From Candidatus Shapirobacteria bacterium (GTDB taxonomy: Bacteria > Patescibacteriota > Microgenomatia > UBA12405): DNA of 64,000 bases. Location of the stretch: positions 79,914-143,913 of the forward strand of contig JBAZTV010000003.1 of NCBI GenBank assembly GCA_041661765.1, in the 5' to 3' direction. The position numbers were made by a program, and so were the translations under genes. The notes beneath the pieces were generated by a model that was not told the DNA's origin, ran no database searches, and saw nothing but the letters and a program-made list of their open reading frames with translations. Numbering within the stretch: position 1 is the first letter of the stretch; every line of letters begins with the position of its first letter. This document shows, piece after piece, positions 1 to 64,000 of the stretch.

Positions 1-690
1 CCCATCAAACAATTTTATTTTGTCTGTTTTATAAATATTTTTTCCATCAACTTTTATCAATTCAGCGTTAAATTTTTGACCACTCTTTTTTAATTCGCTG
101 TAAATTGAAAAATATTTTTCTTTTGTAAAAGCCGCAATCTCCTTTTCTCTTTCACAAATTAATCTCACCGCCACCGATTGAACTCTTCCCGCCGACAACC
201 CTCTTCTCACTTTCTTCCATAAAATAGGTGACAAGCTATAACCAACCACTCTATCTAAAACCCTTCTGCCCTGTTGAGCATTTACCAAATCCATATCAAT
301 TTCTCGCGATTTTTTTAAAGCTTCTTCAATTGCCTCTTTTGTAATTTCATGGAAAGTAACCCTCGAAATTAATTTTTCATCAACCGGTTTTTTTGCATTT
401 AAAAGAATCCATTTCACATGCCACGAAATCGCTTCTCCTTCACGATCAGGATCAGAAGCCAATAAAATCTGATCAACACTTTTTGAAGCCTTAACTAATT
501 CATCAACCACTTTTTTCTTTTTACTATCAGTCACGTATTCCACTTCAAAATTTTTAAAATCCACTGCCATTTTATTTGTCGGTAAATCTCGAATATGTCC
601 CACAGTAGCCAATACTTTATAATCTCCACCTAAATATTTTCCAATAGTTCTGGCTTTTGTTGGTGACTCCACAATTAATAGTTTTTTCAT
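1..690 (-). CDS. topA: DNA topoisomerase I, N-terminal (Toprim) part; the rest runs off the left edge of the window
   Basis: Minus-strand translation begins MKKLLIVESPTKARTIGKYLGGDYKVLATVGHIRDLP..., the classic Topo IA Toprim N-terminus. ATG at 688-690. Confidence 0.8.
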   Translation of the reverse strand, partial: MKKLLIVESPTKARTIGKYLGGDYKVLATVGHIRDLPTNKMAVDFKNFEVEYVTDSKKKKVVDELVKASKSVDQILLASDPDREGEAISWHVKWILLNAKKPVDEKLISRVTFHEITKEAIEEALKKSREIDMDLVNAQQGRRVLDRVVGYSLSPILWKKVRRGLSAGRVQSVAVRLICEREKEIAAFTKEKYFSIYSELKKSGQKFNAELIKVDGKNIYKTDKIKLFDG

Positions 691-741
691 TTTATCTCTC
701 ATTCTCATCTATAGTATCACCCCTGTCAAGCCGTTAATGTA

Positions 742-1053
742 TTACCGTTTTAATGTCACCACTCTGGTTGGTATTGAATTTTTATCAATATTTAATCTTT
801 TTCTAGTGATAAAATTCGGTTCCAAAACCAAATCACAAGGACCTTTTACTCTTTCAACTTCTTCTAAAACCATTTCACCAATATTAAAACGATAATCACT
901 TTTATAACCTTCAGAACTACCATTATAAATCGACACAATTTTTCCATCTGGTTTTCTCAAAGAAACAACACTGCCTTCACAAATATTCCTTATTTGACGT
1001 TTTTTATTCCATTCTCTTAAATAATTTCCTATATTTAAACATTTTTCAATCAT
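742..1053 (-). CDS. hypothetical small protein (possibly PUA/ASCH-like fold)
   Basis: Intact 103-aa ORF between pbp2 and topA, same orientation; no confident motif. Confidence 0.35.
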   Translation of the reverse strand: MIEKCLNIGNYLREWNKKRQIRNICEGSVVSLRKPDGKIVSIYNGSSEGYKSDYRFNIGEMVLEEVERVKGPCDLVLEPNFITRKRLNIDKNSIPTRVVTLKR

Positions 1054-1086
1054 CGCTTTGTTTTAATAATTAACCTGTTTTACGGA

Positions 1087-2724
1087 TTATTGTAACACAC
1101 TCTTTTTTTCTGATTTTCTTGGCACCACTGTATTTGGCTCATCAAACCATTCTTTTAAAATATCTCCTACAATTGGTGCCGCAACATCCGATCCTTCACC
1201 ACCTCTTTCAACTAAAACAGTAATTGAAATCTGTGGATCATCTGCCGGAGCAAAAGCTGTTAACCATGCCTGAGTATCTTTACTTCCATCACCCACTTCT
1301 GCCGTCCCGGTTTTACAAGCAATTTCAGTTTTAAAATTAAATAAAGGCCAAGCAGTTCCACCTGTTTTACAAGCCGCTTTCATTCCCTCAATCACTGTTT
1401 TTACATTTTCTTTTTTTATTTTCAAATCTTCACATTCCACTTTCGAATCTTTCAAAATACTCATTTTACATTTCTTGCCTTCATTGGCAATGATATTTGT
1501 CATTTGATTTACCTGCAATGGTGTTACACTCAAATCTCCCTGACCAATTGATAAATGAATTGTATTTCCTAAAAACCAATTCTCTCCCTTAACTTCTTTT
1601 TTCCATTTCTCATCAGGCACAATCCCCTCCAGTTCTCCAGCTAATTCCACCCCCGTTCTACTCCCATATCCATATTTTTTAGCCCAAGTGTCTATTCTTT
1701 CCAACCCCAACCTTTCTCCTAAAGTATAAAAAAAGATATCATTCGATCTTTTAAGCGCCTTCACTACATTTACCATCCCATCAGTATTTCCGCTCCAAGT
1801 TTTATAAGAATAATCACCCACTTTAAAAACACCTATATCTTCAATTTCAGTGTCTTTATTTATCACTCCACTTTCCAATCCAGCCGTCGCCATCACTATT
1901 TTAAAGACAGATCCTGGACTAAATCTTCCCGCAGTTGCTCTATTCATCAACGGTAAATTATAATTATCACTCAAATAATCTCTAATTTTATTTTGGTCAA
2001 TATCGTAAGAAAAATCATTTGCATTAAAAGACGGACTAGAAACCATAGTAATTATCTTTCCAGTTTTTGGTTCACTTATTATCACCACCGCTTTTTTACC
2101 ACCAAGCATTTTGTAAATTTTATCCTGCCAATAAGCATCTATCGATAAATTTAAGTCAGATGCCACAATTGGTTCTTGTCTTCCTAATTCTCTAACATAT
2201 TTCCCCAAAGCGTCAATTTCCACTAACCTTTTTCCATCAATTCCCCTAATTTGACAATCTAAAAATGATTCCACCCCACTTCTTCCAACCACTTCATCAT
2301 TACCTAATTTTATTCCACATTTATTTTCACTTTGGTCATTTTCATTGACTTTTCCAACATATCCAGTAATCAACGACATCGATTCTCCGTAAAGATAGGA
2401 TCTTTTTAATTCATAAGCCAAGTTTTCCTCTTCAAATTTATATCCTTGAAAATCTCCTAAACTCTCATAAATTTTATTACCTCCATCCATTCTAAAATAT
2501 TGATAAATACTTTTTACTATCACTCTCCCTTTTCTATCCAATATTGTTGTTCTAGCTGCTGGAATTTTTTTCTCCATTAATTTATTTTCCATTGCTAAAT
2601 CTTTATAATAAACACCCTTAATTACATCTAATTTAAAAATAGACACCAAAATAATCCCAAAACTTAATATCAAGCCAAATCTTAAAATCCAATATTTCCA
2701 AGAACCATCATCTATTTGATTCAT
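1087..2724 (-). CDS. mrdA: penicillin-binding protein 2 (peptidoglycan D,D-transpeptidase)
   Basis: N-terminal TM anchor. SVFK (SxxK), SGN (SxN) and KTGTA (KTG) transpeptidase motifs. 4-bp overlap with mreB. Confidence 0.85.
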   Translation of the reverse strand: MNQIDDGSWKYWILRFGLILSFGIILVSIFKLDVIKGVYYKDLAMENKLMEKKIPAARTTILDRKGRVIVKSIYQYFRMDGGNKIYESLGDFQGYKFEEENLAYELKRSYLYGESMSLITGYVGKVNENDQSENKCGIKLGNDEVVGRSGVESFLDCQIRGIDGKRLVEIDALGKYVRELGRQEPIVASDLNLSIDAYWQDKIYKMLGGKKAVVIISEPKTGKIITMVSSPSFNANDFSYDIDQNKIRDYLSDNYNLPLMNRATAGRFSPGSVFKIVMATAGLESGVINKDTEIEDIGVFKVGDYSYKTWSGNTDGMVNVVKALKRSNDIFFYTLGERLGLERIDTWAKKYGYGSRTGVELAGELEGIVPDEKWKKEVKGENWFLGNTIHLSIGQGDLSVTPLQVNQMTNIIANEGKKCKMSILKDSKVECEDLKIKKENVKTVIEGMKAACKTGGTAWPLFNFKTEIACKTGTAEVGDGSKDTQAWLTAFAPADDPQISITVLVERGGEGSDVAAPIVGDILKEWFDEPNTVVPRKSEKKSVLQ

Positions 2725-3833
2725 TCTTTCAATCCCGACACCAATTTAACTTGTTTAAGTGTTTCTCTATTTTGAATCAATTCACCACATCCTTTAACCA
2801 CCATCATTCCTGGTTCTTCTAAAACTTTAGTAAATATCTTTGTTTCACTTTCAATCAACTGTGCTAAACCTTTTATTTTTCCCCCATTTCCCACTAATAC
2901 AATTCCTCTCTTTAAAATGTCTTCCATCAATTCTGGCGGAGTTTCATCTAAAACCGTCGACACTAGTTTGACAATTTTGATCAATTCCATAGTTATTGCC
3001 TCTCTCACTTCTATTTCTGTTAATCTAATTGTTTTTGGTAAACCAGTTTCTAAGTCTCGACCTCTCACCAATGCTGTTTTTTTATCACCATCATTATTTG
3101 AAAAATTTCCAATTTCCATCTTAATTCTCTCCGCACTATTCTGACCAATCAAAATTCCATATTTCATTTTCACATAATTAACAATACTATTATCTAAATC
3201 ATCTCCAGCAGTCTTAATTCCTCGACCTACCACCACTCCCCCCATCGAAATTACACTCACTTCAGTCTTTCCCCCACCCACGTCCACAATCACCAGCCCC
3301 GAACAACTATCCACTGGCAAACCAATTCCAATCGCTGCCAAAACCACCTCTTCTAAAAGAATAACTTCCTTAGCTCCAGCATTTAAAAAAATTGATTTTA
3401 CTGCCCTTTTTTGCACCTGATTAATTGAACTTGGCACTCCCACAATTACTCTTGGTTTAAAAATTTTAGGATATTTTGATGGAATTTCATAAACCAATTT
3501 CAAATAATAAGAAATCAAACTTTCCAATGCCTCAAAATCTGAGATCACCCCATTTTTAATTGGACTCACAACTTCAATCTGCTTTGGCTCTCGATTTAAC
3601 ATCTCTTTTGCCTTAAATCCAAAAGCAATTGGACCACTTTGCTTTGTCCTTGGAGCCGATAAACCAGTCCATCTTTTCTTTTTCTGTCTAGCAATCATAG
3701 TTGGTTCATCCACAATCACTCCTCTATCCTTTAAATAAATCAAAGTATTACTACTTCCCAAATCCACTCCAATTTCCCAACTAAAATTGGATATAAATTT
3801 TTCTAATTTTTCTTTGATTCCAAATAACTCCAT
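2721..3833 (-). CDS. mreB: rod shape-determining actin homologue MreB
   Basis: Motifs GVDLGSSNTLIY, VIVGVPS and LVIVDVGGGKTEVSVIS, typical of the MreB/actin ATPase fold. Confidence 0.9.
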   Translation of the reverse strand: MELFGIKEKLEKFISNFSWEIGVDLGSSNTLIYLKDRGVIVDEPTMIARQKKKRWTGLSAPRTKQSGPIAFGFKAKEMLNREPKQIEVVSPIKNGVISDFEALESLISYYLKLVYEIPSKYPKIFKPRVIVGVPSSINQVQKRAVKSIFLNAGAKEVILLEEVVLAAIGIGLPVDSCSGLVIVDVGGGKTEVSVISMGGVVVGRGIKTAGDDLDNSIVNYVKMKYGILIGQNSAERIKMEIGNFSNNDGDKKTALVRGRDLETGLPKTIRLTEIEVREAITMELIKIVKLVSTVLDETPPELMEDILKRGIVLVGNGGKIKGLAQLIESETKIFTKVLEEPGMMVVKGCGELIQNRETLKQVKLVSGLKE

Positions 3834-3851
3834 CTGTTAAAATTATACTCT

Positions 3852-5867
3852 ATGAAGTCCTTTATTAAGCTAATCCGTTTTTTGTTTTTAGCTCTGTTTT
3901 TTTTCACCCCTCTTATTTTCACTCAATCAAATTCTGAGCTTTTTGAATTACCAAAAATGTATTTCGTTTATATTTCAACTACACTAATAACTACCTTTCA
4001 TTTAATTAATGTTTTCCAAAAAAAAGCTCCGTTCCATCAAAAAACTTTTTTAGATATTCCTCTTTTTCTCTTTTTTATCTCCCAAGTAATTTCCACTTAT
4101 TATTCCATTGATCCACATACTTCATTTTATGGCTATTATTCTCGTCTCAACGGCGGTCTTTTGTCGCTGATTTGTTATCTGCTTCTTTATTTTATTTTAT
4201 CTGTTTATCTCAACTCCGATTTTAAAAATAAGATTATCAATTTTTCACTATTTTCGGCATTTTTAGTTTCTATTTATGCCATCACCGAACATTTTGGTAT
4301 CGATAAAAATCTATGGGTTCAAGATGTCCAATCCCGAGTTTTTTCCACTCTAGGCCAACCAAACTGGCTCGCCGCCTATCTTTGTATTTTCATTCCTTTT
4401 TCAATTTATAAATTTTTTGAATCAATAAAAATGTACGGGCGCGGCGTGACGCGCCCTTACCTGTATTTAATATTAACTTCAATTTTTTACGTCGCAATTC
4501 TTTTTACCAAATCAAAATCTGGCATCATTGCTTGTCTCATCTCTATTATCATTTATTTTACAATTTACTTTTTCCAGAATTTAAAAAATAAATCATCCTT
4601 AAGCAAAATCTCCATTTTTGCTTTAATTTTTATTTTATTAACCTTCACCATTAATAATCCTATCAAGGATTATTTTTTTTCATCTATAGAGACGCAACGC
4701 ATGGCGTCTCTACAATCTACAAATAATCCTGAGTCATCCAAAATCCTAATCACCTCTTCCGGCAACATCCGAAAAATTGTTTGGAAAGGGGCCATTGATC
4801 TTTGGAAAAAATTCCCCATTTTTGGCACTGGCGTTGAAACTTTTGCTTATTCCTATTATTGGACCCGTCCAGTCGAACATAATCTCACCTCAGAGTGGGA
4901 CTTTCTTTATAACAAAGCCCACAACGAATACATTAACTATCTCGCCACCACTGGCGCTGTCGGTTTCCTCACCTATTGTTTTGTAATCATCTCTGTTTTG
5001 TTTTTCTCCTTAAAGTCTCCCTTGTCAAAGGGAGATTTAGAGGGATTGAACCTAGTCATACTAGCCAGTTTCTCTAGCCTTTTAATAACTAATTTTGCCG
5101 GTTTTTCAGTTGTTACCACTTCACTCTTTTTTTTCCTTCTCCCCACCTTACTATTAGATGAATGCCCTACCTGCCCTGTCAAGGGAAGGTGGTCCCAATT
5201 TATTGGGACCGAAAGGGTTTTAACCATAACCACTATTATCATCAGTTTATTCTTCATCCAAAAAATAATTTACTTCTATATAGCCGACATCGCCTACAGC
5301 CAATCTGAAAAATACGATTCTCAAAACGACTACTCCACCGCTCTCTCTTTTGCTCAAGTTAGCCATCAACTAAATCCCAACGAACCACTCTACACTGACA
5401 AATTAGCCACTATCTATTCTAAAATTGCTCTAAGCACCGGCAAACAAGAATATGTCGATCAAGCCGTCATTTATTCCGATTTAACTATTAAAACCTCTCC
5501 GGCCAACATTAATTTTTGGAAACAACGTGCTCAAAATTATCTTTACATATCCAGCGTTGATACTAAATATTTCACTATTTCTATTACCGCCCTCACCAAT
5601 GCTGCTAGCCTTGCCCCCACTGATCCTAAAATTTTCTATTCCCTCGGCCAATTTTTAGAAACCGCCAACCTCACCGACCAAGCCATTCCCTATTATCAAA
5701 AAGCCATCGAACTAAAATCAAATTACGACCATGCCTATTTTGCCCTCGGTAAAATTTATTTAACCAAAAAAGAAAATAACCTAGCCAAAGAAAACCTTCA
5801 AAAAACTATTGATTATTCATACCCCACCAACATCGAAGCCCAAAAATTACTTGATCAAATTAAATAA
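3852..5867 (+). CDS. polytopic membrane protein, O-antigen ligase/Wzy_C-like, with C-terminal TPR repeats
   Basis: At least 10 predicted TM helices, then TPR-like repeats (AIPYYQKAIELKSNYDHAYFALGKIY). Contains five in-frame GC-rich palindromes (see findings). Confidence 0.6.
   Translation: MKSFIKLIRFLFLALFFFTPLIFTQSNSELFELPKMYFVYISTTLITTFHLINVFQKKAPFHQKTFLDIPLFLFFISQVISTYYSIDPHTSFYGYYSRLNGGLLSLICYLLLYFILSVYLNSDFKNKIINFSLFSAFLVSIYAITEHFGIDKNLWVQDVQSRVFSTLGQPNWLAAYLCIFIPFSIYKFFESIKMYGRGVTRPYLYLILTSIFYVAILFTKSKSGIIACLISIIIYFTIYFFQNLKNKSSLSKISIFALIFILLTFTINNPIKDYFFSSIETQRMASLQSTNNPESSKILITSSGNIRKIVWKGAIDLWKKFPIFGTGVETFAYSYYWTRPVEHNLTSEWDFLYNKAHNEYINYLATTGAVGFLTYCFVIISVLFFSLKSPLSKGDLEGLNLVILASFSSLLITNFAGFSVVTTSLFFFLLPTLLLDECPTCPVKGRWSQFIGTERVLTITTIIISLFFIQKIIYFYIADIAYSQSEKYDSQNDYSTALSFAQVSHQLNPNEPLYTDKLATIYSKIALSTGKQEYVDQAVIYSDLTIKTSPANINFWKQRAQNYLYISSVDTKYFTISITALTNAASLAPTDPKIFYSLGQFLETANLTDQAIPYYQKAIELKSNYDHAYFALGKIYLTKKENNLAKENLQKTIDYSYPTNIEAQKLLDQIK
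4437..5210. repeat. cluster of five GC-rich short palindromes/hairpins embedded in-frame in the Wzy/TPR gene (4437-4456, 4687-4712, 5016-5035, 5174-5185, 5191-5210)
   Basis: Sequences: gggcgcg-gcgtga-cgcgccc; tagagacgc-aacgcatg-gcgtctcta; tctccctt-gtca-aagggaga; ccct-gtca-aggg; ggtcccaa-ttta-ttgggacc. All stand out against AT-rich surroundings. Confidence 0.8.
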
Positions 5868-6417
5868 AATCAATTTTACTTTGCAAAAACATTTCTCCTT
5901 TAATTTCTTTATATAATTTTCCACCATCTTTTTTTATATGATCAATAAAAACTATACCATCTAAATGATCCGATTCATGTTGCCACACAATTGCTTCAAA
6001 TCCACCTAACTTTCGGTTTTTTCTGACTAATTTTTCTTCTTCAATTTCATCCCAACTCACATCAATTTCCAAAAATCTTTTTACTGTTCCAAAATATTTT
6101 GGAAAAGATAGACATCCTTCCAAAAAATCCTCTTCCTTTTTATTTTCACCAACAATTTTTGGATAAACTTTTCCGCCATAACTTTTTTCAATTTTAGGAT
6201 TAATAAAAATCAAAGGCTCTCTATTAGACAATTCTTTGCTTCCAAAAAATCTCTTACTTACTCCAATTTGAGGCGCCGCTAAACCCGCAGCATTCTCGCC
6301 ATTTTTCAATATATTTTTTAAATCATCCATTTCCTCCAGCAACCTTTCGTCTATATTTTTAATTTCTTCTGTTTTTTGTCTTAATATTCCTGCTGGATAA
6401 ATCACAATTTTTCTCAT
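5860..6417 (-). CDS. def: peptide deformylase
   Basis: Motifs GLAAPQIG, EGCLSFP and QHESDHLDG, the three PDF signature motifs. Confidence 0.9.
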   Translation of the reverse strand: MRKIVIYPAGILRQKTEEIKNIDERLLEEMDDLKNILKNGENAAGLAAPQIGVSKRFFGSKELSNREPLIFINPKIEKSYGGKVYPKIVGENKKEEDFLEGCLSFPKYFGTVKRFLEIDVSWDEIEEEKLVRKNRKLGGFEAIVWQHESDHLDGIVFIDHIKKDGGKLYKEIKGEMFLQSKIDFI

Positions 6418-6444
6418 ACGCTATTTTACCAAATAAAAATAAAG

Positions 6445-6475
6445 TCTCCCTGTCAAGGGAGATGTCCGAAGGACA
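6445..6475. promoter_or_regulatory. two adjacent hairpins in the def/fmt divergent intergenic region
   Basis: tctccct-gtca-agggaga (6445-6462), then tgtcc-gaa-ggaca (6463-6475). The first hairpin is the same motif as the intragenic copies at 5016 and 5174. Confidence 0.5.
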
Positions 6476-6503
6476 GAGGGTTTAAATTTGCTAAAATATC
6501 ATC

Positions 6504-7370
6504 ATGACCAACCTCATTTTTTTTGGTTCCTCCGAATATTCCCTAATTATTCTAAAAAAAATTCTCGAAATTAAAGATTTTAATTTAATTAGTGTTGTCA
6601 CTAAAACAGATAAAGCCGTCGGTCGTAATCAAAAAATAACAGCCAATCCTGTGGCTAATTTTGCCCACCAAAACAACATTAAACTCTATCAAGTCGAAGA
6701 ATTTACTCCCGAATTCAAATCTGAAATCCAAAATCTGAAATCTGACATATTTATCTGTGTTGCCTTCGGTCCCCCTTATTTCGATCAGGAAATGATTGAC
6801 ATTCCCAAATTCAAAATTATTAACATTCACCCCTCTCCTCTACCAAAATATCGCGGCGCAACTCCTGGTCCTTGGCAAATTATCAATGGTGAAACCAAAA
6901 CAGCTGTCTCTTTTTTCCAAATCGATTCTCTTCCTGATCATGGCCCTATCATTTCTCAAATTCCTTTCGATATTAGTCCCACCGATACCGCCACCAGTTT
7001 TTATCAAAAAGCTTTTATCATTGCCGCCAATAATCTAGAGACAGTTATTAAAAAATATATCAATAATCTGAAATCTTTAACTCCCCAAGACCACACCCAA
7101 AAAACCTATTTCCCAAAATTTACCAAAGACAATGCTCAAATCGATTGGTCTTGGGATATTTCTAAAATTGAGCGTTTTATCCGAGCTCTCAACCCTTGGC
7201 CAATTGCCTGGACATTTGTCACCAACCAACAATCACAAAAAATCAAAATGAAAATTTTATCCGCTTCCATCATTAATCAACAATTAATCCCCAACACTGT
7301 TCAAATCGAAGGTAAAAAAATCGTCAGCTGGTCCGAAATCTGTAAATATTACACTATAAATAAAAACTAA
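6504..7370 (+). CDS. fmt: methionyl-tRNA formyltransferase
   Basis: N-terminal formyltransferase fold with NIHPSPLPKYRGATP (the SLLP/HPS motif); C-terminal Fmt domain. Confidence 0.85.
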   Translation: MTNLIFFGSSEYSLIILKKILEIKDFNLISVVTKTDKAVGRNQKITANPVANFAHQNNIKLYQVEEFTPEFKSEIQNLKSDIFICVAFGPPYFDQEMIDIPKFKIINIHPSPLPKYRGATPGPWQIINGETKTAVSFFQIDSLPDHGPIISQIPFDISPTDTATSFYQKAFIIAANNLETVIKKYINNLKSLTPQDHTQKTYFPKFTKDNAQIDWSWDISKIERFIRALNPWPIAWTFVTNQQSQKIKMKILSASIINQQLIPNTVQIEGKKIVSWSEICKYYTINKN

Positions 7371-7470
7371 TTATTAAGAATAAATTAAAAAATTTTTGCC
7401 TATAAATAGGGTTTTCTTTTTTTGACATTTTTTTTAAATACTTTTTAATTAATTAAAGGAGGTAAAAAAT

Positions 7471-7572
7471 ATGCCAGTCAAAAAACCAGCAAAAAAAGTA
7501 GTCAAGAAAGTTGCTAAAAAAGCAACTAAAAAAGTCGCAAAGAAAAAAGTGGCCAAAAAAGCCAAAAAATAA
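7471..7572 (+). CDS. 33-aa lysine/alanine-rich basic protein (histone H1-like AKK/PAKK repeats); not in the supplied ORF track
   Basis: Encodes MPVKKPAKKVVKKVAKKATKKVAKKKVAKKAKK. AGGAGG sits 8 nt upstream of the ATG. TTGACA-like -35 at about 7424. Hairpin plus T-run follows immediately. Confidence 0.55.
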   Translation: MPVKKPAKKVVKKVAKKATKKVAKKKVAKKAKK

Positions 7573-7595
7573 AAACTGAAAGTTCGAACAAAAAG

Positions 7596-7622
7596 CGGTG
7601 CTTATTTAAGTGCCGTTTTTTG
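7596..7622. terminator. bidirectional intrinsic terminator between the K-rich ORF (+) and rpmB (-)
   Basis: cggtgctta-tt-taagtgccg stem (with two G-U pairs) followed by TTTTTT. The reverse complement also ends in a T-run. Confidence 0.5.
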
Positions 7623-7826
7623 TTATTTAGTCTCTTTTTTAAGCCTTTTCAAACACTTTGTACAAAAACTACCACTAATTTTATCTTCACCAACAGTCAA
7701 AGTAACCTTCTGGATATTAGCCATAAAAGTCCTAGGTGTTCTATTTTGGGCATGTGATCGGTTTTGGCCAATCTTTGTCCCCTTATTACATAAACTACAT
7801 GTTCTCATAGTAAGGTATAATATCAA
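7623..7826 (-). CDS. rpmB: 50S ribosomal protein L28
   Basis: MRTCSLCNKGTKIGQNRSHAQNRTPRTFMANIQKV matches the L28 pattern (CxxC...SHS/N-RT-R-F-PN). Confidence 0.85.
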   Translation of the reverse strand: MILYLTMRTCSLCNKGTKIGQNRSHAQNRTPRTFMANIQKVTLTVGEDKISGSFCTKCLKRLKKETK

Positions 7827-7846
7827 AACAAACTATTTTTTGAAAT

Positions 7847-8449
7847 ATGATAAATTTCCTTTCCTTTTTAGTCTTAATTATCAGTATTACTATTCATGAG
7901 TTTTGTCATGCTTTAGCTGCCGATCGTCTTGGTGATCCAACTCCACGTTCTCTTGGTCGACTAACATTAAATCCTTTAGCCCATGCCGACCCCATTGGCA
8001 CCATTTTTTTACCTCTTTTAAGTGTTTTTACAGGAATTCCCACTATTGGTTGGGCTAAACCAGTTATTATTGATCCTTACAATTTCAAAAATCCTAAAAA
8101 AGATGAAATATTAGTCTCTATCGCTGGTCCCGCTGGAAATATTTTACTCGCCCTTTTTGCTTCTCTTCTTTTTAAATTTTTAGGAGTCCAAAATATTTTA
8201 CTCTACCTTTTAATATTAATTAATATCTCTTTAGCCGTTTTTAATCTTTTACCAATTCCTCCCCTCGACGGCTCTAAAATTTTTCTAAACTTACTTCCTG
8301 AAGAAAAGTCTATTCAATGGCAAGAAGCTTTTGATCGTTATGGATTTATTCTTCTGATTATATTAGTTTTCCTTCCAATTGGTGGCAGTTCAATTTTTCA
8401 AATTATTCTATCACCAATTGTCCAATTTACCCTGTCGCTACTTACTTAA
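7847..8449 (+). CDS. site-2 protease family (peptidase M50) membrane metalloprotease
   Basis: HEFCHALAA (HExxH) lies inside the first TM segment; multiple TM helices; LDGSKI motif. Confidence 0.75.
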   Translation: MINFLSFLVLIISITIHEFCHALAADRLGDPTPRSLGRLTLNPLAHADPIGTIFLPLLSVFTGIPTIGWAKPVIIDPYNFKNPKKDEILVSIAGPAGNILLALFASLLFKFLGVQNILLYLLILINISLAVFNLLPIPPLDGSKIFLNLLPEEKSIQWQEAFDRYGFILLIILVFLPIGGSSIFQIILSPIVQFTLSLLT

Positions 8450-8659
8450 TCTCTTATTCAAATCTTCGACCATTTTCCCTATTTGGTCATCAGTCATTCC
8501 ATGAACTAAAGCTCCTTGTTCTAAAGTTTCCATTGACGCCGCCATACAACCAACGCAATGAAATCCATATTCTCCAGTTAACACTGAAGCCAAATCTGGA
8601 TTTTGTTCCACTAAATCTAAAATCAAAATATCTTTGGTAATTTTCGTTTTATTTTTCAT
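8438..8659 (-). CDS. DUF1858-like small redox-disulfide domain protein
   Basis: 73 aa with FHCVGCMAASMETLEQG, resembling the hybrid-cluster-protein-associated disulfide domain family. Confidence 0.45.
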   Translation of the reverse strand: MKNKTKITKDILILDLVEQNPDLASVLTGEYGFHCVGCMAASMETLEQGALVHGMTDDQIGKMVEDLNKRLSK

Positions 8660-8845
8660 GGTTAAATTATATCAAAAATGGTAAAATTAATTGTCCTACC
8701 AAAAGCAGTACTTTAAGAAGGTGTTTTTTCTAACTATCCATCTAAGATGGAAGGCATATTTTTAGGGTTTGCGCCCTAAAAGAGTCTTCCGACATTTTTT
8801 AGTATGGAAAAGCCATTATTGAAGAAAACTTTTGGTGGGGCTTTC

Positions 8846-9987
8846 TTATTTCAAATCCTTTTTTACTCTTTCCAAGATAATATTAAGACTTTTTTCATTA
8901 TTCAAAGCCTCTTTTTTAATTGTCTCTTCAAATTTATTTTCAAAATATTTTGGATCATCTAAATATTGATACAAAAAATTGACCAACTCGCTATTTTTTT
9001 CCCTAACCCATCCCAATTTTTTCTTTTTAATTAAATCAATATTACCATCCTCCTGACCTCCAATATGAGTAATTGCTATAAAAGGTTTTTGACAAGCCAC
9101 ACTATCAAATAAAAAATTAGGACCGGCTTTTCCAAAAACAATATCTGATGCTCCTAGAGCTTCAGCCATATTGTCAATCCATCCCATATTTTTAATAATA
9201 ACCACATCATCTTTTCTCAATTTAGCTAAAATTTTATTGTACCTCTCCACTAAATTATAAGAAAATTTATCAACCCCTGTATTAATTACAAAAGTTACTT
9301 TACTTTTAAGAAAAATTAAAGTCGGCAATAGTTTTGGTAAAGCACTTGTTCCCAAACTCCCACCACCAACAAAAATCACTGGCCTATCATTTTTAATCCC
9401 CAATTTCTTTCTGACTTCTTTTTTGTCAATTTTTTTGTACATTTCTGGCCTCACCCACCAGCCAGTTTTCAAAATCTCATTCTTTTTAATATCATATTTC
9501 AAAGCTAATTTTTCTCCAATTTCATCATAAACTATATTTAAATCACAACCTTTAACAAATGAAATTGGAATAATTGTCCAAGGATCGGCCACTATTGTCC
9601 ATAATTTAAATTTTTTATTTTTTTCTTTTTTCCAATCAGCCAAACTATGAGAATGAACAAAATATGCCGAAATTATTAAATCTGGCTTTATTTTATTAAC
9701 TTCTTTCTTCAACCTTGGTAAATTAAAAACTGTACTTTTTCGCATCAAATCTCTGGCAAATTTCATATCAAAAACCTTACTAGCCCATCGATTTGTTAAT
9801 GGAATATATCGATAAGCAAAAGTATATAAATCGTCACCAACTCCAGTTTCTGCCTTAATTTCAGCATAAACAACCTCGTAATCATTTTCTTTTTCATGTT
9901 CCTTAAGATAGTTAAAAATTGCCTTAGCTATCGACCTATGTCCCCATGGCATGTGATCAGTTAAGACTAAAATCTTTTTCTTTTGCA
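8846..9987 (-). CDS. glycosyltransferase family 28, MGDG-synthase/UgtP-like diacylglycerol glycosyltransferase
   Basis: KILVLTDHMPWGH N-terminus, IFVGGGSLG, and a C-terminal GT28 motif FGKAGPNFLFDSVACQKPFIAI...GQEDGN that aligns to B. subtilis UgtP. The track ORF extends upstream to 10078 but would overlap tRNA-Thr; trimmed to the Met at 9987. Confidence 0.75.
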
Positions 9988-10012
9988 TGTTCTTATTATA
10001 TAATACCCTACT

Positions 10013-10086
10013 GCCTAAGTAGCTCAGTTGGTTAGAGCAGCTGTTTTGTAAACAGCAGGTCGTGAGTTCGAATCCCACCTTAGGCT
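10013..10086 (+). tRNA. tRNA-Thr (anticodon UGU)
   Basis: Acceptor gcctaag/cttaggc, D-arm gctcagttggttagagc, anticodon stem gctgt/acagc, loop tttgtaa, T-loop ttcgaat. The T-stem has one A-C mismatch. Confidence 0.75.
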
Positions 10087-10130
10087 CTTTTTTATTTAAC
10101 TTTTTGATACAATATCAAAGTATCAATTGT

Positions 10131-10203
10131 GCCCGGATAGCTCAGTTGGTAGAGCATCCCCTTGGTAAGGGGAAGGTCATGAATTCGAGTTTCATTCCGG
10201 GCT
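10131..10203 (+). tRNA. tRNA-Thr (anticodon GGU)
   Basis: Acceptor gcccgga/tccgggc, anticodon stem tcccc/gggga, loop ttggtaa, T-arm atgaa-ttcgagt-ttcat. Confidence 0.8.
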
Positions 10204-10247
10204 CATTTTATCTAAAAGGAGGGTATGCCCTCCGAAACTTTAGTGAA

Positions 10248-10330
10248 GGAGGGGTGCTCCGAATGGTAAGGAACTTGTTTTGAAAACAAGCGTCAGTAAT
10301 GACATGTAGGTTCGACTCCTATCCCCTCCG
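10248..10330 (+). tRNA. tRNA-Ser (anticodon UGA), with long variable arm
   Basis: Acceptor ggagggg/cccctcc, anticodon stem cttgt/acaag, loop tttgaaa, long variable arm gtcagtaatgacatg, T-loop ttcgact. Confidence 0.75.
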
Positions 10331-10544
10331 CATTATGTCTATCTTTCCATGTAATCTTTACACTATGGTTAGAAACCCCTTACCTTCCCTTGTATTTTTT
10401 CGAAAATTTCAATTTATCGTTTTGACGGCCTGTAACACACGAAATTTTAGCGAAATTCAGTTCAAATAATGCCTAAGGTGTTGGTAAATAGTGTTTATAT
10501 CAAAATAATTTTTTATAAAAATTTATTATTGAAATTTTTTAAAA

Positions 10545-10553
10545 TGTTATAAT
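10545..10553 (+). promoter_or_regulatory. extended -10 promoter (TGtTATAAT) for the TIR-like/caspase-like cassette
   Basis: tgttataat sits 35 nt upstream of ATG 10588, with a weak TTGAAA upstream. Confidence 0.4.
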
Positions 10554-10587
10554 GGAGACAATATTGATTGTTATATTTTAATAAAAA

Positions 10588-10998
10588 ATGAGTAATCCTA
10601 GAGCTTTTATTAGTTTTGATTTTGACCATAATGAAACGGAAAAATATTTATTTATTGGTCAATCTAAAAATTCCAAAACACCTTTTGATATAGAAGACTG
10701 GTCTTCTAAGTCATCTCTACCTCAAAATCAGTGGGAAAGAATTATTGAAGATAAAATCAATAAATGTAACTTAATGATAGTTTTAGTTGGAAAAAATATG
10801 GCTTCAGCTTCAGGGGTAGCAAAAGAGATCTCTTTTGCTAAAGAAAATAACGTGCCATTTTTTGGAGTTTATGTTGACGATGCAAATACTTCTAATAACT
10901 TACCGTCTGATTTAGCTAGAAACAGAACAACAAACTGGGATTGGGACAATATTGCTTCTGCTATCAAACAAATGATGGAAGAAGGAAAAAATAAATGA
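10588..10998 (+). CDS. TIR-like domain protein (DUF1863 / MTH538-like TIR)
   Basis: N-terminal AFISFDFDH (the TIR beta-A 'FISY-' strand), then LMIVLVGKNMASASGVAKEISFA..NVPFFGVYVD, which matches the TIR-like pattern [S.S.WV..EI..A...PII.V]. Confidence 0.6.
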   Translation: MSNPRAFISFDFDHNETEKYLFIGQSKNSKTPFDIEDWSSKSSLPQNQWERIIEDKINKCNLMIVLVGKNMASASGVAKEISFAKENNVPFFGVYVDDANTSNNLPSDLARNRTTNWDWDNIASAIKQMMEEGKNK

Positions 10999-11933
10999 GA
11001 AAAGCATTAATTGTTGGAATTAACGATTATAAAGATTGTCCACTTTTAGGATGTGTTAATGATGCATCTTCTCTTTCTAGTATTCTTTCAAGTAATGGTG
11101 ATGGTTCCCCAAATTTTGATGTAATGCTTAAAACTGATATAAAAAATAAATCTGAATTAAAAACTCATATAAAAGAGCTATTTGAAGGAAATGTTGAAAC
11201 AGCTCTATTTTATTTTTCTGGTCACGGTTTTTTAAATAATCTTGGTGGATATATAGTAACACCAGATTATCAACCAAACGATGAAGGTGTCTCTATGAAT
11301 GAAATATTAACTTTTGCCAACCAATCGAAAGCACAAAATAAAATTATTATATTAGATTGTTGTCATTCTGGATCATTCGGATCTCCTCCTGAACAATCCG
11401 TTAGTATTTCTCAAATTACAGAGGGTTTGACTATACTTACTGCTAGTAAAGAAAATGAATCTGCTGTTGAAGAAAACGGACATGGAATTTTTACTAATTT
11501 ATTGTTAGGTGCATTAAGAGGTGAAGCATCAGACCTAATGGGTAATATTACTCCTGGAAGTGTATATTCCTATATCGACCAAGCTTTAGGCCCATGGGAT
11601 CAAAGACCAATTTTTAAAACTAATATTACTAAATTTACACCAATAAGAAATATATCCCCATTAATTCCACTTGATATCCTTAGAAAGATAACTTTATATT
11701 TTCCTACACCTCAAGAGGAATTTAAATTAGATCCTTCTTTTGAAGATTCAGATAAAAATGCCGATCTAAATAATGTTGAAATTTTTAAAAACTTACAAAA
11801 ATTTGAGAGAAATGGATTAGTAATACCTGTTGGTGAAGATTATATGTATTATGCTGCAATGAAATCAAAATCTTGTAAATTAACAGCCTTAGGTTGGCGT
11901 TATTGGGCATTAGTAGATAAAAATAGAATTTAA
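10995..11933 (+). CDS. caspase-like (peptidase C14 / CHAT-type) protein with about 150-aa uncharacterised C-terminal domain
   Basis: ALIVGINDY...L.GCVNDA, His in FYFSGHG and Cys in IILDCCHSG: a canonical caspase His-Cys dyad in the correct order and spacing. ATGA start/stop overlap with the TIR-like gene. Confidence 0.7.
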   Translation: MRKALIVGINDYKDCPLLGCVNDASSLSSILSSNGDGSPNFDVMLKTDIKNKSELKTHIKELFEGNVETALFYFSGHGFLNNLGGYIVTPDYQPNDEGVSMNEILTFANQSKAQNKIIILDCCHSGSFGSPPEQSVSISQITEGLTILTASKENESAVEENGHGIFTNLLLGALRGEASDLMGNITPGSVYSYIDQALGPWDQRPIFKTNITKFTPIRNISPLIPLDILRKITLYFPTPQEEFKLDPSFEDSDKNADLNNVEIFKNLQKFERNGLVIPVGEDYMYYAAMKSKSCKLTALGWRYWALVDKNRI

Positions 11934-11934
11934 T

Positions 11935-13275
11935 TTATTTTATATACAATCTCTTGTTGTGCAATGTAAATTTCGTTTTTATAGCTGATAATACTTGTTG
12001 CCTCTCCTCTACTGTCCCCACTTTTAAGGTATGAACTAGATATTCTTTAACCATATTTTTATCAATATGATTAAAGGCATCATAATCTATTTCTTTTAAG
12101 TTTCCACTTATATATTCTTCATTTAAAACTTCTGTTCTAAGTCGATGAAATCTATCAATATCTTTTTTAAGTTGATGGGCTAATTCAATTTCATTTAGTT
12201 TTAATTCATCAATGTGAGCCATTAATTGTTTAATTAAATCTTCTTCAGTAATATAAGGTTCGCTACATTGGTAATCTATTGATCTAGAGCAGTGATAATA
12301 AACATGTTTTCTAGCATCACCATTTAGAAGTTTCCGATATCTCTCCTCTCCTATTACTGAAGCCCCACAAGAACTACATTTACATAAATGTTTAAATGGG
12401 AAAACATTTTTGTTCCATTCTTTAGCTGGACAAATAAGTTGATATTGAACCTTATCAAATATTTCTTTAGTAATTAATGGTTCGTGATTTCCCTTATATT
12501 TCTTACCATCAAAACTAAATTCACCATAATAAAATGGATTTTTCAAAATGGCATAGATTTTACTTAAAGCAATTGGTTTACCACTTCTGGTAGTAAATCC
12601 AATATCATCCAACCATATTTTTAATACCCTACCACTGTAACCTCTTTCTGATACTTTAGTAAACATTAGTTTTACAGTTGGTGCTCTTTCTTTATCAATC
12701 TCTACATAACTAATTCTATTTTCATTCATTATATTTATATAACCTACAGGAGCCATATTAGGTCGCCATCCAGCTTCACATTTGGCTCTAAGCCCTCTTT
12801 TTACATTAATACCCCTATTATCATTTTCTAGCTTGGCTTGAGAGCATAAAATCATTAGTAAAAACTTTTCATTTGGGTTATTGGAAAATGATTGAGAAAA
12901 AGTCCGAATGGTTTTTAATTTTCCCTGATCCATTAGATCTACTAAGGTTCCAAGATCACCTGCATTTCTGCTCAGTCTATCAGGTGCCCAAGTTAAAATG
13001 GCATCAAATTCTCCACTTCGAATATCTATTAAAAGTTTATTAAAGACTGGTCGAAGCCCTGATGATTTGGCCGAATGACTTTCTTGTCTAACTTCTTTGA
13101 TAATTAATCCATCTCTATTGGCTAAATCCTTCATTTCCTTAATCTGGGAATCGATCGACATGGCTTGTCGCTCATCAGATTCGGTTGATTTACGAGCATA
13201 AAGACAATATTTTGTTTGCTCAATTTCCTGTATCTTTCCATCTTTTTCATTATTCATGATGGAACTATACCGCAA
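11935..13275 (-). CDS. large serine recombinase (resolvase/invertase N-domain + recombinase domain + Zn-ribbon)
   Basis: CLYARKSTESDERQAMSIDSQ (catalytic Ser in YxRxST), GEFDAILTWAPDRLSRN, and C-terminal CKCSSCGA..YYHC zinc ribbon. Confidence 0.85.
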   Translation of the reverse strand: MRYSSIMNNEKDGKIQEIEQTKYCLYARKSTESDERQAMSIDSQIKEMKDLANRDGLIIKEVRQESHSAKSSGLRPVFNKLLIDIRSGEFDAILTWAPDRLSRNAGDLGTLVDLMDQGKLKTIRTFSQSFSNNPNEKFLLMILCSQAKLENDNRGINVKRGLRAKCEAGWRPNMAPVGYINIMNENRISYVEIDKERAPTVKLMFTKVSERGYSGRVLKIWLDDIGFTTRSGKPIALSKIYAILKNPFYYGEFSFDGKKYKGNHEPLITKEIFDKVQYQLICPAKEWNKNVFPFKHLCKCSSCGASVIGEERYRKLLNGDARKHVYYHCSRSIDYQCSEPYITEEDLIKQLMAHIDELKLNEIELAHQLKKDIDRFHRLRTEVLNEEYISGNLKEIDYDAFNHIDKNMVKEYLVHTLKVGTVEERQQVLSAIKTKFTLHNKRLYIK

Positions 13276-13306
13276 CCATTACAGTAGTCTAGAAGATGAT
13301 TATTAT

Positions 13307-14794
13307 TTAATAAATATCAGACAAGTGACGAGAACCTCGATCATAAAAATTACCTGTCGTAAGGACATACATAGCTGGTGTTGGCTGATTATCTAACTCT
13401 AAAATTTTTAAAATTAATAAAGAAAATGCATCGGCAAGGTCGTCGTGTTTTTCGATTCCAAAACCAACTAATTGAGAAATCAATTCTTCGGCTCCTTTTT
13501 TAGGAAACAAAATTTTTCCTTGTTCAATTAAATGGGTAACTAAAGCTAACCTAGATCTTTTATCCTGCCCATTTACCTTTACTCCTTCACAATGAATATT
13601 ACGACTATTAAGATGTTGAATAATTGATTGTTGGTAACCAACATCTTCGACAAAAATTTTTGATTCTCTACCTAAAATTGCAGATATTTCTTCTATTTTA
13701 GCTACTGTCTGAGGAAAAGTTAGTCTTTGATTTACTGGATTTGGATAAATATATATTTCAAGTTTTTCTTTTCTTCCAAAAACTTTGGCAGTAATCATAG
13801 AGGTAAAATCAGCAGATTCTTTTTGAGAAATTGCCAAATCAATTCCAGTTCCAACCATACGAAAATCTCTTTTATCTCTTTCAATCCCTTCATAATATTT
13901 AATCCATTCTGGATGAACTAATCTATCAGCATCGGAAATAATTTTTAGTAAATACTCGCGATACCAAGCCGAATCTGTCCCTATAGATGCCTTTAATTTA
14001 TTGATAGCTTCCATATTGGGAAATTTTCCAGGCCAAGCAATAATTTCATTATCATCTATTAAAGGATAAGCAAGAAATTTACTATCACTTTGTTTATTCT
14101 TTTCCATCATGGCTTTAAGTCTCATTAATAAACAATCTTCGTGGAGTAAATTGCCGACGATTATAAACTTAGTTGAAATATCACCTATTGGTAGAATCTC
14201 ACCTGTTAACCATTGAAAAGTTTTATCTCTACTTTCTCTGGTTTTTATACTATTAAGGTCTTCAACATCATCACATACAACTAAGTCTGGTCTATATTGA
14301 CCATGTCGAACTCCTCTAATACTTTGTTCAGTTGAGGCAATAGTAATTCGAGCATCAAAATTAGAAAGCACTATTGAAGTAGCACCCCATTCGTCACTAA
14401 CTTCCTGAAATGGACCAATATCATTTTTTAATAATTCATTAGTTTCCAACTCTCTTTTAATATTCGATAAATGTAATCTAGCTTGAGATTGAGTCTGACT
14501 AACAATTAATACAAATTTCTTTTGTTGACAACCAGTTATTGCCCAAATCGGATAAGACAAACTCATAATAGTAGACTTACTTGAACCACGAAATGCAACT
14601 AATACCGCCATTTTTAAATTTATATCTTCAGTAATAGAAAACATTTCATTGTGAAATTGAGCAAAAGGATAACTAATATAATGACTAAAATAGATAGTAA
14701 AAAACCAAAAATGACTGTTTTTGGCTAAGGCTCTTCGAACGGACCTTTTCTTTTTTATTTCAATTAGTTCATTTTCGTTTAATTTTTGAATCAT
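13307..14794 (-). CDS. phage terminase large subunit (Terminase_6-like ATPase + RNaseH-like nuclease)
   Basis: Walker A-like VAFRGSSKST, Walker B LVVCDDVEDL, and C-terminal nuclease acidic residues (GTGIDLAIS..., EKHDDLADAF). Confidence 0.75.
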   Translation of the reverse strand: MIQKLNENELIEIKKKRSVRRALAKNSHFWFFTIYFSHYISYPFAQFHNEMFSITEDINLKMAVLVAFRGSSKSTIMSLSYPIWAITGCQQKKFVLIVSQTQSQARLHLSNIKRELETNELLKNDIGPFQEVSDEWGATSIVLSNFDARITIASTEQSIRGVRHGQYRPDLVVCDDVEDLNSIKTRESRDKTFQWLTGEILPIGDISTKFIIVGNLLHEDCLLMRLKAMMEKNKQSDSKFLAYPLIDDNEIIAWPGKFPNMEAINKLKASIGTDSAWYREYLLKIISDADRLVHPEWIKYYEGIERDKRDFRMVGTGIDLAISQKESADFTSMITAKVFGRKEKLEIYIYPNPVNQRLTFPQTVAKIEEISAILGRESKIFVEDVGYQQSIIQHLNSRNIHCEGVKVNGQDKRSRLALVTHLIEQGKILFPKKGAEELISQLVGFGIEKHDDLADAFSLLILKILELDNQPTPAMYVLTTGNFYDRGSRHLSDIY

Positions 14795-15207
14795 TTTTGT
14801 TTTTCTTCAATTAATTCCGGTAAATTTTCAGGTAAAACTGAAGCAAGTTTTAAGGCTTTCATCACTAAAGCTTCTTGTTCTGGAGTTAATTGTTCATCAT
14901 CATGTTTCAATTTGGCGGTTACTTCTATTTTGGTGGCATAAGCTTGATGATGGTTTTTTAACCAAAAAATTATCGCAGTTAAATTTTTATCCCTAATAGC
15001 ACTCATTAATTGAGATTCAGCCATATCATTTACTAATTCATTACCATCCAAAAGAGCTTCGTCTACTTGAGTAGAAAAATTTTCATCATCTTTTTTCCAG
15101 CGATAAAAAGTGGCCCGACCAACACTTACTTTTTCACAAGCTATTTGAATAATTGGTGTTTTTTTTAATTGTTCAATTAATAATTGTTTGTTTTTGTCAG
15201 TTTTCAT
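14791..15207 (-). CDS. terminase small subunit-like HTH protein
   Basis: IACEKVSVGRATFYRWKKDDENF helix-turn-helix. Sits immediately upstream of, and overlapping, TerL. Confidence 0.45.
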   Translation of the reverse strand: MKTDKNKQLLIEQLKKTPIIQIACEKVSVGRATFYRWKKDDENFSTQVDEALLDGNELVNDMAESQLMSAIRDKNLTAIIFWLKNHHQAYATKIEVTAKLKHDDEQLTPEQEALVMKALKLASVLPENLPELIEEKQK

Positions 15208-15935
15208 ATTTTTTTTAGTTTTTTAAAACGATCAATAATTACTTGACAATATTCTGGATCTATTTCAACCATTAGACATTTTCTTTTTGTTTGTTCACAA
15301 GCAATCAAGGTCGACCCCGAACCACCAAAACAGTCATAAACATAATCACCAATTTGGGAACTGTTTAGGATTAAATGACGAAGAAGTGAAATTGGTTTCA
15401 TGGTTGGGTGAAGTGGACTTTTATTAGGTTTTGGAAAAGCTAAAACACTTTTATCTTTACTTTTAAAAAACTGATGAGTACCATACCAACCATAAACTAT
15501 TAATTCATGTTGAGGCAAGTAATCCATTCTTCCAATAACTGCATGATTTTTGACCCAAATTAATAACTGACAAAATTTAAAATTCGAGTCATCTAAAGCA
15601 TTTTTTAAAGCAAACAACATTCGATCAGAATTAAAAATATAGTAGGTATTTTTGGGTGACAAAAACGGTTTAACAATCTCTAACCATTGCTGAGTAAATT
15701 GTTTATACGATTGTTCAGATTGAACCTGGTCGTTGGCAATTATTTTTCTATCTTTTTTTGACTTTGCAAAGCAATTTTTACTCTCAACATAAGCAACACC
15801 ATAAGGAACATCTGTTAATATTAACTTGATTTTTTTATCTGCTAATAATTTTTCTACAGATGATTTATCAGTGGCATCACCACACAAAAGTAGATGATCT
15901 CCGAGAGCAATTAAGTCTCCTTTTTTAATTAACAT
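15204..15935 (-). CDS. DNA methyltransferase (N6-adenine/N4-cytosine, beta class)
   Basis: LILTDVPYG (D-[PV]PY motif IV), then C-terminal FGGSGSTLIACEQTKRKCLMVE (motif I FxGxG). Confidence 0.8.
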   Translation of the reverse strand: MLIKKGDLIALGDHLLLCGDATDKSSVEKLLADKKIKLILTDVPYGVAYVESKNCFAKSKKDRKIIANDQVQSEQSYKQFTQQWLEIVKPFLSPKNTYYIFNSDRMLFALKNALDDSNFKFCQLLIWVKNHAVIGRMDYLPQHELIVYGWYGTHQFFKSKDKSVLAFPKPNKSPLHPTMKPISLLRHLILNSSQIGDYVYDCFGGSGSTLIACEQTKRKCLMVEIDPEYCQVIIDRFKKLKKI

Positions 15936-17223
15936 ACTTTACCTCCTGACCAGTTAATTTTTTATAACGGGAAACAATTAGGTCACAAAATATTGGTTCA
16001 TATTCAACCATTAAACATTTCCGTTTTAATTGTTCACAAGCAATAAGTGTAGAACCTGATCCACCAAACAAATCAACAACAGTATCGCCAATATTAGTAC
16101 ACCTTCTCAGGGCTCTTTCGTGAAGTGTTGGGCTTTTTTCAGTTGGATGTTCATAATCACCTCCGGGTAATCTTTTAACTAACCAAATATTGAGTAAATC
16201 CAAAATGTCGTCTATTGTCCTATTTCCTGAGCCAATTTCTTTGTTTAAAATTTCATTTAAGTTTTTCGGATTTTCCGAAATTGTTGGTTTACCAATTACC
16301 CCATAGATACAAGCTTCGTAACTTTTATTAAAAGCAATGTTAGGTGTAGGTGAAAAACCATTTTTAATCCATAAACAAACCCTTTTGTTTTCTATTCCGA
16401 TTTCTTTATATAAATCTTGAATTAGGCCGATATGATTTTCGTCGTTCCAATAAAAAATATGACAATCTGGCTTGGAGATTGTTAAAACATTTTGAATTGT
16501 CTTTTTCAAAAACTCTTTATATTCATCATCAGTTTTATTATCATTGGTTTGTCCACCATATTTTCCCTTACCACCAATTCCTTTATTGTAATCCAAAGAA
16601 ATATTATAGGGTGGGTCACAATAGACCATAGATACGGACTTATTTGATGTTAATTTTTCAACAACTTTTAAATCAGTACTATCTCCACAAACCAATAGAT
16701 GTTGACCAAGTTGGATAATGTCTCCTAATTTTGTTTTTGGAATTTTTATTTTTTCTAATTCTTTTTCTGTGTCAAAATTATCATCCTCAGTTTCAAGATT
16801 TTCATCCCAAATTTTAGATAAATCATTATTGTCAAAACCAATGTCCATCAGCATTTCAATTTGAAAATTTTTTAGAAGTTCAAAATTCCAATCACCAGTG
16901 TTGCGATTTAATCTAAGGTTCAATTCTTTTTCCTTTTCAACATCTGGGACATTGACATAAACTACTGGCACCTCTGCAAAACCTAACTGTTTTGCTATCT
17001 CTAATCTAAAATGTCCACCAATAACAATATTCTTACGATTTATTGCAGAATTCGCAATAATGGGATCTATTAACCCAAATTTTTTAATACTTTGCTTTAG
17101 TCCGCTTATTGCTTCATCAGACCATTTTCTTGGATTGTATGATGATGGTTTTAAATCTTTGACAGGTATATAGATGACTTTGAGTTGGGTTCTTTGATTC
17201 ATATAAACCAAAGTTACCACCAC
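15925..17223 (-). CDS. ParB-like nuclease domain fused to DNA methyltransferase (phage-type ParB-MTase)
   Basis: N-terminal ParB-N (IPVKDLKPSSYNPRK...IGGHFRLEIAKQLG), VYCDPPYN (DPPY), and C-terminal FGGSGSTLIACEQLKRKCLMVE, almost identical to the downstream MTase. Confidence 0.8.
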   Translation of the reverse strand: MVVTLVYMNQRTQLKVIYIPVKDLKPSSYNPRKWSDEAISGLKQSIKKFGLIDPIIANSAINRKNIVIGGHFRLEIAKQLGFAEVPVVYVNVPDVEKEKELNLRLNRNTGDWNFELLKNFQIEMLMDIGFDNNDLSKIWDENLETEDDNFDTEKELEKIKIPKTKLGDIIQLGQHLLVCGDSTDLKVVEKLTSNKSVSMVYCDPPYNISLDYNKGIGGKGKYGGQTNDNKTDDEYKEFLKKTIQNVLTISKPDCHIFYWNDENHIGLIQDLYKEIGIENKRVCLWIKNGFSPTPNIAFNKSYEACIYGVIGKPTISENPKNLNEILNKEIGSGNRTIDDILDLLNIWLVKRLPGGDYEHPTEKSPTLHERALRRCTNIGDTVVDLFGGSGSTLIACEQLKRKCLMVEYEPIFCDLIVSRYKKLTGQEVKYVN

Positions 17224-17254
17224 ATAAATCAGGTGTATAAGGCATTAATGAAGT

Positions 17255-18001
17255 CTAATTAATGCCAGTTTTTTGTTTATATCTTTTAATAAAGCTACCA
17301 ACATCCTCATATCCATAATCTTTGCCATATTTTTCTGATAAAACATCTGCAATTTTTTCATAGGACATTCCTGATTGTTTTAATTTATATGCTTCACAAT
17401 CTCTTTCAAACATTTTAATCGGTTGAAATTTATCAGTAGTTTTATCCCCTAATTTTTTTTGTTCAAGCATTACATATGGCCAGATGTTTTTTATATCCTC
17501 CAATGTAGTGTTTGCATTTAATTCGAGTGATAATTTTCTAAATTCATCTTCCCATCCAAATACTAGTGATAAATTACCAATTGGTGGAGACATATTATCT
17601 ATGTCATTAAATAAAAGATACATTTTGATTGAATTTTCCCAACTTTTAGATAACTTATATTTTTTGATTAAGCTTAAAATATCATTTCTAAAATTATTTA
17701 TGGGTACTTGATCATTAAATTTTTTATTAGCCTGTTCTTTTTCTGTCCAGTTACCATCTTTGGCCAATTTTTCTTCAAGATCTCTTTCTTGAGACCAATT
17801 ATCATCAGAGTATTTTCCCGACACTTCGTTTAACCAATCTTGCCATTCATGACTTTTTTGTTCATTATCAAAACCTTTGGTTTTAATATTCCATTTTTCC
17901 CTTAATTCTAAAATGTCATGTAAAAAATCTGATCTGGAAGTTAAAATTAGAATTTTTTGCTTTATTCTTTGGCTCTGTTTTTTAAAATAATCCTTGGTCA
18001 T
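17255..18001 (-). CDS. hypothetical protein (phage-remnant block), possible C-terminal HTH
   Basis: 248-aa ORF co-oriented with the MTases; no recognised catalytic motif. Confidence 0.35.
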   Translation of the reverse strand: MTKDYFKKQSQRIKQKILILTSRSDFLHDILELREKWNIKTKGFDNEQKSHEWQDWLNEVSGKYSDDNWSQERDLEEKLAKDGNWTEKEQANKKFNDQVPINNFRNDILSLIKKYKLSKSWENSIKMYLLFNDIDNMSPPIGNLSLVFGWEDEFRKLSLELNANTTLEDIKNIWPYVMLEQKKLGDKTTDKFQPIKMFERDCEAYKLKQSGMSYEKIADVLSEKYGKDYGYEDVGSFIKRYKQKTGIN

Positions 18002-18163
18002 GTATATATTATATGAAAAAAATTATAAACTTTATTGAAATTTGGATCTTTACCGATTTTTAGCTCTAACTTTTAGTATATAATGTAATCAAATGTTTGC
18101 TAATAATGGGTATAAATTATTAGACTTCTAATCTTTTAAAAAATGGGTAATCAATAATAATAA

Positions 18164-21100
18164 ATGAGTATAAATAACCTCCCAAAACAAATTCTTAACT
18201 ATTTTGCCACTTTTACTGAAACAAGATTTAATTTCCGACGACTAATTAACTATAAATGGACTAATAATGAACTAACCCTCGATTTTTCTTTATTTCCTGA
18301 ATTTCAAAATCAAATTCTAGAAAAAATAAAAACTGGAGATTTGTCTCCCGTTACTATTATTCAAGATAAATACACTGTTGTTATTCCAAAAGAGCAAATT
18401 ATTTCTGAAGTACAAAAAATTGTTTCTAAAAAATTAGATAGTTCTTATCTTAATCAGTCTATTAGTAATGAAGAATCTAATATTAAAGATGAATCGGAAG
18501 ATAATTCAGAAAATATTGACGAACAAAAGGAATTGGCAAAAAAAGAAGCCTTGCGTTTATACAATCTTGAACTCCGACGTCAATTTGAAACCAGTTTAAA
18601 CAATCTTCAAGAAAAATTAACTAACCAGAAAAAAGACGAATTACACATTGAACATACTCCACCGTCAATTTTTGGCATAACTAATTATATAAATCAGAAC
18701 TTTGAAAAAATTAAGCGTCTAGCACAAGACTATATAGATTCTGAATCATACATTAATTCAATAAAGGATTATTTTGAAAAAAATGTTGACGACGTTGTTA
18801 TTTATGACCTTTTTTACAACTTACAAAAATATGCCGACTTTGCTCAACTTGGAACTTTGTATTTATTTTTTCACAATTTAGAGAAAAGTTCTGAAAGTTA
18901 CCCTGTTTATTTTGTTGAGGCAGAATTTAAAAATAATACCACTGAGATTACTTTATCTTTTCCAAGAAATTTAATTTTACTTAATACTCCAGCCATCAAT
19001 TATTTTAAATTTGATAGTGTATTAACCATACCTCGAGCCTCCTCTCCCGCATTAGCAAAATCTCACTTAGGCGGTATTGAATCATTTTTCCAAAATCAAT
19101 ATGGTTTTCAAACACCATTTGTTTTAGAATCTGCCTTTGATCCAATTACTCATGCAAAAGAAGAATACCCACAAATAAAAAGTCGAATTGGGTTACAAAC
19201 TGTAATAAACGAAGATAAAAAATTGCTTGATTATTCAGAACTTATGACTAATCTTGAGTTAGGCGAAGATAGTAAATTTTCTGGATTTATTGATCAATAT
19301 ATTAGAGGTACTGTTCCAAATCATCAAGAAGAAGTTGATCAAGTATTTAAAGACAATTTTCCATTAGAATCTCCAAAACGATATATTTCAGATAGTCCAA
19401 TTCCATTAAACAATTCACAAAAAAGAATTCTTTTGGCTCTCGCTAATCAAAAAAATAATATTATTGTTGTTGATGGCCCTCCTGGCACTGGAAAATCTCA
19501 CACTATTGCGGCTTTGACTTATTGGGCTAATGAACAAAAAAAATCAGTAGTCGTCACTTCGCACAAAAAAGAAGCTTTAGACGTTATTGATCGAATGTTG
19601 ACAGATAAGTTTAAAAGTCTACATCCTCAAGCAAAACCTTCTATTGTCAGAATGGATAAAGAAACAGGTTCTGCTAATAATTTACCTAATACTTTGCAGA
19701 CAAGTGTTATAAATGCGGCCAATGAAAGAAATCTAAACTTTAATTACCAAGCATTAAAAAGTGATACCGACAACCTTGAGCAAAAATTAATTACTACTGT
19801 TGAAAATAAACTTAAACAAAATATAGATTATCAACAACAAATTAAGGATTTTGTTAATTTAAATGTTATAGAAACTGAACTTTGTACCGACTCAAATATT
19901 TCGACAGTTATTTCTTCCATCACTACCCCTAAACAAATTACTGACTTTGCAAAATTAAAAGGGTTTTTAGACTCTGACACTTTAAATATTTTTTCAGATA
20001 TTAGTTTAGATGAATATCAATTTATTCTGGAACATCAACAAAATATTCCTGATTTTATTGATGCTTGCGAAAAACTGAATCAAACTTCAGCAGACATAAT
20101 TGATGAAAAAATAAATATTAATGAAATTCCACAGAAATTTCTTGATTTAATAGTTTTACTTCAAAAATATTTTAAACCCAATATTAGTCTTGGAAAACTA
20201 ACAATTAAAGATACTGTAGGTGGAATATTTCCTAAAATTTTTGGAAAAGGACCTAAGGAAAATCAATTAAAAGAATTATTATCGCAATTAAAATTGCTGG
20301 AACATAAAAGTAATTTAAACGATATTGCTCAATATATTGGAAAGGACGTGAACTCTATAACTATTGAGGAAATTTCTTTAAGTATTCAAAAAATACAATT
20401 CGCTCTATCAATTAAACCTTATCTAAATTTAATTTCATCTTATAAATCTCTTCCTAATAATAGTCAAAAAAATATCACCCAAATTTTTGACACAATGAAG
20501 AAATTTAGTCAGGCACCACAAATATTTGATCCGGAGATTTCTTCTGTATTAACCCAACTTTATGCAACTTATGGATCAATTTTAGAAACAGTTGATGTGG
20601 TTGAAGATAATTTAAGTAGTTTATCAAAACTATTTAGCACTGATAATTTGGCTACTAAAATTTGGCAATGGATCCAACTTCACTCCCAACTGTCACAAAA
20701 AGAAAATTCTTTGTCACTTAATAAAAGTGATGTTGAGACTTATTTTAGACTTCAACAAAAAGAGGTAGAAAATATTAATGATCAAAGATTAAAGGATCTT
20801 AATAATCATTTGGGTGAAATTGCTCGTATAAAAGTTTCTTATGAAGGTGGTAAAAGATTTTCTATGGATGAAGCCAAAGTGTTACTCTCTTCTGTTTCTT
20901 GTATTATTGCTGAACCATCAACAATTTCTAAATTTTTCCCAATGCAAGAGGATTTAATCGATGTCCTTATTATTGACGAAGCCTCTCAAGTTTCTATTGC
21001 CGATTCAATCTCTCTTATTTTAAGAGCTAAACAAGTAGTTATATTCGGAGATGAGTATCAGTACGGTGCTGTCAGTGCCCAAAATGTCAGCTCTAAGTAT

Positions 21101-22414
21101 TCGACCAGTTACTTTACTGAAATAGTTTCAGCTTATGCTGATGATTATCAAACAGCTGTTTCAGAAAAAGCGAAGAAAGAATTAGTAGACGAAATATCCA
21201 AAGACATTAACCCCGACGAACAACAAAGCGATACTCTTCTTAAACCACAAGATGGCACAATTCTTTGGCTTAAAACCTTTGATATCCGCACTTCAACATT
21301 AACTTTTGCTAAGGCTATTGCCAATTACAGCACATCTCTTAAAGAACATTTCCGTAGTTTTCCAGAAATTATTGGTTATTCTAATGAAACATTTTATAAA
21401 ATTGCCCAAATGGAACTTTTGGTTAATCGAATCAGAACTAAACCAATTGGTGAAGTGTTGCAATTTATTAAAGTTGACTGTCAAGGTAATGCTGGAGCTA
21501 ATGTAAATTTAGATGAAATTGAAGCAATCGGTAATGATATTCAAAAAAGACTTGATAATGGTTTTATTGGAAGTATTGGTATTATAACTTCATTTAAAGA
21601 ACAACAATCCCGAATGGAACAGTATTTAAATGAGCGTTTTAATATGCCAATTTTGACCCGTGATCATAAAATAGCAATTTGGTTTGTGGGAGATGTACAG
21701 GGCGAAGAAAGAGATTTAATCTATTATTCTTTTGTTGAGGCTAAAGAATTAAACAGTGCTAATTTAGCTAGTATTTATCCAGTAATTGGTGGTACCGCCG
21801 ATAGTATTCGTAGTTTAAAAATGCAACGTCTAAACGTTGGTTTTAGCCGTGCCAAAGATACGATGGTTTTTGTACACAGTCAACCAATTGAGCAATTTAG
21901 TAATACTCGTTTAGGTGATGCTTTAAAGCACTATCATCACGAATTAGAAATTAACCAAGCTAATGATTTCTTTATTGAAGATGAGTCAGTTTTTGAATCT
22001 CCAATGGAAAAGAAAATTTATAGTTTATTGACACAAACAAAATTTGTTCAAGATAATCGTGAACATTTAAAAATTATTCCTCAGTTTGATATTGGAAAAT
22101 ATATTGCTCGTGAATATGCTGTTTCAATTCCTAAATACCGAACAGACTTCTTAGTTTCTTATTCAAATGGTGGCAAAGAAAAAGTGTTGATTTTGGAATA
22201 CGATGGACTAGAATTTCATTTTAAAAATCCATCTGAAGTTGATCATTTAAATTTTTCTCAAGAATACATTGATTATGATATTTCTCGTCAATTAGAACTT
22301 GAAAGTTATGGTTATCACTTTTTACGCCTCAATAAGTTTAACCTTCGACCTCAAAATTCTGGTGAAACTGAAGTTGATGTCTTGAACAATTTATTGATGG
22401 ATCGATTAAAATAA
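18164..22414 (+). CDS. 1416-aa Upf1/DNA2-like SF1 helicase with about 420-aa unknown N-terminal domain and C-terminal restriction-endonuclease-like (DUF559/Vsr-like) domain
   Basis: Walker A IIVVDGPPGTGKSHT (~aa 440), Walker B VLIIDEASQV (~aa 935), AAA_12-like GDVQGEERDLIYYS and R-finger region. C-terminal ...KVLILEYDGLEFHFKN..., a PD-(D/E)xK-type E-x-D...H pattern typical of DUF559 tails. Confidence 0.8.
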   Translation: MSINNLPKQILNYFATFTETRFNFRRLINYKWTNNELTLDFSLFPEFQNQILEKIKTGDLSPVTIIQDKYTVVIPKEQIISEVQKIVSKKLDSSYLNQSISNEESNIKDESEDNSENIDEQKELAKKEALRLYNLELRRQFETSLNNLQEKLTNQKKDELHIEHTPPSIFGITNYINQNFEKIKRLAQDYIDSESYINSIKDYFEKNVDDVVIYDLFYNLQKYADFAQLGTLYLFFHNLEKSSESYPVYFVEAEFKNNTTEITLSFPRNLILLNTPAINYFKFDSVLTIPRASSPALAKSHLGGIESFFQNQYGFQTPFVLESAFDPITHAKEEYPQIKSRIGLQTVINEDKKLLDYSELMTNLELGEDSKFSGFIDQYIRGTVPNHQEEVDQVFKDNFPLESPKRYISDSPIPLNNSQKRILLALANQKNNIIVVDGPPGTGKSHTIAALTYWANEQKKSVVVTSHKKEALDVIDRMLTDKFKSLHPQAKPSIVRMDKETGSANNLPNTLQTSVINAANERNLNFNYQALKSDTDNLEQKLITTVENKLKQNIDYQQQIKDFVNLNVIETELCTDSNISTVISSITTPKQITDFAKLKGFLDSDTLNIFSDISLDEYQFILEHQQNIPDFIDACEKLNQTSADIIDEKININEIPQKFLDLIVLLQKYFKPNISLGKLTIKDTVGGIFPKIFGKGPKENQLKELLSQLKLLEHKSNLNDIAQYIGKDVNSITIEEISLSIQKIQFALSIKPYLNLISSYKSLPNNSQKNITQIFDTMKKFSQAPQIFDPEISSVLTQLYATYGSILETVDVVEDNLSSLSKLFSTDNLATKIWQWIQLHSQLSQKENSLSLNKSDVETYFRLQQKEVENINDQRLKDLNNHLGEIARIKVSYEGGKRFSMDEAKVLLSSVSCIIAEPSTISKFFPMQEDLIDVLIIDEASQVSIADSISLILRAKQVVIFGDEYQYGAVSAQNVSSKYSTSYFTEIVSAYADDYQTAVSEKAKKELVDEISKDINPDEQQSDTLLKPQDGTILWLKTFDIRTSTLTFAKAIANYSTSLKEHFRSFPEIIGYSNETFYKIAQMELLVNRIRTKPIGEVLQFIKVDCQGNAGANVNLDEIEAIGNDIQKRLDNGFIGSIGIITSFKEQQSRMEQYLNERFNMPILTRDHKIAIWFVGDVQGEERDLIYYSFVEAKELNSANLASIYPVIGGTADSIRSLKMQRLNVGFSRAKDTMVFVHSQPIEQFSNTRLGDALKHYHHELEINQANDFFIEDESVFESPMEKKIYSLLTQTKFVQDNREHLKIIPQFDIGKYIAREYAVSIPKYRTDFLVSYSNGGKEKVLILEYDGLEFHFKNPSEVDHLNFSQEYIDYDISRQLELESYGYHFLRLNKFNLRPQNSGETEVDVLNNLLMDRLK

Positions 22415-22418
22415 CTTT

Positions 22419-24443
22419 ATGACTCAAATTAAACTAACCATTGAAGAAAAAGCCCAAATTATTGAAGCACTCAATCAAGATTTAGAACCATCAGCTGATT
22501 TACTACCTAAAATATTTCCTGGTACCGCTGAAAAATTTGATGTAGCCTCTCTTGATCGAGCTAAAATTCCTACCCTTGAATATGCTGGTAAAAGAACTAA
22601 AGCAGCAATCCTAGCTGAAGGTACTGCCGGTATTGGTGCAGCCCCTCTTCAAACTGTCCGTTGTTTTGGAAATGCCACTGAAAATGATTGGAAAAATTTA
22701 ATTGTTCAAGGTGACAATCTTCAATTTTTAAAAACTTGTTATAAAAATACTGATCCATTAATTATGGATAAGATTAAGGGTAAAGTTAAACTAATTTACA
22801 TTGATCCACCATTTGCAACTAAAAGTGATTTTGGAGGTAAAGATGGAGAATATAGTTATACCGATAAAGTTGATCGAGCCCACTTCCTTGAAACACTCCG
22901 TGAACGCCTTATCTATCTTCGTGAACTCCTCGCTGACGATGGTTCAATCTATGTCCATTTGGACCAAAAAATGAGCCATTATGTAAAAATAACAATGGAT
23001 GAGATATTTGGAAAAGATAATTTTAGAAATGAAATTGTTTGGACTTACAACGGAAAAGGATTGGCTAATGCTAGAAGTGGTTATGTAAAATACTTTGCCA
23101 ACATTTTATTTTATTCTAAGTCAAATAAAACCGAAATAAATAATAAAATTGATAAAGTTTCTGATTCTGTCATTCAACGTTTTGGAAGATATTTAAATGA
23201 ATTTAATCAAATTTCATTTGCATCTTTGAAAAAAGGAAATGAAAAATCAGAATTAGAAAAAAGTAGAAATAGATTTATTAAAGAATTTAATAGAGAACCT
23301 GAAGATGATGATATTGCGGTTGATTATAGTAAGGGTATGTTTTTAAAAGATATTTGGGATGATATACCGATAGTAAGAGAGAATAAAAAATATTCTGAAT
23401 ATCAAAATTATCCAACACAAAAGCCCGAACTCTTATTGGAAAGAATCGTGACTGCTTCATCTAATGAGGGTGATATTGTAATGGATTGTTTTTCGGGGTC
23501 TGGGACAACAGTTGCTGTGGCTGAAAAATTAGGGAGAAGATGGATTGGATGTGACTTTGGAAAACATGCAATTTATACAATTCAAAAAAGAATTCTTAAT
23601 ATTGCGGAAAGTAAAAAACTTGGAAAAGACTTAAAGGCTGGTGAAAAACATGGATTAAAACCAAAACCATTTTGTGTTGTGTCATCTGGAGCTTATGATT
23701 TTTCCCATGTTATGGATTTACGCAAAAATAAAGATACTTATATTGATTTTGTCTTGGCTCTTTTCCAACTCGTCCGTGACAATGAAAAATCAGCTAAATT
23801 TCGATTATCAAATATTTACTCTCTAAAAGATGGTAATCCAGTCGAAGTTTATCCTGTTTGGGACGATCAGTATCTTAAAGATGTTCGTATTGATGAAATT
23901 TATTTACAAGGAGTGATTGATCAAGCCGGTGGTCGGTTGCAGGGTGATTATTACATTATTACTCCTGAATCGTGTGCCAATATTGGTGATACTACTCTTA
24001 AAAACCAAGATAATAAGGATGTTAATTTTAAAATTCTTTCCTTCCCTTATAAAATTTTAGAGGCTATCTCTCAAAAACTAACAATAGAAGAACAACCTAG
24101 TTCTTCCCAAAATATTAATAATTTAGTTACTTCTACTTCTTTTTACTTTAATGAAGACGTTGAAATTGAAGTCGTTAAAACAGATAGTGGTCTTAAAATA
24201 ACTAAATTTGATAGCAAAATATTAGATGGTGCTGGTAATCGTTTTGAAGGAATTTCTGGATTAGCGATGTTACTTATCGATCTTAATTATGTTTCTAATA
24301 AGCCATTTGATATGGATGTGGCTGTATATGCCAAAGAAATTGGTGAAGATGGAACTTGTAAAGTTGATGAATTAACTCCAAGTGTGGGTGTTATTGCTAT
24401 TGATAAACACGGTAATGAAAGTAAACCGTTTCAAATAAAATAA
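22419..24443 (+). CDS. mod: Type III restriction-modification methyltransferase (Mod) subunit
   Basis: LIYIDPPFAT (motif IV DPPF) precedes MDCFSGSGTTVAVAEKLGRRWIGCD (motif I): the beta-class order of Type III Mod. 674 aa, with a central variable (target-recognition) region. Confidence 0.8.
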   Translation: MTQIKLTIEEKAQIIEALNQDLEPSADLLPKIFPGTAEKFDVASLDRAKIPTLEYAGKRTKAAILAEGTAGIGAAPLQTVRCFGNATENDWKNLIVQGDNLQFLKTCYKNTDPLIMDKIKGKVKLIYIDPPFATKSDFGGKDGEYSYTDKVDRAHFLETLRERLIYLRELLADDGSIYVHLDQKMSHYVKITMDEIFGKDNFRNEIVWTYNGKGLANARSGYVKYFANILFYSKSNKTEINNKIDKVSDSVIQRFGRYLNEFNQISFASLKKGNEKSELEKSRNRFIKEFNREPEDDDIAVDYSKGMFLKDIWDDIPIVRENKKYSEYQNYPTQKPELLLERIVTASSNEGDIVMDCFSGSGTTVAVAEKLGRRWIGCDFGKHAIYTIQKRILNIAESKKLGKDLKAGEKHGLKPKPFCVVSSGAYDFSHVMDLRKNKDTYIDFVLALFQLVRDNEKSAKFRLSNIYSLKDGNPVEVYPVWDDQYLKDVRIDEIYLQGVIDQAGGRLQGDYYIITPESCANIGDTTLKNQDNKDVNFKILSFPYKILEAISQKLTIEEQPSSSQNINNLVTSTSFYFNEDVEIEVVKTDSGLKITKFDSKILDGAGNRFEGISGLAMLLIDLNYVSNKPFDMDVAVYAKEIGEDGTCKVDELTPSVGVIAIDKHGNESKPFQIK

Positions 24444-24444
24444 T

Positions 24445-27333
24445 ATGGAAGATAAAAAATTTACCAAACCAAAGGGTAGACGATTTAACACTGTTGATCG
24501 AATCAATTTATCTCAGCATGTTTTAAATATAAATCTAAAAAAAAGTAGTCGTAAAAAATTTAATTTTAATGAAATTGAAGATTTTGTTAGGGCTATTGCT
24601 GACGGCAGACAATATCAATATGATGCCATCAGGGATGTAATGACCTATCTGTGGGGTGGTGGTTATCAAGATGTAACTGAATTAGCTAAAGAAAATTTTA
24701 CAGTAAATGAACATTTACGAGAAAAATTTGGAAATGAAGAATTAATGCTTGGTAATTTACCTCTCCCCGATCGTCTATCTGGAGTGGTTCATATGGCCAC
24801 CGGTACGGGTAAATCATATATTATTTATGCGGTAGCTTATTTGTCTATTGTTATGGGTTTGACTAAAAGAGTATTGGTGCTAGGACCATCCTCAACTATT
24901 ATTGAAGAAGGTTTGCGAGATAAATTTCAAAAATTTATGGCTCGTGATGATTGGAATAAAAAACTTCCCAAAGAATATCAAGGTAAGGCTATTGAATTAT
25001 TAAAAAATAATGATGTTATTGAAGACAACAGTATCACTATTGAAAATATTAATGCTATCTATACTGTCGGTGGTATTCGTGACACTTTATTTAAAGGAGT
25101 TAATGAAGTTTTAGTTTTAGGAGATGAAATTCATCATGCTTATTCTCATTTAAACTTCAATCAAACCCAAAAAAGACTGGAATTAGATCAAAATGTTGAT
25201 GAAAATGTTGGTAAAGATAGCGATGAAAAATCTGAGAGATTATGGATGAAGTTTTTAAGACAATATCCTGAAATTACTAGACATATTGGTTTTACAGGTA
25301 CTCCATATAATCAGGATAATTATTTTGCTGATGTTATTTATGATTACAATATTAGAGCGGCTATAAATAACAAATATATTAAAGATATTAATCCAATTAT
25401 TGGAACTGAATCTGATCAAGGTGATGTTCAATGGACTACTGAAAAAAGATTTGAAGTTGTTTATGAAAACCATCTCGATAATTCTAATAAATATTCCTAT
25501 ACAAAAAATGATGTTCGCAGGGTTAAACCAATTACTGTTTTTTATTGTCCTACTCGAAATAATGCTCAATCAAAAACAGAAGAATTTATTCGCTTTTTAA
25601 TTAAAAGAGAAAAAGAAGTTCTTCATTCCACTTTATCTGATGCAGAACTAGACCAAAAGATACGCCAAAAGGTAATTTGTGTTATTACGGGTATTACAGA
25701 ATCTACATATAAAAACCAACTTGACCATGTTGAAGAAACTGATCCAACTAAGATTGGAGGTTTAGTTGAATTTATTTTTTCTGTCGGTAAATTACTTGAA
25801 GGTTGGGATGTTGACAATGTGTTTCAGATCGTCCCAATGGAAGAAAGAATTTTTAATTCAAAATTATTAATATCACAAGTTTTGGGTCGTGGTTTAAGAA
25901 TTCCTCGTTGTTTAAAACCTGTTGATATCGCCACTAATTACCCAATGTTGACGGTTACTAATCATGAAAAATTTGCTGACAAAATTAAAGAAATTCTTAA
26001 TGCTGTTATCAACTCTGATATGTTCATTGTTTCTGAACCATTGGAAATTAAAGACGATCCAAATTGGCGAGGAAAATATCACTTTTCTCTTTTTAATTTA
26101 AATTATCTTTCTGGTGAAAAATTTGAAGATGCTCCAGTAGAACCAAAACAATTACAAAATAGACAATTAATTTTAGAAAAGTTTGATCTAAAAGAAAATT
26201 TAACTATTTTTTTTGATAAAGGTAAAAGAGAATACCGTTTAAAAAAACAAACTGTCACATTAGACTCAATTGTTGATTCTTTATATAGACGTTTTAAAGG
26301 TAGAGAATATGAAGAAATTCGGTTTGATTTTGGAAACGGAGAAGAAACTCGATGTCCTACTGAAGATGAAATTAGAAATACTATTCTAGTAGCAATGGAA
26401 AAAGCCGGAATTTCTAAGGATGGTTTGGCTGATGATAATAAAAAACAAATTGATTTATATTTTAATCAATTTTTACCAAAAGGATCAAAAATTCGAATTC
26501 CTATCAATGTGACTGGTAATGTTTTTCCTATAAGTAGTCAAAAAATTGAACGTAGTAGTCTTCGGGTTGGTGAATTAGAACGAGACGCAACTGCTTTTAT
26601 GAGTGAAAATTATCAACAAGAAGTTGATGAAAAAACCAAAGCGTTATTAAAATATATACAAGAAAATAGAAAACAATTATTAAATGAAGGTCAACAAATG
26701 CTTGGATTTACTGATCCAAATCAGCTATTGGTTAAATATCAAGATAATGTTAAATCGCTAATTAATGGTGATCCCCGACCACCTTACATCGTAACAAATT
26801 CATCATTTAAAACACCTCAAAGCGTGGTTTTAGTTTCATATTATCCAGAAAAAGAATTTTCATTTAGATTAATTGAAAATAGTTTATATCTCGATTCTTG
26901 GATTAAATCTCCAGATAAAGGATTTTATTCAATTGAATATGAATATTGGAAAGGCGGAAAAGATAGAGTATTAAGAAGTTTTAACCCTGATTTTTTTATA
27001 AAAATTGATCTCGATAGGTATATTAAAACTTTAAAGGAAAAAGGTGAAAAAGACAATTTAAAAAATCTTATAGAACTACAAGAAAAAGGAATTGAAACTA
27101 TTATTAAGGTAGTCGAAATAAAATCTGATGAGGATGATGATGAAGCTACTCCAGCTAAAGCTGAAAAAGCCAAAATACATTTTAATTCTCTGAATCAAAA
27201 ATTGAGCGAGAGTAATCCAATAAACTTTGACAAAAAATACCAGTCAGAATTAAAACAATTTTATGTTTTTGATTTATTAAAACCAAACGGATTTATTGAA
27301 TGGTTTTCTAAATTAAAAACTGGAAGTTTATAA
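24445..27333 (+). CDS. res: Type III restriction enzyme (Res) subunit, SF2 DEAH helicase + C-terminal nuclease region
   Basis: Walker A HMATGTGKSY and DEAH-type motif II LVLGDEIHHA, with helicase motifs downstream. Start is 1 bp after the Mod stop, the typical mod-res operon. Confidence 0.8.
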   Translation: MEDKKFTKPKGRRFNTVDRINLSQHVLNINLKKSSRKKFNFNEIEDFVRAIADGRQYQYDAIRDVMTYLWGGGYQDVTELAKENFTVNEHLREKFGNEELMLGNLPLPDRLSGVVHMATGTGKSYIIYAVAYLSIVMGLTKRVLVLGPSSTIIEEGLRDKFQKFMARDDWNKKLPKEYQGKAIELLKNNDVIEDNSITIENINAIYTVGGIRDTLFKGVNEVLVLGDEIHHAYSHLNFNQTQKRLELDQNVDENVGKDSDEKSERLWMKFLRQYPEITRHIGFTGTPYNQDNYFADVIYDYNIRAAINNKYIKDINPIIGTESDQGDVQWTTEKRFEVVYENHLDNSNKYSYTKNDVRRVKPITVFYCPTRNNAQSKTEEFIRFLIKREKEVLHSTLSDAELDQKIRQKVICVITGITESTYKNQLDHVEETDPTKIGGLVEFIFSVGKLLEGWDVDNVFQIVPMEERIFNSKLLISQVLGRGLRIPRCLKPVDIATNYPMLTVTNHEKFADKIKEILNAVINSDMFIVSEPLEIKDDPNWRGKYHFSLFNLNYLSGEKFEDAPVEPKQLQNRQLILEKFDLKENLTIFFDKGKREYRLKKQTVTLDSIVDSLYRRFKGREYEEIRFDFGNGEETRCPTEDEIRNTILVAMEKAGISKDGLADDNKKQIDLYFNQFLPKGSKIRIPINVTGNVFPISSQKIERSSLRVGELERDATAFMSENYQQEVDEKTKALLKYIQENRKQLLNEGQQMLGFTDPNQLLVKYQDNVKSLINGDPRPPYIVTNSSFKTPQSVVLVSYYPEKEFSFRLIENSLYLDSWIKSPDKGFYSIEYEYWKGGKDRVLRSFNPDFFIKIDLDRYIKTLKEKGEKDNLKNLIELQEKGIETIIKVVEIKSDEDDDEATPAKAEKAKIHFNSLNQKLSESNPINFDKKYQSELKQFYVFDLLKPNGFIEWFSKLKTGSL

Positions 27334-27392
27334 TTCAAAGTTAACTAATACAAAAAATTAGAGGTATTGCAGAAAAGATAATTGAATAAATA

Positions 27393-28910
27393 ATGAATTT
27401 TAATAAAACTCTCTCTAAATCTGAATATATGCTTTTTCTTAAGCATCCAGCTTGGTTGTGGCTTAAAAAATACGATAAAAACAAATTACCTCCAACAGAT
27501 GATGCTTTGCAAGCAATGTTTGATGATGGAAATTTATTTGAATCTTATGCCAATAAATTATTTCCAGATGCAGTGAAACTTGGTTTTGAAAGTTATGATG
27601 ATTATTTAAATCTACCTAATAGAACCATAGAAGCAATTAAAAATAAAGTTGAAGTTATTTTGCAAGGCAGATTGGAGTTTGAAGGTAAAACTTGTATTTT
27701 TGATGTGTTACAAAAAGTTGGAGATAATGAATTCAATTTAATTGAAATAAAGGCCAGTACAAAAGCAAAAACAGAACATGAATATGATTTGGCTTTTCAA
27801 TTAATGGTTTTAGAAAAATCTGGTTATTCTGTTAAAAATATCTTGGTTATTCATGCTAATAATGAGTATGTGAGAGACGGTGAAATAGATGTTAAGGGTA
27901 TTACTGGTCAGACTGATGTCACCGAGAAAGTAAAAGCCTTAAAAGAAATCACTGAACAACAAGTTGATTTAGCTTTTGAAGTATTAGATAGTGACAAATG
28001 TCCAGACTTATCACCTCGATATGTTAATAAAATAGGAGTCGCTGATGTTAATTGGTTTGCAGACTGGATGGAAGTATATAAAAACTTGAAACCAAATGAT
28101 GACCCTTACAATATTTATGAACTTAGCTACCCTACCGCAGAACAAATTGGAAAAATTGAAGATGCTGGGATAATCAAAATAAATGATATTCCTGATGAAC
28201 TTGCTCTTAGAGGTAAACAATTAGCTCAAATAAAAACAACCAGAGAAAATAAAAGAATTATTGATAAAGATAAAATAAAATCTTTTATTGATACTTTTCA
28301 ATACCCTCTTTATTTTTTTGATTATGAAACTTTTTCTTCAGTGATTCCCCAATTTGATGGTTGTAGTCCTTACAAAGATTATCCTTTTCAATACTCCCTT
28401 CATATAATGGAATCTCCTAATTCTGAATTAAAACATTTGGAATACCTTCATAATGAAAAAACAAATCCGATGCCTAAACTACTTGAGCAACTCAAGAAAG
28501 ACATAGGAGAATCAGGAACAGTTCTGGCTTGGAATATGAGTTATGAAAAAGGGCGTAATGAGTGCATGGCAGCTCTTTATCCAGAATATGCAGATTTTTT
28601 AAAGCAATTAAATGAAAGAATAAACGATCTAATGATTCCTTTTTCGAATATGTGGTTTTTTGATAAAGATTTTTTTGGGAGTGCCTCTGTAAAGAAAGTT
28701 ATGCCCGTTATGGCTCCAGAGTTAAGCTATAAAGAATTAGATGTAGGAGACGGTTTGTTGGCTAGAAGAACATGGACTCAAACAGTTTTAGAAGATAAAA
28801 ATCAACCTAACCGTAGTAAAATTATAGAGAATTTGAGTAAATATTGTACACTTGATACTTTTGCTATGGTAAGAATTTTAGAAGAATTAAAAAAAATTAT
28901 TAACGAATAA
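27393..28910 (+). CDS. DUF2779-like protein: N-terminal PD-(D/E)xK (RecB/Cas4-like) nuclease fold + C-terminal RNaseH-like/DEDD-like region
   Basis: N-terminus LSKSEYMLFLKHPAWLWLKK resembles the DUF2779 start signature (from memory). FDVLQKVGDNEFNLIEIKAST has a D...E-x-K arrangement. Later FFDYETFSS resembles an exonuclease DxE. Confidence 0.5.
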   Translation: MNFNKTLSKSEYMLFLKHPAWLWLKKYDKNKLPPTDDALQAMFDDGNLFESYANKLFPDAVKLGFESYDDYLNLPNRTIEAIKNKVEVILQGRLEFEGKTCIFDVLQKVGDNEFNLIEIKASTKAKTEHEYDLAFQLMVLEKSGYSVKNILVIHANNEYVRDGEIDVKGITGQTDVTEKVKALKEITEQQVDLAFEVLDSDKCPDLSPRYVNKIGVADVNWFADWMEVYKNLKPNDDPYNIYELSYPTAEQIGKIEDAGIIKINDIPDELALRGKQLAQIKTTRENKRIIDKDKIKSFIDTFQYPLYFFDYETFSSVIPQFDGCSPYKDYPFQYSLHIMESPNSELKHLEYLHNEKTNPMPKLLEQLKKDIGESGTVLAWNMSYEKGRNECMAALYPEYADFLKQLNERINDLMIPFSNMWFFDKDFFGSASVKKVMPVMAPELSYKELDVGDGLLARRTWTQTVLEDKNQPNRSKIIENLSKYCTLDTFAMVRILEELKKIINE

Positions 28911-28947
28911 AATAGTTAAATTATTTTAAATTTTTTATTAAATTAAA

Positions 28948-29733
28948 ATGAAATGTACTAATTGTCAGACTGAGACAAGTGATATTGGAGATTTACATTG
29001 TCGCAAGATTTTTAAAAATGAATTTGAAAGACTTTTAGAAAAATGGGAATCAACAAAAGCGATAGATTATTTTAAAGCCTTTTTATTTAAAGATCCTTCA
29101 AGTAATGAATGGAAAAATAATAAATGGAAAAAGGTTTATGAAAATATGGTTAAAGAGGAAGAAAAAAAAGAAATGACTGTTCTGGGGATGAAAATTAGAA
29201 AAAAGCAATTATTGAATGAAAGGGAGTTGATAATTTTAAAGAATAATCAAAAAAATGAATGGTTAGGGTATTACCATTACACTCAATATCAAATAAATAA
29301 AGATATTTGGGAACAAATTAAAGCCTGTAGTTTTTATAGAGATGCCGATAAGCCAGATGTTGGAATAAAAATAACTGAAAAAATAAACAACAAAAATCCA
29401 GACAAAACTGCCTTAGCTGCCCTTTACACCACCAGAGGTGGTGCATATAAAGATTTTGGTAATTACAATGAAGCCATAGAATGTGCAAACAAAGCTATTC
29501 AAATAAATAAAACATTTTATCCATATACCCTTTTGGGTGCAGTTTACATTTTAAAAGAAAGTTTTAGTAAAGCGGATGAATGTTTTGAAATAGCGATTAG
29601 GTTAGGTGCTGATCATAGACTTATTGGTTATGAAATTCAAAAAGCTTCCCAAAAATTAAGTGCAACAGCTAAAAAAGAAATAAGGGGTATATTTTATAAA
29701 AAATATACTGCCTTTAAGGAACCGAATAATTAA
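28948..29733 (+). CDS. hypothetical protein, N-terminal Cys4 zinc-ribbon-like + C-terminal TPR repeats
   Basis: CTNCQ...HCRK; TPR-like ALAALYTTRGGAYKDFGNYNEAIECANKAIQIN. Confidence 0.4.
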   Translation: MKCTNCQTETSDIGDLHCRKIFKNEFERLLEKWESTKAIDYFKAFLFKDPSSNEWKNNKWKKVYENMVKEEEKKEMTVLGMKIRKKQLLNERELIILKNNQKNEWLGYYHYTQYQINKDIWEQIKACSFYRDADKPDVGIKITEKINNKNPDKTALAALYTTRGGAYKDFGNYNEAIECANKAIQINKTFYPYTLLGAVYILKESFSKADECFEIAIRLGADHRLIGYEIQKASQKLSATAKKEIRGIFYKKYTAFKEPNN

Positions 29734-29762
29734 TAAATTTTGTTTAGTGCTAACATCAACTA

Positions 29763-30536
29763 ATGTTTAAAAAGTTTTCCATAATATTTTTTGTAATACT
29801 GTTAATTTCTTTTGGAATTTTTCTTTTAAAACCTAAATCAAAAGATCTTAATATGCCTATAATTTTATGGGTATGGGAAAGGCCAGAAAATCTCTATTTT
29901 TTGAAAGATAAAAATGTAAGTTTTGCTTATTTGTCAGGGACAGTAACTAAAAAGGATGAAAAAATAGAATATTATTCCCGTCGACAACCACTGAGAATTC
30001 CTGATAAAAGTAACATTATCTCGGTTGTTAGAATTGAAGACAGATCAATAGATCATATCTTTGAAGATAAATATTTACCAGAAATTTCAGATTATATTGT
30101 GAAATCTTGTATAGAAAAAACAAGTAATACTTCTTGTCAAATTGATTTTGATGCGACTGAATCCCAAATAGAGTTTTATAAAAAATTAGTGGTTAGTGTT
30201 AGAGATAAATTACCCAAAGAAATGAAATTATCCTTAACCGCTTTGGTGTCATGGTGTACTAATGATGAATCTTGGTTTAAAGATTTACCTGTCGATGAAG
30301 TGGTACCAATGTTTTTTAGATTGGGAAAAGATGAAAATGTTTATTGGCAAAAAATTGAAGATGGAAGTTTAAAGTTAAATCCTCTTTGTCAAAAAGCCAT
30401 TGGTATCTCTACTGATGAAAATATGCCAAATAAAATTTATCTTAAAAATAAACCTATATATATCTTTAACAATGAGTATTGGACACCTGTAAATTGGGAT
30501 ATAATGAAATTAGAAATTCAAAAAATATATGAGTAA
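29763..30536 (+). CDS. membrane-anchored/secreted hypothetical protein
   Basis: N-terminal hydrophobic anchor FSIIFFVILLISFGIFLL. Confidence 0.4.
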   Translation: MFKKFSIIFFVILLISFGIFLLKPKSKDLNMPIILWVWERPENLYFLKDKNVSFAYLSGTVTKKDEKIEYYSRRQPLRIPDKSNIISVVRIEDRSIDHIFEDKYLPEISDYIVKSCIEKTSNTSCQIDFDATESQIEFYKKLVVSVRDKLPKEMKLSLTALVSWCTNDESWFKDLPVDEVVPMFFRLGKDENVYWQKIEDGSLKLNPLCQKAIGISTDENMPNKIYLKNKPIYIFNNEYWTPVNWDIMKLEIQKIYE

Positions 30537-32682
30537 ATCAATCAAAATATTATTTCTATTTTTAATTATTTCCTTATTTTATAAGTCAACTGTTATTGCT
30601 TGTGCTCCTGGTTTTCCTGAATACATTTATGATCCTAGTCAGATTCTTACTGATTATTACCCACTAATAAGTGGAATCGGAGAGACTGATTATAAAAAAA
30701 ATCCAATACTAAATCAAAATTTTGAAGTCATTGCTCCGATATGGGGTCCAGAATATTTACTACCAGTTTATCTAAGTTCAATTAATAAGGAATTACCTAA
30801 CGACATTAAAAATGCTTGGGCAAATATTGTTAATGATCGGGATTACTATATGAGGTTAAAAAGGAATCAACTGTCAGAAGACTATGTAAGTGTTGATTCA
30901 CCAATGTCTGGCGGAGAAAAAAATGAATTAACTTTTTGGCAAAAAATTAGTTTGACAATTGATGGATTTTTGATTAAAAATAAATCTGAATCAGAGATGG
31001 AGAATGAATATAAAATGGCGGCTGATGAATACCATAAAGGAAATTACAACAAATCAATTGCTCTTTTTAATAGAATTTATAAAAACAAAAAACATTCTTA
31101 TCGAGATAAAGCTGCTTTGAGTCTTGGTTGGTCTTATATCGCCAAGGCCAATCAACAATATGAGTTAGATTTAAAAAATAAAGTAAAAGATGCTGAAAAA
31201 AAACAAATTGAAAATTTAAAAATAGCTCAAACTTATTATCAAAAAATAGTGGCTGATTCATCACTTTCGGAGGTAAGACTAGAAGCCGAAAAATATTTAG
31301 ATTATGTTCTCTACAGAACAGATCCGGTTTTTAGAATGACAAGAGCAGCAAAAGTGATGTTGGCAACAACAGATCCACAAGAGTTTTTAAGAAACTTAAA
31401 CGATTATATTCCTCTATGGTACAAATATTTTTATCGTCATATTGTTTATGATAAAGAAGTAGTTGAGTTTGAAAAATATAGTAAACAAATAAAAGAATCT
31501 GGAGATGAATTTAGTCAATTTTTATTAGCTTGGACTGATTTAAATTATAATAGTTTGGATAATAATATCGATAAATATAAAGAAAGTAATTCCCCTCTTT
31601 GGTTAATCATATCTCAACGCCAAATCGAGACAAATAACAAAGAATGGAACTATATTAATGATGAAATAAATAAAATATCAACTAATTCTCCTTTTTATTT
31701 AACAGCTCAATACTACAATTTTGACAAACAGTCTGGAGACTCAAAATTAAAAGAAGTTATCAAAGATCCAATTAAAAAATTAATAAGCCAAACCGACACA
31801 GATAAACAATACAGTGCTCAGAATTTATTTAACAGTTTAATGTTTAATTTATCTGACGACTTAGTTGAAAAGCAAAAGTATTCATTAATGAATAATCTTA
31901 ATTCTTATTGGACATTTTGGGATTCGACTAGTTGGGCACCATATTACCAGTACTTGAATTATAAAAATGCAGATAAAAATAAGGTTTACTTTATTAGTTA
32001 TAAAATGAAACAAATGTTAGCTTCATTAGATATTAATAAATTTAATGAATTGCTTTCTAAAAAAGATATTTTTAATCCTCAAATTAAACAATATTTAAGA
32101 TTAGTTTTGTTTACAAAATCGGTATTGAATAATCAATTTGATATTTCTAAAAATATGGCTGTTTTATTGGCCAAGAATAATTCCGAAATAGCAAAAGATT
32201 TGGCTGCTTTTATTAAAACTCAAGACCAAGATGAGCAAAAATTCTTAGCCGCTAAATTTATATTAGATTATCCAGAGATTACTGATTTTTCTAGTCAAAG
32301 TTTTGATGAATTTTCTTTGTATGAGGTAAAAACGATTAAAGAAATAGATAATTTTCGAAGAAATTGGGCATTTGAAGATAGTCTAGCTATGCCTGGTTAT
32401 CCCGACTATTATGAAAAATATGAAGAATATAAAAATAATAAGATAAATTCTGATGATTTATTAGTAAATAAAATTAGTCAAATTGTCATTGACTATGCAA
32501 TTAAAAATTCAAATCATAGTTTAGTTCCAATGGCATTAAGTCAGGTGGTTGATTTAGTTCATTACGGAACTAATACAGATAAAAAATCAGCCGAATATGC
32601 CAAGAGAGCTTTTACCTTACTTCATACTAATTACCCAAATAATTATTGGGCAAAACAAACTCCATACTGGTATGAATACTAA
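30529..32682 (+). CDS. large secreted hypothetical protein (717 aa) with TPR-like segment
   Basis: Signal peptide MSKSIKILFLFLIISLFYKSTVIACA; no catalytic motif recognised. Confidence 0.45.
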   Translation: MSKSIKILFLFLIISLFYKSTVIACAPGFPEYIYDPSQILTDYYPLISGIGETDYKKNPILNQNFEVIAPIWGPEYLLPVYLSSINKELPNDIKNAWANIVNDRDYYMRLKRNQLSEDYVSVDSPMSGGEKNELTFWQKISLTIDGFLIKNKSESEMENEYKMAADEYHKGNYNKSIALFNRIYKNKKHSYRDKAALSLGWSYIAKANQQYELDLKNKVKDAEKKQIENLKIAQTYYQKIVADSSLSEVRLEAEKYLDYVLYRTDPVFRMTRAAKVMLATTDPQEFLRNLNDYIPLWYKYFYRHIVYDKEVVEFEKYSKQIKESGDEFSQFLLAWTDLNYNSLDNNIDKYKESNSPLWLIISQRQIETNNKEWNYINDEINKISTNSPFYLTAQYYNFDKQSGDSKLKEVIKDPIKKLISQTDTDKQYSAQNLFNSLMFNLSDDLVEKQKYSLMNNLNSYWTFWDSTSWAPYYQYLNYKNADKNKVYFISYKMKQMLASLDINKFNELLSKKDIFNPQIKQYLRLVLFTKSVLNNQFDISKNMAVLLAKNNSEIAKDLAAFIKTQDQDEQKFLAAKFILDYPEITDFSSQSFDEFSLYEVKTIKEIDNFRRNWAFEDSLAMPGYPDYYEKYEEYKNNKINSDDLLVNKISQIVIDYAIKNSNHSLVPMALSQVVDLVHYGTNTDKKSAEYAKRAFTLLHTNYPNNYWAKQTPYWYEY

Positions 32683-33868
32683 AAGATTAATTGCGATTAT
32701 TATAATCGTATTATTAATTTCTCTTTCTTTTTCTGTTTTTAAAAAATGCTTGATTAAAAAAGATTTAATAACGGATATTATTAAAAGTAAAATATTACCA
32801 AAAATAACTTCAGAAGAAATTACAAAAGATAAAGAAATATTATTTAGTATTGGAAAAAATAATGTGATTATTACTCCAAGCTCTGTGGATATAAATGGAG
32901 ATAAATTTAATGATGAATTATTAAATCAAAATGGATTACATTTAGATTCATCTAATTACCCTAATTTATTTGAGCCGGAAAATGAGTTTGCTCGTCTTCA
33001 TGCAAAAGAAATTTCTGGAGGTGATAAATTAGACACAAAATTAATCTATATTGCTCGTCAGGTGCCAAATCATGGAGATATAGTGGATGGTTATTATGTA
33101 ATTGTTGATCCAGAAATTGGGAAAGTTGTTGATACTGGTTATAATAGCCTTTTTGGTAATGTCCATTTTAATAATTCATGTACTAGCTGTGCCCTACCAG
33201 TTTTATTGTTTAGAGAATACAATCGTCAACAACAGAAATTTATACTTACTAATAATCAACATAAAAAAGAATTTGTGGAGTTGTTGAGGCAATATACAGA
33301 TAGAGGTAATAAAGAATCCTGTCTTTTAAATGGAGAAAATATTTTAATAAATGAATTAATTAAAACTGTCAAAGACAGTGACAAATGTTCCGATATTAAT
33401 GATCCTGATAATTACCCAGCAGACTCTTTTATAACAGTTGGAGAATATAAACAAATTATTAATAATATTAAAGAAATTATTAATGGTAAAAATATTGAGA
33501 TGGTAAACCAAGGTTATTTTGGAGAAGGACTAGCTCCACTAAAATCAGTAACTTATTATGGATATGTCAATAAAATATCAACTTCAGGAGAAGCCAGATT
33601 TTATTGGTATGATACAAAAATCAAAAAGATTAAAGACGCTGATAATCAATATGCTTGGTTCTGGGCTATGCCAATAGATGTTCCATCTGATTCAGTATTA
33701 ACTGAAAAATGGGTAAAGTTTATTAATGAAAACATAGATTCAGTTTTTAAAATAACAGGGACAAGAGGTAAAAATGATTGTAGTTATTGGGGTTCAGATC
33801 ATTGTGTTGAAGACATTAATGTTAAAAGTATTGAAGTGGTTGGTAAAAATAAATTAATTGAATTTTGA
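32672..33868 (+). CDS. membrane-anchored hypothetical protein
   Basis: The track ORF starts at 32597 inside the upstream gene. A more likely start is the Met at 32672 (MNTKRLIAIIIIVLLISLSF, a signal/anchor), which overlaps the upstream stop. Confidence 0.45.
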   Translation: MNTKRLIAIIIIVLLISLSFSVFKKCLIKKDLITDIIKSKILPKITSEEITKDKEILFSIGKNNVIITPSSVDINGDKFNDELLNQNGLHLDSSNYPNLFEPENEFARLHAKEISGGDKLDTKLIYIARQVPNHGDIVDGYYVIVDPEIGKVVDTGYNSLFGNVHFNNSCTSCALPVLLFREYNRQQQKFILTNNQHKKEFVELLRQYTDRGNKESCLLNGENILINELIKTVKDSDKCSDINDPDNYPADSFITVGEYKQIINNIKEIINGKNIEMVNQGYFGEGLAPLKSVTYYGYVNKISTSGEARFYWYDTKIKKIKDADNQYAWFWAMPIDVPSDSVLTEKWVKFINENIDSVFKITGTRGKNDCSYWGSDHCVEDINVKSIEVVGKNKLIEF

Positions 33869-33879
33869 TATTATAACTT

Positions 33880-34056
33880 ATGAAATTTATATTTATTATT
33901 ATTTTTATAATTGGTTTTTTGTTTATTAATGCTGCACATATTCCAGCATGGTTTTTAAGTGGAGAAAAACCAACACACCCTGGTTGGAAAATATATGGAA
34001 TAATTGGAGTACTAATTTGGATCTTACTTCTAATACTTGGAAATACTATTTTATAA
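33880..34056 (+). CDS. 58-aa two-TM small membrane protein; not in the ORF track
   Basis: Encodes MKFIFIIIFIIGFLFINAAHIPAWFLSGEKPTHPGWKIYGIIGVLIWILLLILGNTIL. Lies between two diverged copies of the upstream gene's 3' end. Confidence 0.3.
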   Translation: MKFIFIIIFIIGFLFINAAHIPAWFLSGEKPTHPGWKIYGIIGVLIWILLLILGNTIL

Positions 34057-34093
34057 CCCATAAGTAGCAATCCTGATTAATTTCAATATTAAC

Positions 34094-34167
34094 TCAGATC
34101 ATTGTGTTGAAAATATTAATATAAAAAACATCGAAGTAGTAGATAAAAATAAAGTAATGAATTTTTA
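34094..34167 (+). repeat. degenerate duplicate of the last ~75 bp (including stop) of gene 32672..33868; original at 33793-33868
   Basis: tcagatcattgtgttgaa is identical in both copies; the remainder is about 70% identical. Both translate in-frame to ..SDHCVE[DN]IN[VI]K[SN]IEVV[GD]KNK...F*. Confidence 0.7.
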
Positions 34168-34194
34168 GATATTAATTTAGTGATATTATGAGTT

Positions 34195-34725
34195 ATGGAC
34201 AAAGATAAATTAAAAGATATTGAGGATGAAGAAAAAAAACTAAGAAATAGCATTGTTCGTCAGTTGGCAATGACAATTGAAATTAGTTTTGAATCATTTG
34301 GAATTATTTGTAAGGTTGTAGAATACAATTTTCGTCCAAACGACATTGAATTTTGCCTTGAATTGGCACTTGGTACACCTCTGGAAAAAGTAATTAAACA
34401 TCATAAAGACATAGCTATGGCAGTCTCGTCACCAACTGGTGATGTTGAAATTGAAGCACCTATTCCTGGTAGGTCTCTATTTGCAGTTAGAATACCAGTA
34501 AGAACAGGTTGGATGAAATCACAATACGAATATCAGAAACAGCTTGGGGCTGATACAAAAAAGATGACCGAAGAAGTAAAATTGGAGAATGAAGAGGAAT
34601 CTAGTGGTCCAAAAACATTTTTAGATTATCTATCTTTGCCTTTTCTTTTAGCTGCAACAATATTTGAAATAACTAGTGAATATTTAAGAAAATTAGGGAA
34701 TTTTATTAATGGTAGATTAAAATAA
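34195..34725 (+). CDS. hypothetical protein
   Basis: 176-aa ORF immediately upstream of the FtsK-like gene. Confidence 0.35.
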   Translation: MDKDKLKDIEDEEKKLRNSIVRQLAMTIEISFESFGIICKVVEYNFRPNDIEFCLELALGTPLEKVIKHHKDIAMAVSSPTGDVEIEAPIPGRSLFAVRIPVRTGWMKSQYEYQKQLGADTKKMTEEVKLENEEESSGPKTFLDYLSLPFLLAATIFEITSEYLRKLGNFINGRLK

Positions 34726-34728
34726 AAA

Positions 34729-35751
34729 ATGCTTAACTATATTATTCCTCAAGAAAAAAGAAACCAAGAAGATAAAGATCCTATGTTTGAAAATGCTGTT
34801 AATTTAATTTTAGAAACAGGAGCGGCCAGTACAACTTTAATTCAAAGAAAGCTTATGGTGGGTTATGCCAGAGCAGCAAAAATTTTAGATGAAATTGAAA
34901 CAGCTGGATTTATTGGTCCTTCAAATGGGGCTAAACCAAGAGAAATTTTGATTAAAAGTGTGAATGGTCAGTGGCAAATACCAAATCCTCCACTAGAACC
35001 AAAAATAATTGAAGAAGAACCACCAATAAAATGGAATAAAACAAAATATGCTGATGATAAATCCGACCAATTTGAGATTAGTCTTGGTATAGATGAAAAA
35101 AATAGAGACATGAGTTTTAATCTTGAACGTTATGGTAATTTATTAATTATTGGTTCTCAATTTACTTCAGCAGTTGACCTTTTAAACAATATTCTAGTAA
35201 GTTCCATGGCAAAATATTCACCAGAAAAACTTAGAATTATTGCGATCGACGGAATTAGAGGTGATTTAATTGTTCCAAATAAAGCTTCCCATTTACTAAC
35301 TCCATTAATTGTCGAACCAGAAAAAAGTATTAGTGCTTTAAAATGGTCTGTTTCCGAAATTCAAAGACGAATGAAAATGGAAAGTCAGATAGATAATTCA
35401 AAAGTGTTAATTTTAATTAATTCACTTAACCAAATGCTAATGTTTTCACCATCAGAAATAGAAGATAATCTTTATCTACTTATCACTCAAGGAAGAAAAT
35501 ATGGTTTTTATTTTGTGATCGGTGCTGATTATTTAAGCCCTAAAATGTCAAAAGAAATTATGGCTAATAGTCCAGCCAAATTAGTTTTTAAACCAACAGA
35601 TCAAAAAGTTGCTAGAGATACTGGTATTCCAGAATCAACTGATTTAGTTTCTCCCGATGAGGCTATTTTAGAAACAATGTTTGAAGGCAAGAAAAAAATA
35701 ACAATCAAAAAACTAAATCCAAAAGAAATTTACGAGGAAATTTTTGAATAA
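34729..35751 (+). CDS. FtsK/SpoIIIE-family protein with permuted architecture (gamma winged-helix at N-terminus) and degenerate P-loop
   Basis: The N-terminus DPMFENAVNLILETGAASTTLIQRKLMVGYARAAKILDEIETAGFIGPSNGAKPREIL is a near-consensus FtsK-gamma. Downstream, LLIIGSQFTSAVDLLNNILVSS...RIIAIDGIRGDL aligns to the FtsK motor, but Walker A reads GSQFTSA instead of GTTGSGKS. Confidence 0.65.
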   Translation: MLNYIIPQEKRNQEDKDPMFENAVNLILETGAASTTLIQRKLMVGYARAAKILDEIETAGFIGPSNGAKPREILIKSVNGQWQIPNPPLEPKIIEEEPPIKWNKTKYADDKSDQFEISLGIDEKNRDMSFNLERYGNLLIIGSQFTSAVDLLNNILVSSMAKYSPEKLRIIAIDGIRGDLIVPNKASHLLTPLIVEPEKSISALKWSVSEIQRRMKMESQIDNSKVLILINSLNQMLMFSPSEIEDNLYLLITQGRKYGFYFVIGADYLSPKMSKEIMANSPAKLVFKPTDQKVARDTGIPESTDLVSPDEAILETMFEGKKKITIKKLNPKEIYEEIFE

Positions 35752-35757
35752 ACAGAT

Positions 35758-36066
35758 ATGAAAAATAAAAATATCCATAGTAAGTATTTATATTTAATAT
35801 TAACCGGCATTATTATTGCAATTTTAATTTGGCTAAATTATTTTATTAAATTTAATCGTCAAGATTCTGAAAGAAAAAGATTGGATTTATTAGAATGTAA
35901 AAATTATGTAAAAAATAATGCTGAAACCTTTTCATGTGATGATTTTATAGAAGATAATACTGGTCCAATTAAAGGGTTTAAATGTATTAATGAAAAAAAA
36001 ATTAAAAAAACAGGATATATAGAATCTGATGAATTAGCAAAATGTATGGAAAATAAGGGCTGGTAA
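35758..36066 (+). CDS. small membrane-anchored hypothetical protein
   Basis: Single TM segment YLYLILTGIIIAILIWLNYFI. Confidence 0.35.
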   Translation: MKNKNIHSKYLYLILTGIIIAILIWLNYFIKFNRQDSERKRLDLLECKNYVKNNAETFSCDDFIEDNTGPIKGFKCINEKKIKKTGYIESDELAKCMENKGW

Positions 36067-36106
36067 TAGTGTTATTTTTTTTAAGCTCAAGTTTTTAAAA
36101 TTAGTC

Positions 36107-36811
36107 TTAGTCGTATAATTTAATTCCACCATTTGGATCTGGAAATTTAATTCTACTTCCCTCTTTAAAAGCATAAATAGGAGCTTCACTTAAAATTCTG
36201 CCGTTTATTTCTCCTTTAAAACTATGGTCACAATCTGGTATTTCAAAAATTTCTTTGTGTTTGGCATTAATGAAATAATCAAAAAATTTATCACCAATTT
36301 GTTTACCTAAAGCATAATCTCCCTGACCGACAACAATAATTACTTCACCCTTATATTCCCTGATTCCTTCAGCTCCATGTTCGCCACTAAAAACTATAGC
36401 TGGTTCAGTTAGAAGTATTTTTGTAACCTCTGGATATTCCCAAGCCGTCATAGAGATAGCTCCAGCCCCTGCAGAAGTTCCCATTAGATATATTTCCGGT
36501 TTATTACTGCCACAGATTTCTTTGGCATTATCTAGAACATAAGATAACGTTTCTCTTAGATTAATATCCCAACCAAAACCAAGAGATGAAATATTTGGAA
36601 TTCTAATCACAGCTCCAACTTTATTTTCAATTAAATAATCAGCCATCTTAATATATTTATCGTTATAACCACCAATAGAACCATCAGCTCCAGGAACATT
36701 AACAATAATTTTCCCATTGTTAAAAGGATGTATTGCCACATCAAGTTCAAAATCCATCGAGATTCCATTTTTTGTCTTTGTCCAGTGTAATTTAGTGGTT
36801 TTTATATCCAT
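36107..36811 (-). CDS. alpha/beta-hydrolase fold protein
   Basis: GxSxG nucleophile elbow LMGTSAGAG, with later Asp and His (DCDHSF). Confidence 0.55.
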   Translation of the reverse strand: MDIKTTKLHWTKTKNGISMDFELDVAIHPFNNGKIIVNVPGADGSIGGYNDKYIKMADYLIENKVGAVIRIPNISSLGFGWDINLRETLSYVLDNAKEICGSNKPEIYLMGTSAGAGAISMTAWEYPEVTKILLTEPAIVFSGEHGAEGIREYKGEVIIVVGQGDYALGKQIGDKFFDYFINAKHKEIFEIPDCDHSFKGEINGRILSEAPIYAFKEGSRIKFPDPNGGIKLYD

Positions 36812-36814
36812 TTT

Positions 36815-37204
36815 TTATATCTCCAAATATTTTTTCAATTGATCTGGATCTTCTTCTAAATTAATTTCAATTTGTGATTTTAAACAATTGTGTTGTTTTA
36901 AAACTTCTTTTTCAGCATTAAAAACATTGTCATCAAACCATAAAAATGGTTTGGAAAAATCAATTGCTTCTGTTTTTAATGTATCCCAACTGGTTGGTAA
37001 AATATTTTTCATCAATTCAATTGTTTTTTCATCAAAAAATCTTTCCATAAACCTAATTGTAAAAACAGCATCACCTTTACAATGAGTTGTGAGCCAATAA
37101 ATTTGATGATTTTTGAGAACATATTCTAAAAATTCTTTAACAAATTTTGCTTGGTTACCTGATTTTGTTAATAAAACACCGTCAATATCTAGATAAATGT
37201 TCAT
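36815..37204 (-). CDS. HAD-superfamily-like small hydrolase
   Basis: N-terminal DIDGVLL (DxDG motif I). Confidence 0.45.
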   Translation of the reverse strand: MNIYLDIDGVLLTKSGNQAKFVKEFLEYVLKNHQIYWLTTHCKGDAVFTIRFMERFFDEKTIELMKNILPTSWDTLKTEAIDFSKPFLWFDDNVFNAEKEVLKQHNCLKSQIEINLEEDPDQLKKYLEI

Positions 37205-37229
37205 AAGATAATATAATCTTATCTAAATA

Positions 37230-38303
37230 ATGATTTATTTGAAAGAAAAACAATACTACGAAGATCTTTATGATCTGTTAACTGTTAAAAATTGCCTTGA
37301 TTTTATTGAAATATGGAAAAGAAAAATTAAAAAAGATAGAGAAGAAATCAATGATTTTAAATTAGCAGATCCAAAAGGATTTGTAGAAGGACTAGGAGAG
37401 ATATCTCTCTATTATAAAAAAGGTGAGGAATATCGAAACAAGGAAAAAACAATAAGAGAATGGATGGATAAGGACCGAATAGAGCAGGAAATATATGACA
37501 ATGCAAAAGAACCAAGTTCAATATTTTGCCCAGATTGTAATTGGGCGATGAAGCTTGAAGACAAAACTTTATATAACCTTTCTGAAAAACAATCAAACAT
37601 ATTATTCTTTTTTAGATGTCCTAATTGTAAAAAAGGGAGAGGCATTTTTGATAATGGTGAAGAATTTGAACCTAAAAGACTAATCTGCCCTAAATGTAAT
37701 CGAGAATTGAAGGAAGATCGGCAACGAAAAGGTGAAGTAATTACTACTATCGAAACCTGTAAATGTGGTTATGAAAACAAGGATATTTGGGATATGAAGG
37801 CTGATAGTGATGAATATAAAAAGAAACAAGAAAAAGATAAACAATTATTAGAAACTTTTAGAGGAATATTTTGCTTAAGTAAGGAAGAAGGTGAAGAGTA
37901 CGTTTCAAGCCAAACAAAATCAGAATTATATTCTAAACATGAAGAAGAAAGAAAAACCAAAGAAGCTGACCCACGTTACAAGAAAGCAAAAGCATTAAAA
38001 AAGTTAAAAGTATTTGATTTACAAAAATTATTAAAGGAAACTTTAGAAAAAGAAAAATATATTGATCTTTCTTTTGATAAACCAGAAATTACTAGAGATG
38101 TGATAATTCCCTTCTCTATTCAAGAATCAGACACTTCAAAAAGTGACTACGATAGTCAAAATAATCTTAAAAAATTGATTAAAAAAACTTTGGAAGATAC
38201 AAATTGGCGATTAATGAGTGATGGAATTAGCCAGAGACTTGGAATTTTAACTGGTAGAATAAGGGGTTATGAAAATGAGGAAGATTTAATAAAGATTGTC
38301 TGA
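37230..38303 (+). CDS. hypothetical Lys/Glu-rich protein with three CxxC zinc-ribbon pairs
   Basis: CPDCNW, CPNCKK, CPKCN, CKCG. Confidence 0.4.
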   Translation: MIYLKEKQYYEDLYDLLTVKNCLDFIEIWKRKIKKDREEINDFKLADPKGFVEGLGEISLYYKKGEEYRNKEKTIREWMDKDRIEQEIYDNAKEPSSIFCPDCNWAMKLEDKTLYNLSEKQSNILFFFRCPNCKKGRGIFDNGEEFEPKRLICPKCNRELKEDRQRKGEVITTIETCKCGYENKDIWDMKADSDEYKKKQEKDKQLLETFRGIFCLSKEEGEEYVSSQTKSELYSKHEEERKTKEADPRYKKAKALKKLKVFDLQKLLKETLEKEKYIDLSFDKPEITRDVIIPFSIQESDTSKSDYDSQNNLKKLIKKTLEDTNWRLMSDGISQRLGILTGRIRGYENEEDLIKIV

Positions 38304-38340
38304 AAGAATAAATTTTTTGTTTATGTATAATAAAGTATGT

Positions 38341-38369
38341 GATCAGAGAAGGGATTCTCTCCTCTGATC
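38341..38369. terminator. bidirectional hairpin between convergent genes 37230..38303 (+) and the lexA operon (-)
   Basis: gatcagag-aagggattctctc-ctctgatc (8-bp stem). Confidence 0.5.
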
Positions 38370-38386
38370 GCAAAGTGAATCTAATT

Positions 38387-38665
38387 TTAACTTAGATATT
38401 TTTTAAGCCAGTTGCCATGTTCTAAAGCGAGTCCAAAACCTTGCCAATCATTTGTTAGTCTGACGACAAGTAGTTTATCTGTATTATCTGTCACTGTGTT
38501 TAAAGCACGAGCGATAGTATCAGCAGTGTAACCAGTTTTAGCCTCAATTACCCATACTGTCTCACAAGGTTTAACTCCTGAAACAGCTATTTCACCCAAT
38601 TTTTTTTCGAGTAAAGAATAGACTTGACCTGGGCGGTTTAAATCATATGTTATTAGAAATATCAT
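38387..38665 (-). CDS. small hypothetical protein co-transcribed downstream of lexA (possible Cas2/VapD-like fold)
   Basis: 92 aa; N-terminus MIFLITYDLNRPGQ and the ETVWVIEA/LLVVRL strand pattern resemble small Cas2/VapD-like nucleases. This is inference only. Confidence 0.4.
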   Translation of the reverse strand: MIFLITYDLNRPGQVYSLLEKKLGEIAVSGVKPCETVWVIEAKTGYTADTIARALNTVTDNTDKLLVVRLTNDWQGFGLALEHGNWLKKYLS

Positions 38666-38741
38666 ATATTTTTTATCCTTTTAATGAACCAAACTCGTGG
38701 AAAGTTTGTTAAACCCGTAAATCTCTTTAGCTAGAATCCAA

Positions 38742-39368
38742 CTACAGGCCAAACACATTAACTACAACTCCCTGAATTATCAAAGGATCTCCACTTTGTA
38801 ATATGATTGGCTTATGTAATGAATTTGAAGACTTTGGCATTAGGGCTATATAGTCACTACCTTTCTTCAAAAATTTGACTGTGGCTTCGTCATTAATCAA
38901 TGCCACCACTTTTTGTCCATCGTCAGCTGTTTGTTGTAATTTCACTAAAATCAAATCTCCATCGTTTATATGTGCTTCATTCATCGAATCTCCAACCGCC
39001 CTAAGATAAAAATAACCCTTTTCATCACCACTAATAAATTTTTTATCTGTTGGAATATATCCTTCAATATTTTCTATCGCTAAAAGAGGTGATCCACAAG
39101 CAACATTACCAACGATTGGAATATTTACTGTAGTTTTAGATTCCTTGGTGATATTTATACCCCTTTGCTGATATTTGTCACGAATCAATAGGTTGTTGTC
39201 TTCCAATTTTATAATTGCTCTTTGAACTGAGGTTAGTGATTTATAATTAAAATGTTCCTTAATTTCCGTTAAAGTAGGAGACACTCCATTGTTCTCAATA
39301 TGCTCCTTTATAAATAAAAAAATTCTCTTGTCACTATCTTTTATTGTCATAACACTATTATAACACAA
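38742..39368 (-). CDS. lexA: LexA repressor (wHTH + S24 peptidase)
   Basis: N-terminal winged HTH. Cleavage-site region VACG. Catalytic Ser in AVGDSMN and Lys in EATVKFLKK. The true start may be the Met at 39350 (MTIKD). Confidence 0.85.
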   Translation of the reverse strand: MCYNSVMTIKDSDKRIFLFIKEHIENNGVSPTLTEIKEHFNYKSLTSVQRAIIKLEDNNLLIRDKYQQRGINITKESKTTVNIPIVGNVACGSPLLAIENIEGYIPTDKKFISGDEKGYFYLRAVGDSMNEAHINDGDLILVKLQQTADDGQKVVALINDEATVKFLKKGSDYIALMPKSSNSLHKPIILQSGDPLIIQGVVVNVFGL

Positions 39369-39402
39369 CTTGTGTAAGTTTTCTACTTACTCAACTGGTC
39401 TT

Positions 39403-39421
39403 TGTAGCTCAAAGAGCTACA
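39403..39421. promoter_or_regulatory. 19-bp palindrome TGTAGCTC-AAA-GAGCTACA upstream of lexA (candidate SOS/LexA operator)
   Basis: Perfect inverted repeat 35-55 nt upstream of the lexA start, overlapping the expected -35 region. A tgttataat extended -10 lies at the lexA 5' end. Confidence 0.4.
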
Positions 39422-39611
39422 ATTTCCACATCCCCTTTTTATAGTGTCTCATTTGTCTCATTTAGCTTCAAATCTTTGATAGAATGAGACAGTGAGGAAG
39501 TGGGTGTTATAGGGACAGAAGGGTGCCAGACCTCACTGCTCCGCATATTTACAAAAAAAAAGACAGTCATTCCCAGTTGTTAATCAACTAAAAATAACTG
39601 TCCTAAAAGAA

Positions 39612-40667
39612 CTAAGAGTGTCTCTGGAATCTGTTCCAAAATTCTACATATATTTCCGCAATTTCGGGCAAATCTGGCACATCGGCAAATATTTTTCTCC
39701 CTAAAAATGCATTTGCCATTGATTTGTAAACCATGGAAACCAAATTTATCAGTTCTTGTGGCAGCGGATCAGGTTTCGGACAAAATTGTTGCCAATCTTC
39801 TACCTCAACATTTTTTGCCTTTTCTTTGGCAATTTTTATTTCATCGTACCAGGGCGTCGTCATATAGTATTGCCGAAGTATTTCTTTACTCAACTGAATT
39901 CCTTGATAAGAAAAACGACATTCGTCCGGTGTTCCAAAAACATCAACCACAATAATTTCACCATCCGAATTAAAAGCCAACTCTATTTTTCCATCATCGT
40001 TACTTAAACCCACCTCATTTGTCATCGTCGAAACAACTTTCTCCACCTGCGACAACACTAATATCATTTCATAAATTTCTTCATTTGAAACGCCAATCAT
40101 TCCCCTCACCTGATCAAAAGTCACAAATCGATCTGTTCTTTCAAGTTTAGTCGTTATCTCAAAAAATGGCTTGGGTAAAACTTCTCCAAAAACCGGCATA
40201 TGATCCAATCTCAAATCTTTATAATTCAGCAATCCTTTTTCCAGTCTTAAAAAAACACTTGAACCCTTTGGTAATTTGTTTCTGTAAATAAATTCAAAAG
40301 GTATTAGCAAATTCTTTAAATTATCTACTTTATACTGAGAATAGTCATAAACCCCACTACTAAACTCCGGCTTTTTTACCCTAACCAAATTTACCATCAT
40401 TGTATCCGTTGAATTTTCCAAACTTTCAATAAAAACAGGTGTTCTGTTTTGACTAATTAAACCTTTGTAATGCGATTTAATTCTTGTTGTTTTTTCTAAT
40501 CTTTCAAAAGCACAAGCCGCTATTATTGCTAAAGCAGCACCTTTATTCGGAATTAAATCTGGCATCTCCCCATAATCAAAAACTGAATACCTATCTGAAA
40601 AAATAAACTCCCCAAAAACACACCCATCCTGCCCTAAATGTTCAACCAAATCCTTAACACTACCCAT
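39612..40667 (-). CDS. SAICAR synthetase-like protein (PurC family, long form)
   Basis: RYSVFDYGEMPDLIPNKGAALAIIAACAFERLEK resembles the PurC RISAFD...IPGKG...ISAFWFE core. Confidence 0.55.
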   Translation of the reverse strand: MGSVKDLVEHLGQDGCVFGEFIFSDRYSVFDYGEMPDLIPNKGAALAIIAACAFERLEKTTRIKSHYKGLISQNRTPVFIESLENSTDTMMVNLVRVKKPEFSSGVYDYSQYKVDNLKNLLIPFEFIYRNKLPKGSSVFLRLEKGLLNYKDLRLDHMPVFGEVLPKPFFEITTKLERTDRFVTFDQVRGMIGVSNEEIYEMILVLSQVEKVVSTMTNEVGLSNDDGKIELAFNSDGEIIVVDVFGTPDECRFSYQGIQLSKEILRQYYMTTPWYDEIKIAKEKAKNVEVEDWQQFCPKPDPLPQELINLVSMVYKSMANAFLGRKIFADVPDLPEIAEIYVEFWNRFQRHS

Positions 40668-40713
40668 TTACACCAACACTCCCTTCTAATTTTAAATGTC
40701 CTAATCTAATTTT

Positions 40714-41919
40714 TTGCCTTCAAAAAATCGATCGTTTCCGATTATATCAAAAACCAAAATAGGTTATAATTTCAACATGGACTACTCTCAACTCTCACTC
40801 GAAAAACACAAACTTAACAAAGGTAAAATTGCCATCACCAGTAAATTTGGCGAAGTCAAAACTAAAGATGATTTAAGTATCGCCTACACTCCCGGAGTCG
40901 CCGCCGTTTCCACCCTTTTGGCCCAACATCCCGAATTAGCCTCCGAATATTCCATCAAATCCAATACCGTCGCCGTTGTTTCCGATGGTTCAGCCGTATT
41001 AGGTTTGGGTAATATTGGTCCTTTTGGCGCTCTACCAGTTATGGAAGGCAAGGCTTTGCTTTTCAAAGAATTTGCCAATGTTGATGCTTTTCCCATTGTT
41101 TTAGAAACTCAAGACCCCGATGAAATTATTAATATCGTTAAAAATATTGCCCCCGGTTTTGGTGGAATTAATTTAGAAGATTTTGCCGCCCCTAAATGTT
41201 TTTACATTGAAAATAAATTAAAAGAAATTTTAGATATTCCCGTCATGCACGATGATCAACATGGTACCGCCATCGTCGTTTTAGCCGCCTTAATTAACGC
41301 TCTAAAACTAACTAACCAAACCACAAAAGATACTAAAATCGTCATTTGTGGCGCTGGTGCTGCCGGCACTGCCATTGCCAAATTATTAAGTCTTTATGGT
41401 TTTAAAGATTTAATTATTGTCGATTCTAAGGGTATAATTAGTCAAGATCGTCTCGATTTAAATGATGCTAAAAAAGAATTTTTAACTTTTACTAATCCTC
41501 AAAATTTAAATGGTAATTTAAGTCAAGCCATGATCGGCAGACATGTTTTTATCGGCGTTAGTGGACCAAATATCGTCACCAGAGACATGGTCAAAACCAT
41601 GGGCGAAAAACCAATTATCTTTACCATGGCCAATCCAATTCCAGAAATTGATCCCATTATCGCCAAAGATTCCGGCGCTTTTATTATCGGCACCGGCCGC
41701 AGTGATTTCCCTAATCAAATTAACAATGTTTTGGCTTTCCCTGGGGTTTTTAGAGGCGCTTTGGATAATAAAGTTAGCAAAATAACTAATCAAATGAAAT
41801 TAGCTGCCTCTCAAGCCTTAGCCGATTATGTTAAAGATTCTGAATTATCTGTCGATTTTATTTTACCCAGCCCTCTCGATAAAGGTGTCGTCAACATTAT
41901 TGCCTCAGCCATTAAATAA
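40714..41919 (+). CDS. NAD(P)-dependent malic enzyme (short form)
   Basis: Motifs YTPGVA, VVSDGSAVLGLGNIG, IFTMANPIPEI and VICGAGAAGTAIAKLL (Rossmann). Alternative start at Met 40774 (MDYSQ). Confidence 0.85.
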   Translation: MPSKNRSFPIISKTKIGYNFNMDYSQLSLEKHKLNKGKIAITSKFGEVKTKDDLSIAYTPGVAAVSTLLAQHPELASEYSIKSNTVAVVSDGSAVLGLGNIGPFGALPVMEGKALLFKEFANVDAFPIVLETQDPDEIINIVKNIAPGFGGINLEDFAAPKCFYIENKLKEILDIPVMHDDQHGTAIVVLAALINALKLTNQTTKDTKIVICGAGAAGTAIAKLLSLYGFKDLIIVDSKGIISQDRLDLNDAKKEFLTFTNPQNLNGNLSQAMIGRHVFIGVSGPNIVTRDMVKTMGEKPIIFTMANPIPEIDPIIAKDSGAFIIGTGRSDFPNQINNVLAFPGVFRGALDNKVSKITNQMKLAASQALADYVKDSELSVDFILPSPLDKGVVNIIASAIK

Positions 41920-42429
41920 CGGTTTTCGTATTTCTTTAATAAATTTCCACTCTTGATTTGAAAATCTCAATCCTAAAATATTAGCTAATTCTTTGTATCT
42001 TTGAATCGCCATTTCTGATTGTAAATCTTCCATTCCTTTAATTTCTCCAAATGACGGCATTGAAATTCTTTCAAACTCCGCTTCTGGGTGGTTTATTATT
42101 TTTTTAATTTGATCACCAAAAAAATCAACAAAGAAAAAACCAGTTGAAATTCGATATCCAGGTTTACCCTTTGATCCTTGTAATTGAACTATATTTAATT
42201 CTTCTGTTTCTGTCTTTAAACTCAACGCGACCCCTTCTCTTTCTTTATACCTCAAAATTAAACTTGAGTCTCCATCAGTAATTGTTTTCAAATCCTTTCT
42301 TTCATCACCACACAAAAAAACCAAATCGATTCTATTTTTATCTAATGTTAAAATTTTATTAGATCGCAAAAATTTTCCATAATAATCAGGCGACAAATTT
42401 ATATTTACAATTTCTTTTATTGATTCCAT
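41905..42429 (-). CDS. hypothetical protein
   Basis: 174-aa ORF; no motif recognised. Confidence 0.35.
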   Translation of the reverse strand: MESIKEIVNINLSPDYYGKFLRSNKILTLDKNRIDLVFLCGDERKDLKTITDGDSSLILRYKEREGVALSLKTETEELNIVQLQGSKGKPGYRISTGFFFVDFFGDQIKKIINHPEAEFERISMPSFGEIKGMEDLQSEMAIQRYKELANILGLRFSNQEWKFIKEIRKPLFNG

Positions 42430-42533
42430 GAAAAATCATTTTTTAATCAAGTAATTTTACCATAAAGTAATATTTTTAATCTGCCCCTTTAGTTTCATGT
42501 GTTAAAATATTATCCTTAAACAGTCAACTCTCT

Positions 42534-43148
42534 ATGAAAAATATCCTAAAAAATCTCCTCCCCAATATTAAAAAATGGTATTTTGTCCTTCCCGACAAAA
42601 AAAGACATTTCGAATTGATTACTGCTGTCCTTTCTATTCCTATGATATTGACTGTTATTATCGTCAATCTGAACACTATTAATAAAAATAAACAAACAGC
42701 GATTGAAGCGAATTCTACTACTCCTATTCAAGTTATCATCGATAATCCCGCTACCAACTCCAGTAACACTAATCCACCAAAAACCACATTAAAAACTACT
42801 TCTACACCCACTACCACTCCTACCAAAGTTGAATGTAAAAAAGATATTGGCGAAATTGAAATTTTGTCACCTCAAGAAGGTGAAATTATTAATTCCGACA
42901 ATGTTTGTATCAATATTTCCACTGATAGTAATTATTGTCCTGTCACCTGGTCCTACAAATTGGATAACAGTAATTGGTCTGATTACAATAATAACGATAT
43001 TTGTCTTTATAACTTAACTACCGGCAAAAAGGAACTTCAAATTAAAGTCAAAAGCACTGTGGTTGATAAAATCATTACTCTTGAGAGAAACTTCACATAT
43101 CAAAATTCCACCACACCAACACCAACAGTCACTCCCATCAATAATTAA
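42534..43148 (+). CDS. membrane-anchored secreted protein with Thr/Pro-rich linker
   Basis: TM segment LITAVLSIPMILTVIIV, then TTLKTTSTPTTTPTK. Confidence 0.45.
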   Translation: MKNILKNLLPNIKKWYFVLPDKKRHFELITAVLSIPMILTVIIVNLNTINKNKQTAIEANSTTPIQVIIDNPATNSSNTNPPKTTLKTTSTPTTTPTKVECKKDIGEIEILSPQEGEIINSDNVCINISTDSNYCPVTWSYKLDNSNWSDYNNNDICLYNLTTGKKELQIKVKSTVVDKIITLERNFTYQNSTTPTPTVTPINN

Positions 43149-43167
43149 TAAATTTTGATAAACTTGA

Positions 43168-43530
43168 TTGGTGTCTAAAATCCGACGAAAAGTCTTAATT
43201 ATTCTTATTATTCTCTTAATAATTTTACCTGTCTCTATTTTTTGTTTTATTGTTTTTCAAAAAAATAAAACAAACCAAATTAATGCTGACTTTACCGCTA
43301 CTATAATTACACCCCCACCAATAACCGAAATAACCTGGCAAGAAGCCGTCAATCTAATCCAAAACTGCCAAATTCAATCTGTCTTTCAAAAACAAAATTT
43401 AGAAATCACTCTAACTGACAAAAATAAACAAGTCTTTAAAACCACCGAACCAAAAAAAGGTGATGTTTTTATTCAAACTAATCATCTTCGTTCTGACTGC
43501 AACGACACAATTCAAACCATCACTGAATAA
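43168..43530 (+). CDS. small membrane-anchored hypothetical protein
   Basis: TM segment VLIILIILLIILPVSIFCFIVF. Confidence 0.4.
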   Translation: MVSKIRRKVLIILIILLIILPVSIFCFIVFQKNKTNQINADFTATIITPPPITEITWQEAVNLIQNCQIQSVFQKQNLEITLTDKNKQVFKTTEPKKGDVFIQTNHLRSDCNDTIQTITE

Positions 43531-43622
43531 AACATTTCAGTTGTATTTAAGGAAATGGTAAAATAATAACAGGTAATGACGATCACGCTAATTTTAAGTT
43601 ATAAATTAAATAGGAGATCTAA

Positions 43623-43928
43623 ATGAATATTCAGATCAAAGGTGTTAACTTAATTATTTCCCTAAAAATCCGCAAAATGATCAAGGATAAATTTGTCGAC
43701 AAACTTGATAAGCTTCTTCCTCAATTTAATAACGAACTAAAAACAGCCTGCCTTCGTATTGAAAAAGACAAGCGATATAAGGATTTTACTGTTCAATTTG
43801 ATATGACTCTTCCTGGCCAAAAAAATAGTTTTCATGCTGAAACTAAACATCACGAGTTAGAAGCCGCTATAGTCGATTTACGTGAAGCCATCGAGAGACA
43901 AATTAAAAAATATAAACACGCCGATTAA
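43623..43928 (+). CDS. hpf: ribosome hibernation promoting factor / ribosome-associated inhibitor A (S30EA family)
   Basis: MNIQIKGVNLIISLKIRKMIKDKFVDKL matches the HPF N-terminal pattern (MNIxIxGxNxExTxAxRxYxxxKxxKL). Confidence 0.7.
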   Translation: MNIQIKGVNLIISLKIRKMIKDKFVDKLDKLLPQFNNELKTACLRIEKDKRYKDFTVQFDMTLPGQKNSFHAETKHHELEAAIVDLREAIERQIKKYKHAD

Positions 43929-43945
43929 TATGATAAACTACACCC

Positions 43946-44131
43946 ATGTCTGCAACAAAATCTAAAAAAACACCACGAATTTTGATCGCCCTCGTCTGTT
44001 CAGTTTGTGGCGCTCAAAATTATTTAACTGAAAAAAATAAAACCAACACTCCTGATAAATTAAAATTTACCAAATATTGTCGTTGGTGTCGAAAGAAAAC
44101 TGAACATAAAGAGTCAGCAAAATTAAAATAA
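43946..44131 (+). CDS. rpmG: 50S ribosomal protein L33
   Basis: RILIALVCSVCGAQNYLTEKNKTNTPDKLKFTKYCRWCRKKTEHKE: the L33 CxxC...CxxC zinc ribbon and NKRNTPD-like motif. Confidence 0.85.
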   Translation: MSATKSKKTPRILIALVCSVCGAQNYLTEKNKTNTPDKLKFTKYCRWCRKKTEHKESAKLK

Positions 44132-44148
44132 AATATGAATTTATAAAA

Positions 44149-44177
44149 GGGCGGACACACATGTCCGCCCTTTTTTG
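44149..44177 (+). terminator. rho-independent terminator after rpmG
   Basis: gggcggaca-cac-a-tgtccgccc followed by TTTTTT. Confidence 0.8.
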
Positions 44178-44393
44178 TAAATGAACCATTGAATACGTCA
44201 TCTATTTCCCAACTTTAAAATTTATAATATAATTAATACATATGAGTAAATCATCAAACAAACCAATGACCGACAATCGATCTACTATTATCAAAGGTTT
44301 CGTTAAACCAGAAGTACCAAATTTCCCTGGCAATAAATCCACTTCCGGCTTTAAACCTGGATCTAGATTTCAAACCATCAATCGTGGACGTCG

Positions 44394-44732
44394 CTAATCT
44401 CCTATTTTTTCTTTAATCAATTTGTCAATCCAATACATTTTTTGGACTCCATTTTCTAGTTTAAAATAATGAAAAATATACGGTACCAACAACACTAATA
44501 ATAAAAAATCGACCAAAAATAAAAACAAAAATTGATAAATCAAACTAAACATCATCGATATCATAAATAAAATTGCCACCGTCAACGTCACCAATAAATG
44601 AATCAATCTTTCATGTTGTATAAATCTAATCATTTCCCGATGATTTTTAATCACCACTTTCCAATTTTGATTTTTATTATCTTTTATTTTTTTATCAATT
44701 TCCTTTAAATATTGGTTTAAAAAATCAGTCAT
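44394..44732 (-). CDS. small membrane protein, hypothetical
   Basis: Two TM helices (LIHLLVTLTVAILFMISMMFSLIYQFLFLFLVDFLLLVLLVPYIF). Confidence 0.4.
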   Translation of the reverse strand: MTDFLNQYLKEIDKKIKDNKNQNWKVVIKNHREMIRFIQHERLIHLLVTLTVAILFMISMMFSLIYQFLFLFLVDFLLLVLLVPYIFHYFKLENGVQKMYWIDKLIKEKIGD

Positions 44733-44734
44733 AT

Positions 44735-45403
44735 TTAAAGTTTACACTCTTTCACTTTTTTCGCCACCGTTTCCCAACTATCACACGGAATCACATTAAT
44801 ATCTTTTCTTTCTGCCTCCGTATGATCATACAAATAAATCACTCCCTTATATTTCTTGCTAAAAAATTTTGTCAAATCAGGATTATCATCAACTATCCCC
44901 ACCACTTGAGGATATAAATATTCTAAAACTTTAGCTTTCCATTTATTACCCATCTTTCGGTTAATATTTCTAGGCTTAGCGATAATTGTAGCCTTTGGAA
45001 AATTATGTTTTTTTAACCAAAAATTTGTTCCACTGATAATATCTACTGGTCTAACTGTAATATATGCCACAATTGGAACTAGTTTGTTTATTTCTTGAAT
45101 CAGTTTATTTGAATTTTTAATCAATGGTAATTCTTTTTGAATCTCGTTTGAATGAACAATTTCATTAATAATTATGTTTACTTCATCACTCTGCCAATAA
45201 GGAATTTTATCTGTGTGTCGATATTTTTTACAGATCTCCTCAACACTCAAGTTTTCTGGATTTCCAAACTTTTCTATTAATTTTTCCACCATAAAACCAA
45301 TCGTAAAAGACAAAGTTTCATCTATGTCCAACGCCAAACCTGTAACCCCTGCCAATTTCAATCTTCTTTTTAAGGCAACTATTTCCTTATTTTTAATCCT
45401 CAT
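44735..45403 (-). CDS. HAD-superfamily hydrolase, possibly a 5'(3')-(deoxy)nucleotidase
   Basis: LALDIDETL (DxDxT motif I); sits within a nucleotide-metabolism gene run (dcd, kinase, tmk, thyX). Confidence 0.4.
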   Translation of the reverse strand: MRIKNKEIVALKRRLKLAGVTGLALDIDETLSFTIGFMVEKLIEKFGNPENLSVEEICKKYRHTDKIPYWQSDEVNIIINEIVHSNEIQKELPLIKNSNKLIQEINKLVPIVAYITVRPVDIISGTNFWLKKHNFPKATIIAKPRNINRKMGNKWKAKVLEYLYPQVVGIVDDNPDLTKFFSKKYKGVIYLYDHTEAERKDINVIPCDSWETVAKKVKECKL

Positions 45404-45972
45404 TTTTTATTCAAAAAATTTTTCCACATCTGCGAAGCTTTAGGTTTTATATCTCCCAAATATTTACTATTTTTAGTTTTTTCTCCATAAGGTTTTTCAC
45501 AATCACTACTCAACTTCTCAAATGCCATTTGGGCAATCGGCATCTTATAATACAACAAAATTGGCATCGTCGCTGTATTGTGTAATTCCAATGTCATTTT
45601 TAAATTGTTCCCTGGATCTAAAAAACCAGCAGTTATATGTATCAATAATCCCATTCTCCCAACCGAACTCTTTCCCTCTAACCTCCCCACCATTCCATTA
45701 GACACCCCTGTTTTTTCATAAATCATTCCCAGCGCAAAACCTCCCGGATGTAATACAAATGGAACTTCTTCATCAATCTCAACTTCTTTCATTATATGAT
45801 CCATTGGTTTTTTAGGATCAATCACAAAATTCTTAGTCGTATCAAAAACTAAAAAATGTTTATCTAAGTGCAAATCCACTGAAGCTGGTTGTAAACTGTT
45901 TTTTTTAAAAGGAAATATGGAAATATCACCAGTTTTAAGACATTTTTTTATATCTCTGTCTGAAAGAATCAT
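45400..45972 (-). CDS. dcd: dCTP deaminase (dUTPase-fold)
   Basis: MILSDRDIKK...LQPASVDLHL...GRLEGKSSVGRMGL...DPGNNLKMTLEL: the Dcd signature arrangement. Confidence 0.85.
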   Translation of the reverse strand: MILSDRDIKKCLKTGDISIFPFKKNSLQPASVDLHLDKHFLVFDTTKNFVIDPKKPMDHIMKEVEIDEEVPFVLHPGGFALGMIYEKTGVSNGMVGRLEGKSSVGRMGLLIHITAGFLDPGNNLKMTLELHNTATMPILLYYKMPIAQMAFEKLSSDCEKPYGEKTKNSKYLGDIKPKASQMWKNFLNKK

Positions 45973-46030
45973 ATAGATTACTATATCATCTTTTATTTTT
46001 AATTTGTACCCCTTTCAACATTCTTCTTTT

Positions 46031-46630
46031 TTATTTAATTCGATTATAAATTTCCTCAATTTGTTGATTTAAAAAATTAATATCTCCATTATTCACAATT
46101 GTAAAATCAGCCATAGCAATCGGCCCACCTTTATTTAAATTTTCTAATTCAGAATAATCTCTTGATTTAGCCTCTTCTTTAGTAAAAGACCGATGTCTCA
46201 AATCTATATCATCTATACCTGATACTCTTATTGAAATTCTTTCATATCTCAATTCTGGTGGCGCCCAAACTGCAATTAAAACCATAGCTCCACTAAAATG
46301 TTCTTTTAAAACCTTATACTCCTCCCAACTATACAAACCATCAGCAATTACATTTCCATTTTTAATTAATTTATCAAATTTAGATAAATTTAAAGTCGCA
46401 TAAGCCGCCATTCCATGCCTAACCCTGAATTCCTCTCTTATTAGCTTCTCATTGGCTTCATTTGGTTCTAACCCTCTTTTTTTAACTTCATCTAAAGTTA
46501 TTTGTCCAAATCTTACAAATTGAAATTCATTTTTTACAAAAAAATCAGAAACAACACTTTTTCCTGCACCACACATTCCTGATATACAGACAATTTTATT
46601 CATTTTCACCACCCTTTTTCCATTTAACAC
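46031..46630 (-). CDS. P-loop nucleotide/nucleoside kinase (adenylate/cytidylate/dephospho-CoA kinase-like)
   Basis: Walker A ISGMCGAGKS at the N-terminus; about 200-aa kinase-sized fold. Confidence 0.5.
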   Translation of the reverse strand: MLNGKRVVKMNKIVCISGMCGAGKSVVSDFFVKNEFQFVRFGQITLDEVKKRGLEPNEANEKLIREEFRVRHGMAAYATLNLSKFDKLIKNGNVIADGLYSWEEYKVLKEHFSGAMVLIAVWAPPELRYERISIRVSGIDDIDLRHRSFTKEEAKSRDYSELENLNKGGPIAMADFTIVNNGDINFLNQQIEEIYNRIK

Positions 46631-47339
46631 TTTTTAAAATCTGCCCATACAAATCATCTTCTATCGTTATTGCCAATTCTTTTAATTCTTCAACGCTCGG
46701 ATTCTTATTTTTAAAATTAACAAAAGGAGTCTCTTCAATAATTGCAATTGGTGTTTGTTCATTGCCCTCTCCCATCACTAAAACAGCCGCCGCCGCCAGG
46801 GCATCAGCCACATTTACTTTCTCAACCTCAAACTTTTTTCCAAAAATATCCTTACTCCCGATGTAATTATTCAACGCATTAAATCCGGAATAAGACACCG
46901 ACACTCCAGTTACACCCCATCTCAACGGAGTAGTTTTACTATCCACAATAATTACCCCTAAATTTTTTATCTTGAACTTTTTTGTCAAATAACTTCTTAT
47001 TTTGTTTGCCGAATCTTGAGGATTTTTTGGCCACAAAATATAATATCCATTTCCATTTGATTCATCTATACCAGCCGAAGGAATCAAAATATTATTTTTA
47101 ATCGACAAATAAAAATTATATTTATTTTTTTTAGGTAAATAATAATCTGCTTGGTTTTTAATCAACAAATCTTTATCACTTTTCCCAATTTCAACCACGC
47201 TTCCTTCACAAATCGACACAATTTTTGATGTAATTGCCACCACAGAATTATCCTTAAGATTGGCAATACTTTTATCTAATATTTCTAATAAATTACCACC
47301 TACTACAATAGCCTTAGTTTTTATTGGTTCAACTTTCAT
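46596..47339 (-). CDS. CofE-like F420-0:gamma-glutamyl ligase family protein
   Basis: VAITSKIVSICEG...IPSAGIDESNG...GVIIVDSKTTPLRWGVTGVSV resembles the F420_ligase family. Confidence 0.6.
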   Translation of the reverse strand: MKVEPIKTKAIVVGGNLLEILDKSIANLKDNSVVAITSKIVSICEGSVVEIGKSDKDLLIKNQADYYLPKKNKYNFYLSIKNNILIPSAGIDESNGNGYYILWPKNPQDSANKIRSYLTKKFKIKNLGVIIVDSKTTPLRWGVTGVSVSYSGFNALNNYIGSKDIFGKKFEVEKVNVADALAAAAVLVMGEGNEQTPIAIIEETPFVNFKNKNPSVEELKELAITIEDDLYGQILKSVKWKKGGENE

Positions 47340-47829
47340 TTTGGTTTATTATTCTTCTAGCAATAAAAGGTTTGTAATAATAACAAAATTCATCTATTGA
47401 CCACAAAACTGTACCTTTGGAAATAAAGGAACTATGCCAAATAGTCGGTTGATTCAACCTATCTAAATACACTCCTAAATGTAAATTTAATAATCTTTCC
47501 TCTTCATTTGGAAATTTTTCACTTCTTGGTTTCAACTCATTCCCAAAACTATTTCGTAAATTATCAGCATAAACAATATCCCCTTCTTTAAGCCTAGAAA
47601 AAAAATCCCCTATATTATCTTGATTTTTTATTACATCAAATCCATTGACCATTTCTTTAGAAAGGATTAAATCTTTCCTGCCAAGATATAAATCATGATT
47701 TATATAAAAATAGTCCTGAACTGCTAAACGACAATTTCCTTCAACTATTTCTGTTTGTAAATCTTCATAAGAAACTGGACCTCTAAGATAATTATATTTA
47801 AAATTATGTAATCTTTCTAAATCACTCAT
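47329..47829 (-). CDS. hypothetical protein (possible papain-fold Cys...His enzyme)
   Basis: 166 aa; candidate Cys in GNCRLAV and His in IWHSS. Weak. Confidence 0.3.
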   Translation of the reverse strand: MSDLERLHNFKYNYLRGPVSYEDLQTEIVEGNCRLAVQDYFYINHDLYLGRKDLILSKEMVNGFDVIKNQDNIGDFFSRLKEGDIVYADNLRNSFGNELKPRSEKFPNEEERLLNLHLGVYLDRLNQPTIWHSSFISKGTVLWSIDEFCYYYKPFIARRIINQNES

Positions 47830-47896
47830 GGGGCAATTATATCAAAAGTTTTTATTACCTTCTGTAGATTCACCTTGTTATAGATTTAGTAAAGTG

Positions 47897-47968
47897 CAGG
47901 CCCATGAGGATTCGAACCTCAAATAAAGGTTTTGGAGACCTTGGTGATAACCATTTCACTATGGGCCT
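47897..47968 (-). tRNA. tRNA-Trp (anticodon CCA)
   Basis: Minus-strand acceptor aggccca/tgggcct, D-stem gtga/tcac, anticodon stem aaggt/acctt with loop ctccaaa, T-arm tgagg-ttcgaat-cctca. Confidence 0.8.
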
Positions 47969-48009
47969 AAATTTTAAAGTGGATCTATCCACAAAATTTC
48001 TAACAAGGG

Positions 48010-48082
48010 TGGACCCAAGGGGACTCGAACCCCTGACCTTCCCCATGCCATGGGGACGCGCTACCAACTACGCTATGGGCCC
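48010..48082 (-). tRNA. tRNA-Ala (anticodon GGC)
   Basis: Minus-strand acceptor gggccca/tgggtcc giving the G3:U70 Ala identity pair; anticodon stem tcccc/gggga, loop atggcat; T-loop ttcgagt. Confidence 0.8.
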
Positions 48083-48134
48083 TAAAAGGTTCTCTATTTT
48101 ATCAAAATTTCTTTTGTGTTACCATAAATCTAAT

Positions 48135-49019
48135 ATGACCAACATTTCTAAGGCCGTCATCACCGCCGCTGGCCGAGGCACTCGTTTCCTTCCTGTTGTT
48201 AAATCTTATCAAAAAGAATTAGTTCCAATTCTTGCCAAACCAAATATTCAATATTTAGTTGAAGAAGCTATTGGAGCCGGTATTACTGAAATAGCCATTG
48301 TTCATCGTCCCGGTGAAGATGCTATTAAAGACTACTTCTCTCCAGATCTTGAACTGGAAAAATACTTACAAGAAAACAATAAAATGGAGTATCTTGATAG
48401 TTTAAAAGCTATTAGCGACAAAGTTAATTTTTCCTACTTTGCCCAAAGCCCAGAGTTACCCTACGGCAATGGTTCCCCTATTATCGCTGCCAAAGAATTT
48501 ATTGGCACCGACCCTTTTGTTTATATGTTCGGCGACGACTTAATTGTTGAATCAATTCCTGGACAATATTTAACTAAAATGATTGCCTCGTTCAACAAAT
48601 ACCAAATCGACGCCATCGTTTCTACTCAAGAAATGCCCACCATTGAAATGAAACGCTACGGAGCTGTTGTTCCCCATTCCAACCCTTCTATTCCTCATCA
48701 AATTAGTGCTCTACTTGAAAAAACCGATCCACCTCCATCTAATTTCGCCGTTGTTGGTCGATATGTCATCTCTAATAAAATTATGGATGTAATTAAAAAT
48801 CAAAATACTTCCAAAGACAATGAACTTTGGTTGGCTGATGGTTTAAATACTTTAACTCAAACAGGCATTGTAGCCGATGAACCAATAACCAATGGCGTTT
48901 GGATGACCACTGGCGATCCTCTTCGATGGCTTCAAGCCAACATTGCTGTTGCCCTTCAAGACCCAAAATTCAAAGATGATTTAAGAGAATTTTTAAAAAA
49001 TTTAAATGTCAATAAATAA
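48135..49019 (+). CDS. galU: UTP--glucose-1-phosphate uridylyltransferase (copy 1)
   Basis: KAVITAAGRGTRFLPVVK...LVPILAKPNIQYLVEEAIGAGI. The track ORF start at 47904 overlaps the tRNAs, so it is trimmed to Met 48135. Confidence 0.8.
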   Translation: MTNISKAVITAAGRGTRFLPVVKSYQKELVPILAKPNIQYLVEEAIGAGITEIAIVHRPGEDAIKDYFSPDLELEKYLQENNKMEYLDSLKAISDKVNFSYFAQSPELPYGNGSPIIAAKEFIGTDPFVYMFGDDLIVESIPGQYLTKMIASFNKYQIDAIVSTQEMPTIEMKRYGAVVPHSNPSIPHQISALLEKTDPPPSNFAVVGRYVISNKIMDVIKNQNTSKDNELWLADGLNTLTQTGIVADEPITNGVWMTTGDPLRWLQANIAVALQDPKFKDDLREFLKNLNVNK

Positions 49020-49887
49020 AGCCGTTATTGCCGCTGCTGGTCGAGGTACTCGTTTTTTACCCGTAGCAAAGGCTTATGCAAAAGAATTAGTTCCCGTTCT
49101 TGCCAAACCAAATATTCAATATTTAGTTGAAGAAGCCATTGGCGCTGGTATCACCAACATTGCCATTGTTATTCGTGTTGGCGAAACTACAATTAAAAAT
49201 TATTTTTCCCCCGACAAAAACTTAGAAAAATATTTAATCGAAAATAATAAAATCGAATATCTAGACAGTCTTAAAAATATTTGGAAAAAAGCTAAATTAA
49301 CTTTCATCGAACAACCATTAGGTTTACCCTATGGCACCGGCTCTCCTGTTTTAGCCGCCAAAAAATTCATTGGTAACGACGATTTTGCCTATTTCTACGG
49401 CGACGATTTTATTTTAGAAACCACTCCAGGTCAACTACTTTCCAAAATGATTTCCAAATTTTACCAATATCAAGCCTCTGCTATTTTAGCTGTTCAAAAA
49501 GTCCCCATGGAAGAAATTTATCGTTATGGCAGTATTAAATACATCAACGATCCCAATTATCCTAATCGCATGTCCGAAATTCTCGAAAAACTTCCAGCCG
49601 ACCAAGCCCCATCCAACTCAGTTAATATCGGCCGCTTTATTGCTTCAAATAAAATTTTGAAAAATATAGATATCAATAAACTCTCCAGAGACAACGAATT
49701 ATGGTTCACTGACGCCCTTACCAAACTCGCTCAATCCAATATTGTTCTGACCCAATCCACTCAAGACTCACTCTGGTTAACTACTGGTGACCCTCTCCGC
49801 TGGCTCAAAGCCAATATTTCAACTGCTCTCCAAGACCCAACACTAAAAGACGACCTATCCTCCTTTCTAAAAACTCTTTCGGTTTAA
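49006..49887 (+). CDS. galU: UTP--glucose-1-phosphate uridylyltransferase paralog (copy 2)
   Basis: KAVIAAAGRGTRFLPVAK...LVPVLAKPNIQYLVEEAIGAGI; a tandem paralog overlapping copy 1 by 14 bp. Confidence 0.8.
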   Translation: MSINKAVIAAAGRGTRFLPVAKAYAKELVPVLAKPNIQYLVEEAIGAGITNIAIVIRVGETTIKNYFSPDKNLEKYLIENNKIEYLDSLKNIWKKAKLTFIEQPLGLPYGTGSPVLAAKKFIGNDDFAYFYGDDFILETTPGQLLSKMISKFYQYQASAILAVQKVPMEEIYRYGSIKYINDPNYPNRMSEILEKLPADQAPSNSVNIGRFIASNKILKNIDINKLSRDNELWFTDALTKLAQSNIVLTQSTQDSLWLTTGDPLRWLKANISTALQDPTLKDDLSSFLKTLSV

Positions 49888-50016
49888 AACCAGAGGGATT
49901 TCTACACACCCGATAAGTATTTTTATATAAGCCAAAGATCCCTATAGTTAATTTATTACTGCTATCTAAATCAAATAAATCCCTTATTTGTGCCTAATTT
50001 TAAAACAACTTACTAC

Positions 50017-50045
50017 TTGACATAGACCTATAATAACAATATAAT
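50017..50045 (+). promoter_or_regulatory. consensus sigma70-type promoter TTGACA-17-TATAAT
   Basis: ttgaca (50017-22), 17-nt spacer, tataat (50040-45). Confidence 0.55.
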
Positions 50046-50051
50046 ACATAC

Positions 50052-50263
50052 AGGATTAATAAAATAATTCGTACTTTTATAATCAACCCTAAATTGTTCA
50101 AAGGAGAGATTTGGAGTGTGGCTCCTCTAGAGTTTCGCACCCCGTTTCTCCTTTGAACAATTAAATTTAAAGGAGAGATTTGGAGTGTGGCTCCTCTAGG
50201 GTTTCGCACCCCGTTTCTCCTTTGAATTTAAAACAAAAAAGCCGCAACTAGCGGCTTTTTTTT
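50052..50263 (+). ncRNA. candidate ~210-nt small RNA containing two tandem ~65-nt hairpin repeats, ending in an intrinsic terminator
   Basis: Repeat 1 (50094-50160) has a perfect 14-bp stem ttgttcaaaggaga/tctcctttgaacaa. Repeat 2 (50163-50229) is near-identical. Terminator gccgc-aacta-gcggc + T8 at 50241-50263. Not protein-coding; the minus ORF 50000-50209 is a repeat artefact. Confidence 0.45.
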
Positions 50264-50277
50264 ATGTATATTTTAGT

Positions 50278-50306
50278 TTGACGATATCTTATAAGAGTGA
50301 TATAGT
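50278..50306 (+). promoter_or_regulatory. promoter-like TTGACG-17-TATAGT upstream of secreted-protein gene 50456
   Basis: ttgacg (50278-83), 17-nt spacer, tatagt (50301-06). Confidence 0.4.
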
Positions 50307-50455
50307 ATGCCTAAGTTGACACAGCTTATAACTTTTGACATTGCGTCAAATCTCTATAATTGTATCGTTCTTTAACAATCCTGAAGAATTAATAAAATAA
50401 TAAGAGACTTATCTCTTTTTATATATATAAAAATAATAAGAAAGGATGAATTAAG

Positions 50456-51145
50456 GTGAAAAAAAAATTATTATCTCTCTTAATTGTATGTTTAATATGT
50501 TTGTTCCCATCCACAGTATTAGCATGTTACGGACATGACGAAGGAGGTTACTTAGGCCAATATTCCACTTACAATGGAATTGTCCGTGCTAATAGTAACC
50601 ACCAGCCCAATGGGCTGTACTATCAACCAACCAATTTCCAATGGTTAGCATTCAGTAGGTCCAACATGGTCTATGATTACAACAACCAAGCAATTGGGTA
50701 TGTGTTGTATGAAAAAAAGTACGCACAATTCGACAATAAATTATTTGACACCGGTGAAACCAGAACTAATGGGTTCACTTGGAATTCAAACTTCAGCTAC
50801 AGTAATATTGCTAATTCGAACAACTACTACCACCTAAATTATTATTATCCACCTCCATGTCCAAATTACCCTAATATCCCTCAAAATTACTATCCATTAG
50901 GAAATATTAGTACTCAATACTCTGGGGAATTTGTCGCACCAACAGATGGAGCCGTATCAGGCGACTGCACACTCAACGGCATACAACTTTACGATAATAA
51001 TGAAAATACTTTTCTTGTTTTCTCAGTTCACCAAGGTGACACAGTTTATGCCCCATTCGGTAATATTTGGTTCACAAACCAATTATCTCTTCAGGATGTA
51101 AAAAATAAAGTCCAACAAAATAGCCCTTATAGGACTAGCCAATGA
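50456..51145 (+). CDS. secreted Tyr/Asn-rich hypothetical protein
   Basis: Signal peptide MKKKLLSLLIVCLICLFPSTVLA; GGAAGG RBS-like element upstream. Confidence 0.5.
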   Translation: MKKKLLSLLIVCLICLFPSTVLACYGHDEGGYLGQYSTYNGIVRANSNHQPNGLYYQPTNFQWLAFSRSNMVYDYNNQAIGYVLYEKKYAQFDNKLFDTGETRTNGFTWNSNFSYSNIANSNNYYHLNYYYPPPCPNYPNIPQNYYPLGNISTQYSGEFVAPTDGAVSGDCTLNGIQLYDNNENTFLVFSVHQGDTVYAPFGNIWFTNQLSLQDVKNKVQQNSPYRTSQ

Positions 51146-51149
51146 ATTT

Positions 51150-51192
51150 AAGACCGGTAGGTTTGTACAAACAAACTTCCCGGTCTTTTTAT
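51150..51192 (+). terminator. intrinsic terminator after 50456..51145
   Basis: aagaccgg...ccggtctt outer stem with an inner gtttgtacaaac palindrome, then TTTTT. Confidence 0.6.
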
Positions 51193-51487
51193 TTTTATAT
51201 CCTATAAACTTGACAAATTTAACTTATAATGCTAAAATTCCAGCATAATAATCATCTCGATTATTAACAAGCGTCTAGTGAAAGCAGGCATTCGCGCTTA
51301 CTTCCCCTCTACGCAGTTCTTTTAAAATCCGTAAGATTTTTTAACTAAATTATTCTCAATATAATATATACCATCTTGGGTTCAAAATTTTGAATCTAAA
51401 ACGGTATATATTATATGCCAAATTAATTTCTTTATTATGGCCTAAAGCCATTTATATAAAAAAACAAATTTGAAAGGGGTAATTTAA

Positions 51488-52252
51488 ATGTTATTTAAAA
51501 CTTTAACAGCTGCTATTATTGGAATCGTCTTGTCGGTAATTGGATTGATTTTTAGTATCATCCTTCTTCCCGTTTTTATGGGAAGCTGGGCCATCATTTG
51601 TGTGATCGGCTTAGCCATTGTAATCCTTGGAGCAATCATTTCAATTGTTTCTCTCCGATTTACGACTAGACCATGGGTAACAACAGCCGCCACTGCCATT
51701 GGGATCACCGGAATCACATTGTTTGTTGCAACTTTTTTAATTTGGGGAAGTATCATGCTCGCCCAATCATTCACAACCCAACAAACAGGATCTGTTTCCA
51801 AAACCTCTATTGAAGCAATAGCTCCAACACCAGTTTCTTCTACTCCTGTCATCACAACACATGAAGGTCTAGACCAACCCTCAAAAAGTTGGTTTTTAGC
51901 CAAATCGGGAACTTTGATCTCTGGCGATGTAGCTATTTTTGATAACGACAACAACAGCAAAAAAACACCTGTTTATGACTCAAAAGAAGGTACTGCGGAT
52001 GTTATTTACCTCACCTCAGACACCTACATTTGGACCGAGTGGGGGTGCTATACCATTGAAAATGCCAACGCTCAAGACGTTACCACTCTTATCAACGATA
52101 AATTGACAAATGGTAATTTCACCAGCATTAGGTTCTTTAATGGATATAGTAAATTGGGGAATAATAATCCAACTGCTATAAGCAATAAAGTTGATGCTTC
52201 CAGTATCACCTTAGCCACTGTAACAGCCACCTCAACAGAAACTAAAAAATAA
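51488..52252 (+). CDS. polytopic membrane protein with Thr/Ser-rich extracellular tail
   Basis: Three or four TM helices N-terminal, then ATVTATSTETKK. The minus ORF 51484..51960 is its antisense shadow. Confidence 0.5.
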   Translation: MLFKTLTAAIIGIVLSVIGLIFSIILLPVFMGSWAIICVIGLAIVILGAIISIVSLRFTTRPWVTTAATAIGITGITLFVATFLIWGSIMLAQSFTTQQTGSVSKTSIEAIAPTPVSSTPVITTHEGLDQPSKSWFLAKSGTLISGDVAIFDNDNNSKKTPVYDSKEGTADVIYLTSDTYIWTEWGCYTIENANAQDVTTLINDKLTNGNFTSIRFFNGYSKLGNNNPTAISNKVDASSITLATVTATSTETKK

Positions 52253-52288
52253 AATCTTACGGATTAGCGGCCGGATATATGCAAACTT

Positions 52289-55200
52289 TTGTCGCAAGAC
52301 AAATTTTTGAACAACATATACCCGGCCCTTTTCCTTTTTAAAAACAATCTTTGCTATTATTACTTAGTGTCGAAGCTTAAACAATTCCTATTTCCAGTAT
52401 TATTAATATTACTCACTGGCATCATCTGCTTTCTCAACTACACTCCAAACACCTTTCTCACCGGCTGGGACACTCTCCACCCCGAATTTGATTTCGGTCT
52501 CAATTTCAAAAGATTAATCTTTAGTGTTTGGCATTCCGAACAAGGTCTTGGGGCCATCCCCGGCCATGCTCAAATGGCCGACATCCCCCGAGTTATAATT
52601 CTTTATCTTTTCCATTTTTTTCTACCATTAAATTTCCTTCGCTACAGCTATATTTTTCTTTGTTTTATTCTTGGACCACTTGGTATTTATTTTCTTATCA
52701 AGAATATTTTTCAAAAAAACCAACATCGAAATCTAATCGCTTTTATTTCTTCTCTTTTTTATATTTTCAACCTCTCCACCGTCCAGCAATTTTATGTTCC
52801 TTTTGAAATGTTCCCCACCCAATGGGCTTTTCTTCCCTGGATAATTTTATTTTCCCTTAAATATATTCAAAACAAAAAACAAAAAAATCTCATTTTATTT
52901 TGCATTTTTACTATTCTTGCTACTCCTCAAGCCTATGCTGCCCAACTTTGGTACGCCTTTTTTGCTATTTATTCAGCCTTTCTTTTTATTTATTCTTTTC
53001 TTCAAAAAAATTTCAAACCAGCCATTAAACTTTTTATTTTTACCCTTCTTTTAAACGCATTTTGGCTCATCCCTAATATTTTTTATATTACCACTTCCAG
53101 TGAAGCTCCCAGAATCAATCATGACAATCGTCTTTATTCCCAAGAATTCCTACTAAAAAATCGTGCCAATGGAGGTTTAAATGATTCAACTATTGTTAAA
53201 GGTTTTTACCTAGACTGGAGCATCTACAATTTTCAAAAAGATAATTTTGAAAATATTATGCCTCAATGGAATCAACATCTAAAAAATCCATTAATTTTAA
53301 TTATCGGTTATTCCCTTTTTATTATCAGTTTTATCGGTCTAATTTTTGCCTTTATTAAAAAAGACAAACTATTTATTTCCCTCTCTCCTTTTTTTATTGT
53401 TCCATTTATTTTATTAAGTAACCAAGTTCCTGTTTTTTCTCAATTCTTCGATTTTCTAATCCAAAATTCGACTATCAAAGAATCTTTTCGTTTTATCTTT
53501 ACAAAACTTTCCATTATTTTTATTTTTGGTTTTATTCTATTTTTCTCTTACTCCATCAGTTTGTTTTTTCAAAAAATAAAAACTCTTAAATTTATTAATC
53601 TCTATTCTATTTTAATTTCTATAATTTTAGTAATTTACGGATTTCCTGTTTTTCAAGGCTATTTAATCTCTCCAAAAGTCCGAGTCAATATTCCAAATGA
53701 ATATTTTCAAATGTGGCAATTTATGAAAACCCAAGACAATGGTCGAATTTTAAGTTTGCCATTAAACCAATCATCTGGCTGGCAATACTACAATTGGGGG
53801 TATCAAGGATCTGGATTTTTATGGTTTAATTTAAAACAAGATCTCCTCGATCGTGATTCCGACCGTTGGAACGATAAAAACGAACAGTCATACAAAGAAT
53901 TTTTTAACGCTCTCTACGGTCAAAAACCCGATTCTTTTTCCAACACTCTCAATAAATACCAAATTAAATACATCATATGGGATCAAAATATGACCTATTA
54001 TTCAGAAAAAAACAGTGACCAGATTACTTTTAAAAATGAAATTGCCAATCTTTTTGTTCAATTAGAAAATCAAAATTTAATTAAAAAGATAAATCAATTT
54101 GGTTCAGTTTACATTTATGAAACCAACAATTATTCACTTGAAGCTCAAAATAAAACCATTAGCAATTTCATTAGTCCTCAATATCAATGGGGGTATATCG
54201 ATGTTGCCAATCAATCAGATTATATAACCAATAACAGTTCTAATAGTATTTATTATCCTTTCCGAGACCTTCTCGACCAAAATCAAAAGATTGATATTAA
54301 TAAAATTAATATCAATCAAGTGTCTGACAATCTATGGCAAATAAATCTAAAAACTAACAATAATGAAACTTTTTTTATTCCTTCCCCTGCTTCGACTGAA
54401 ACAATAATTTCTGCCGGTGCCTATCTTATTAAAAGAGATAACCAATTAACTCTAAAATTTCAGTTTCCAATTTCGCAAGAACTTTCTAATTCTATTCAAA
54501 CCGAATTTGATCTACCCAAGGATATTTCTCAAATCAACTTCAATGACACCATCTTTCCAATAAATCCAATTCTTCTTTCTGACTCCAAATATCTTGGTAT
54601 TGTCAATATTTTTACCAATTCCAACAATTTTTTAAACAACAAAATTATTAATTTCAATTTTAATCAGCAAAATACTAACGCTGTAAAAAAAATTTCTTTT
54701 ATTGCAAATAGTTTTAACTTCACCGAAAACCATGATTTCGAACAAATCAATAATAGTAAAAATTATACCCTCGAATTAAATAAAATTCCTCATGCCTATG
54801 GATATATCATTGGTATTAAAAATAAATTTTTTTCTGGTATTCCTCTTCGTGTTTGTCTTCGAAATAATTATTCTTTTATCTGCTCTGTCGAAGATGAACT
54901 AAATAAAAACAAAGATTATTCTTGGGATTATTTTTTGATTCCTCCCACTGACAATGATTTTGGTTATCAGCTTAGTATCACTAATTATTCTTTCGGTGGA
55001 CTAACTTCCAAATCATCAATTAATCAAATCGCTATTATTCCAATCCCTTTTAATCTTTTAAGTCAAATAAAATCAGAAGATAAAAATGTCAATCAACCTA
55101 GTGATAATTTTTTAATTTTAAATCAGTCATATAGTAAATTTTGGATTGCTTTTTATTGGAAAAACGGCCATCCAATTATTTTAAAAGACCATATTCTTGC

Positions 55201-55351
55201 CAACAATTGGGCCAACGCCTGGGAGGTTCCTTTAAATTTTAATTCTAAAGTTTATTATATTTTTTGGCCACAAATCTTTGAATTTCTCGGATTTGGTTTA
55301 ACTATTTTCATCCTAGTCTGGTCTTGTAAAAAATCAAAAAAACAACTTTAG
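52289..55351 (+). CDS. large (about 1000 aa) polytopic membrane protein with big extracytoplasmic domain, possibly a GT-C-type glycosyl/arabinosyl-transferase-like protein
   Basis: At least 12 TM helices in the first ~450 aa, then a soluble domain and a C-terminal TM. Start uncertain (TTG at 52289 or GTG at 52368). Confidence 0.45.
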   Translation: MSQDKFLNNIYPALFLFKNNLCYYYLVSKLKQFLFPVLLILLTGIICFLNYTPNTFLTGWDTLHPEFDFGLNFKRLIFSVWHSEQGLGAIPGHAQMADIPRVIILYLFHFFLPLNFLRYSYIFLCFILGPLGIYFLIKNIFQKNQHRNLIAFISSLFYIFNLSTVQQFYVPFEMFPTQWAFLPWIILFSLKYIQNKKQKNLILFCIFTILATPQAYAAQLWYAFFAIYSAFLFIYSFLQKNFKPAIKLFIFTLLLNAFWLIPNIFYITTSSEAPRINHDNRLYSQEFLLKNRANGGLNDSTIVKGFYLDWSIYNFQKDNFENIMPQWNQHLKNPLILIIGYSLFIISFIGLIFAFIKKDKLFISLSPFFIVPFILLSNQVPVFSQFFDFLIQNSTIKESFRFIFTKLSIIFIFGFILFFSYSISLFFQKIKTLKFINLYSILISIILVIYGFPVFQGYLISPKVRVNIPNEYFQMWQFMKTQDNGRILSLPLNQSSGWQYYNWGYQGSGFLWFNLKQDLLDRDSDRWNDKNEQSYKEFFNALYGQKPDSFSNTLNKYQIKYIIWDQNMTYYSEKNSDQITFKNEIANLFVQLENQNLIKKINQFGSVYIYETNNYSLEAQNKTISNFISPQYQWGYIDVANQSDYITNNSSNSIYYPFRDLLDQNQKIDINKININQVSDNLWQINLKTNNNETFFIPSPASTETIISAGAYLIKRDNQLTLKFQFPISQELSNSIQTEFDLPKDISQINFNDTIFPINPILLSDSKYLGIVNIFTNSNNFLNNKIINFNFNQQNTNAVKKISFIANSFNFTENHDFEQINNSKNYTLELNKIPHAYGYIIGIKNKFFSGIPLRVCLRNNYSFICSVEDELNKNKDYSWDYFLIPPTDNDFGYQLSITNYSFGGLTSKSSINQIAIIPIPFNLLSQIKSEDKNVNQPSDNFLILNQSYSKFWIAFYWKNGHPIILKDHILANNWANAWEVPLNFNSKVYYIFWPQIFEFLGFGLTIFILVWSCKKSKKQL

Positions 55352-55376
55352 CTACTTTTGTTATAATTAATCAATT

Positions 55377-55628
55377 ATGAATAATTTAAATTTTTTAGCA
55401 GGCCCACAATTTTATATTCCTTTTTTAATCTGGATCATTTTCTGGAAAGGTTTTGCTCTGTGGAAATCTGCCGGTAAAAAACAACTTATATGGTTTGTTC
55501 TTTTATTGATTTTAAACACTGGTGGTCTTTTCGAAATCGCCTATATTTTCTTCTTTAACAAGTGGGACCTCGACAACGGCAAAACCCTCAAATTTTTAGA
55601 GAAAAAGTTTAAAGAAATCAAAAAATAG
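55377..55628 (+). CDS. small two-TM membrane protein
   Basis: 83 aa (FYIPFLIWIIFWKGFALW..., LIWFVLLLILNTGGLFEIAYIFFF). Confidence 0.4.
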   Translation: MNNLNFLAGPQFYIPFLIWIIFWKGFALWKSAGKKQLIWFVLLLILNTGGLFEIAYIFFFNKWDLDNGKTLKFLEKKFKEIKK

Positions 55629-55645
55629 TTTTATTTTTATTGTAA

Positions 55646-55674
55646 GGGTCAGGCATGCCTGACCCTTTTTTTTT
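55646..55674. terminator. bidirectional terminator (perfect 20-bp palindrome + T9) between 55377..55628 and glyA
   Basis: gggtcaggcatgcctgaccc followed by ttttttttt; the reverse complement also works for the convergent glyA. Confidence 0.75.
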
Positions 55675-55683
55675 GTTTAATCA

Positions 55684-55712
55684 GTAGAGACGTGCCGCCG
55701 GCGCGTCTCTAC
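55684..55712. repeat. GC-rich palindrome of the TAGAGACG...CGTCTCTA family
   Basis: gtagagacg-tgccgccggcg-cgtctctac. Related copies at 4687-4712 (intragenic) and 60730-60760. Confidence 0.8.
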
Positions 55713-55728
55713 ATTAAAAAAATCAATT

Positions 55729-56898
55729 TTAAATCCCTTTTATTATCCCGGCCATCTTATTACCCAACTCCTCAAATTCTTTCTCTTTCCATCCTCGAGT
55801 TGTCATTGCTGGTGTCCCAATTCTAATTCCCGACGGTCTAAATGGACTACCTTTTTCATGTGGCACCGTATTAGCATTAACCACAATTCCCTCCTCTTCT
55901 AATTTCACTGCAACTTCTTTTCCTTTTTCCAAACCAACTTCCACTACCATCAAATGATTATCTGTTCCAAAAACTTTAATTCCATTTCTTCTCAAAGTTT
56001 CGGCCAATACTTTGGCATTTTTAATTATTTGACTAGCGTAATCTCTAAATTCTTGAGTATCTACTTCCCCAAAAGCCACCGCCAAAGCCGCAATCTGGTT
56101 TTCATGCGGACCACCTTGCATTCCCGGAAACACTGCCTTGTCAATTTTTTTAGCCAAATCTGGATCTTTTTCTAAACCTTTTTTAGTTACTCCAATTATT
56201 GCACCACGTGGACCCCTTAAGCTTTTATGAGTCGTTGAAGTCACTATATGAACATATTCATTCGGACTTGGGTGAACACCTCCCACCACTAAACCTACAA
56301 TGTGAGAAATATCAGCCACCAACCAAGCACCAACACTGTCAGCAATTTCTCCAAATCTTTTAAAATCCAAAATATATGGATAAGCTGTTGTTCCCGCCAT
56401 AATCATTTTCGGCTTTTCTTCTAAAACTAATTTTTGCAATTTATCATAATCAATTCGACCATCTTCCTCCACATCGTATTGCACACTCTCAAAAAATTTT
56501 CCCGAAAAAGAAACTTTTGGATGACCATGAGTTAAATGACCACCAGCTGAAAGTTTCAACCCACAAATTTTATCATCTCTCTCTAAAAGTGCCATTTGAA
56601 CCGCACTGTTAGCCGGACTTCCAGAATATGGTTGTACATTTAGATGCTCAACTTTTAAAACCTTCTTTCCTCTTTCAATAGCCAAATTTTCAATTTGATC
56701 CACAAATTCATTTCCTTGATAATATCTCTTTCCAGGATAACCTTCAGCGTATTTATTCGTCAAACAGCTCCCCAAAGCCATTCTTACCTCATCTGAAACA
56801 AAATTTTCGCTTGGAATTAAATGTATTAAATTTTGTTGCCTTTCTTCTTCTTTTTTAATTAAATCTCTAATTTGTTTATCTATCATAAAATAATTCAA
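55729..56898 (-). CDS. glyA: serine hydroxymethyltransferase
   Basis: Motifs NKYAEGYPGKRYY, VQPYSGSPAN and TSTTHKSLRGPRG (PLP-lysine motif). Confidence 0.9.
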   Translation of the reverse strand: MNYFMIDKQIRDLIKKEEERQQNLIHLIPSENFVSDEVRMALGSCLTNKYAEGYPGKRYYQGNEFVDQIENLAIERGKKVLKVEHLNVQPYSGSPANSAVQMALLERDDKICGLKLSAGGHLTHGHPKVSFSGKFFESVQYDVEEDGRIDYDKLQKLVLEEKPKMIMAGTTAYPYILDFKRFGEIADSVGAWLVADISHIVGLVVGGVHPSPNEYVHIVTSTTHKSLRGPRGAIIGVTKKGLEKDPDLAKKIDKAVFPGMQGGPHENQIAALAVAFGEVDTQEFRDYASQIIKNAKVLAETLRRNGIKVFGTDNHLMVVEVGLEKGKEVAVKLEEEGIVVNANTVPHEKGSPFRPSGIRIGTPAMTTRGWKEKEFEELGNKMAGIIKGI

Positions 56899-56952
56899 AA
56901 AACTAATAATTCAAAAACAGTTTAAAAAAATTATTTATATCATAAGTTTATT

Positions 56953-57912
56953 TTACAATAATTTACTTTGTTCTTCCCATTTAAAAAGTTCTCCCAATGA
57001 TTTTTCTTGATGAATTCGATCAATAATCTTACTTAAAAGCGGCGCTAATGAAATTATTTTCATTTTCTTTATCTTATTCTCTTCAGAAATTGGAATTGTA
57101 TCCAAAAAAATAACTTCGGACGCACAACAATTTTCCAAGTTTTCTATTGCCTTTCCGTTTAATAAAGCATGTGTAGCACAAATAATTACCTCTTTAGCTC
57201 CGTATTTTTTAACCACATCAGCAGCCGCACAAATTGATCCACCAGTATCAACCATATCGTCAATTATAATAGCTGTTTTTCCTTTCACATCACCTACTAC
57301 ATGAGCCACCTCACATTTATTATGTTCTCTCCTGATTTTATCAATAATAGCAATTGGTGCATTTAACAAATCTGCCATTTTATTGGCTCTTTTTACTCCC
57401 CCCACATCTGGCGAAACTATCACAATATCTTTATATTTTTTCTGAACCAAATATTTTGTTATTAACGGATAACCCACAAAATGATCAACAGGAATATCGT
57501 AAAAACCCTGAATCTGGTCCGCATGCAAATCCACTGTCACTAACCGATCCACTCCAGCTTTAGTAATTAAATCAGCTATCAATTTTGCCGTTATCGATTC
57601 GTGTGATTGAGTTCTTCTGTCTTGTCTGGAATAACACATCTGTGGACAGATTAAATTAATCCTTCCTGCCGACGATCTTTTCAAAGCATCCACCAAAATC
57701 AAAAGTTCCATCAAACAATCGTTAACTGGGTTTGTCATTGTTTGAATAATAAAAATATCATCACCTCGAACCTTTTTACCCAATCTCACATAAATCTCTC
57801 CGTTTGCAAATTTTTTAATAATTATCGGAGTCAATGGGATTTTCAACTTTTTTGATATTTTTTGGGCCAAATTTGGATGTGATGTTCCAGCAATTAACTG
57901 AATTCCATTCAT
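56953..57912 (-). CDS. prs: ribose-phosphate pyrophosphokinase
   Basis: N-terminal LIAGTSHPNLAQKIS...FANGEI; PRPP-binding loop IIDDMVDTGGS. Confidence 0.9.
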   Translation of the reverse strand: MNGIQLIAGTSHPNLAQKISKKLKIPLTPIIIKKFANGEIYVRLGKKVRGDDIFIIQTMTNPVNDCLMELLILVDALKRSSAGRINLICPQMCYSRQDRRTQSHESITAKLIADLITKAGVDRLVTVDLHADQIQGFYDIPVDHFVGYPLITKYLVQKKYKDIVIVSPDVGGVKRANKMADLLNAPIAIIDKIRREHNKCEVAHVVGDVKGKTAIIIDDMVDTGGSICAAADVVKKYGAKEVIICATHALLNGKAIENLENCCASEVIFLDTIPISEENKIKKMKIISLAPLLSKIIDRIHQEKSLGELFKWEEQSKLL

Positions 57913-58592
57913 AAAAATTTCCTTTTATTAATTTCTTGTAAAATAATTTTATGTATTTCTTCTTTGGGCATTAATTTTCCACCACGACAACAATCTACCA
58001 ACACCCATCTTTTCGGTTCTTTTGTAACCATTTTTTTATACTCCTTAGCCGATTCCATTTGATGATTAAAATCTTCCTCTGCTGCATCCATTGCCTGTCC
58101 ATTAGTATAGTTTCTCTCCATTTTTTTTAAAATATTTTCCCTACAAATTGGTGGATCCACCAATAAAACCAAAACCAAGTCGGGTTTTTTAATTCCCATT
58201 TGATTGTAGCCAGCATCCCAAAGCCAATTAGCGTAAATTTCCCTTTCTTCTTCTGGTCTCTTGGCAATTTGATGAACATTCGAAGTAAAATATCGATTAG
58301 AAATTACTATTTCTCCCCTTTTCAACGCTGGCTCAATTATTTTTTTACTACCATCAGCTTCATCAAGAATATAAGGCAACACTGTTAAATAAGAACTTAT
58401 TTCCATTGGATTTCCAAATTCTTTCGACAACATTCTTCCCACATGTCTTCCCCAAAAACTCGTTTCATAATGAGGATAATCATCCACCACCACTTCTCTA
58501 TTTTCTTTTTTTAATCTTTCGACCAACAATTCTGTTTGCGTTTTTTTTCCCGCTCCATCAATTCCTTCAATTACAATAAACTTACCTTTCAT
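57909..58592 (-). CDS. tmk: thymidylate kinase
   Basis: GKFIVIEGIDGAGKKTQ P-loop; DRY-like region (NRYFTSN). Confidence 0.85.
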   Translation of the reverse strand: MKGKFIVIEGIDGAGKKTQTELLVERLKKENREVVVDDYPHYETSFWGRHVGRMLSKEFGNPMEISSYLTVLPYILDEADGSKKIIEPALKRGEIVISNRYFTSNVHQIAKRPEEEREIYANWLWDAGYNQMGIKKPDLVLVLLVDPPICRENILKKMERNYTNGQAMDAAEEDFNHQMESAKEYKKMVTKEPKRWVLVDCCRGGKLMPKEEIHKIILQEINKRKFL

Positions 58593-59302
58593 TCTTTTAA
58601 CCTTGCTCCTTTAATGGTTTTCCATAAACCACATGATAATTTCCCTTGGTCACAAATTTTTTCTGAAATACAAGGTGGTCCGGCACTTTCAAAAATGTTT
58701 GGCGCCACTTCTCTAACTAAATCCAACATCTGCTTAGCTACTTCTCTAATTTCCCATTGTGATCTAATGCAAGATCTAACACTTAAAAAGTGTAATAATT
58801 CTCTCGCATTCATACTCATCACCATTTTTATTTGAACTGATTGCGGTTGACAAAATCTGGCATCTTCAGCCTTAACCCCAGCGTCTGTTAATTCATTATA
58901 AAGTTCTTGGGAGTTATCTAAATGTTTTAAATATTTTTCATAAAGTTTTTTATCTTCCAATCCTTTAATTACTGGTGGCACCCTATAACCGGCATCTCCT
59001 CTTTTTACATATCGACCCGATTGAATCGAAAAAGATGCAATTCTGTGTCGAATCAAATGAATTTCCGTCACCCTGCTAACCCCATCAATTGAAAAAGTAA
59101 AAGTCGCGTGTTCCAACGTCGAAGTATGCCCTGATTCAATTACCTGTTTTATTAATTTATTTCTGACTTCTTCTGTTGTTTTCTCCTTAAGCTCTTCAGC
59201 CCCAACCGAACTATAACATTGTCTAATAGCTGCCACCACATTCTGCTCTGGATCAGCCGTATGGCTTAATAGTTTCACCTTTAATTGATCTTCTTTAGCC
59301 AT
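58589..59302 (-). CDS. thyX: FAD-dependent thymidylate synthase ThyX
   Basis: ThyX motif RHRIASFSIQSGRY (RHRxxSxxxxSxR). Confidence 0.85.
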   Translation of the reverse strand: MAKEDQLKVKLLSHTADPEQNVVAAIRQCYSSVGAEELKEKTTEEVRNKLIKQVIESGHTSTLEHATFTFSIDGVSRVTEIHLIRHRIASFSIQSGRYVKRGDAGYRVPPVIKGLEDKKLYEKYLKHLDNSQELYNELTDAGVKAEDARFCQPQSVQIKMVMSMNARELLHFLSVRSCIRSQWEIREVAKQMLDLVREVAPNIFESAGPPCISEKICDQGKLSCGLWKTIKGARLKE

Positions 59303-59429
59303 TTTTTGTAAAAAAATATAATCTAAGTCAGATTAAACCAACACCCCCTTTAAATCAATTAAACAAACCATATCAAAAAAAAATTTTGCGGTTTTTATTT
59401 AAAAATATTTATATTGCTATACTGTAATA

Positions 59430-59987
59430 GTGATAAAAACTATCCATCAACAAAAACATTATAACTACATTATGCTTTTCCTTGGTGTCGGTCTTGCCAT
59501 TTTGCTTTCCCAAAATCAACTATTCAATAAATTTGTCCTAAGTCTTGGCCAATATAGTTATATTAGTGCCATTATTGCCGGTGCCATGTTTGTCTGCACT
59601 TTCACTGTTGCCACCGGCGGACTAATTATTCTAACCTTAGCAAAAACACTTAATCCAACAGAATTAATATTTTTTGGCATGGTCGGTGCTGTTATTTTTG
59701 ATATGTTTGTTTTTAAATCTATTAAAAATACAGTTGATCAAAAAATTAAAGAAGTTTTTAAAAATCATCAATTTAGTTATTTTAAAAAAATACTCCACAC
59801 AAAATATTTTGCTTGGATGGAACCATTAATCGGTATTTTAGTTTTTATTTCTCCCCTACCTGACGAATTAGGCATCAGTTTATTAGGTCTATCAAAACTT
59901 AAAGCGTATCAATTTCTTTTTATTTCTATTCTTAACCATTCTATCGGTATGTCTTTCATCGTTTACGCAATTAAAATTATTAGCTAA
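59430..59987 (+). CDS. polytopic membrane protein, hypothetical
   Basis: Four to five TM helices. Confidence 0.4.
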   Translation: MIKTIHQQKHYNYIMLFLGVGLAILLSQNQLFNKFVLSLGQYSYISAIIAGAMFVCTFTVATGGLIILTLAKTLNPTELIFFGMVGAVIFDMFVFKSIKNTVDQKIKEVFKNHQFSYFKKILHTKYFAWMEPLIGILVFISPLPDELGISLLGLSKLKAYQFLFISILNHSIGMSFIVYAIKIIS

Positions 59988-60713
59988 TTATTTAAATTCA
60001 AAAGTTACAGTTAATGTTTTTGAAATAGTTGAAGTTCCAGGACTTAATTCCGCCCCACCATCACCAGAAGATAAAGTTTTATAAATTGGAGAATAATTAC
60101 CGCTACCACCTTCAACCACATTAATCACTTTACCTAATTTTCTTCCGCTAGAGTTGGCAATTAACCCTGCCTTTTCTTTAGCATCAGCCATAGCACTATT
60201 ATACAAAGTCTTTTCCGTATCAGTAGTATTTTCAATCCTAAAACTTGGACCATAAATATTATTCGCTCCGCTTTTATTTAATAGATCCATTAAAGCATTT
60301 GCTTTCGACATATCTCTTAAAGTAATCTCTATTGTACTATTCACCACCCATTGATTATTTTTTGATTTATCTGTCTCCTGTTGTTCATAAACATTCACAT
60401 TTTGTGTTTGAATATCTCCCTCAACAATTCCAAAATCTTTAATTGAAATTGTCAATTCCTTAACTCTTTTGTTAACTTCATCAACTGCTTCTTCCTTTTT
60501 TTCTTTAATTACATTCACTCCGACACTAAAACTAGCCACTTCGTTTGCCTGTTTTGTCTCTGACTCTCCCATTACTACCACTGTTTCCTCCTGAAATTTT
60601 ATTTTTCCCCAACTAATATTTTTCCAAGGCAACACAAACGCTGCAATTATAATCAAAACCAAAACCACAATTCCTTTATTTTCTGTATGTTTTTTCATAA
60701 ACAATTTTAACAT
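59988..60713 (-). CDS. SIMPL/DUF541-family periplasmic protein (26-kDa immunogenic-protein-like)
   Basis: N-terminal anchor, then ...KAGLIANSSGRKLGKVINVVEGG...SPGTSTISKTLTVTFEFK, the typical DUF541 C-terminus. Confidence 0.6.
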   Translation of the reverse strand: MLKLFMKKHTENKGIVVLVLIIIAAFVLPWKNISWGKIKFQEETVVVMGESETKQANEVASFSVGVNVIKEKKEEAVDEVNKRVKELTISIKDFGIVEGDIQTQNVNVYEQQETDKSKNNQWVVNSTIEITLRDMSKANALMDLLNKSGANNIYGPSFRIENTTDTEKTLYNSAMADAKEKAGLIANSSGRKLGKVINVVEGGSGNYSPIYKTLSSGDGGAELSPGTSTISKTLTVTFEFK

Positions 60714-60729
60714 TAAAAATTATTCTTTT

Positions 60730-60760
60730 AGTAGAGACGCGCCGTCGGCGCGTCTCTACT
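60730..60760. repeat. 31-bp perfect palindrome of the TAGAGACG...CGTCTCTA family (likely bidirectional terminator for 60812..61657)
   Basis: agtagagacgcgccg-t-cggcgcgtctctact (15-bp arms). Confidence 0.8.
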
Positions 60761-60811
60761 TTATATCAAAGTAAATAAATCAAACCACATCATTTTATAT
60801 ATCAAAATATA

Positions 60812-61657
60812 TCATTTACATAAAGGGCATTTATCGCCAGAATAATAACAATCACATTTTTCACAATGTTTCAAATTATCAGTATTTTCTAAACTATAAA
60901 CCAACTCTCCATTAGCGCCTACTGAAACAACTATTCCAATTTCACTATTTCCATTATTCCAAGAACTTCCATGTCCTCCTTCAGCGTTAATTTCATTCCC
61001 CATTCTTGCCATAATACTTTCAAACAAATAATTATCACCACCTGCCTCTTCCATCGCCAATCGAACATCTTTTTCCATTTTTATTTTATTCTCGACATCT
61101 TCTCCATTTTCAATAAAGTCCCAAATATCCATAAACTCAGGCATTAATTTTTTACATTCCTGTATCCAATCATCAATTTCTTCAATCCTAAATCCTATCG
61201 GTTGTTGCCTTACGCTTTCTTTATTATTAATTGAATTTATAGATTTTCCATTATTATTTAACAATCTTTTAACCAATTCAAACGATTCATTTTCATCACA
61301 AAGCAAAGGCATGTGTTTTCCATAAAGTGCCCACTCGTTTTTTCCAAAAACAGGGAATTCTATGTTTAATCTACCTTCTTTATATACTTCTCCTCCATCA
61401 TCAGGGCTTATCCAAACCACCAGGTTGTATCCTGCTTTACCTAAAGCAAAAACGTTAAGTGTTGCTTCTTTTTCTTCTTCAGAATGTCCATTATATTCCC
61501 AATTATCTTTTTCTATATTATTTTCTGAATAAAGATCTGAAATATTTATTCTATTTCTCAAATCTAAATCATTAGCTCTCTCTTCTAAAAACGCCCCCGC
61601 AATTTCACCTAGAGAATTTTGATTAATATCGTAAAACTTTTTATTTTCTAAATTCAT
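60812..61657 (-). CDS. hypothetical protein with C-terminal CxxC..CxxC zinc ribbon
   Basis: CEKCDCYYSGDKCPLCK at the C-terminus. Confidence 0.4.
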   Translation of the reverse strand: MNLENKKFYDINQNSLGEIAGAFLEERANDLDLRNRINISDLYSENNIEKDNWEYNGHSEEEKEATLNVFALGKAGYNLVVWISPDDGGEVYKEGRLNIEFPVFGKNEWALYGKHMPLLCDENESFELVKRLLNNNGKSINSINNKESVRQQPIGFRIEEIDDWIQECKKLMPEFMDIWDFIENGEDVENKIKMEKDVRLAMEEAGGDNYLFESIMARMGNEINAEGGHGSSWNNGNSEIGIVVSVGANGELVYSLENTDNLKHCEKCDCYYSGDKCPLCK

Positions 61658-61740
61658 ATTACTTTTGCTCGAAAGTTTTGGTTATCCGGCTTTACGGTTG
61701 CGGCACAGCCTAGGAATTTCACCTAGTTCCCCATTAATAA

Positions 61741-62163
61741 TTATTGTTTATTTTGTTTTACTGCTTCTAAAAATAAATAATCAGAAAGTCTATTAAAATA
61801 GACCAACATTTTTTTGTCAATTTTTTGCTCCCTATTCAAAGAAACCATTCGTCTTTCCACTCTTCTACAAACAGTCCTCGCCCAATTTAATTTCAATGCC
61901 TTTTTGCTTTTAAATTTCAAAAATTTATTTAAATTAAAATCTTTATCTATTTTTAAATGATCAATCTTAAATTTAACTCCACCTCCCAACTCACCCATTA
62001 TCCCACTTAAATCATCAACAATTTTTTTTTCCACTCCAATTAACTCCAAAATTGATTGCAATTCATCAATCGAACCCACTACTTCAACCAACAAATCATC
62101 CTTGTCGATTCGTTGGTTTCCGCAAGTCGTCTGCCCTTTGTCTCCAGTTTTAGTTGTTATCAT
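61741..62163 (-). CDS. PduO-type ATP:cob(I)alamin adenosyltransferase
   Basis: MITTKTGDKGQTT...VVGSIDEL..., the PduO/MMAB N-terminal signature; sits adjacent to the B12-dependent RNR. Confidence 0.7.
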   Translation of the reverse strand: MITTKTGDKGQTTCGNQRIDKDDLLVEVVGSIDELQSILELIGVEKKIVDDLSGIMGELGGGVKFKIDHLKIDKDFNLNKFLKFKSKKALKLNWARTVCRRVERRMVSLNREQKIDKKMLVYFNRLSDYLFLEAVKQNKQ

Positions 62164-62165
62164 AA

Positions 62166-64000
62166 TTAACTACACTTACTATAACCACAAAACTCATTTG
62201 TGCATTTAAAACATCCTTCTTCTGCTCGAAGTGGACTGCCACAATCCGGACAAGAAATTACTTTACTTTCCAAAACTGCTTGCTCAACCCTAATATTCTC
62301 CAATGCTACTACATTAATTGAATCTTTTTCACCAGCAAACATATTTAATTGCTCTCCCCGAGAAATTTCCAAAAGAGATTTTCCAACTGCATCAAACATA
62401 CTCAAAACTGTTCCGTTTCCTAAACCAATTTTTTGGCCACATGAAATTCCAACTAAATTATCAGCAATTTCATCCAAACTCGCCCCATATTTCAATGACA
62501 ATGAAGCTAATCGTCCAATTGCCTCGGCCGCTCCAGCCGTAAATCCACCACTCTTACCCAAAGTCACAAATACTTCCACTGGACCATCGCCCGCTTCATA
62601 AAAAATTGAAGTATAAACACTTCCCAAATCACACTTCTTTTTAAGCCTTAATCCTTGAGCCATAATTGGAGTACTTTTCTTTTTTGGCAACACTTTTTCC
62701 TCGCCCGACAAAGCTTCGGCGACGGCGGGTTTAGCCTTAACTTTTTGCATTGGCTCAAACGATCTTGAACCACTTCTATAAATAGTAATACCTTTAGTTC
62801 CCAAAGAATAAGACTCCAAATAAGCCCTTCTCACATCATTAACTGTCGCTTCTTCCGGCAAATTGATTGTCTTAGAAACTGCATTATCAGTATATTTTTG
62901 AAAAGCCGCCTGAACTCTAATATGCCATTCCGGTTTAATTTCCAAAGCCGTCACAAAAACCGACTTTAAATCTTCAGGAAGTTCTTCTACTCCTTTTAAA
63001 ATTCCACCATTTTTAACAATTTTTTCAATCAATTCTTCAGAATAAATCCCTCTCCTTTTTAATTCCCCAACCAAAGTCGGGTTAACATTGTAAAGAGTTT
63101 TTCCTTCAACTGTATTTTTTTGATAACCCAAAGAAAAAATTGGTTCAATCCCTGAGCTAGTATCCGCCAACATACTAATTGTTCCCGTTGGAGCAATTGT
63201 TGTTAATGCCATATTCCTTGGTTTATAGTCAGTGTTAGCAAAAATACTCACATCCCATAAAGGAAAAGTTCCTCTGGTTTTTGCTAATTCGCAAGTCGCC
63301 TCTCTGGCCGATTCAGTCACAAATTTCATTATCTTTTCTGCCCAGGCAATTCCCTCTTCAGAATCATATCTCACTCCCAATTTAAACAATGCATCAGCAA
63401 ACCCCATAACTCCCACCCCAATTCTTCTAGTATTACTTACCATATCTCTAATTTTTTGAACTGGAAATTCATTAACCTCCACCACATTATCCAAAAAATG
63501 AACTCCAATTCTAACTGTCTCTTTCAACTCTGTCCAATTCAAATCTTTTCCATTTACAAATCTTGCCAAATTAACACTACCCAAATTACATGCATCATAA
63601 GGCAAAAGTGGTTGTTCTCCGCATGGATTAGTTGCTTCAATTCGACCAATACTTGGCACTGGGTTTGAAGTCGAATCATTCATCCTATCAATAAAAACTA
63701 AACCTGGATCACCAAATTGCCATGCTAATCTAGTAATTAAATTAAACACTTTGTAAGCATTTAATTTCATTGTTACCTCATTAGTTCTGGGATTGATCAA
63801 TTCATATCCCTCACCAGTCTGATTCGCAGACGCCCAATCATATAATTTTTTCACCCCAATCTCTACATCTCTCAATCTTTGGTCAACATTTCTGTTTTGT
63901 TCAGCCAATCTTATTTCTTCAATTATCTCTTCTGGAACAGAATCATCAGTCACAAATTTTTTATCAACCTCGATTTTTTCCATAAAAGCATTAGTCACTG
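62166..64000 (-). CDS. nrdJ: class II (adenosylcobalamin-dependent) ribonucleotide reductase NrdJ, C-terminal ~610 aa; N-terminus runs off the right edge
   Basis: Active-site NPCGEQPLLPYDACNLGSVNL. C-terminal Zn ribbon CPDCGSPL...CFKCTNEFCGYSKC. Confidence 0.8.
   Translation of the reverse strand, partial: VTNAFMEKIEVDKKFVTDDSVPEEIIEEIRLAEQNRNVDQRLRDVEIGVKKLYDWASANQTGEGYELINPRTNEVTMKLNAYKVFNLITRLAWQFGDPGLVFIDRMNDSTSNPVPSIGRIEATNPCGEQPLLPYDACNLGSVNLARFVNGKDLNWTELKETVRIGVHFLDNVVEVNEFPVQKIRDMVSNTRRIGVGVMGFADALFKLGVRYDSEEGIAWAEKIMKFVTESAREATCELAKTRGTFPLWDVSIFANTDYKPRNMALTTIAPTGTISMLADTSSGIEPIFSLGYQKNTVEGKTLYNVNPTLVGELKRRGIYSEELIEKIVKNGGILKGVEELPEDLKSVFVTALEIKPEWHIRVQAAFQKYTDNAVSKTINLPEEATVNDVRRAYLESYSLGTKGITIYRSGSRSFEPMQKVKAKPAVAEALSGEEKVLPKKKSTPIMAQGLRLKKKCDLGSVYTSIFYEAGDGPVEVFVTLGKSGGFTAGAAEAIGRLASLSLKYGASLDEIADNLVGISCGQKIGLGNGTVLSMFDAVGKSLLEISRGEQLNMFAGEKDSINVVALENIRVEQAVLESKVISCPDCGSPLRAEEGCFKCTNEFCGYSKCS

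Follow-up and report, generated by a model that had tools for sequence, protein, structure and literature searches.

GTAG-tagged short palindromes (GTAG REPs) have been surveyed in Proteobacteria, Cyanobacteria, Chloroflexi and PVC, where they are tagged at one end and are found chiefly between genes that are unidirectional or convergent (Di Nocera et al. 2013, BMC Genomics 14:522; PMC3733652). Some lie fully inside ORFs, adding residues presumably in loops or linkers; these intragenic cases come mainly from Opitutus terrae and Rickettsia conorii, with many in repair genes (PMC3733652). Proteobacterial REPINs and REPtrons feature a single-copy RAYT flanked by cognate REPs, with REP–RAYT co-evolution (PMC3116915; PMC8266576), and the substrate of the enzyme is single-stranded REP DNA in its folded form (Bertels and Rainey 2011, PMC3116915; Corneloup et al. 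2021, PMC8266576). RAYT-driven REP mobility has been demonstrated in vivo in no system, and dissemination mechanisms are poorly understood (PMC8266576).

In RAYT subclass 2.4, the Y1 HUH protein is about 190 aa long and carries NH[IFV]H, WQ and YIxNNP motifs (Quentin et al. 2018, BMC Genomics 19:475; PMC6006769). Its ‘double-foot’ REPs could arise via a central deletion in an inverted dimer, and in-frame REPs inside tnpA_REP, plus REPs in unrelated genes, have already been published (PMC6006769). The published distribution of this subclass covers Cyanobacteria, Bacteroidetes and scattered phyla, with 0 occurrences of CPR (Candidate Phyla Radiation) or Patescibacteria in the text (PMC6006769); our literature search on REPs in CPR found no relevant paper. 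In-frame intragenic REPs are thus already known in other phyla (PMC3733652, PMC6006769), and what we describe here adds a new lineage and a clear case to them, without any new mechanism.

We analysed a 64-kb stretch of Candidatus Shapirobacteria DNA (‘the window’), in which one gene contains four perfect hairpins and one near-perfect hairpin within positions 4433–5210 (Table 1). The host protein matches Pfam Wzy_C (6.5e-18) plus TPR, and its orthologues in Candidatus Shapirobacteria are annotated as O-antigen ligase family protein, with conserved synteny (mreB–pbp2, the Wzy_C/TPR gene, def, fmt). A preliminary description of this DNA had counted five perfect hairpins; this is right for four, the one at 5169–5190 having eight pairs plus one mismatch. 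Its statement that the hairpins keep the frame and add peptides holds for all five, each of which lies in frame inside the 671-aa ORF. In the AlphaFold model of the protein (mean pLDDT 79.6), all five hairpin-coded peptides are placed at loops or turns: residues 194–203 (site 1) at the turn between helices H170–195 and H200–219; residues 279–288 (site 2) abutting, and mostly within, a disordered loop (280–303, pLDDT below 50); residues 389–395 (hairpin 3) in loop 389–398; and residues 440–453 (hairpins 4 and 5) in loop 435–450 and then three residues into helix H451–490. On this predicted structure, the hairpin-coded segments are extra loop residues of the Wzy_C/TPR protein.

Table 1. Host gene, hairpins and REP copies in the window (arms and loops separated by slashes or hyphens).
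Feature	Position	Strand	Sequence	Details
Host gene	3852–5867	+		671-aa ORF; polytopic membrane protein, O-antigen-ligase-like Wzy_C domain and C-terminal TPR repeats
Hairpin 1; REP copy, site 1	4433–4460	+	GTACGGGCGCGGCGTGACGCGCCCTTAC; GTACGGGCGCG/gcgtga/CGCGCCCTTAC	GGGGCG subfamily, 28 nt; 7 bp perfect, 10 pairs with one mismatch; codes MYGRGVTRPY
Hairpin 2; REP copy, site 2	4686–4713	+	aTAGAGACGCAACGCATGGCGTCTCTAC; aTAGAGACGC/aacgcatg/GCGTCTCTAC	GAGACG subfamily, 28 nt; 9 bp perfect; codes IETQRMASLQ
Family B element	5012–5045	+	AAAG-TCTCCCTT-gtca-AAGGGAGA-TTTAGAGGGA	codes KSPLSKGDLEG
Hairpin 3	5016–5035		TCTCCCTT/gtca/AAGGGAGA	8 bp perfect; codes SPLSKGD
Hairpin 4	5169–5190	+	ACCTGCCCT/gtca/AGGGAAGGT	8 pairs and one G/A mismatch; codes TCPVKGRW
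Hairpin 5	5191–5210	+	GGTCCCAA/ttta/TTGGGACC	8 bp perfect; codes WSQFIGT
Family B-like hairpin, def–fmt spacer	6445–6475	+	TCTCCCT-gtca-AGGGAGA	followed directly by small hairpin TGTCC-gaa-GGACA
Intergenic double-foot REP	55684–55712	.	GTAGAGACGTGCCGCCGGCGCGTCTCTAC	29 nt; feet GTAG...CTAC; fold z-score −5.9
Intergenic double-foot REP	60731–60759	.	GTAGAGACGCGCCGTCGGCGCGTCTCTAC	29 nt; feet GTAG...CTAC; fold z-score −7.8

A chance origin of the hairpins is excluded. Forty dinucleotide-preserving shuffles gave 3.45 ± 1.66 distinct perfect GC-containing hairpins, where the window has 16; four of these cluster inside 800 bp, against a maximum of two in any shuffle. Folded as single-stranded DNA, the window’s hairpin elements have z-scores of −2.65 to −7.8. 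Two of the 16 hairpins are tRNA anticodon stems.

Hairpins 1 and 2 are, on their sequence, 28–29-nt double-foot REPs (family A), as are the intergenic copies at 55684 and 60731. In their layout, a GTAG foot at the 5′ end and a CTAC foot at the 3′ end enclose a conserved stem, GAGACG or GGGGCG, and a self-complementary core of variable sequence. The published foot pattern, GT[AG]G with C[TC]AC, is seen in the family A copies, with a deviating foot at site 1, and so is the fully paired stem-loop of ~20–40 nt, here with 10–15 pairs; over 15 copies, 93.9% of cells are paired. DNA fold energies range from −8.9 to −17.4 kcal/mol. The window contains four family A copies, two of them extragenic (0.00 expected). 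The pattern TAGAGACG-N(3–16)-CGTCTCTA alone has three matches (4687, 55685 and 60732), again with 0.00 expected, which bears out the preliminary assignment of the tagagacgc hairpin to the same family as the palindromes at 55684 and 60731. In 1.04 Mb of CPR loci, chosen around the host gene, 21 copies have the GTAG...CTAC feet and the 28-nt length in common.

At site 1, the reading frame is such that a canonical GTAG foot would read as a TAG stop. The window copy has feet GTAC...TTAC, deviating exactly there, and all orthologues read at the DNA level have GTAC or GTAT as this foot; that the substitution occurs in precisely this frame points to purifying selection on the ORF. The site-2 feet are aTAG...CTAC in the window and GTAG in orthologous loci L081, L001 and L333, and the site-2 REP is read in the same frame as the VETHxxASLQ copy within RAYT genes (see below).

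Convergent genes flank the REP at 55684–55712, which follows a canonical terminator (55644–55667) at a distance of 17 nt and comes just before the stop of an SHMT gene (55729–56898, minus strand). The REP at 60731–60759 is flanked by two minus-strand genes, SIMPL/DUF541 (59988–60713) and a 281-aa ORF (60812–61657). These copies had been called terminator-like; strictly they are not, and we rejected them as intrinsic terminators, as neither has a T-tract on either strand and the terminator scan picks 55644–55667 alone in the region.

Beyond the window, many bacterial phyla carry the palindrome GTAGAGACG-N10-CGTCTCTAC, and it recurs in at least 120 stretches of viral contigs from IMG/VR. Clustering the genes around 278 palindromes gave no universal neighbour: most of the large clusters consisted of structural proteins of phages on related contigs, and the RAYT cluster alone was informative. 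Literature searches with GTAGAGACG, CGTCTCTAC and the encoded peptides returned unrelated primers at most.

Hairpin 3, judged by its sequence, is a member of a second dispersed family (family B), which lacks a GTAG foot and has ATTTAGAGG as a conserved 3′ flank. This flank also accompanies copies at L001:277, L007:11284 and L080:1478, the L007 copy sitting inside the orthologous gene at site 4. Viral contigs gave seven matches in six stretches of five IMG/VR contigs. The 1.9 Mb of family A loci contained no family B copies, and the viral loci of family B contained no RAYT. The recurrence of TCTCCCT-gtca-AGGGAGA near def/fmt, noted earlier, is confirmed by the copy at 6445–6462 in the def–fmt spacer. 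In L081, L084, L007, L332, L333 and L335 this spacer holds double-foot REPs, followed in L081, L084 and L007 by a CTCCC/GGGAG hairpin.

Hairpins 4 and 5 are the two halves of one composite insert, hairpin 4 first. Hairpin 4 is unchanged across the window, L001, L332, L333 and L334 and missing in L081, L084, L083 and L002; it was not found elsewhere in the 1.04 Mb of CPR loci and had 0 matches in viral contigs. Hairpin 5 likewise has no further copies in the CPR loci and viral contigs searched. Membership of a dispersed family is demonstrated for hairpins 1–3 only. Since hairpins 3, 4 and 5 lack the GT[AG]G/C[TC]AC feet in canonical orientation, we do not file them as double-foot REPs. Hairpin 4 carries CTAC...GTGG, the inverse arrangement of feet. 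In loop position, patchy distribution and translation, hairpins 3–5 behave like REPs 1 and 2.

RAYT genes accompany these REPs in CPR relatives. A Shapirobacteria RAYT gene in L325 (protein P0149) starts with a degenerate REP, contains an in-frame REP (SVETHHDASLS) and is followed, 6 nt past its stop, by a perfect REP (L325:10582–10609). This perfect REP and the site-2 REP of the window differ at 3 nt; against the site-2 REP of L081 and L001 the difference is 1 nt. In L012, a more distant relative from the CPR, a RAYT gene with two in-frame REPs lies between the Wzy/TPR gene and def. Both RAYT proteins match Pfam Y1_Tnp and NCBIfam REP_Tyr_transpos. Among 46 RAYT homologues found, the 24 that were aligned show NHVH, WQ and YIKNNP motifs, and nearly all have VETxxxASL after the HuH motif. 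When genome loci were picked by the palindrome alone, 7 of 120 had a RAYT homologue inside the 8-kb locus. The hallmarks of a cognate RAYT (NH[IFV]H, WQ and YIxNNP, with REPs flanking or inside the gene) are thus seen in relatives L325 and L012 and not in the 64-kb window, where no RAYT gene was found (best tblastn E = 2.4).

We propose, with a probability of roughly 75%, that GC-rich palindromes accumulated in the loop-coding DNA of this gene and that two of them are double-foot REPs cognate to RAYT/TnpA_REP subclass 2.4. Enzymes of this subclass are Y1 HUH proteins related to the IS200/IS605 transposases, with double-foot REPs as their cognate hairpins; the enzyme of this lineage would bind folded single-stranded REP DNA and cleave and rejoin it next to the GTAG foot. 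A RAYT of the lineage would have seeded, and then replaced, REP copies, with survival limited to insertions that preserved the frame and landed in tolerant loops, and homologous recombination between lineages may later have shuffled the filled alleles. The observations behind this proposal are presence and absence at the DNA level, different REP variants at one site in different genomes, an intragenic copy identical to an intergenic copy of its own genome, and REPs beside or inside the RAYT genes of CPR relatives.

In a 40-orthologue protein alignment, all five peptides fall at indel-variable spots; they are absent from deeper-branching orthologues (52–58% identity) and patchy in the inner clade. 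At the DNA level, the segments are lineage-specific, patchy and palindromic. Orthologues carrying the segments without palindromic DNA would have spoken against insertion; the orthologue DNA keeps the palindromes. Alignment, DNA and other loci together therefore support the preliminary view of dispersed palindromes inside a gene, tolerated in frame as lineage-specific loop insertions. Site 1 is filled in the window, L081, L084, L082, L003, L004 and L333 and empty in L083, L001, L002 and L007, and its cores vary between orthologues yet remain self-complementary. Three intact REP variants, all different, occupy site 2 across lineages, alongside two decayed copies (L082 and L335). Site 4/5 is one loop occupied by different palindromes in different lineages: hairpins 4 and 5 in the window and L001, a GTAGAGACG REP in L082 and L003, and a family B hairpin in L007; it is empty in L081, L084, L083 and L002.

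Filled alleles show a net gain over empty ones of 15 nt at sites 1 and 2, each with a 28-nt palindrome, and of about 18 nt at site 3; a 28-nt unit alone cannot preserve the reading frame. No clean filled/empty pair was found among the orthologues. Because flanks differ or have recombined, and the net gain is 15 against 28 nt, insertion boundaries, target site and duplication are not definable. The flanks change together with the insert, so much of the patchiness looks like allele exchange by recombination.

This leads to a possible, though in our judgement doubtful, alternative: that the insertions are old and inert, with patchiness arising solely from homologous recombination in a mosaic gene and from decay, and with no ongoing REP mobility or RAYT action. 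The differing flanks of filled and empty alleles are compatible with it, as are the decayed site-2 copies, the window without a RAYT, and the sister sequences P0017 and P0020, of which P0017 nevertheless has a segment of P0004/P0005 type (KIHFDKSNKLYGRIMIRPY). The three intact variants at site 2 and the different families in one loop argue against it. So do the identities of individual copies: the L333 site-2 copy is identical to L333’s own intergenic copy, and the L332 copy equals the def–fmt spacer REP found elsewhere, in L084, with near-identical copies in L081 and L333. Beyond vertical descent and allele exchange, these identities require replacement or conversion by other REP copies.

Selection in place on functional nucleic-acid structures (mRNA stabilisers, pause or attenuation signals, or protein-binding sites) is an unlikely explanation, in favour of which the pairing data can be cited. 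Over the 15 family A copies, 93.9% of cells are paired, both sides change in 6 of 12 pairs, and 0 of 500 shuffles reach the covariation score. Hairpin 5 retains an outer GGTyCC/GGrACC while its interior varies on both arms between orthologues; in five orthologues, both sides change in 3 of 8 pairs and 89.7% of cells are paired, while the peptides change (WSQFIGT, WFRNSGT, WFRSSGT, WFRFIGT and WAAIWRT). Roles of REPs in mRNA stability and DNA topology are also published (PMC3733652). However, covariation among repeat copies is also expected from copy replacement, and decayed copies survive as ordinary coding sequence. Each hairpin is entirely missing from many close orthologues, so none is needed for the gene. 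Rfam has no family for any hairpin, whether the window was searched at the gathering threshold or positions 4300–6600 and the family B viral loci at an E-value threshold.

The preliminary description spoke of an RPE-like (Rickettsia palindromic element) phenomenon in another lineage. The behaviour, in-frame insertion in coding regions, is the same, and R. conorii RPE-4 and RPE-6 have been classed as CGTC-tagged REPs (Di Nocera 2013). That the elements are RPEs or their direct relatives is nevertheless very improbable: RPE-1-type elements are longer palindromic insertions and the Rickettsia REPs are CGTC-tagged at one end, whereas those here measure 20–29 nt, bear GTAG/CTAC feet at either end and are linked to RAYT subclass 2.4. 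We rejected membership on these differences in tags and length and on lineage, which set the elements apart from RPEs as described; the likeness holds as an analogy only, and the right label is REP. A reading as MITEs was also rejected. MITEs have terminal inverted repeats, a non-palindromic body of 70–300 bp and target-site duplications; these elements are 20–34 nt and wholly palindromic, with no duplication visible at filled sites. Chance, compositional or assembly artefacts, for which the small size of each hairpin is the sole argument, are of negligible probability given the shuffle controls and the occurrence of the same sequences in independent NCBI, JGI, ENA and Logan assemblies.

There is a bolder reading: the exposed loops of this envelope glycosyltransferase-like protein may be a hot spot at which RAYT-type cleavage and rejoining at both feet swaps REP cores or whole REPs. 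We rate this as a long shot; if true, REP turnover would diversify loops of a surface-related protein in CPR bacteria, and phage-borne copies of the 28-nt REP would ferry variants between hosts. More broadly, the locus extends REP/RAYT biology to the Candidate Phyla Radiation, whose genomes of about 1 Mb with very short spacers offer few neutral landing places for such repeats. It is a natural example of a coding region absorbing repeats, in which the survivors lie in loops, in TAG-free frames or with a mutated foot, and are later replaced or decay. Annotators should take peptides such as VETxxxASLQ, RRDxxxxVST and SPLSKGDLEG, in CPR proteins or others from metagenomes, for translated repeats rather than conserved motifs.

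Among known systems, the GC clusters and related hairpin elements of AT-rich fungal mitochondrial genomes are also short, GC-rich, mobile and sometimes in frame inside genes; they are organellar, unrelated in sequence to the Shapirobacteria hairpins, and involve no RAYT. Rickettsia RPEs are likewise dispersed palindromic repeats tolerated in frame within protein genes, but belong to another sequence family (CGTC-tagged, or the longer RPE-1) and another lineage, with no known RAYT link. In Proteobacteria, REPs usually have one foot and are imperfect or bulged, and they often form inverted doublets, in contrast to the single perfect palindrome with two feet seen here. The double-foot REPs of Quentin et al. 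2018 (RAYT subclass 2.4, group 4 of Bertels) share with ours the GT[AG]G and C[TC]AC feet on one long palindrome; the present case differs in that one host gene carries two REPs and three other hairpins, with no RAYT in the 64-kb window. Finally, the two intergenic copies of the window lie in exactly the unidirectional and convergent positions described for the GTAG REPs of Di Nocera et al., from which our elements are distinguished by a tag at both ends, a reduced CPR genome as host and an envelope protein as target.

Five GC-rich hairpins, spanning 4433–5210, were found within a Wzy_C/TPR gene of an AT-rich window (about 31% GC) from Candidatus Shapirobacteria, a lineage of the CPR/Patescibacteria. 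The gene is flanked by mreB/pbp2 and def/fmt, a synteny conserved in every relative read, and all five hairpins are translated in frame (5/5). The whole window held 16 distinct perfect GC-containing hairpins, two of them tRNA anticodon stems, compared with 3.45 ± 1.66 in dinucleotide shuffles; no shuffle reached the cluster of four in 800 bp (shuffle maximum, 2), and TAGAGACG...CGTCTCTA occurred 3 times against 0.00 expected. Shuffle controls and translation together bear out the preliminary description of GC-rich in-frame hairpins in a membrane-protein gene, hairpin 4 having one mismatch.

Hairpins, host gene and neighbouring features of the window
Feature	Position	Strand	Description
Host gene	3852–5867	+	671-aa membrane protein, Wzy_C domain and C-terminal TPR repeats
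Hairpin 1	4433–4460		GTACGGGCGCG-gcgtga-CGCGCCCTTAC
Hairpin 2	4686–4713		aTAGAGACGC-aacgcatg-GCGTCTCTAC
Hairpin 3	5016–5035		TCTCCCTT-gtca-AAGGGAGA
Hairpin 4	5169–5190		ACCTGCCCT-gtca-AGGGAAGGT; one mismatch
Hairpin 5	5191–5210		GGTCCCAA-ttta-TTGGGACC
ORF	52289–55351	+	1020 aa; no Pfam match at E ≤ 0.001
Intergenic family A copy	55684–55712		between convergent genes
Intergenic family A copy	60731–60759		between unidirectional genes; comes after the 281-aa ORF
Unknown ORF	60812–61657	−	281 aa
AdoCbl-II (cobalamin) riboswitch aptamer	61671–61748	−	44.5 bits; gathering score 36.5
Cob_adeno_trans gene	61741–62163	−

Alignment of 40 orthologous proteins (52–91% identity) placed every hairpin-coded peptide at an indel-variable spot. 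On a tree from gap-free columns, the peptides were absent from all deep branches and patchy within an inner clade, even among sister sequences. At the DNA level, site 1 was filled in the window and in loci L081, L084, L082, L003, L004 and L333 from other genomes or contigs, and empty in L083, L001, L002 and L007; at site 2, the window, L081, L001, L332 and L333 carried a copy, L082 and L335 had a decayed one, and L084, L083 and L002 had none. The site 4/5 loop carried hairpins 4 and 5 in the window, L001, L332, L333 and L334, the palindrome GTAGAGACGTTGCATrCAACGTCTCTAC instead in L082 and L003, a TCTCCCC...GGGGAGA hairpin instead in L007, and no insert in L081, L084, L083 and L002. No orthologue read at the DNA level showed the peptide without the palindrome: the DNA was palindromic wherever a hairpin-coded peptide was present, and the alternative of an ancient conserved sequence therefore fails. 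From these sequence comparisons, the hairpin segments are best read as insertions.

In an AlphaFold model of the host protein (mean pLDDT 79.6), hairpin 1 (residues 194–203) fell at a helix–helix turn; hairpin 2 (279–288) adjoined, and lay mostly inside, a disordered loop (280–303, pLDDT <50); hairpin 3 (389–395) lay within loop 389–398; and hairpins 4 and 5 (440–453) occupied loop 435–450, extending 3 residues into helix H451–490. Other inserts were seen among orthologues. Locus L081 (1199–1216; orthologue P0002, also P0014) has a 15-residue insert, FKGGSSAIAEQVGLF, absent from the window, whose DNA forms a hairpin, GTTCCGCGA-TAGCGGAAC, resembling hairpin 5 (GGTTCCGC...GCGGAACC). The orthologue of the more distant CPR relative L012 (10010–11971, residues about 225–250) has VIARSIQATKQSQRDCHGLRPRNDV, which, from its peptide alone, looks like a translated palindromic repeat of a different family. 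Sites 2 and 3 of the L003 gene (P0024: NLIRNWKLEIENL) hold AT-rich repeats of type TTAGAAATTGGAAATT, which in some lineages occupy these variable loops, with a longer version in P0053; these are an insert of a different kind at the same tolerant positions.

Hairpins 1 and 2 and the two intergenic copies had one architecture (family A): 28–29 nt, with 5' GTAG, a conserved GAGACG/GGGGCG stem, a variable self-complementary core and 3' CTAC. The CPR loci searched (1.04 Mb) held 21 copies. In a comparison of 15 copies, pairing was kept in 93.9% of stem cells and 6 of 12 pairs had changed on both sides, a covariation score that no shuffle reached. The intergenic copies had been described as terminator-like palindromes related to hairpin 2; the kinship held, while their reading as canonical terminators was rejected, and their gene-orientation setting is typical of REPs. 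Between the ORF at 52289 and a terminator at 55644 lie about 280 bp that also appear to be coding, and the riboswitch aptamer lies between the Cob_adeno_trans gene and the 281-aa ORF. GC skew in the window was −0.3 to −0.5 over 1–10 kb and 38–64 kb, and about +0.1 to +0.17 over about 20–36 kb, where large plus-strand ORFs (1416, 674, 962 and 717 aa) run together; the difference in skew could stem from strand bias, from an inversion or from acquisition of the segment.

When ORFs neighbouring the palindromes were clustered, a single family proved informative: an IS200-like Y1/HUH protein matching Pfam Y1_Tnp and the NCBIfam REP-associated tyrosine transposase (RAYT). An identical palindrome pair flanks the gene in L217, and the L216, L258 and L282 genes contain the palindrome in frame (VETHGRASLQ or RRDAMHRVST). 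These proteins and their REPs match subclass 2.4 of Quentin et al. 2018 (PMC6006769), equivalent to Bertels group 4, which has the motifs NH[IFV]H, WQ and YIxNNP and 'double foot' REPs with 5' GT[AG]G. No RAYT gene was found in the 64-kb window. In L012, a RAYT-like gene (12378–13064, −) with two in-frame REPs (HVETHDRASLL, KETHDRASLQ) occupies the space directly between the Wzy/TPR orthologue and def, the neighbourhood that accumulates REPs in Shapirobacteria loci. Its protein had 46 homologues, several named RayT; the 24 aligned showed NHVH, WQ and YIKNNP, and nearly all had VETxxxASL directly 3' of the HuH motif. One homologue (P0149) is from Candidatus Shapirobacteria; its gene is on a 735,491-bp contig, which very probably also carries orthologue P0027. 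At its locus (L325), a degenerate REP overlaps the start codon, one REP is in frame, and a perfect REP, GTAGAGACGCCATGCATGGCGTCTCTAC, lies 6 nt downstream of the stop, 1 nt different from the L081/L001 copy at site 2 and 3 nt from the window copy. Because RAYT genes with the same REPs occur in CPR relatives, hairpins 1 and 2 can be assigned, at sequence level, to double-foot REPs of a subclass 2.4-type system present in the lineage. A second CPR gene, L012 ORF 1219–3390 (+), has an in-frame double-foot REP (1519–1546, YVETLHATSLP), so intragenic REPs in CPR are not limited to the Wzy/TPR gene; its 723-aa product looks similar to an L082 protein of 721 aa (DUF8128/DUF87/TrwB type).

Site 2 held different intact REP variants at one position: ...CGCCACGCATGGCG... 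in L081 and L001; ...CGCCCCGCGGGGCG... in L333, identical to that locus's own def–fmt spacer REP; and GTAGGGGCGAGGCATGCCTCGCCCCTAa in L332, which equals the L084 spacer REP and has near-identical copies in L081 and L333. In L082 and L335 the site held AT-decayed remnants. This pattern suggests that other REP copies replaced or converted those at the site, in addition to vertical descent. Flanks frequently varied along with the insert in orthologue alignments, and inter-lineage recombination therefore probably also spreads filled alleles. The net length difference at sites 1 and 2 was +15 nt for a 28-nt unit, exact boundaries not being definable from flank-divergent orthologues. In the site 1 reading frame a GTAG foot would yield a TAG stop; the foot was GTAC or GTAT in all orthologues read at the DNA level, several of which (L082, L084, L004) retained the complement of GTAG in the 3' arm. 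This foot mutation is a clear mark of open-frame selection.

A second family (B), AAAG-TCTCCCyT-loop-ArGGGAGA-TTTAGAGG, includes hairpin 3 and has copies sharing the flank in L001, L007 (within the orthologous gene) and L080. The recurrence previously reported near def/fmt was confirmed as a flank-less relative in the window's def–fmt spacer. Viral contigs gave 7 matches (6 stretches, 5 contigs, 36–57% GC). Family B has no GTAG foot and no Rfam match, its viral loci had no RAYT nearby, and it did not co-occur with family A in 1.9 Mb of family A loci. Hairpins 4 and 5 form a single composite insert, with no copies beyond site 4/5 in CPR loci or viral contigs; among orthologues carrying both, hairpin 4 was invariant, and both interior arms of hairpin 5 varied, as did its peptide.

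The family A palindrome is far from lineage-specific. We found GTAGAGACG-N(3–16)-CGTCTCTAC in at least 120 IMG/VR viral contig stretches (L085–L204), 132 of the 150 matches listed being exactly 28 nt, on contigs of 35 to 69% GC. Holding the spacer at N10 gave matches in at least 120 GTDB species-genome stretches, against an estimated chance expectation of about 9 (4^-18 × 596 Gb); the matches listed included Bacteroidota, Cyanobacteria, Chloroflexi, Acidobacteria, Ignavibacteria, Spirochaetes, Planctomycetes and others, and in 118 of their 128 copies at least 8 of the 10 core positions were self-complementary. Viral locus L116 has two copies (3195–3222 and 5052–5079) in short gaps between long ORFs that look like phage structural genes, and adjacent half-copies lay beside some viral copies. 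Searches with tblastn found no RAYT homologue in L085–L204; REPs on phages that lack a RAYT may stem from the activity of a host RAYT or mark a transfer route.

Palindromic insertions tolerated in frame, the core of the preliminary description, are thus supported in substance. Its analogy with Rickettsia palindromic elements holds for the in-frame intragenic behaviour and fails for the class, REP/RAYT being the right frame. In-frame intragenic REPs are a known phenomenon, GTAG-tagged REPs within unrelated genes having been described by Di Nocera et al. 2013 (PMC3733652); new here are CPR as the host lineage, the REP/hairpin density within one gene, the evidence that REPs turn over at one fixed site within a gene and the stop-avoiding foot mutation.

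Follow-up and report, generated by a model that had tools for sequence, protein, structure and literature searches.

Within the 64,000-nucleotide stretch of Candidatus Shapirobacteria DNA analysed here (the window) lie two adjacent genes on the same strand, the first encoding a short TIR protein and the second a caspase-like protein, with stop and start codons that share four nucleotides (ATGA). The original prediction, made from the sequence alone, had described open reading frames (ORFs) of 136 and 312 amino acids joined by this overlap, and both are present exactly where it placed them. No further ORF belongs to the operon, which is flanked by a tRNA-Ser gene upstream and a serine integrase gene downstream. 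The predicted position of the pair, directly after tRNA-Thr/Thr/Ser and abutting recombinase and terminase genes, is borne out by ARAGORN, Pfam, and PHROGs. The features of the locus are as follows:

10013-10087: tRNA-Thr(UGU) (ARAGORN).
10131-10204: tRNA-Thr(GGU) (ARAGORN).
10248-10331, forward strand: tRNA-Ser(UGA), its 3' end forming the left boundary of the island (ARAGORN, synteny).
10332-40756, no strand: strain-specific island of about 30.4 kb at tRNA-Ser (GC-skew break, synteny breakpoints, gene content).
10332-10587, forward strand: AT-rich junction and upstream region of the cassette, presumed location of the promoter (DNA homology with the closest related locus, L082, starting at 10580).
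10588-10998, forward strand: thsB-type TIR gene, predicted signal synthase of 136 amino acids with catalytic glutamate E80 (Pfam ThsB_TIR, PADLOC ThsB, PsTIR alignment).
10995-11933, forward strand: caspase-like effector gene, 312 amino acids (Pfam Peptidase_C14).
10995-11624, forward strand: caspase-like protease domain of the effector, residues 1-210, with catalytic H77 and C123 (Pfam, Foldseek, alignments).
11625-11933, forward strand: C-terminal domain of the effector, residues 211-312, of no named family, a proposed N7-cADPR sensor (alignment with the E. coli and P. aeruginosa type IV caspases).
11935-13275, reverse strand: large serine recombinase (integrase), context only (Resolvase, Recombinase, and Zn_ribbon_recom domains; phrog_95, 4.5e-63).
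13307-14794, reverse strand: terminase large subunit, context only (phrog_38, 2.3e-72; Terminase_6C).
14791-15207, reverse strand: terminase small subunit, context only (phrog_309, 9.7e-11).

Thousands of homologues were found for the two genes. The closest relative of the pair, locus L082, shares 79 and 82% amino-acid identity with the two window proteins, and comparison with this relative gives dN/dS values of 0.08 for the TIR gene and 0.17 for the caspase gene; both are under purifying selection. Because of the many homologues and the low dN/dS, the two ORFs are considered real genes and not chance occurrences. The pair constitutes an operon of two translationally coupled genes in which every catalytic residue is intact. 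A scan for promoters and terminators found 13 consensus promoter sites where 10.5 were expected, a number not above chance, and assigned neither a promoter nor a terminator. This result, and the location of the pair in a composite island beside a phage-like module with no recognised capsid, portal, or tail genes, would be compatible with a silent or decaying passenger that has no current function in this genome. Such a reading is very improbable, given the dN/dS values and the retention, in two full-length ORFs, of all catalytic and family-invariant residues.

The TIR protein was originally proposed to be TIR-like of the DUF1863 type, and this assignment holds. It passes the curated cut-off of PF08937 (ThsB_TIR, formerly DUF1863) with 36.5 bits against 21.2 (E = 6.6e-9) and matches the PADLOC ThsB model (6.9e-10), while its score against PF13676 (TIR_2), 23.5 bits, lies under the cut-off of 28. 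A STALD/SLOG match in the same protein (E = 0.025) is below the cut-off and is the sole match of this kind in the pair. The glutamate E80 is invariant in 31 TIR homologues. Proteins of this window-type TIR class share 62-82% identity across Patescibacteria, Bacteroidota, Bacillota, Pseudomonadota, Spirochaetes, and methanogenic archaea. A sequence search of the PDB with both window proteins returned no close solved relative, the only match being to yeast metacaspase (N-terminal 50 residues, E = 0.004).

The product of the second gene passes PF00656 (Peptidase_C14) with 70.5 bits against a cut-off of 21.4 (E = 2.1e-19) and matches the PADLOC model named 'caspase' (8.8e-22). Its other Pfam matches, to Peptidase_C13 and Glyco_transf_88, are both below their cut-offs. 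The EACC1-associated caspase type (NCBIfam NF047832) was considered and set aside, with a score of 101 bits against a cut-off of 140 over residues 3-198 only; the window protein is related to this type without being a member. The motifs FSGHG (H77) and DCCHSG (C122/C123) are present, and H77, C122, and C123, along with many residues of the C-terminal domain, show conservation in at least 95% of 81 caspase sequences; family-invariant positions of that domain include R230, K265, Q268, Y303, and W304. An AlphaFold2 model built with 45 homologues (pLDDT 80, pTM 0.74) retrieves MALT1 paracaspase, caspases 1, 7, 9, and 11, and yeast metacaspase in Foldseek, each with a probability of 1.0. The profile and fold searches that had been suggested as a check thus confirm both folds, by Pfam for the two proteins and additionally by Foldseek for the caspase, and the His/Cys dyad, the loss of which in homologues had been named as grounds for rejecting the prediction, is kept among them.

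One structural detail of the original prediction requires correction. The caspase fold extends to approximately residue 210, and therefore the additional C-terminal module comprises about 100 amino acids and not the roughly 150 first estimated. This domain has no Pfam match in a scan at E ≤ 10 and no PDB match in a profile search. Modeled alone it reaches a pLDDT of 51; in the full-length model it has a helix-strand-helix-strand-helix topology that looks winged-helix-like. The best structural matches of the protease core (MALT1, caspases, and the metacaspase Yca1) have TM scores of about 0.5-0.7 and an equivalent His/Cys dyad, but sequence identity to these proteins is only 13-19%, and where MALT1 carries an Ig3 domain the window protein carries the C-terminal domain of the type IV caspases.

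The combination of a TIR protein with a caspase-like protease is that of type IV Thoeris, a system characterised both genetically and biochemically (Rousset et al., bioRxiv 10.1101/2024.10.24.620036; Science 387:510-516, 2025, as cited in bioRxiv 10.64898/2025.12.03.692087). Upon infection the TIR protein produces N7-cADPR, which leads to promiscuous cleavage after arginine by the caspase-like protease and to aborted infection (10.1101/2024.10.24.620036). [quoted passage not shown] A phage counter-defence against type IV Thoeris, TadIV-1, has also been described (PMC13243611). The statement that a TIR protein paired with a protease effector is not among the well-characterised Thoeris and CBASS layouts is therefore out of date: the layout of this cassette is already known and does not represent a new kind of system.

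Rousset et al. detected type IV systems with a MacSyFinder rule that calls for a short TIR gene and a caspase-like gene separated by at most one gene, the TIR being recognised by Pfam ThsB (PF08937) or TIR_2 (PF13676). The window genes, adjacent on one strand with their 4-nt overlap, conform to this arrangement, and the TIR is recognised through PF08937. Among the two assayed TIR proteins, PsTIR aligns with the window TIR from end to end at 28% identity (E = 5e-15), placing E80 opposite E79; the full PsTIR gene is given in Table S2 of Rousset et al. with 399 nt of EcTIR, and the E79Q construct differs from wild-type PsTIR at exactly the codon that aligns with E80. Alignment with EcTIR is weak, at 19% identity. 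A gene matching the EcTIR fragment at 100% identity is present in 14 complete E. coli genomes, and in E. coli strain 165 this gene is followed after 10 nt by a gene for a 321-aa 'caspase family protein'. This protein served as the E. coli reference caspase, in place of that of strain 328, the source of the cloned EcTIR. The full PsCaspase (IMG gene 2600496627) was represented by the caspase of a P. aeruginosa plasmid, encoded beside a TIR 70% identical to PsTIR.

The window caspase (residues 1-312) aligns with the E. coli protein (residues 1-321) at 44% identity (E = 1e-97), C-terminal domain included, and with the P. aeruginosa plasmid protein at 47% identity over the full length. Within the C-terminal domain the identities are 47% (E. 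coli) and 39% (P. aeruginosa). Between the E. coli and Pseudomonas caspases identity is just 46%, and the window protein is therefore no greater an outlier than these two are to one another. The N-termini of PsCaspase (MRKALVVGI) and the window caspase (MRKALIVGI) are almost the same. Since C123 aligns with the single cysteine (C130) of the P. aeruginosa motif 'DSCHSG', it is taken to be the nucleophile, corresponding to C129 of PsCaspase, and H77 aligns with H82 of the E. coli and H84 of the P. aeruginosa protein. Together with E80 of the TIR, all catalytic residues of the type IV system have their counterparts. The window pair is thus, in all likelihood, an intact and ordinary type IV Thoeris system, a full-length homologue of validated components. 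For the same reason it is not the undescribed system of the window that it was originally taken to be. The broader proposal, that the pair is anti-phage cargo representing a new TIR-signalling or abortive-infection variant with a caspase effector, stands in its functional part and as to cargo, and falls in its claim to newness.

Conservation of the gene neighbourhood was assessed in a scan of one genome per species, with neighbourhoods taken from the best 80 caspase loci and TIR genes located by tblastn. At least 579 species genomes, from many bacterial phyla as well as archaea, contain a relative of the caspase. In 76 of the 80 best loci, one or two TIR genes lie adjacent on the same strand; a further locus (L063) has an ORF with a canonical TIR motif ('DVFISHKQED') that the tblastn queries missed, bringing the total to at least 77 of 80 species-level loci. 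Of those left, one (L028) has an upstream ORF of 365 amino acids with no Pfam match, and two (L053 and L067) may be orphan caspases. Conservation of the pair had been suggested as a check and is amply present, contrary to the alternative outcome that the two genes never co-occur outside this genome. The neighbouring TIR genes are of the window type (in 28 loci, with 62-77% identity and mostly 0-27 nt upstream of the caspase gene), the PsTIR type, or the EcTIR type, and at some loci two TIR classes lie beside one caspase. One conserved caspase effector pairs interchangeably with at least three or four classes of TIR protein.

These neighbourhoods also bear on whether the two proteins act together. 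Bacteria have stand-alone TIR NADases as well as caspase-like proteases that cleave gasdermins, and the window TIR could in principle be an independent, NAD+-depleting effector encoded next to a protease of unrelated function, such as the processing of a gasdermin or a toxin. This arrangement is extremely improbable. The genes overlap by 4 nt in the window and overlap or are separated by no more than 27 nt in most loci of the window type, at least 77 of 80 loci contain both, and they travel as a two-gene unit with DNA homology limited to 10580-11937. The adjacent genes include no gasdermin or other substrate, and the validated homologue depends on both active sites.

Among the relatives, Algoriphagus faecimaris DSM 23095 (L033) has a caspase 61% identical to that of the window, and Methanosarcina mazei has a 136-aa TIR protein (P0191), 75% identical to the window TIR, with a 4-nt overlap with a C14 gene. 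Table S1 of Rousset et al. lists A. faecimaris DSM 23095, M. mazei, and CPR genomes (Nomurabacteria and Parcubacteria) as carriers of type IV Thoeris. Because the P0191 pair belongs to a listed species, the window-type TIR class is very probably already within the published catalogue. The present locus documents the system in Candidatus Shapirobacteria (Microgenomates), in addition to the other CPR groups of the catalogue.

By analogy with the published system, infection by phage would cause the TIR protein, through its catalytic E80, to convert NAD+ into the cyclic nucleotide N7-cADPR. Binding of N7-cADPR to the C-terminal domain of about 100 amino acids in the caspase-like protein would then switch on the H77/C123 protease. 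Once active, the protease would be expected to cut many cellular proteins after arginine, and the infected cell would be killed or arrested before phage progeny are released (abortive infection). Each of these steps, namely the N7-cADPR signal, its binding by the C-terminal domain, promiscuous cleavage after arginine, and abortive infection, is predicted for the window pair from its homologues. The identity of the signal in particular is something we infer, since identity of the window TIR to PsTIR (28%) and to EcTIR (19%) is low.

Low identity to both assayed proteins is also the principal argument for a variant of type IV signaling with the same architecture, in which the window-type TIR would make a signal other than N7-cADPR or sense another trigger; the TIR families of other Thoeris types do make different signals. 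Two observations weigh against such a variant, which is quite unlikely. The effector that carries the proposed sensor does not co-vary with the class of TIR beside it: the C-terminal domains of the caspases are on average 54-56% identical to that of the window whether the adjacent TIR is of the window, Ps, or Ec type, and two TIR classes can share one caspase. Moreover, EcTIR and PsTIR are equally divergent from each other, yet the product of EcTIR is read by PsCaspase. In that experiment a strain expressing EcTIR was used as the source of N7-cADPR, and PsCaspase was the reporter activated by its product. Both the lack of co-variation and the activation of PsCaspase by EcTIR-derived N7-cADPR across such divergent TIR proteins support a signal that is shared despite TIR diversity. 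For the window-type class as a whole, which shares just 19-28% identity with the two assayed TIRs, a distinct phage trigger or a signal distinct from N7-cADPR is unlikely. The phage trigger of the window TIR itself could well differ. Ordinary type IV signaling through N7-cADPR is accordingly the preferred reading for this locus.

The window pair may be compared with the two validated systems. Like the Pseudomonas sp. 1-7 pair (PsTIR and PsCaspase), it has the TIR gene before the caspase gene, a stop/start overlap, and a short TIR of the ThsB kind (136 amino acids, 123 in PsTIR); unlike that pair, its TIR falls in a separate, well-conserved sequence subclass and its host is a CPR bacterium. With the E. 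coli 328 pair (EcTIR and EcCaspase) it shares the H/C dyad, the C-terminal domain, and carriage on a prophage or mobile element. In contrast, EcTIR belongs to another TIR class, and the E. coli genes are 10 nt apart without overlap. The E. coli copy is situated between the Q antiterminator and holin genes of a lambdoid prophage, whereas the window copy occupies a junction between tRNA and integrase genes.

Type I and II Thoeris also use a ThsB-type TIR that makes an NAD+-derived signal for a separately encoded effector, resulting in abortive infection. Their effectors are the SIR2-SLOG protein ThsA or Macro-domain proteins, while that of the window combines a caspase-fold protease with a domain that belongs to no named family; these types were rejected for the window, since by Pfam its effector has neither SIR2-SLOG nor Macro and transmembrane domains. 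The published signal of the caspase type is N7-cADPR, and the other Thoeris signals are 3'cADPR or His-ADPR. Cysteine proteases of the caspase/metacaspase fold also act in anti-phage cell death as gasdermin-associated caspase-like proteases and as PCaspase of type III-B CRISPR-Cas, and PCaspase is likewise promiscuous, possibly cleaving after arginine (discussion in 10.1101/2024.10.24.620036). Gasdermin-, CHAT-, and CRISPR-linked readings were nonetheless discarded, with no gasdermin, CHAT/SAVED, or CRISPR partner genes near the window pair. By analogy with type IV Thoeris, the window caspase would also differ from these proteases in being activated by a small molecule and not by proteolytic processing.

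The genomic setting of the cassette was defined by synteny with two close Shapirobacteria relatives (L120 and L121), in which a neighbouring glycosyltransferase is 89-91% identical. Synteny with L120 reaches the final base of tRNA-Ser (10331) and ends precisely there, and with L121 it extends to 10447; it resumes at 40757, at a malic-enzyme gene. Because synteny breaks at these points, 10332-40756 is interpreted as a strain-specific island at tRNA-Ser, in which the cassette is the first cargo. The flanks have a GC skew of -0.3 to -0.5, and between approximately 10 and 39 kb the skew is near zero or positive. In the island interval the two relatives have only some 2.2 kb of other genes; an Mrr-type endonuclease and an HNH gene are found in one of them, and neither has a TIR or caspase gene there. 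A comparison of 10200-10620 with the rest of the window for direct or inverted att repeats found only AT-rich matches of at most 15 nt, at chance frequency; one of these, an 11-mer close to the right breakpoint (10495/40742), occurs elsewhere too. The limits of the island are set by synteny and not by att repeats. Serine integrases need no long repeats.

Downstream of the cassette the island encodes two phage-type DNA methyltransferases on the reverse strand, one of which carries a fused ParB-like domain. Also present are an SF1 helicase of 1416 amino acids with Mokosh-like matches, a type III Mod/Res restriction-modification pair, a Cas4/DUF2779 nuclease, FtsK-like proteins, and a LexA/S24 repressor. 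An intact prophage was considered and rejected: half of the island consists of genes for defence or DNA metabolism. Because none of its genes was recognised as belonging to a capsid, portal, or tail family, the element is described as a composite mobile island that includes a phage-like module.

As a mobile unit, the cassette is discrete and self-contained, consisting of two genes. DNA homology between the window and L082 is restricted to the two genes, beginning 8 nt before the ATG of the TIR gene, and in L082 the pair adjoins T4SS genes. Other copies occur on conjugative plasmids, on about 25 IMG/VR viral contigs, and in the lambdoid E. coli prophage described above. The two-gene unit therefore moves between unrelated elements, including an integrase/terminase island, a T4SS element, conjugative plasmids, and a lambdoid prophage. 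If the window pair is a suicide-type system in an ultra-small, episymbiotic CPR host, its population-level consequences could differ from those in free-living hosts.

PHROGs v4 labels both protein families as 'unknown function', and PADLOC-DB v2.0.0 (2023) gives its caspase model no name beyond 'caspase'. Because of these labels, pipelines that rely on the two databases will go on flagging such loci as novel.

The gap between the tRNA-Ser(UGA) gene and the malic-enzyme gene, which holds the strain-specific island of the window, differs in content among closely related Shapirobacteria genomes, as seen when the window is compared with two close relatives, L120 and L121:

Window, 10332-40756: gap of about 30 kb
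L120, 7441-9633: gap of 2.2 kb, occupied by glycosyltransferase and unknown genes
L121, 7420-9047: gap with a Mrr_cat restriction endonuclease and an HNH gene

The gap looks like a hotspot for repeated integration and for defence genes. Close to the tRNA genes, the mechanical ORF list runs a glycosyltransferase ORF (8846-10078, minus strand) on into tRNA-Thr; translation of this gene most probably begins at Met 9988. Two further ORFs on the plus strand, 10062-10283 and 10299-10469, overlie tRNA genes and were rejected as spurious.

The host flanks (1-10000 and 40000-64000) have a very strongly negative GC skew of -0.3 to -0.5, seemingly independent of gene strand, whereas the skew of the island (10000-39000) is near zero or positive. 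Foreign DNA in this Shapirobacteria genome is recognisable by GC skew alone. The island includes the following genes:

15204-17223: two neighbouring phage-type N6/N4 DNA methyltransferases, upstream of terminase genes
18164-28910, first gene: SF1 helicase/ATPase, 1416 aa
22419-24443: type III-like methyltransferase
24445-27333: Res-type helicase
27393-28910: Cas4/DUF2779 protein
28948-33868: ORFs of 261, 257, 717 and 423 aa
34195-35751: 176-aa ORF, then a 340-aa protein, with FtsK-type domains
35758-38665: ORFs of 102, 234, 129, 357 and 92 aa

Of the methyltransferases beside the terminase genes, the second (432 aa) carries a fused ParB-like N-terminal domain (phrog_498, 3.3e-95; phrog_620, 3.8e-32); with this pair the phage-like module probably methylates its own DNA against restriction. 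Among PADLOC models the 1416-aa SF1 helicase matches MkoA (1.6e-30), MkoC (4.8e-26) and PDC-S37 (4.4e-23), and the stretch from this gene through the Cas4/DUF2779 gene could be a single composite defence system or two systems side by side. The ORFs of 28948-33868 and 35758-38665 have no PHROG matches and almost none in Pfam, the sole signals there being TPR repeats and a sub-threshold DUF3142; they could be unrecognised structural genes of a CPR phage or genes of an element. Between these two groups, the 176-aa ORF has FtsK_alpha as its only domain. The domains of the 340-aa protein come in an unusual order, with FtsK_gamma at the N-terminus ahead of an incomplete FtsK_SpoIIIE motor. A protein of equal length and 52% identity to the 340-aa one is encoded at 7328-8350 of L082, in the T4SS element that bears the closest relative of the TIR-caspase pair.

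Across the 80 species-level caspase loci (L002-L081), the TIR partners of the conserved caspase effector fall into no fewer than three or four classes, and two TIR genes in one locus are frequent. Ps-type TIRs (resembling PsTIR) lie both upstream and downstream of the caspase in 12 of the 80 loci, and six combine a Ps-type TIR with one of the window type. Two caspases, those of L053 and L067, appear to be orphans, and in L028 the 365-aa upstream ORF, which lacks a Pfam match, may be a divergent signal generator. In PHROGs v4 the TIR protein of the window matches phrog_6988 and the caspase phrog_18397 (E=1.2e-89, 1-311 against 1-320 of 321). Each of these families carries the label 'unknown function', and the caspase model in PADLOC-DB v2.0.0 bears the name 'caspase' only; annotation in both databases trails the publication of type IV Thoeris.

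Follow-up and report, generated by a model that had tools for sequence, protein, structure and literature searches.

A helicase–nuclease gene is the conserved 5′ member of a three-gene, Type III-like restriction–modification cassette

The window analysed here is a 64,000-nucleotide stretch of a Candidatus Shapirobacteria contig. It carries a large helicase–nuclease gene, preceded by genes for a terminase, methylases and a recombinase and followed by mod and res genes, in keeping with the initial annotation, which had placed the gene between a phage remnant and a Type III restriction–modification (R-M) system. The features considered below are the following (window positions):

18164..22414, + strand: helicase–nuclease gene, 1416 aa, first gene of the three-gene cassette (open reading frame and translation, Pfam, homologues)
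18164..19399, + strand: family-specific N-terminal domain (aa 1–412), without Pfam match (AF2 model, family HMM, conservation)
19475..19498, + strand: Walker A motif GPPGTGKS (aa 438–445; homologue alignments)
19739..20878, + strand: RecA1 insertion, about 380 aa (aa ~526–905; secondary structure of the model, conservation)
20969..20989, + strand: Walker B/motif II, IIDEASQ (aa 936–942; motif and homologue alignment)
21323..21874, + strand: RecA2 domain (AAA_12, aa 1054–1237; Pfam and homologue alignment)
21986..22348, + strand: predicted Vsr/MTES_1575-type nuclease of the PD-(D/E)xK clan (aa ~1275–1395; D1328, E1345, D1347, H1352)
22419..24443, + strand: Mod, a beta-class amino-methyltransferase, 674 aa (Pfam N6_N4_Mtase, E=8e-49; Type III Mods in the PDB)
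24445..27333, + strand: Res, 962 aa (Pfam ResIII; motifs conserved in 25 and 12 orthologues)
27393..28910, + strand: Cas4-like/DUF2779 nuclease gene directly 3′ of res (Pfam DUF2779, E=2e-39; Cas_Cas4)

The helicase–nuclease is encoded by one uninterrupted frame running from the ATG at 18164 to the stop at 22414, and its more than 1100 homologues—full-length matches share 49–98% identity and come from many phyla—show that this is not a chance reading frame. Pfam assigned AAA_11 to aa 415–555 (E=2.5e-16) and AAA_12 to aa 1054–1237 (E=1.7e-13), while GPPGTGKSHT (aa 438–447) and IIDEASQ (aa 936–942) lie about 495 aa apart. In alignments of the homologues, six of the eight Walker A residues were invariant and P440 and T442 were kept in at least 90%; GDEYQYGA (aa 962–969), which follows motif II, is invariant, and NVGFSRAK (aa 1224–1231) lies inside RecA2. 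The Upf1-like core is split by the RecA1 insertion, which varies more than any other part of the protein (0.23–0.49 identity with the window protein per 40-aa window) and is predicted to be all-helical. This last property was the sole use made of an AF2 model of aa 400–1416, since the model was poor overall (pLDDT 59, pTM 0.39); its Foldseek matches were meaningless (TM about 0.1). By sequence, the nearest PDB relatives of the core are Upf1, IGHMBP2, Sen1 and a 5′–3′ RNA helicase-like protein, which identifies it as an SF1B helicase of the Upf1-like type.

The C-terminal nuclease assignment draws mainly on the family as a whole. D1328, E1345, D1347 and H1352 are invariant across 42 aligned homologues, and VLILEYDGLEFHFKN occupies aa 1341–1355. 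In the window protein alone, MTES_1575 stayed below the Pfam threshold (E=0.06 for the full-length protein, 5.7e-4 for the isolated C-terminus); family-wide, the C-terminus matched MTES_1575 in 14 of 14 members and DUF559 in 13 of 14, and the distant homologue P0143 exceeded the curated cut-offs for both (39.4 versus 38.2 bits and 33.2 versus 20.6 bits, respectively). The catalytic motifs also align, with a weak score, with the genuine MTES_1575 domain of a Bosea Hhe-like protein. A profile of the C-terminus found no match among PDB sequences, and a literature search for MTES_1575 together with a helicase, or by Pfam names, returned only the original domain definition. Judged by their motifs, the helicase ATPase site and the Vsr-type nuclease site are both intact.

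The N-terminal domain opens with 40 nearly invariant residues (LNYFATFTETRFNF...), followed further on by a variable acidic linker (aa 81–120). Its AF2 model (pLDDT 81, pTM 0.71) contains a long helix (aa 115–160) and an alpha/beta part (aa 211–347). Pfam recognised nothing ahead of residue ~414 and no nuclease family within the domain, and Foldseek searches of the PDB and BFVD with the model gave no match at E<0.5. A family HMM matched only 147 clusters among 1.84 billion representatives; the domain sits at or near the N-terminus of every full-length match (at least 1320 aa), the remaining matches being shorter sequences or fragments. Alignment of the N-terminal profile with single sequences by hhalign gave probabilities of 0.2 (DUF4011 region of the Bosea protein) and 6.8 (a Priestia relative), values that neither establish nor rule out remote homology. 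By profile and model, the N-terminal ~410 aa thus appear to be a novel domain without relatives in Pfam or the PDB. Taken together, these results sustain most of what the initial annotation had read from the sequence: a giant single frame, Walker A and B motifs some 500 aa apart in an AAA_11/AAA_12, Upf1-like SF1 architecture, a DUF559/Vsr-type C-terminal nuclease, and a first ~420 aa without recognisable motif, for which it had proposed structure prediction and a structure search.

Mod and Res carry the hallmarks of a Type III pair. Across 85 orthologues, Mod shows DPPF (aa 129), a hypervariable target recognition domain (TRD; aa 211–330) and FSGSGTT (aa 358), that is, the Type III order of motif IV (D/S)PP(Y/F), TRD and motif I FxGxG; its PDB matches include EcoP15I Mod, 6k0w Mod and Mbo45V, and DPPF suggests an m6A type. 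Res combines SF2 ATPase motifs (MATGTGKS, aa 117–124; GDEIHHA, aa 226–232; TGTP; QVLGRGLR) with a C-terminal PD-(D/E)xK nuclease motif (NPDF, aa 847–850 ... EIK, aa 891–893), all invariant in orthologues, as expected of a Type III Res. It matched no chain among PDB sequences, EcoP15I Res included, and gave only weak matches to the PADLOC REase_III models (E~1e-11). Only 4 nt separate the helicase stop from the mod start and 1 nt separates mod from res, with no terminator-like site on the + strand between the three genes; promoter and terminator counts in this AT-rich DNA equalled those of shuffled controls, so that such scans are uninformative. None of the three genes contains simple-sequence repeats of the phase-variation kind. 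Homologues of the DUF2779 gene occur near the cassette in loci L007, L025, L046, L068, L071, L110 and L113, making it an occasional fourth neighbour whose membership of the system is uncertain.

Comparison across loci identified the helicase–nuclease as the conserved 5′ gene of a helicase–mod–res cassette. Among 36 genome loci whose sequence extends at least 6 kb past the helicase, 33 have an orthologous mod gene downstream in the same orientation. Outward from Res in metagenomes, among 28 loci covering at least 7 kb upstream, all had Mod and 25 also had the helicase upstream. Where the downstream sequence reached about 10 kb, Mod was missing from three of 24 loci. Linkage of the three genes is reciprocal in about 90% of informative loci, and gene order and orientation are fixed, with the helicase always 5′ of mod. 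Even P0143 (1637 aa) and P0136 (1521 aa), whose N-terminal profile scores are far lower and whose helicase cores are about 48–49% identical, are followed by mod and res. Moreover, pairwise helicase distances closely track those of Res (Mantel r = 0.967, with none of 2000 permutations as high; 38 non-redundant loci), and this co-divergence persists even though whatever lies between helicase and mod has been exchanged repeatedly. Outside the cassette, each locus compared has different flanking genes, arguing that the conserved unit is the three genes and not an island. The helicase family was found in 58 of 185,579 species genomes and the cassette is almost confined to uncultured bacteria; neither IMG/VR viral contigs nor GenBank phages contained a copy of the helicase.

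The helicase–mod junction is a hotspot at which further defence and toxin genes have inserted. About half of the loci carry unrelated genes of these kinds there (gaps of 0.9–8.6 kb), most commonly the AlbA_2, HATPase_c_4 and HTH combination of the Schlafen-like ATPase-HTH kind, and tight translational coupling is therefore not required. Beyond the family, Res relatives at 28–31% identity (on Mucilaginibacter and Curtobacterium plasmids) belong to plain Mod–Res pairs without a helicase. Because of this, and since Res keeps its own PD...EIK motif, the helicase–nuclease looks like an add-on third component. Conversely, a Priestia megaterium plasmid encodes a distant helicase relative with neither Mod nor Res within 9 kb, so this type of protein can also exist alone.

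Co-orientation, near-contiguity, reciprocal linkage, co-divergence, the hypervariable TRD and the intact active sites point, on balance, to an accessory role for the helicase–nuclease, as the third part of a three-gene Type III-like R-M system, in processing DNA after restriction; we consider this role somewhat probable from these sequence comparisons. Mod2–Res would mark self DNA and, like other Type III enzymes, would recognise unmethylated invader DNA and cut it. Recruitment of the SF1B helicase–nuclease would follow, perhaps via its family-specific N-terminal domain; the protein would load at the break or nick, unwind the DNA and cut it, so that a single repairable Type III break would become irreversible degradation. 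The system would thereby contain its own post-restriction step, resembling that of RecBCD. We infer helicase polarity, nuclease substrate and partner contacts from homology, with 5′→3′ polarity being expected from the relatedness to Upf1, IGHMBP2 and Sen1.

Type III enzymes are two-subunit machines that slide rather than unwind. A more far-reaching version of the proposal, which we put forward tentatively, would make the cassette a distinct three-component restriction class. Here, a sliding Type III Mod2–Res could find and nick or cut unmethylated DNA and hand it to a dedicated SF1B helicase–nuclease docked by a new fold (aa 1–410); this partner could genuinely unwind and processively shred the invader independently of RecBCD. 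If true, such built-in degradation might suit small-genome lineages (CPR/Patescibacteria, Omnitrophota).

An autonomous, single-protein defence (Hhe/Nhi-like) that merely travels with a Type III R-M system on one mobile island seems unlikely to us. An SF1 helicase and a nuclease in one chain follow the domain logic of single-gene systems, the core has weak matches to Hhe, MkoA/MkoC and PDC-S37, and both the solitary Priestia relative and the cargo often inserted ahead of mod fit independence, as does the dispensability for cutting of the extra ATPase in Eco86II-type systems (see below). Such a protein would not, however, be expected to show linkage from both directions, a fixed position 5′ of mod, an almost perfect match to the divergence of Res despite turnover of the cargo in between, or conservation of three genes amid changing flanks. 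Thus, the stand-alone system envisaged in the initial annotation gave way to a cassette gene.

We regard it as similarly improbable that the protein is coupled to the R-M system in a different job: as an extra motor or regulator for Res, as a guard that could fire when phage anti-restriction proteins block Mod–Res, or as a self-protection factor that could clear or repair accidental cuts in host DNA. Linkage and co-divergence apply equally to these roles, the variable helical insertion could be an arms-race surface, and Vsr-type nucleases are nicking enzymes of DNA repair. Murray et al. (2021), moreover, ask if the additional ATPase in Eco86II-type systems adds to the translocase activity of Res. 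On the other hand, the ATPase and nuclease motifs of Res are complete, so no missing activity needs supplying, and neither Pfam nor Foldseek detected a recognisable sensor or reader domain. A housekeeping role in repair or RNA decay, as for RecD-, Dna2- or Upf1-like helicases, is hardly credible and effectively refuted despite the solved relatives Upf1, IGHMBP2 and Sen1, as the RecD and IGHMBP2 models scored far below their cut-offs (TIGR01447, 29.8 versus 310 bits; TIGR00376, 40.8 versus 349 bits), the family is rare, core-genome synteny was absent among the loci compared and the gene is invariably surrounded by defence, toxin and mobile-element genes, in line with the defence context first proposed.

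For accessory post-restriction processing, known systems offer analogues. Of the profile searches suggested initially, those for AAA_11, AAA_12 and (family-wide) DUF559 were positive, whereas DUF4011 and DUF3320 found no match at E<=1 in the window protein, and the suspected kinship with DUF4011–helicase–DUF3320 systems did not hold. Hhe does share the arrangement of an AAA_11/AAA_12 core with an MTES_1575-type nuclease after it, as confirmed in the Bosea plasmid example, but it contains DUF4011 and DUF3320 and acts alone, whereas the family here is tied to mod–res; the Hhe equivalog (NCBIfam NF042953) scored 54 bits against a cut-off of 2000. ProA (NCBIfam NF058533) reached 86.6 versus 1500 bits, over short stretches only. 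The suggested Mokosh kinship likewise fell away: Pfam found the defining PLD-family nuclease neither in the protein nor in its neighbours, and PADLOC matches to MkoA (104 bits), MkoC (89 bits), PDC-S37 and Hhe were low-scoring and partial. No Nhi model was among the PADLOC matches at E<=0.01, and Nhi was rejected on domain order only, its nuclease being N-terminal and that of the window protein C-terminal.

Canonical Type III systems (EcoP15I, EcoP1I) share the IV–TRD–I order of Mod, the SF2 motor and C-terminal PD...ExK of Res and the mod–res order. Their cleavage is ATP-dependent, calls for two unmethylated sites in inverse orientation and falls about 25 bp from a site. They differ from the present cassette in that Res here lacks a sequence match to EcoP15I Res and in the extra conserved 1416-aa gene, so that instead of two products (Mod2Res) the informative loci mostly encode three (about 90%). 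Eco86II/BspHIV-type systems also have an extra, highly conserved helicase-like ATPase gene directly 5′ of mod–res, in more than 500 genomes (Murray et al. 2021, PMC8259958), the arrangement found here. These are m4C systems of cultured Proteobacteria, and the extra protein, according to the authors, is SF2-like, without PD-ExK or other nuclease motif (PMC8259958); by description only, it thus differs from the SF1B helicase, Vsr-type nuclease and novel N-terminus of our family. In Eco86II, the one analogous case tested by experiment, methylation did not need it and the active enzyme, partially purified, lacked it (PMC8259958), so a stable ternary complex need not be assumed. UvrD–Cas4 helicase–nuclease fusions adjoin Type III Mod/Res and occur in loci that, like ours, contain Schlafen-like ATPase-HTH genes (Hudaiberdiev et al. 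2017, PMC5704561); they combine an SF1A UvrD helicase with a Cas4/RecB nuclease in place of SF1B Upf1-like and Vsr/MTES_1575 parts and are not orthologous. Bad is a DNA2-like SF1B 5′→3′ helicase–nuclease fusion of Geobacillus that always lies beside a Type III-like Mod; its authors propose that it belongs, as a subunit, to a novel type of restriction enzyme that unwinds and degrades DNA (PMC7430649). Its nuclease is an N-terminal Fe-S RecB-type one, in contrast to the C-terminal Vsr-type nuclease and different, novel N-terminus described here.

The cassette is therefore a new, non-orthologous variation on the known theme of helicase-partnered Type III systems. Three papers have reported unrelated helicase or helicase–nuclease genes tied to Type III mod and res, none of them establishing what these genes do; the present family, whose 410-aa N-terminal domain was modelled with confidence and has no known relative, represents a fourth independent recruitment of such a partner. 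Its unusually clean linkage (about 90% reciprocal; Mantel r = 0.97) argues for a general need for DNA-processing partners in Type III-like restriction, and that need can be tested in the cassette, whose three genes are clearly delimited and whose active sites offer obvious point mutations.

The gene proposed at window positions 18164–22414 (+) proved real: it is one uninterrupted ORF of 1416 aa, and its translation contains every motif quoted for it (GPPGTGKSHT at 438–447, IIDEASQ at 936–942, and VLILEYDGLEFHFKN at 1341–1355). Pfam placed AAA_11 at residues 415–555 and AAA_12 at 1054–1237, and the closest solved proteins by sequence were Upf1, IGHMBP2, Sen1, and a 5'-3' RNA helicase-like protein—in agreement with the Upf1-like SF1 core of the initial annotation and pointing to a helicase core of the SF1B type. 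More than 1100 homologues were found, the best 120 of which were nearly all full length (about 1400–1460 aa; 49–98% identity) and came from Omnitrophota, Syntrophia/Desulfobacterota, Patescibacteria, Chloroflexi, Methylococcales, and others. In an alignment of 42 homologues, read with a conservation profile, Walker A, motif II, GDEYQYGA, and the RecA2 motifs were invariant, and RecA1 was interrupted by a variable ~380-aa insertion (526–905; 23–49% identity). The model of residues 400–1416 was poor and served solely to predict that this insertion is helical.

Likewise invariant in this alignment were D1328, E1345, D1347, and H1352 of the C-terminal domain. With their C-terminal 179 aa, all 14 members compared matched MTES_1575, a family introduced for a restriction-endonuclease domain of Vsr fold (PMC3710099), and 13 of them matched DUF559. 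Every one of these scores lay under the Pfam cut-off, and the distant homologue P0143 scored above the cut-offs of both. We therefore accept the predicted DUF559/Vsr-type nuclease at the family level.

The N-terminal domain (residues 1 to ~410, with a variable acidic linker at 81–120) is novel, as had been supposed for the first ~420 aa. Pfam gave no match N-terminal of residue ~414, and a DUF4011 identity was rejected both for want of a Pfam match and because comparison with the DUF4011 region of a Bosea Hhe-like protein gave no support. The AF2 model of the domain was good (pLDDT 81, pTM 0.71), and Foldseek against PDB and BFVD returned nothing better than E=0.5 for it. Among 1.84 billion representatives, an HMM of the domain matched 147 clusters only; all matches of at least 1320 aa had it at or near the N-terminus, the others being shorter sequences or fragments. 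Low model confidence was confined to residues 1–27 (pLDDT below 50, domain folded alone). Residues 1–40 (window 18164–18283) nevertheless rank with the best-conserved stretches of the helicase-nuclease (80% identity across homologues, measured against the window protein), as would be expected if this segment took up its fold only in contact with a partner. Nearly invariant and poorly modelled alone, these 40 residues are a candidate docking element.

The helicase is not a lone gene. Its stop codon lies 4 nt from the start of mod (22419–24443, +, 674 aa), which in turn ends 1 nt before res (24445–27333, +, 962 aa). The family is rare, with 58 loci, every one in a metagenome-assembled genome, in a one-genome-per-species scan of 185,579 species genomes. 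Where at least 6 kb was available downstream of the helicase, an orthologous Mod followed on the same strand in 33 of 36 loci; the reverse test from Res in metagenomes, restricted to the 28 loci with 7 kb or more upstream of Res, recovered Mod in all of them and the helicase in 25. The order helicase, N6_N4_Mtase, ResIII on one strand held for every contig examined for distant homologues, and two relatives of 1637 and 1521 aa, with a far lower N-terminal-profile score and about 48–49% core identity, likewise have mod and res downstream. Moreover, pairwise distances of helicase and Res were close to proportional (38 non-redundant loci; Mantel r = 0.967, slope 0.89, 0 of 2000 permutations as high). 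The proposal of a single-polypeptide system thus gives way to a helicase tied to mod and res; the Type III R-M neighbour is indeed present, but conserved order and co-divergence with Res replace mere adjacency.

The helicase–mod gap is bimodal (no more than 116 nt at 21 loci, 0.9–8.6 kb at 25), and this junction is an insertion hotspot. The inserts, on the same strand, belong to defence or toxin families (example loci: L004:12626–19546, L022, L028, and L030):

Schlafen AlbA_2 + HATPase_c_4 (+HTH), 13 loci
YhcG/DUF1016 nuclease
OLD-type AAA_15 + TOPRIM
AAA_15 + RloB
AbiEi/AbiEii
Abi_2
Fic
Bro-N
Reverse transcriptase

Helicase and Res remain congruent while this cargo turns over—our main argument that the pair is held together by function and not by proximity alone. 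Some junction ORFs are uncharacterised, for example a 98-aa protein recurring in four loci, and could be defence candidates.

Mod matched solved Type III Mods and carries DPPF at residue 129, FSGSGTT at 358, and a hypervariable stretch at 211–330 (10–26% column identity, 85 orthologues), a motif order that reads as beta-class IV-TRD-I. In Res, the SF2 motifs and NPDF(847–850)...EIK(891–893) were invariant among orthologues; it had no sequence match among PDB chains, EcoP15I Res included, and only weak matches to PADLOC Type III Res models. Judged by sequence, the two proteins together resemble a complete Type III-like enzyme. On Mucilaginibacter and Curtobacterium plasmids (cultured hosts), Res relatives at 28–31% identity form plain mod–res pairs without the helicase, which argues that the helicase-nuclease is an add-on to a self-sufficient pair, not a substitute for a lost activity.

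The cassette is part of a ~27-kb island (roughly 10.5–38 kb of the window) bordered by housekeeping genes, with MreB and PBP2 upstream and SAICAR synthetase, malic enzyme, and SHMT downstream. GC skew is positive inside about 10–36 kb and negative outside, changing sign about the island edges (~10000, ~36000–38000), and this change matches the coding-strand switch at the borders. Further features of the window are:

10588–11933, +, ThsB-like TIR protein (136 aa) and caspase-family peptidase (312 aa), 4-nt overlap
11935–17223, −, five-gene module: ParB-methylase, methylase, small-terminase-like HTH, large terminase, large serine recombinase
27393–28910, +, Cas4-like/DUF2779 nuclease gene, 59 nt after res
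29763–33868 and 52289–55351, +, large ORFs of 717, 423, and 1020 aa
34195–35751, +, two adjacent FtsK-like fragments

The TIR protein matched Pfam ThsB_TIR and PADLOC ThsB (E=7e-10), and its partner Peptidase_C14 and the PADLOC caspase (E=9e-22). Type IV Thoeris consists of just such a pairing of TIR and caspase-like proteins (bioRxiv 10.1101/2024.10.24.620036; PMC13243611), making these genes a candidate second defence system in the island. The phage remnant noted beside the helicase is this five-gene module, which recurs (L065:304–5583, L025:4626–9870, L106:2–3490, L068), adjoins helicase–mod–res in at least four independent loci (45–64% identity, either orientation), and is followed by no portal or capsid gene in the window or L065. 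Instead of a randomly decaying prophage, the module may represent a small mobile element or satellite with the cassette as its cargo. No member of the helicase family was found in the viral contigs or phage records searched.

In L071 a homologue of the Cas4-like gene (54% identity) immediately follows res, and others are found close to the cassette in L007, L025, L046, L110, and L113, a neighbour of note beside the published UvrD-Cas4/Type III link. The FtsK-like fragments (176 aa, alpha domain only; 340 aa, gamma domain N-terminal to a partial motor domain) form an unusual arrangement at the island edge, whether as a gene that was rearranged or as the translocase of a mobile element. The 717-, 423-, and 1020-aa ORFs had no match in Pfam or PADLOC; the first two lie within the island downstream of the cassette, beside a 257-aa ORF whose only Pfam match, DUF3142, was sub-threshold. 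Compared with L068, the 257- and 717-aa ORFs are only 82% and 59% conserved, the adjoining cassette being 96–99% identical. Elsewhere, the helicase orthologue at L020:1463–4516 (Candidatus Peribacteria) aligns full length with seven in-frame stops under table 11. The stops fit the alternative genetic code with stop-codon reassignment that is reported for this lineage, and the gene is probably intact.

We take as established the linkage, the co-divergence, and the conservation of catalytic residues in helicase, Mod, and Res alike. On balance, we lean towards coupled processing: DNA would first be recognised or cut by Mod–Res, and the SF1B helicase (5'->3' by family) with its Vsr-type nuclease would then work on it, rendering restriction irreversible. 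An autonomous Hhe/Nhi-like defence hitch-hiking with R-M, as a Priestia plasmid relative without mod or res nearby might suggest, seems unlikely to us beside the congruence with Res, and we give similarly little weight to another R-M-linked role, such as an extra motor, guard, or self-protection. A housekeeping helicase, the reading the initial annotation had set against its own, is scarcely credible, as curated NCBIfam cut-offs were missed by a wide margin.

The suggested likeness to Nhi, Mokosh, and DUF4011-helicase-DUF3320 proteins did not extend to membership: Hhe scored 54 bits vs 2000, without DUF4011 and DUF3320; ProA scored 87 vs 1500; Mokosh was rejected for lack of a PLD nuclease, and Nhi on domain order only. 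PADLOC matches of the helicase were partial and low-scoring. Overall, the initial observation is confirmed and its interpretation partly supported.

Three earlier papers describe the theme of a helicase partner of Type III R-M, each with an apparently unrelated protein. UvrD-Cas4 fusions adjoin Type III mod and res, and Schlafen-like ATPase-HTH genes occur at the same loci (PMC5704561). The DNA2-like SF1B helicase-nuclease Bad, always beside a Type III-like Mod, was proposed by its authors as part of a new DNA-unwinding, DNA-degrading restriction enzyme (PMC7430649). Eco86II-type systems (>500 genomes) carry 5' of mod an ATPase that is SF2-like and has no nuclease motif; it was dispensable for methylation and was missing from active enzyme after partial purification (PMC8259958). 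Our literature search found no paper on the present helicase-nuclease family, which shares with these proteins the Type III mod(-res) neighbourhood. With its novel N-terminal domain and an inferred helicase-nuclease mechanism, it represents a new, non-orthologous form of this theme.
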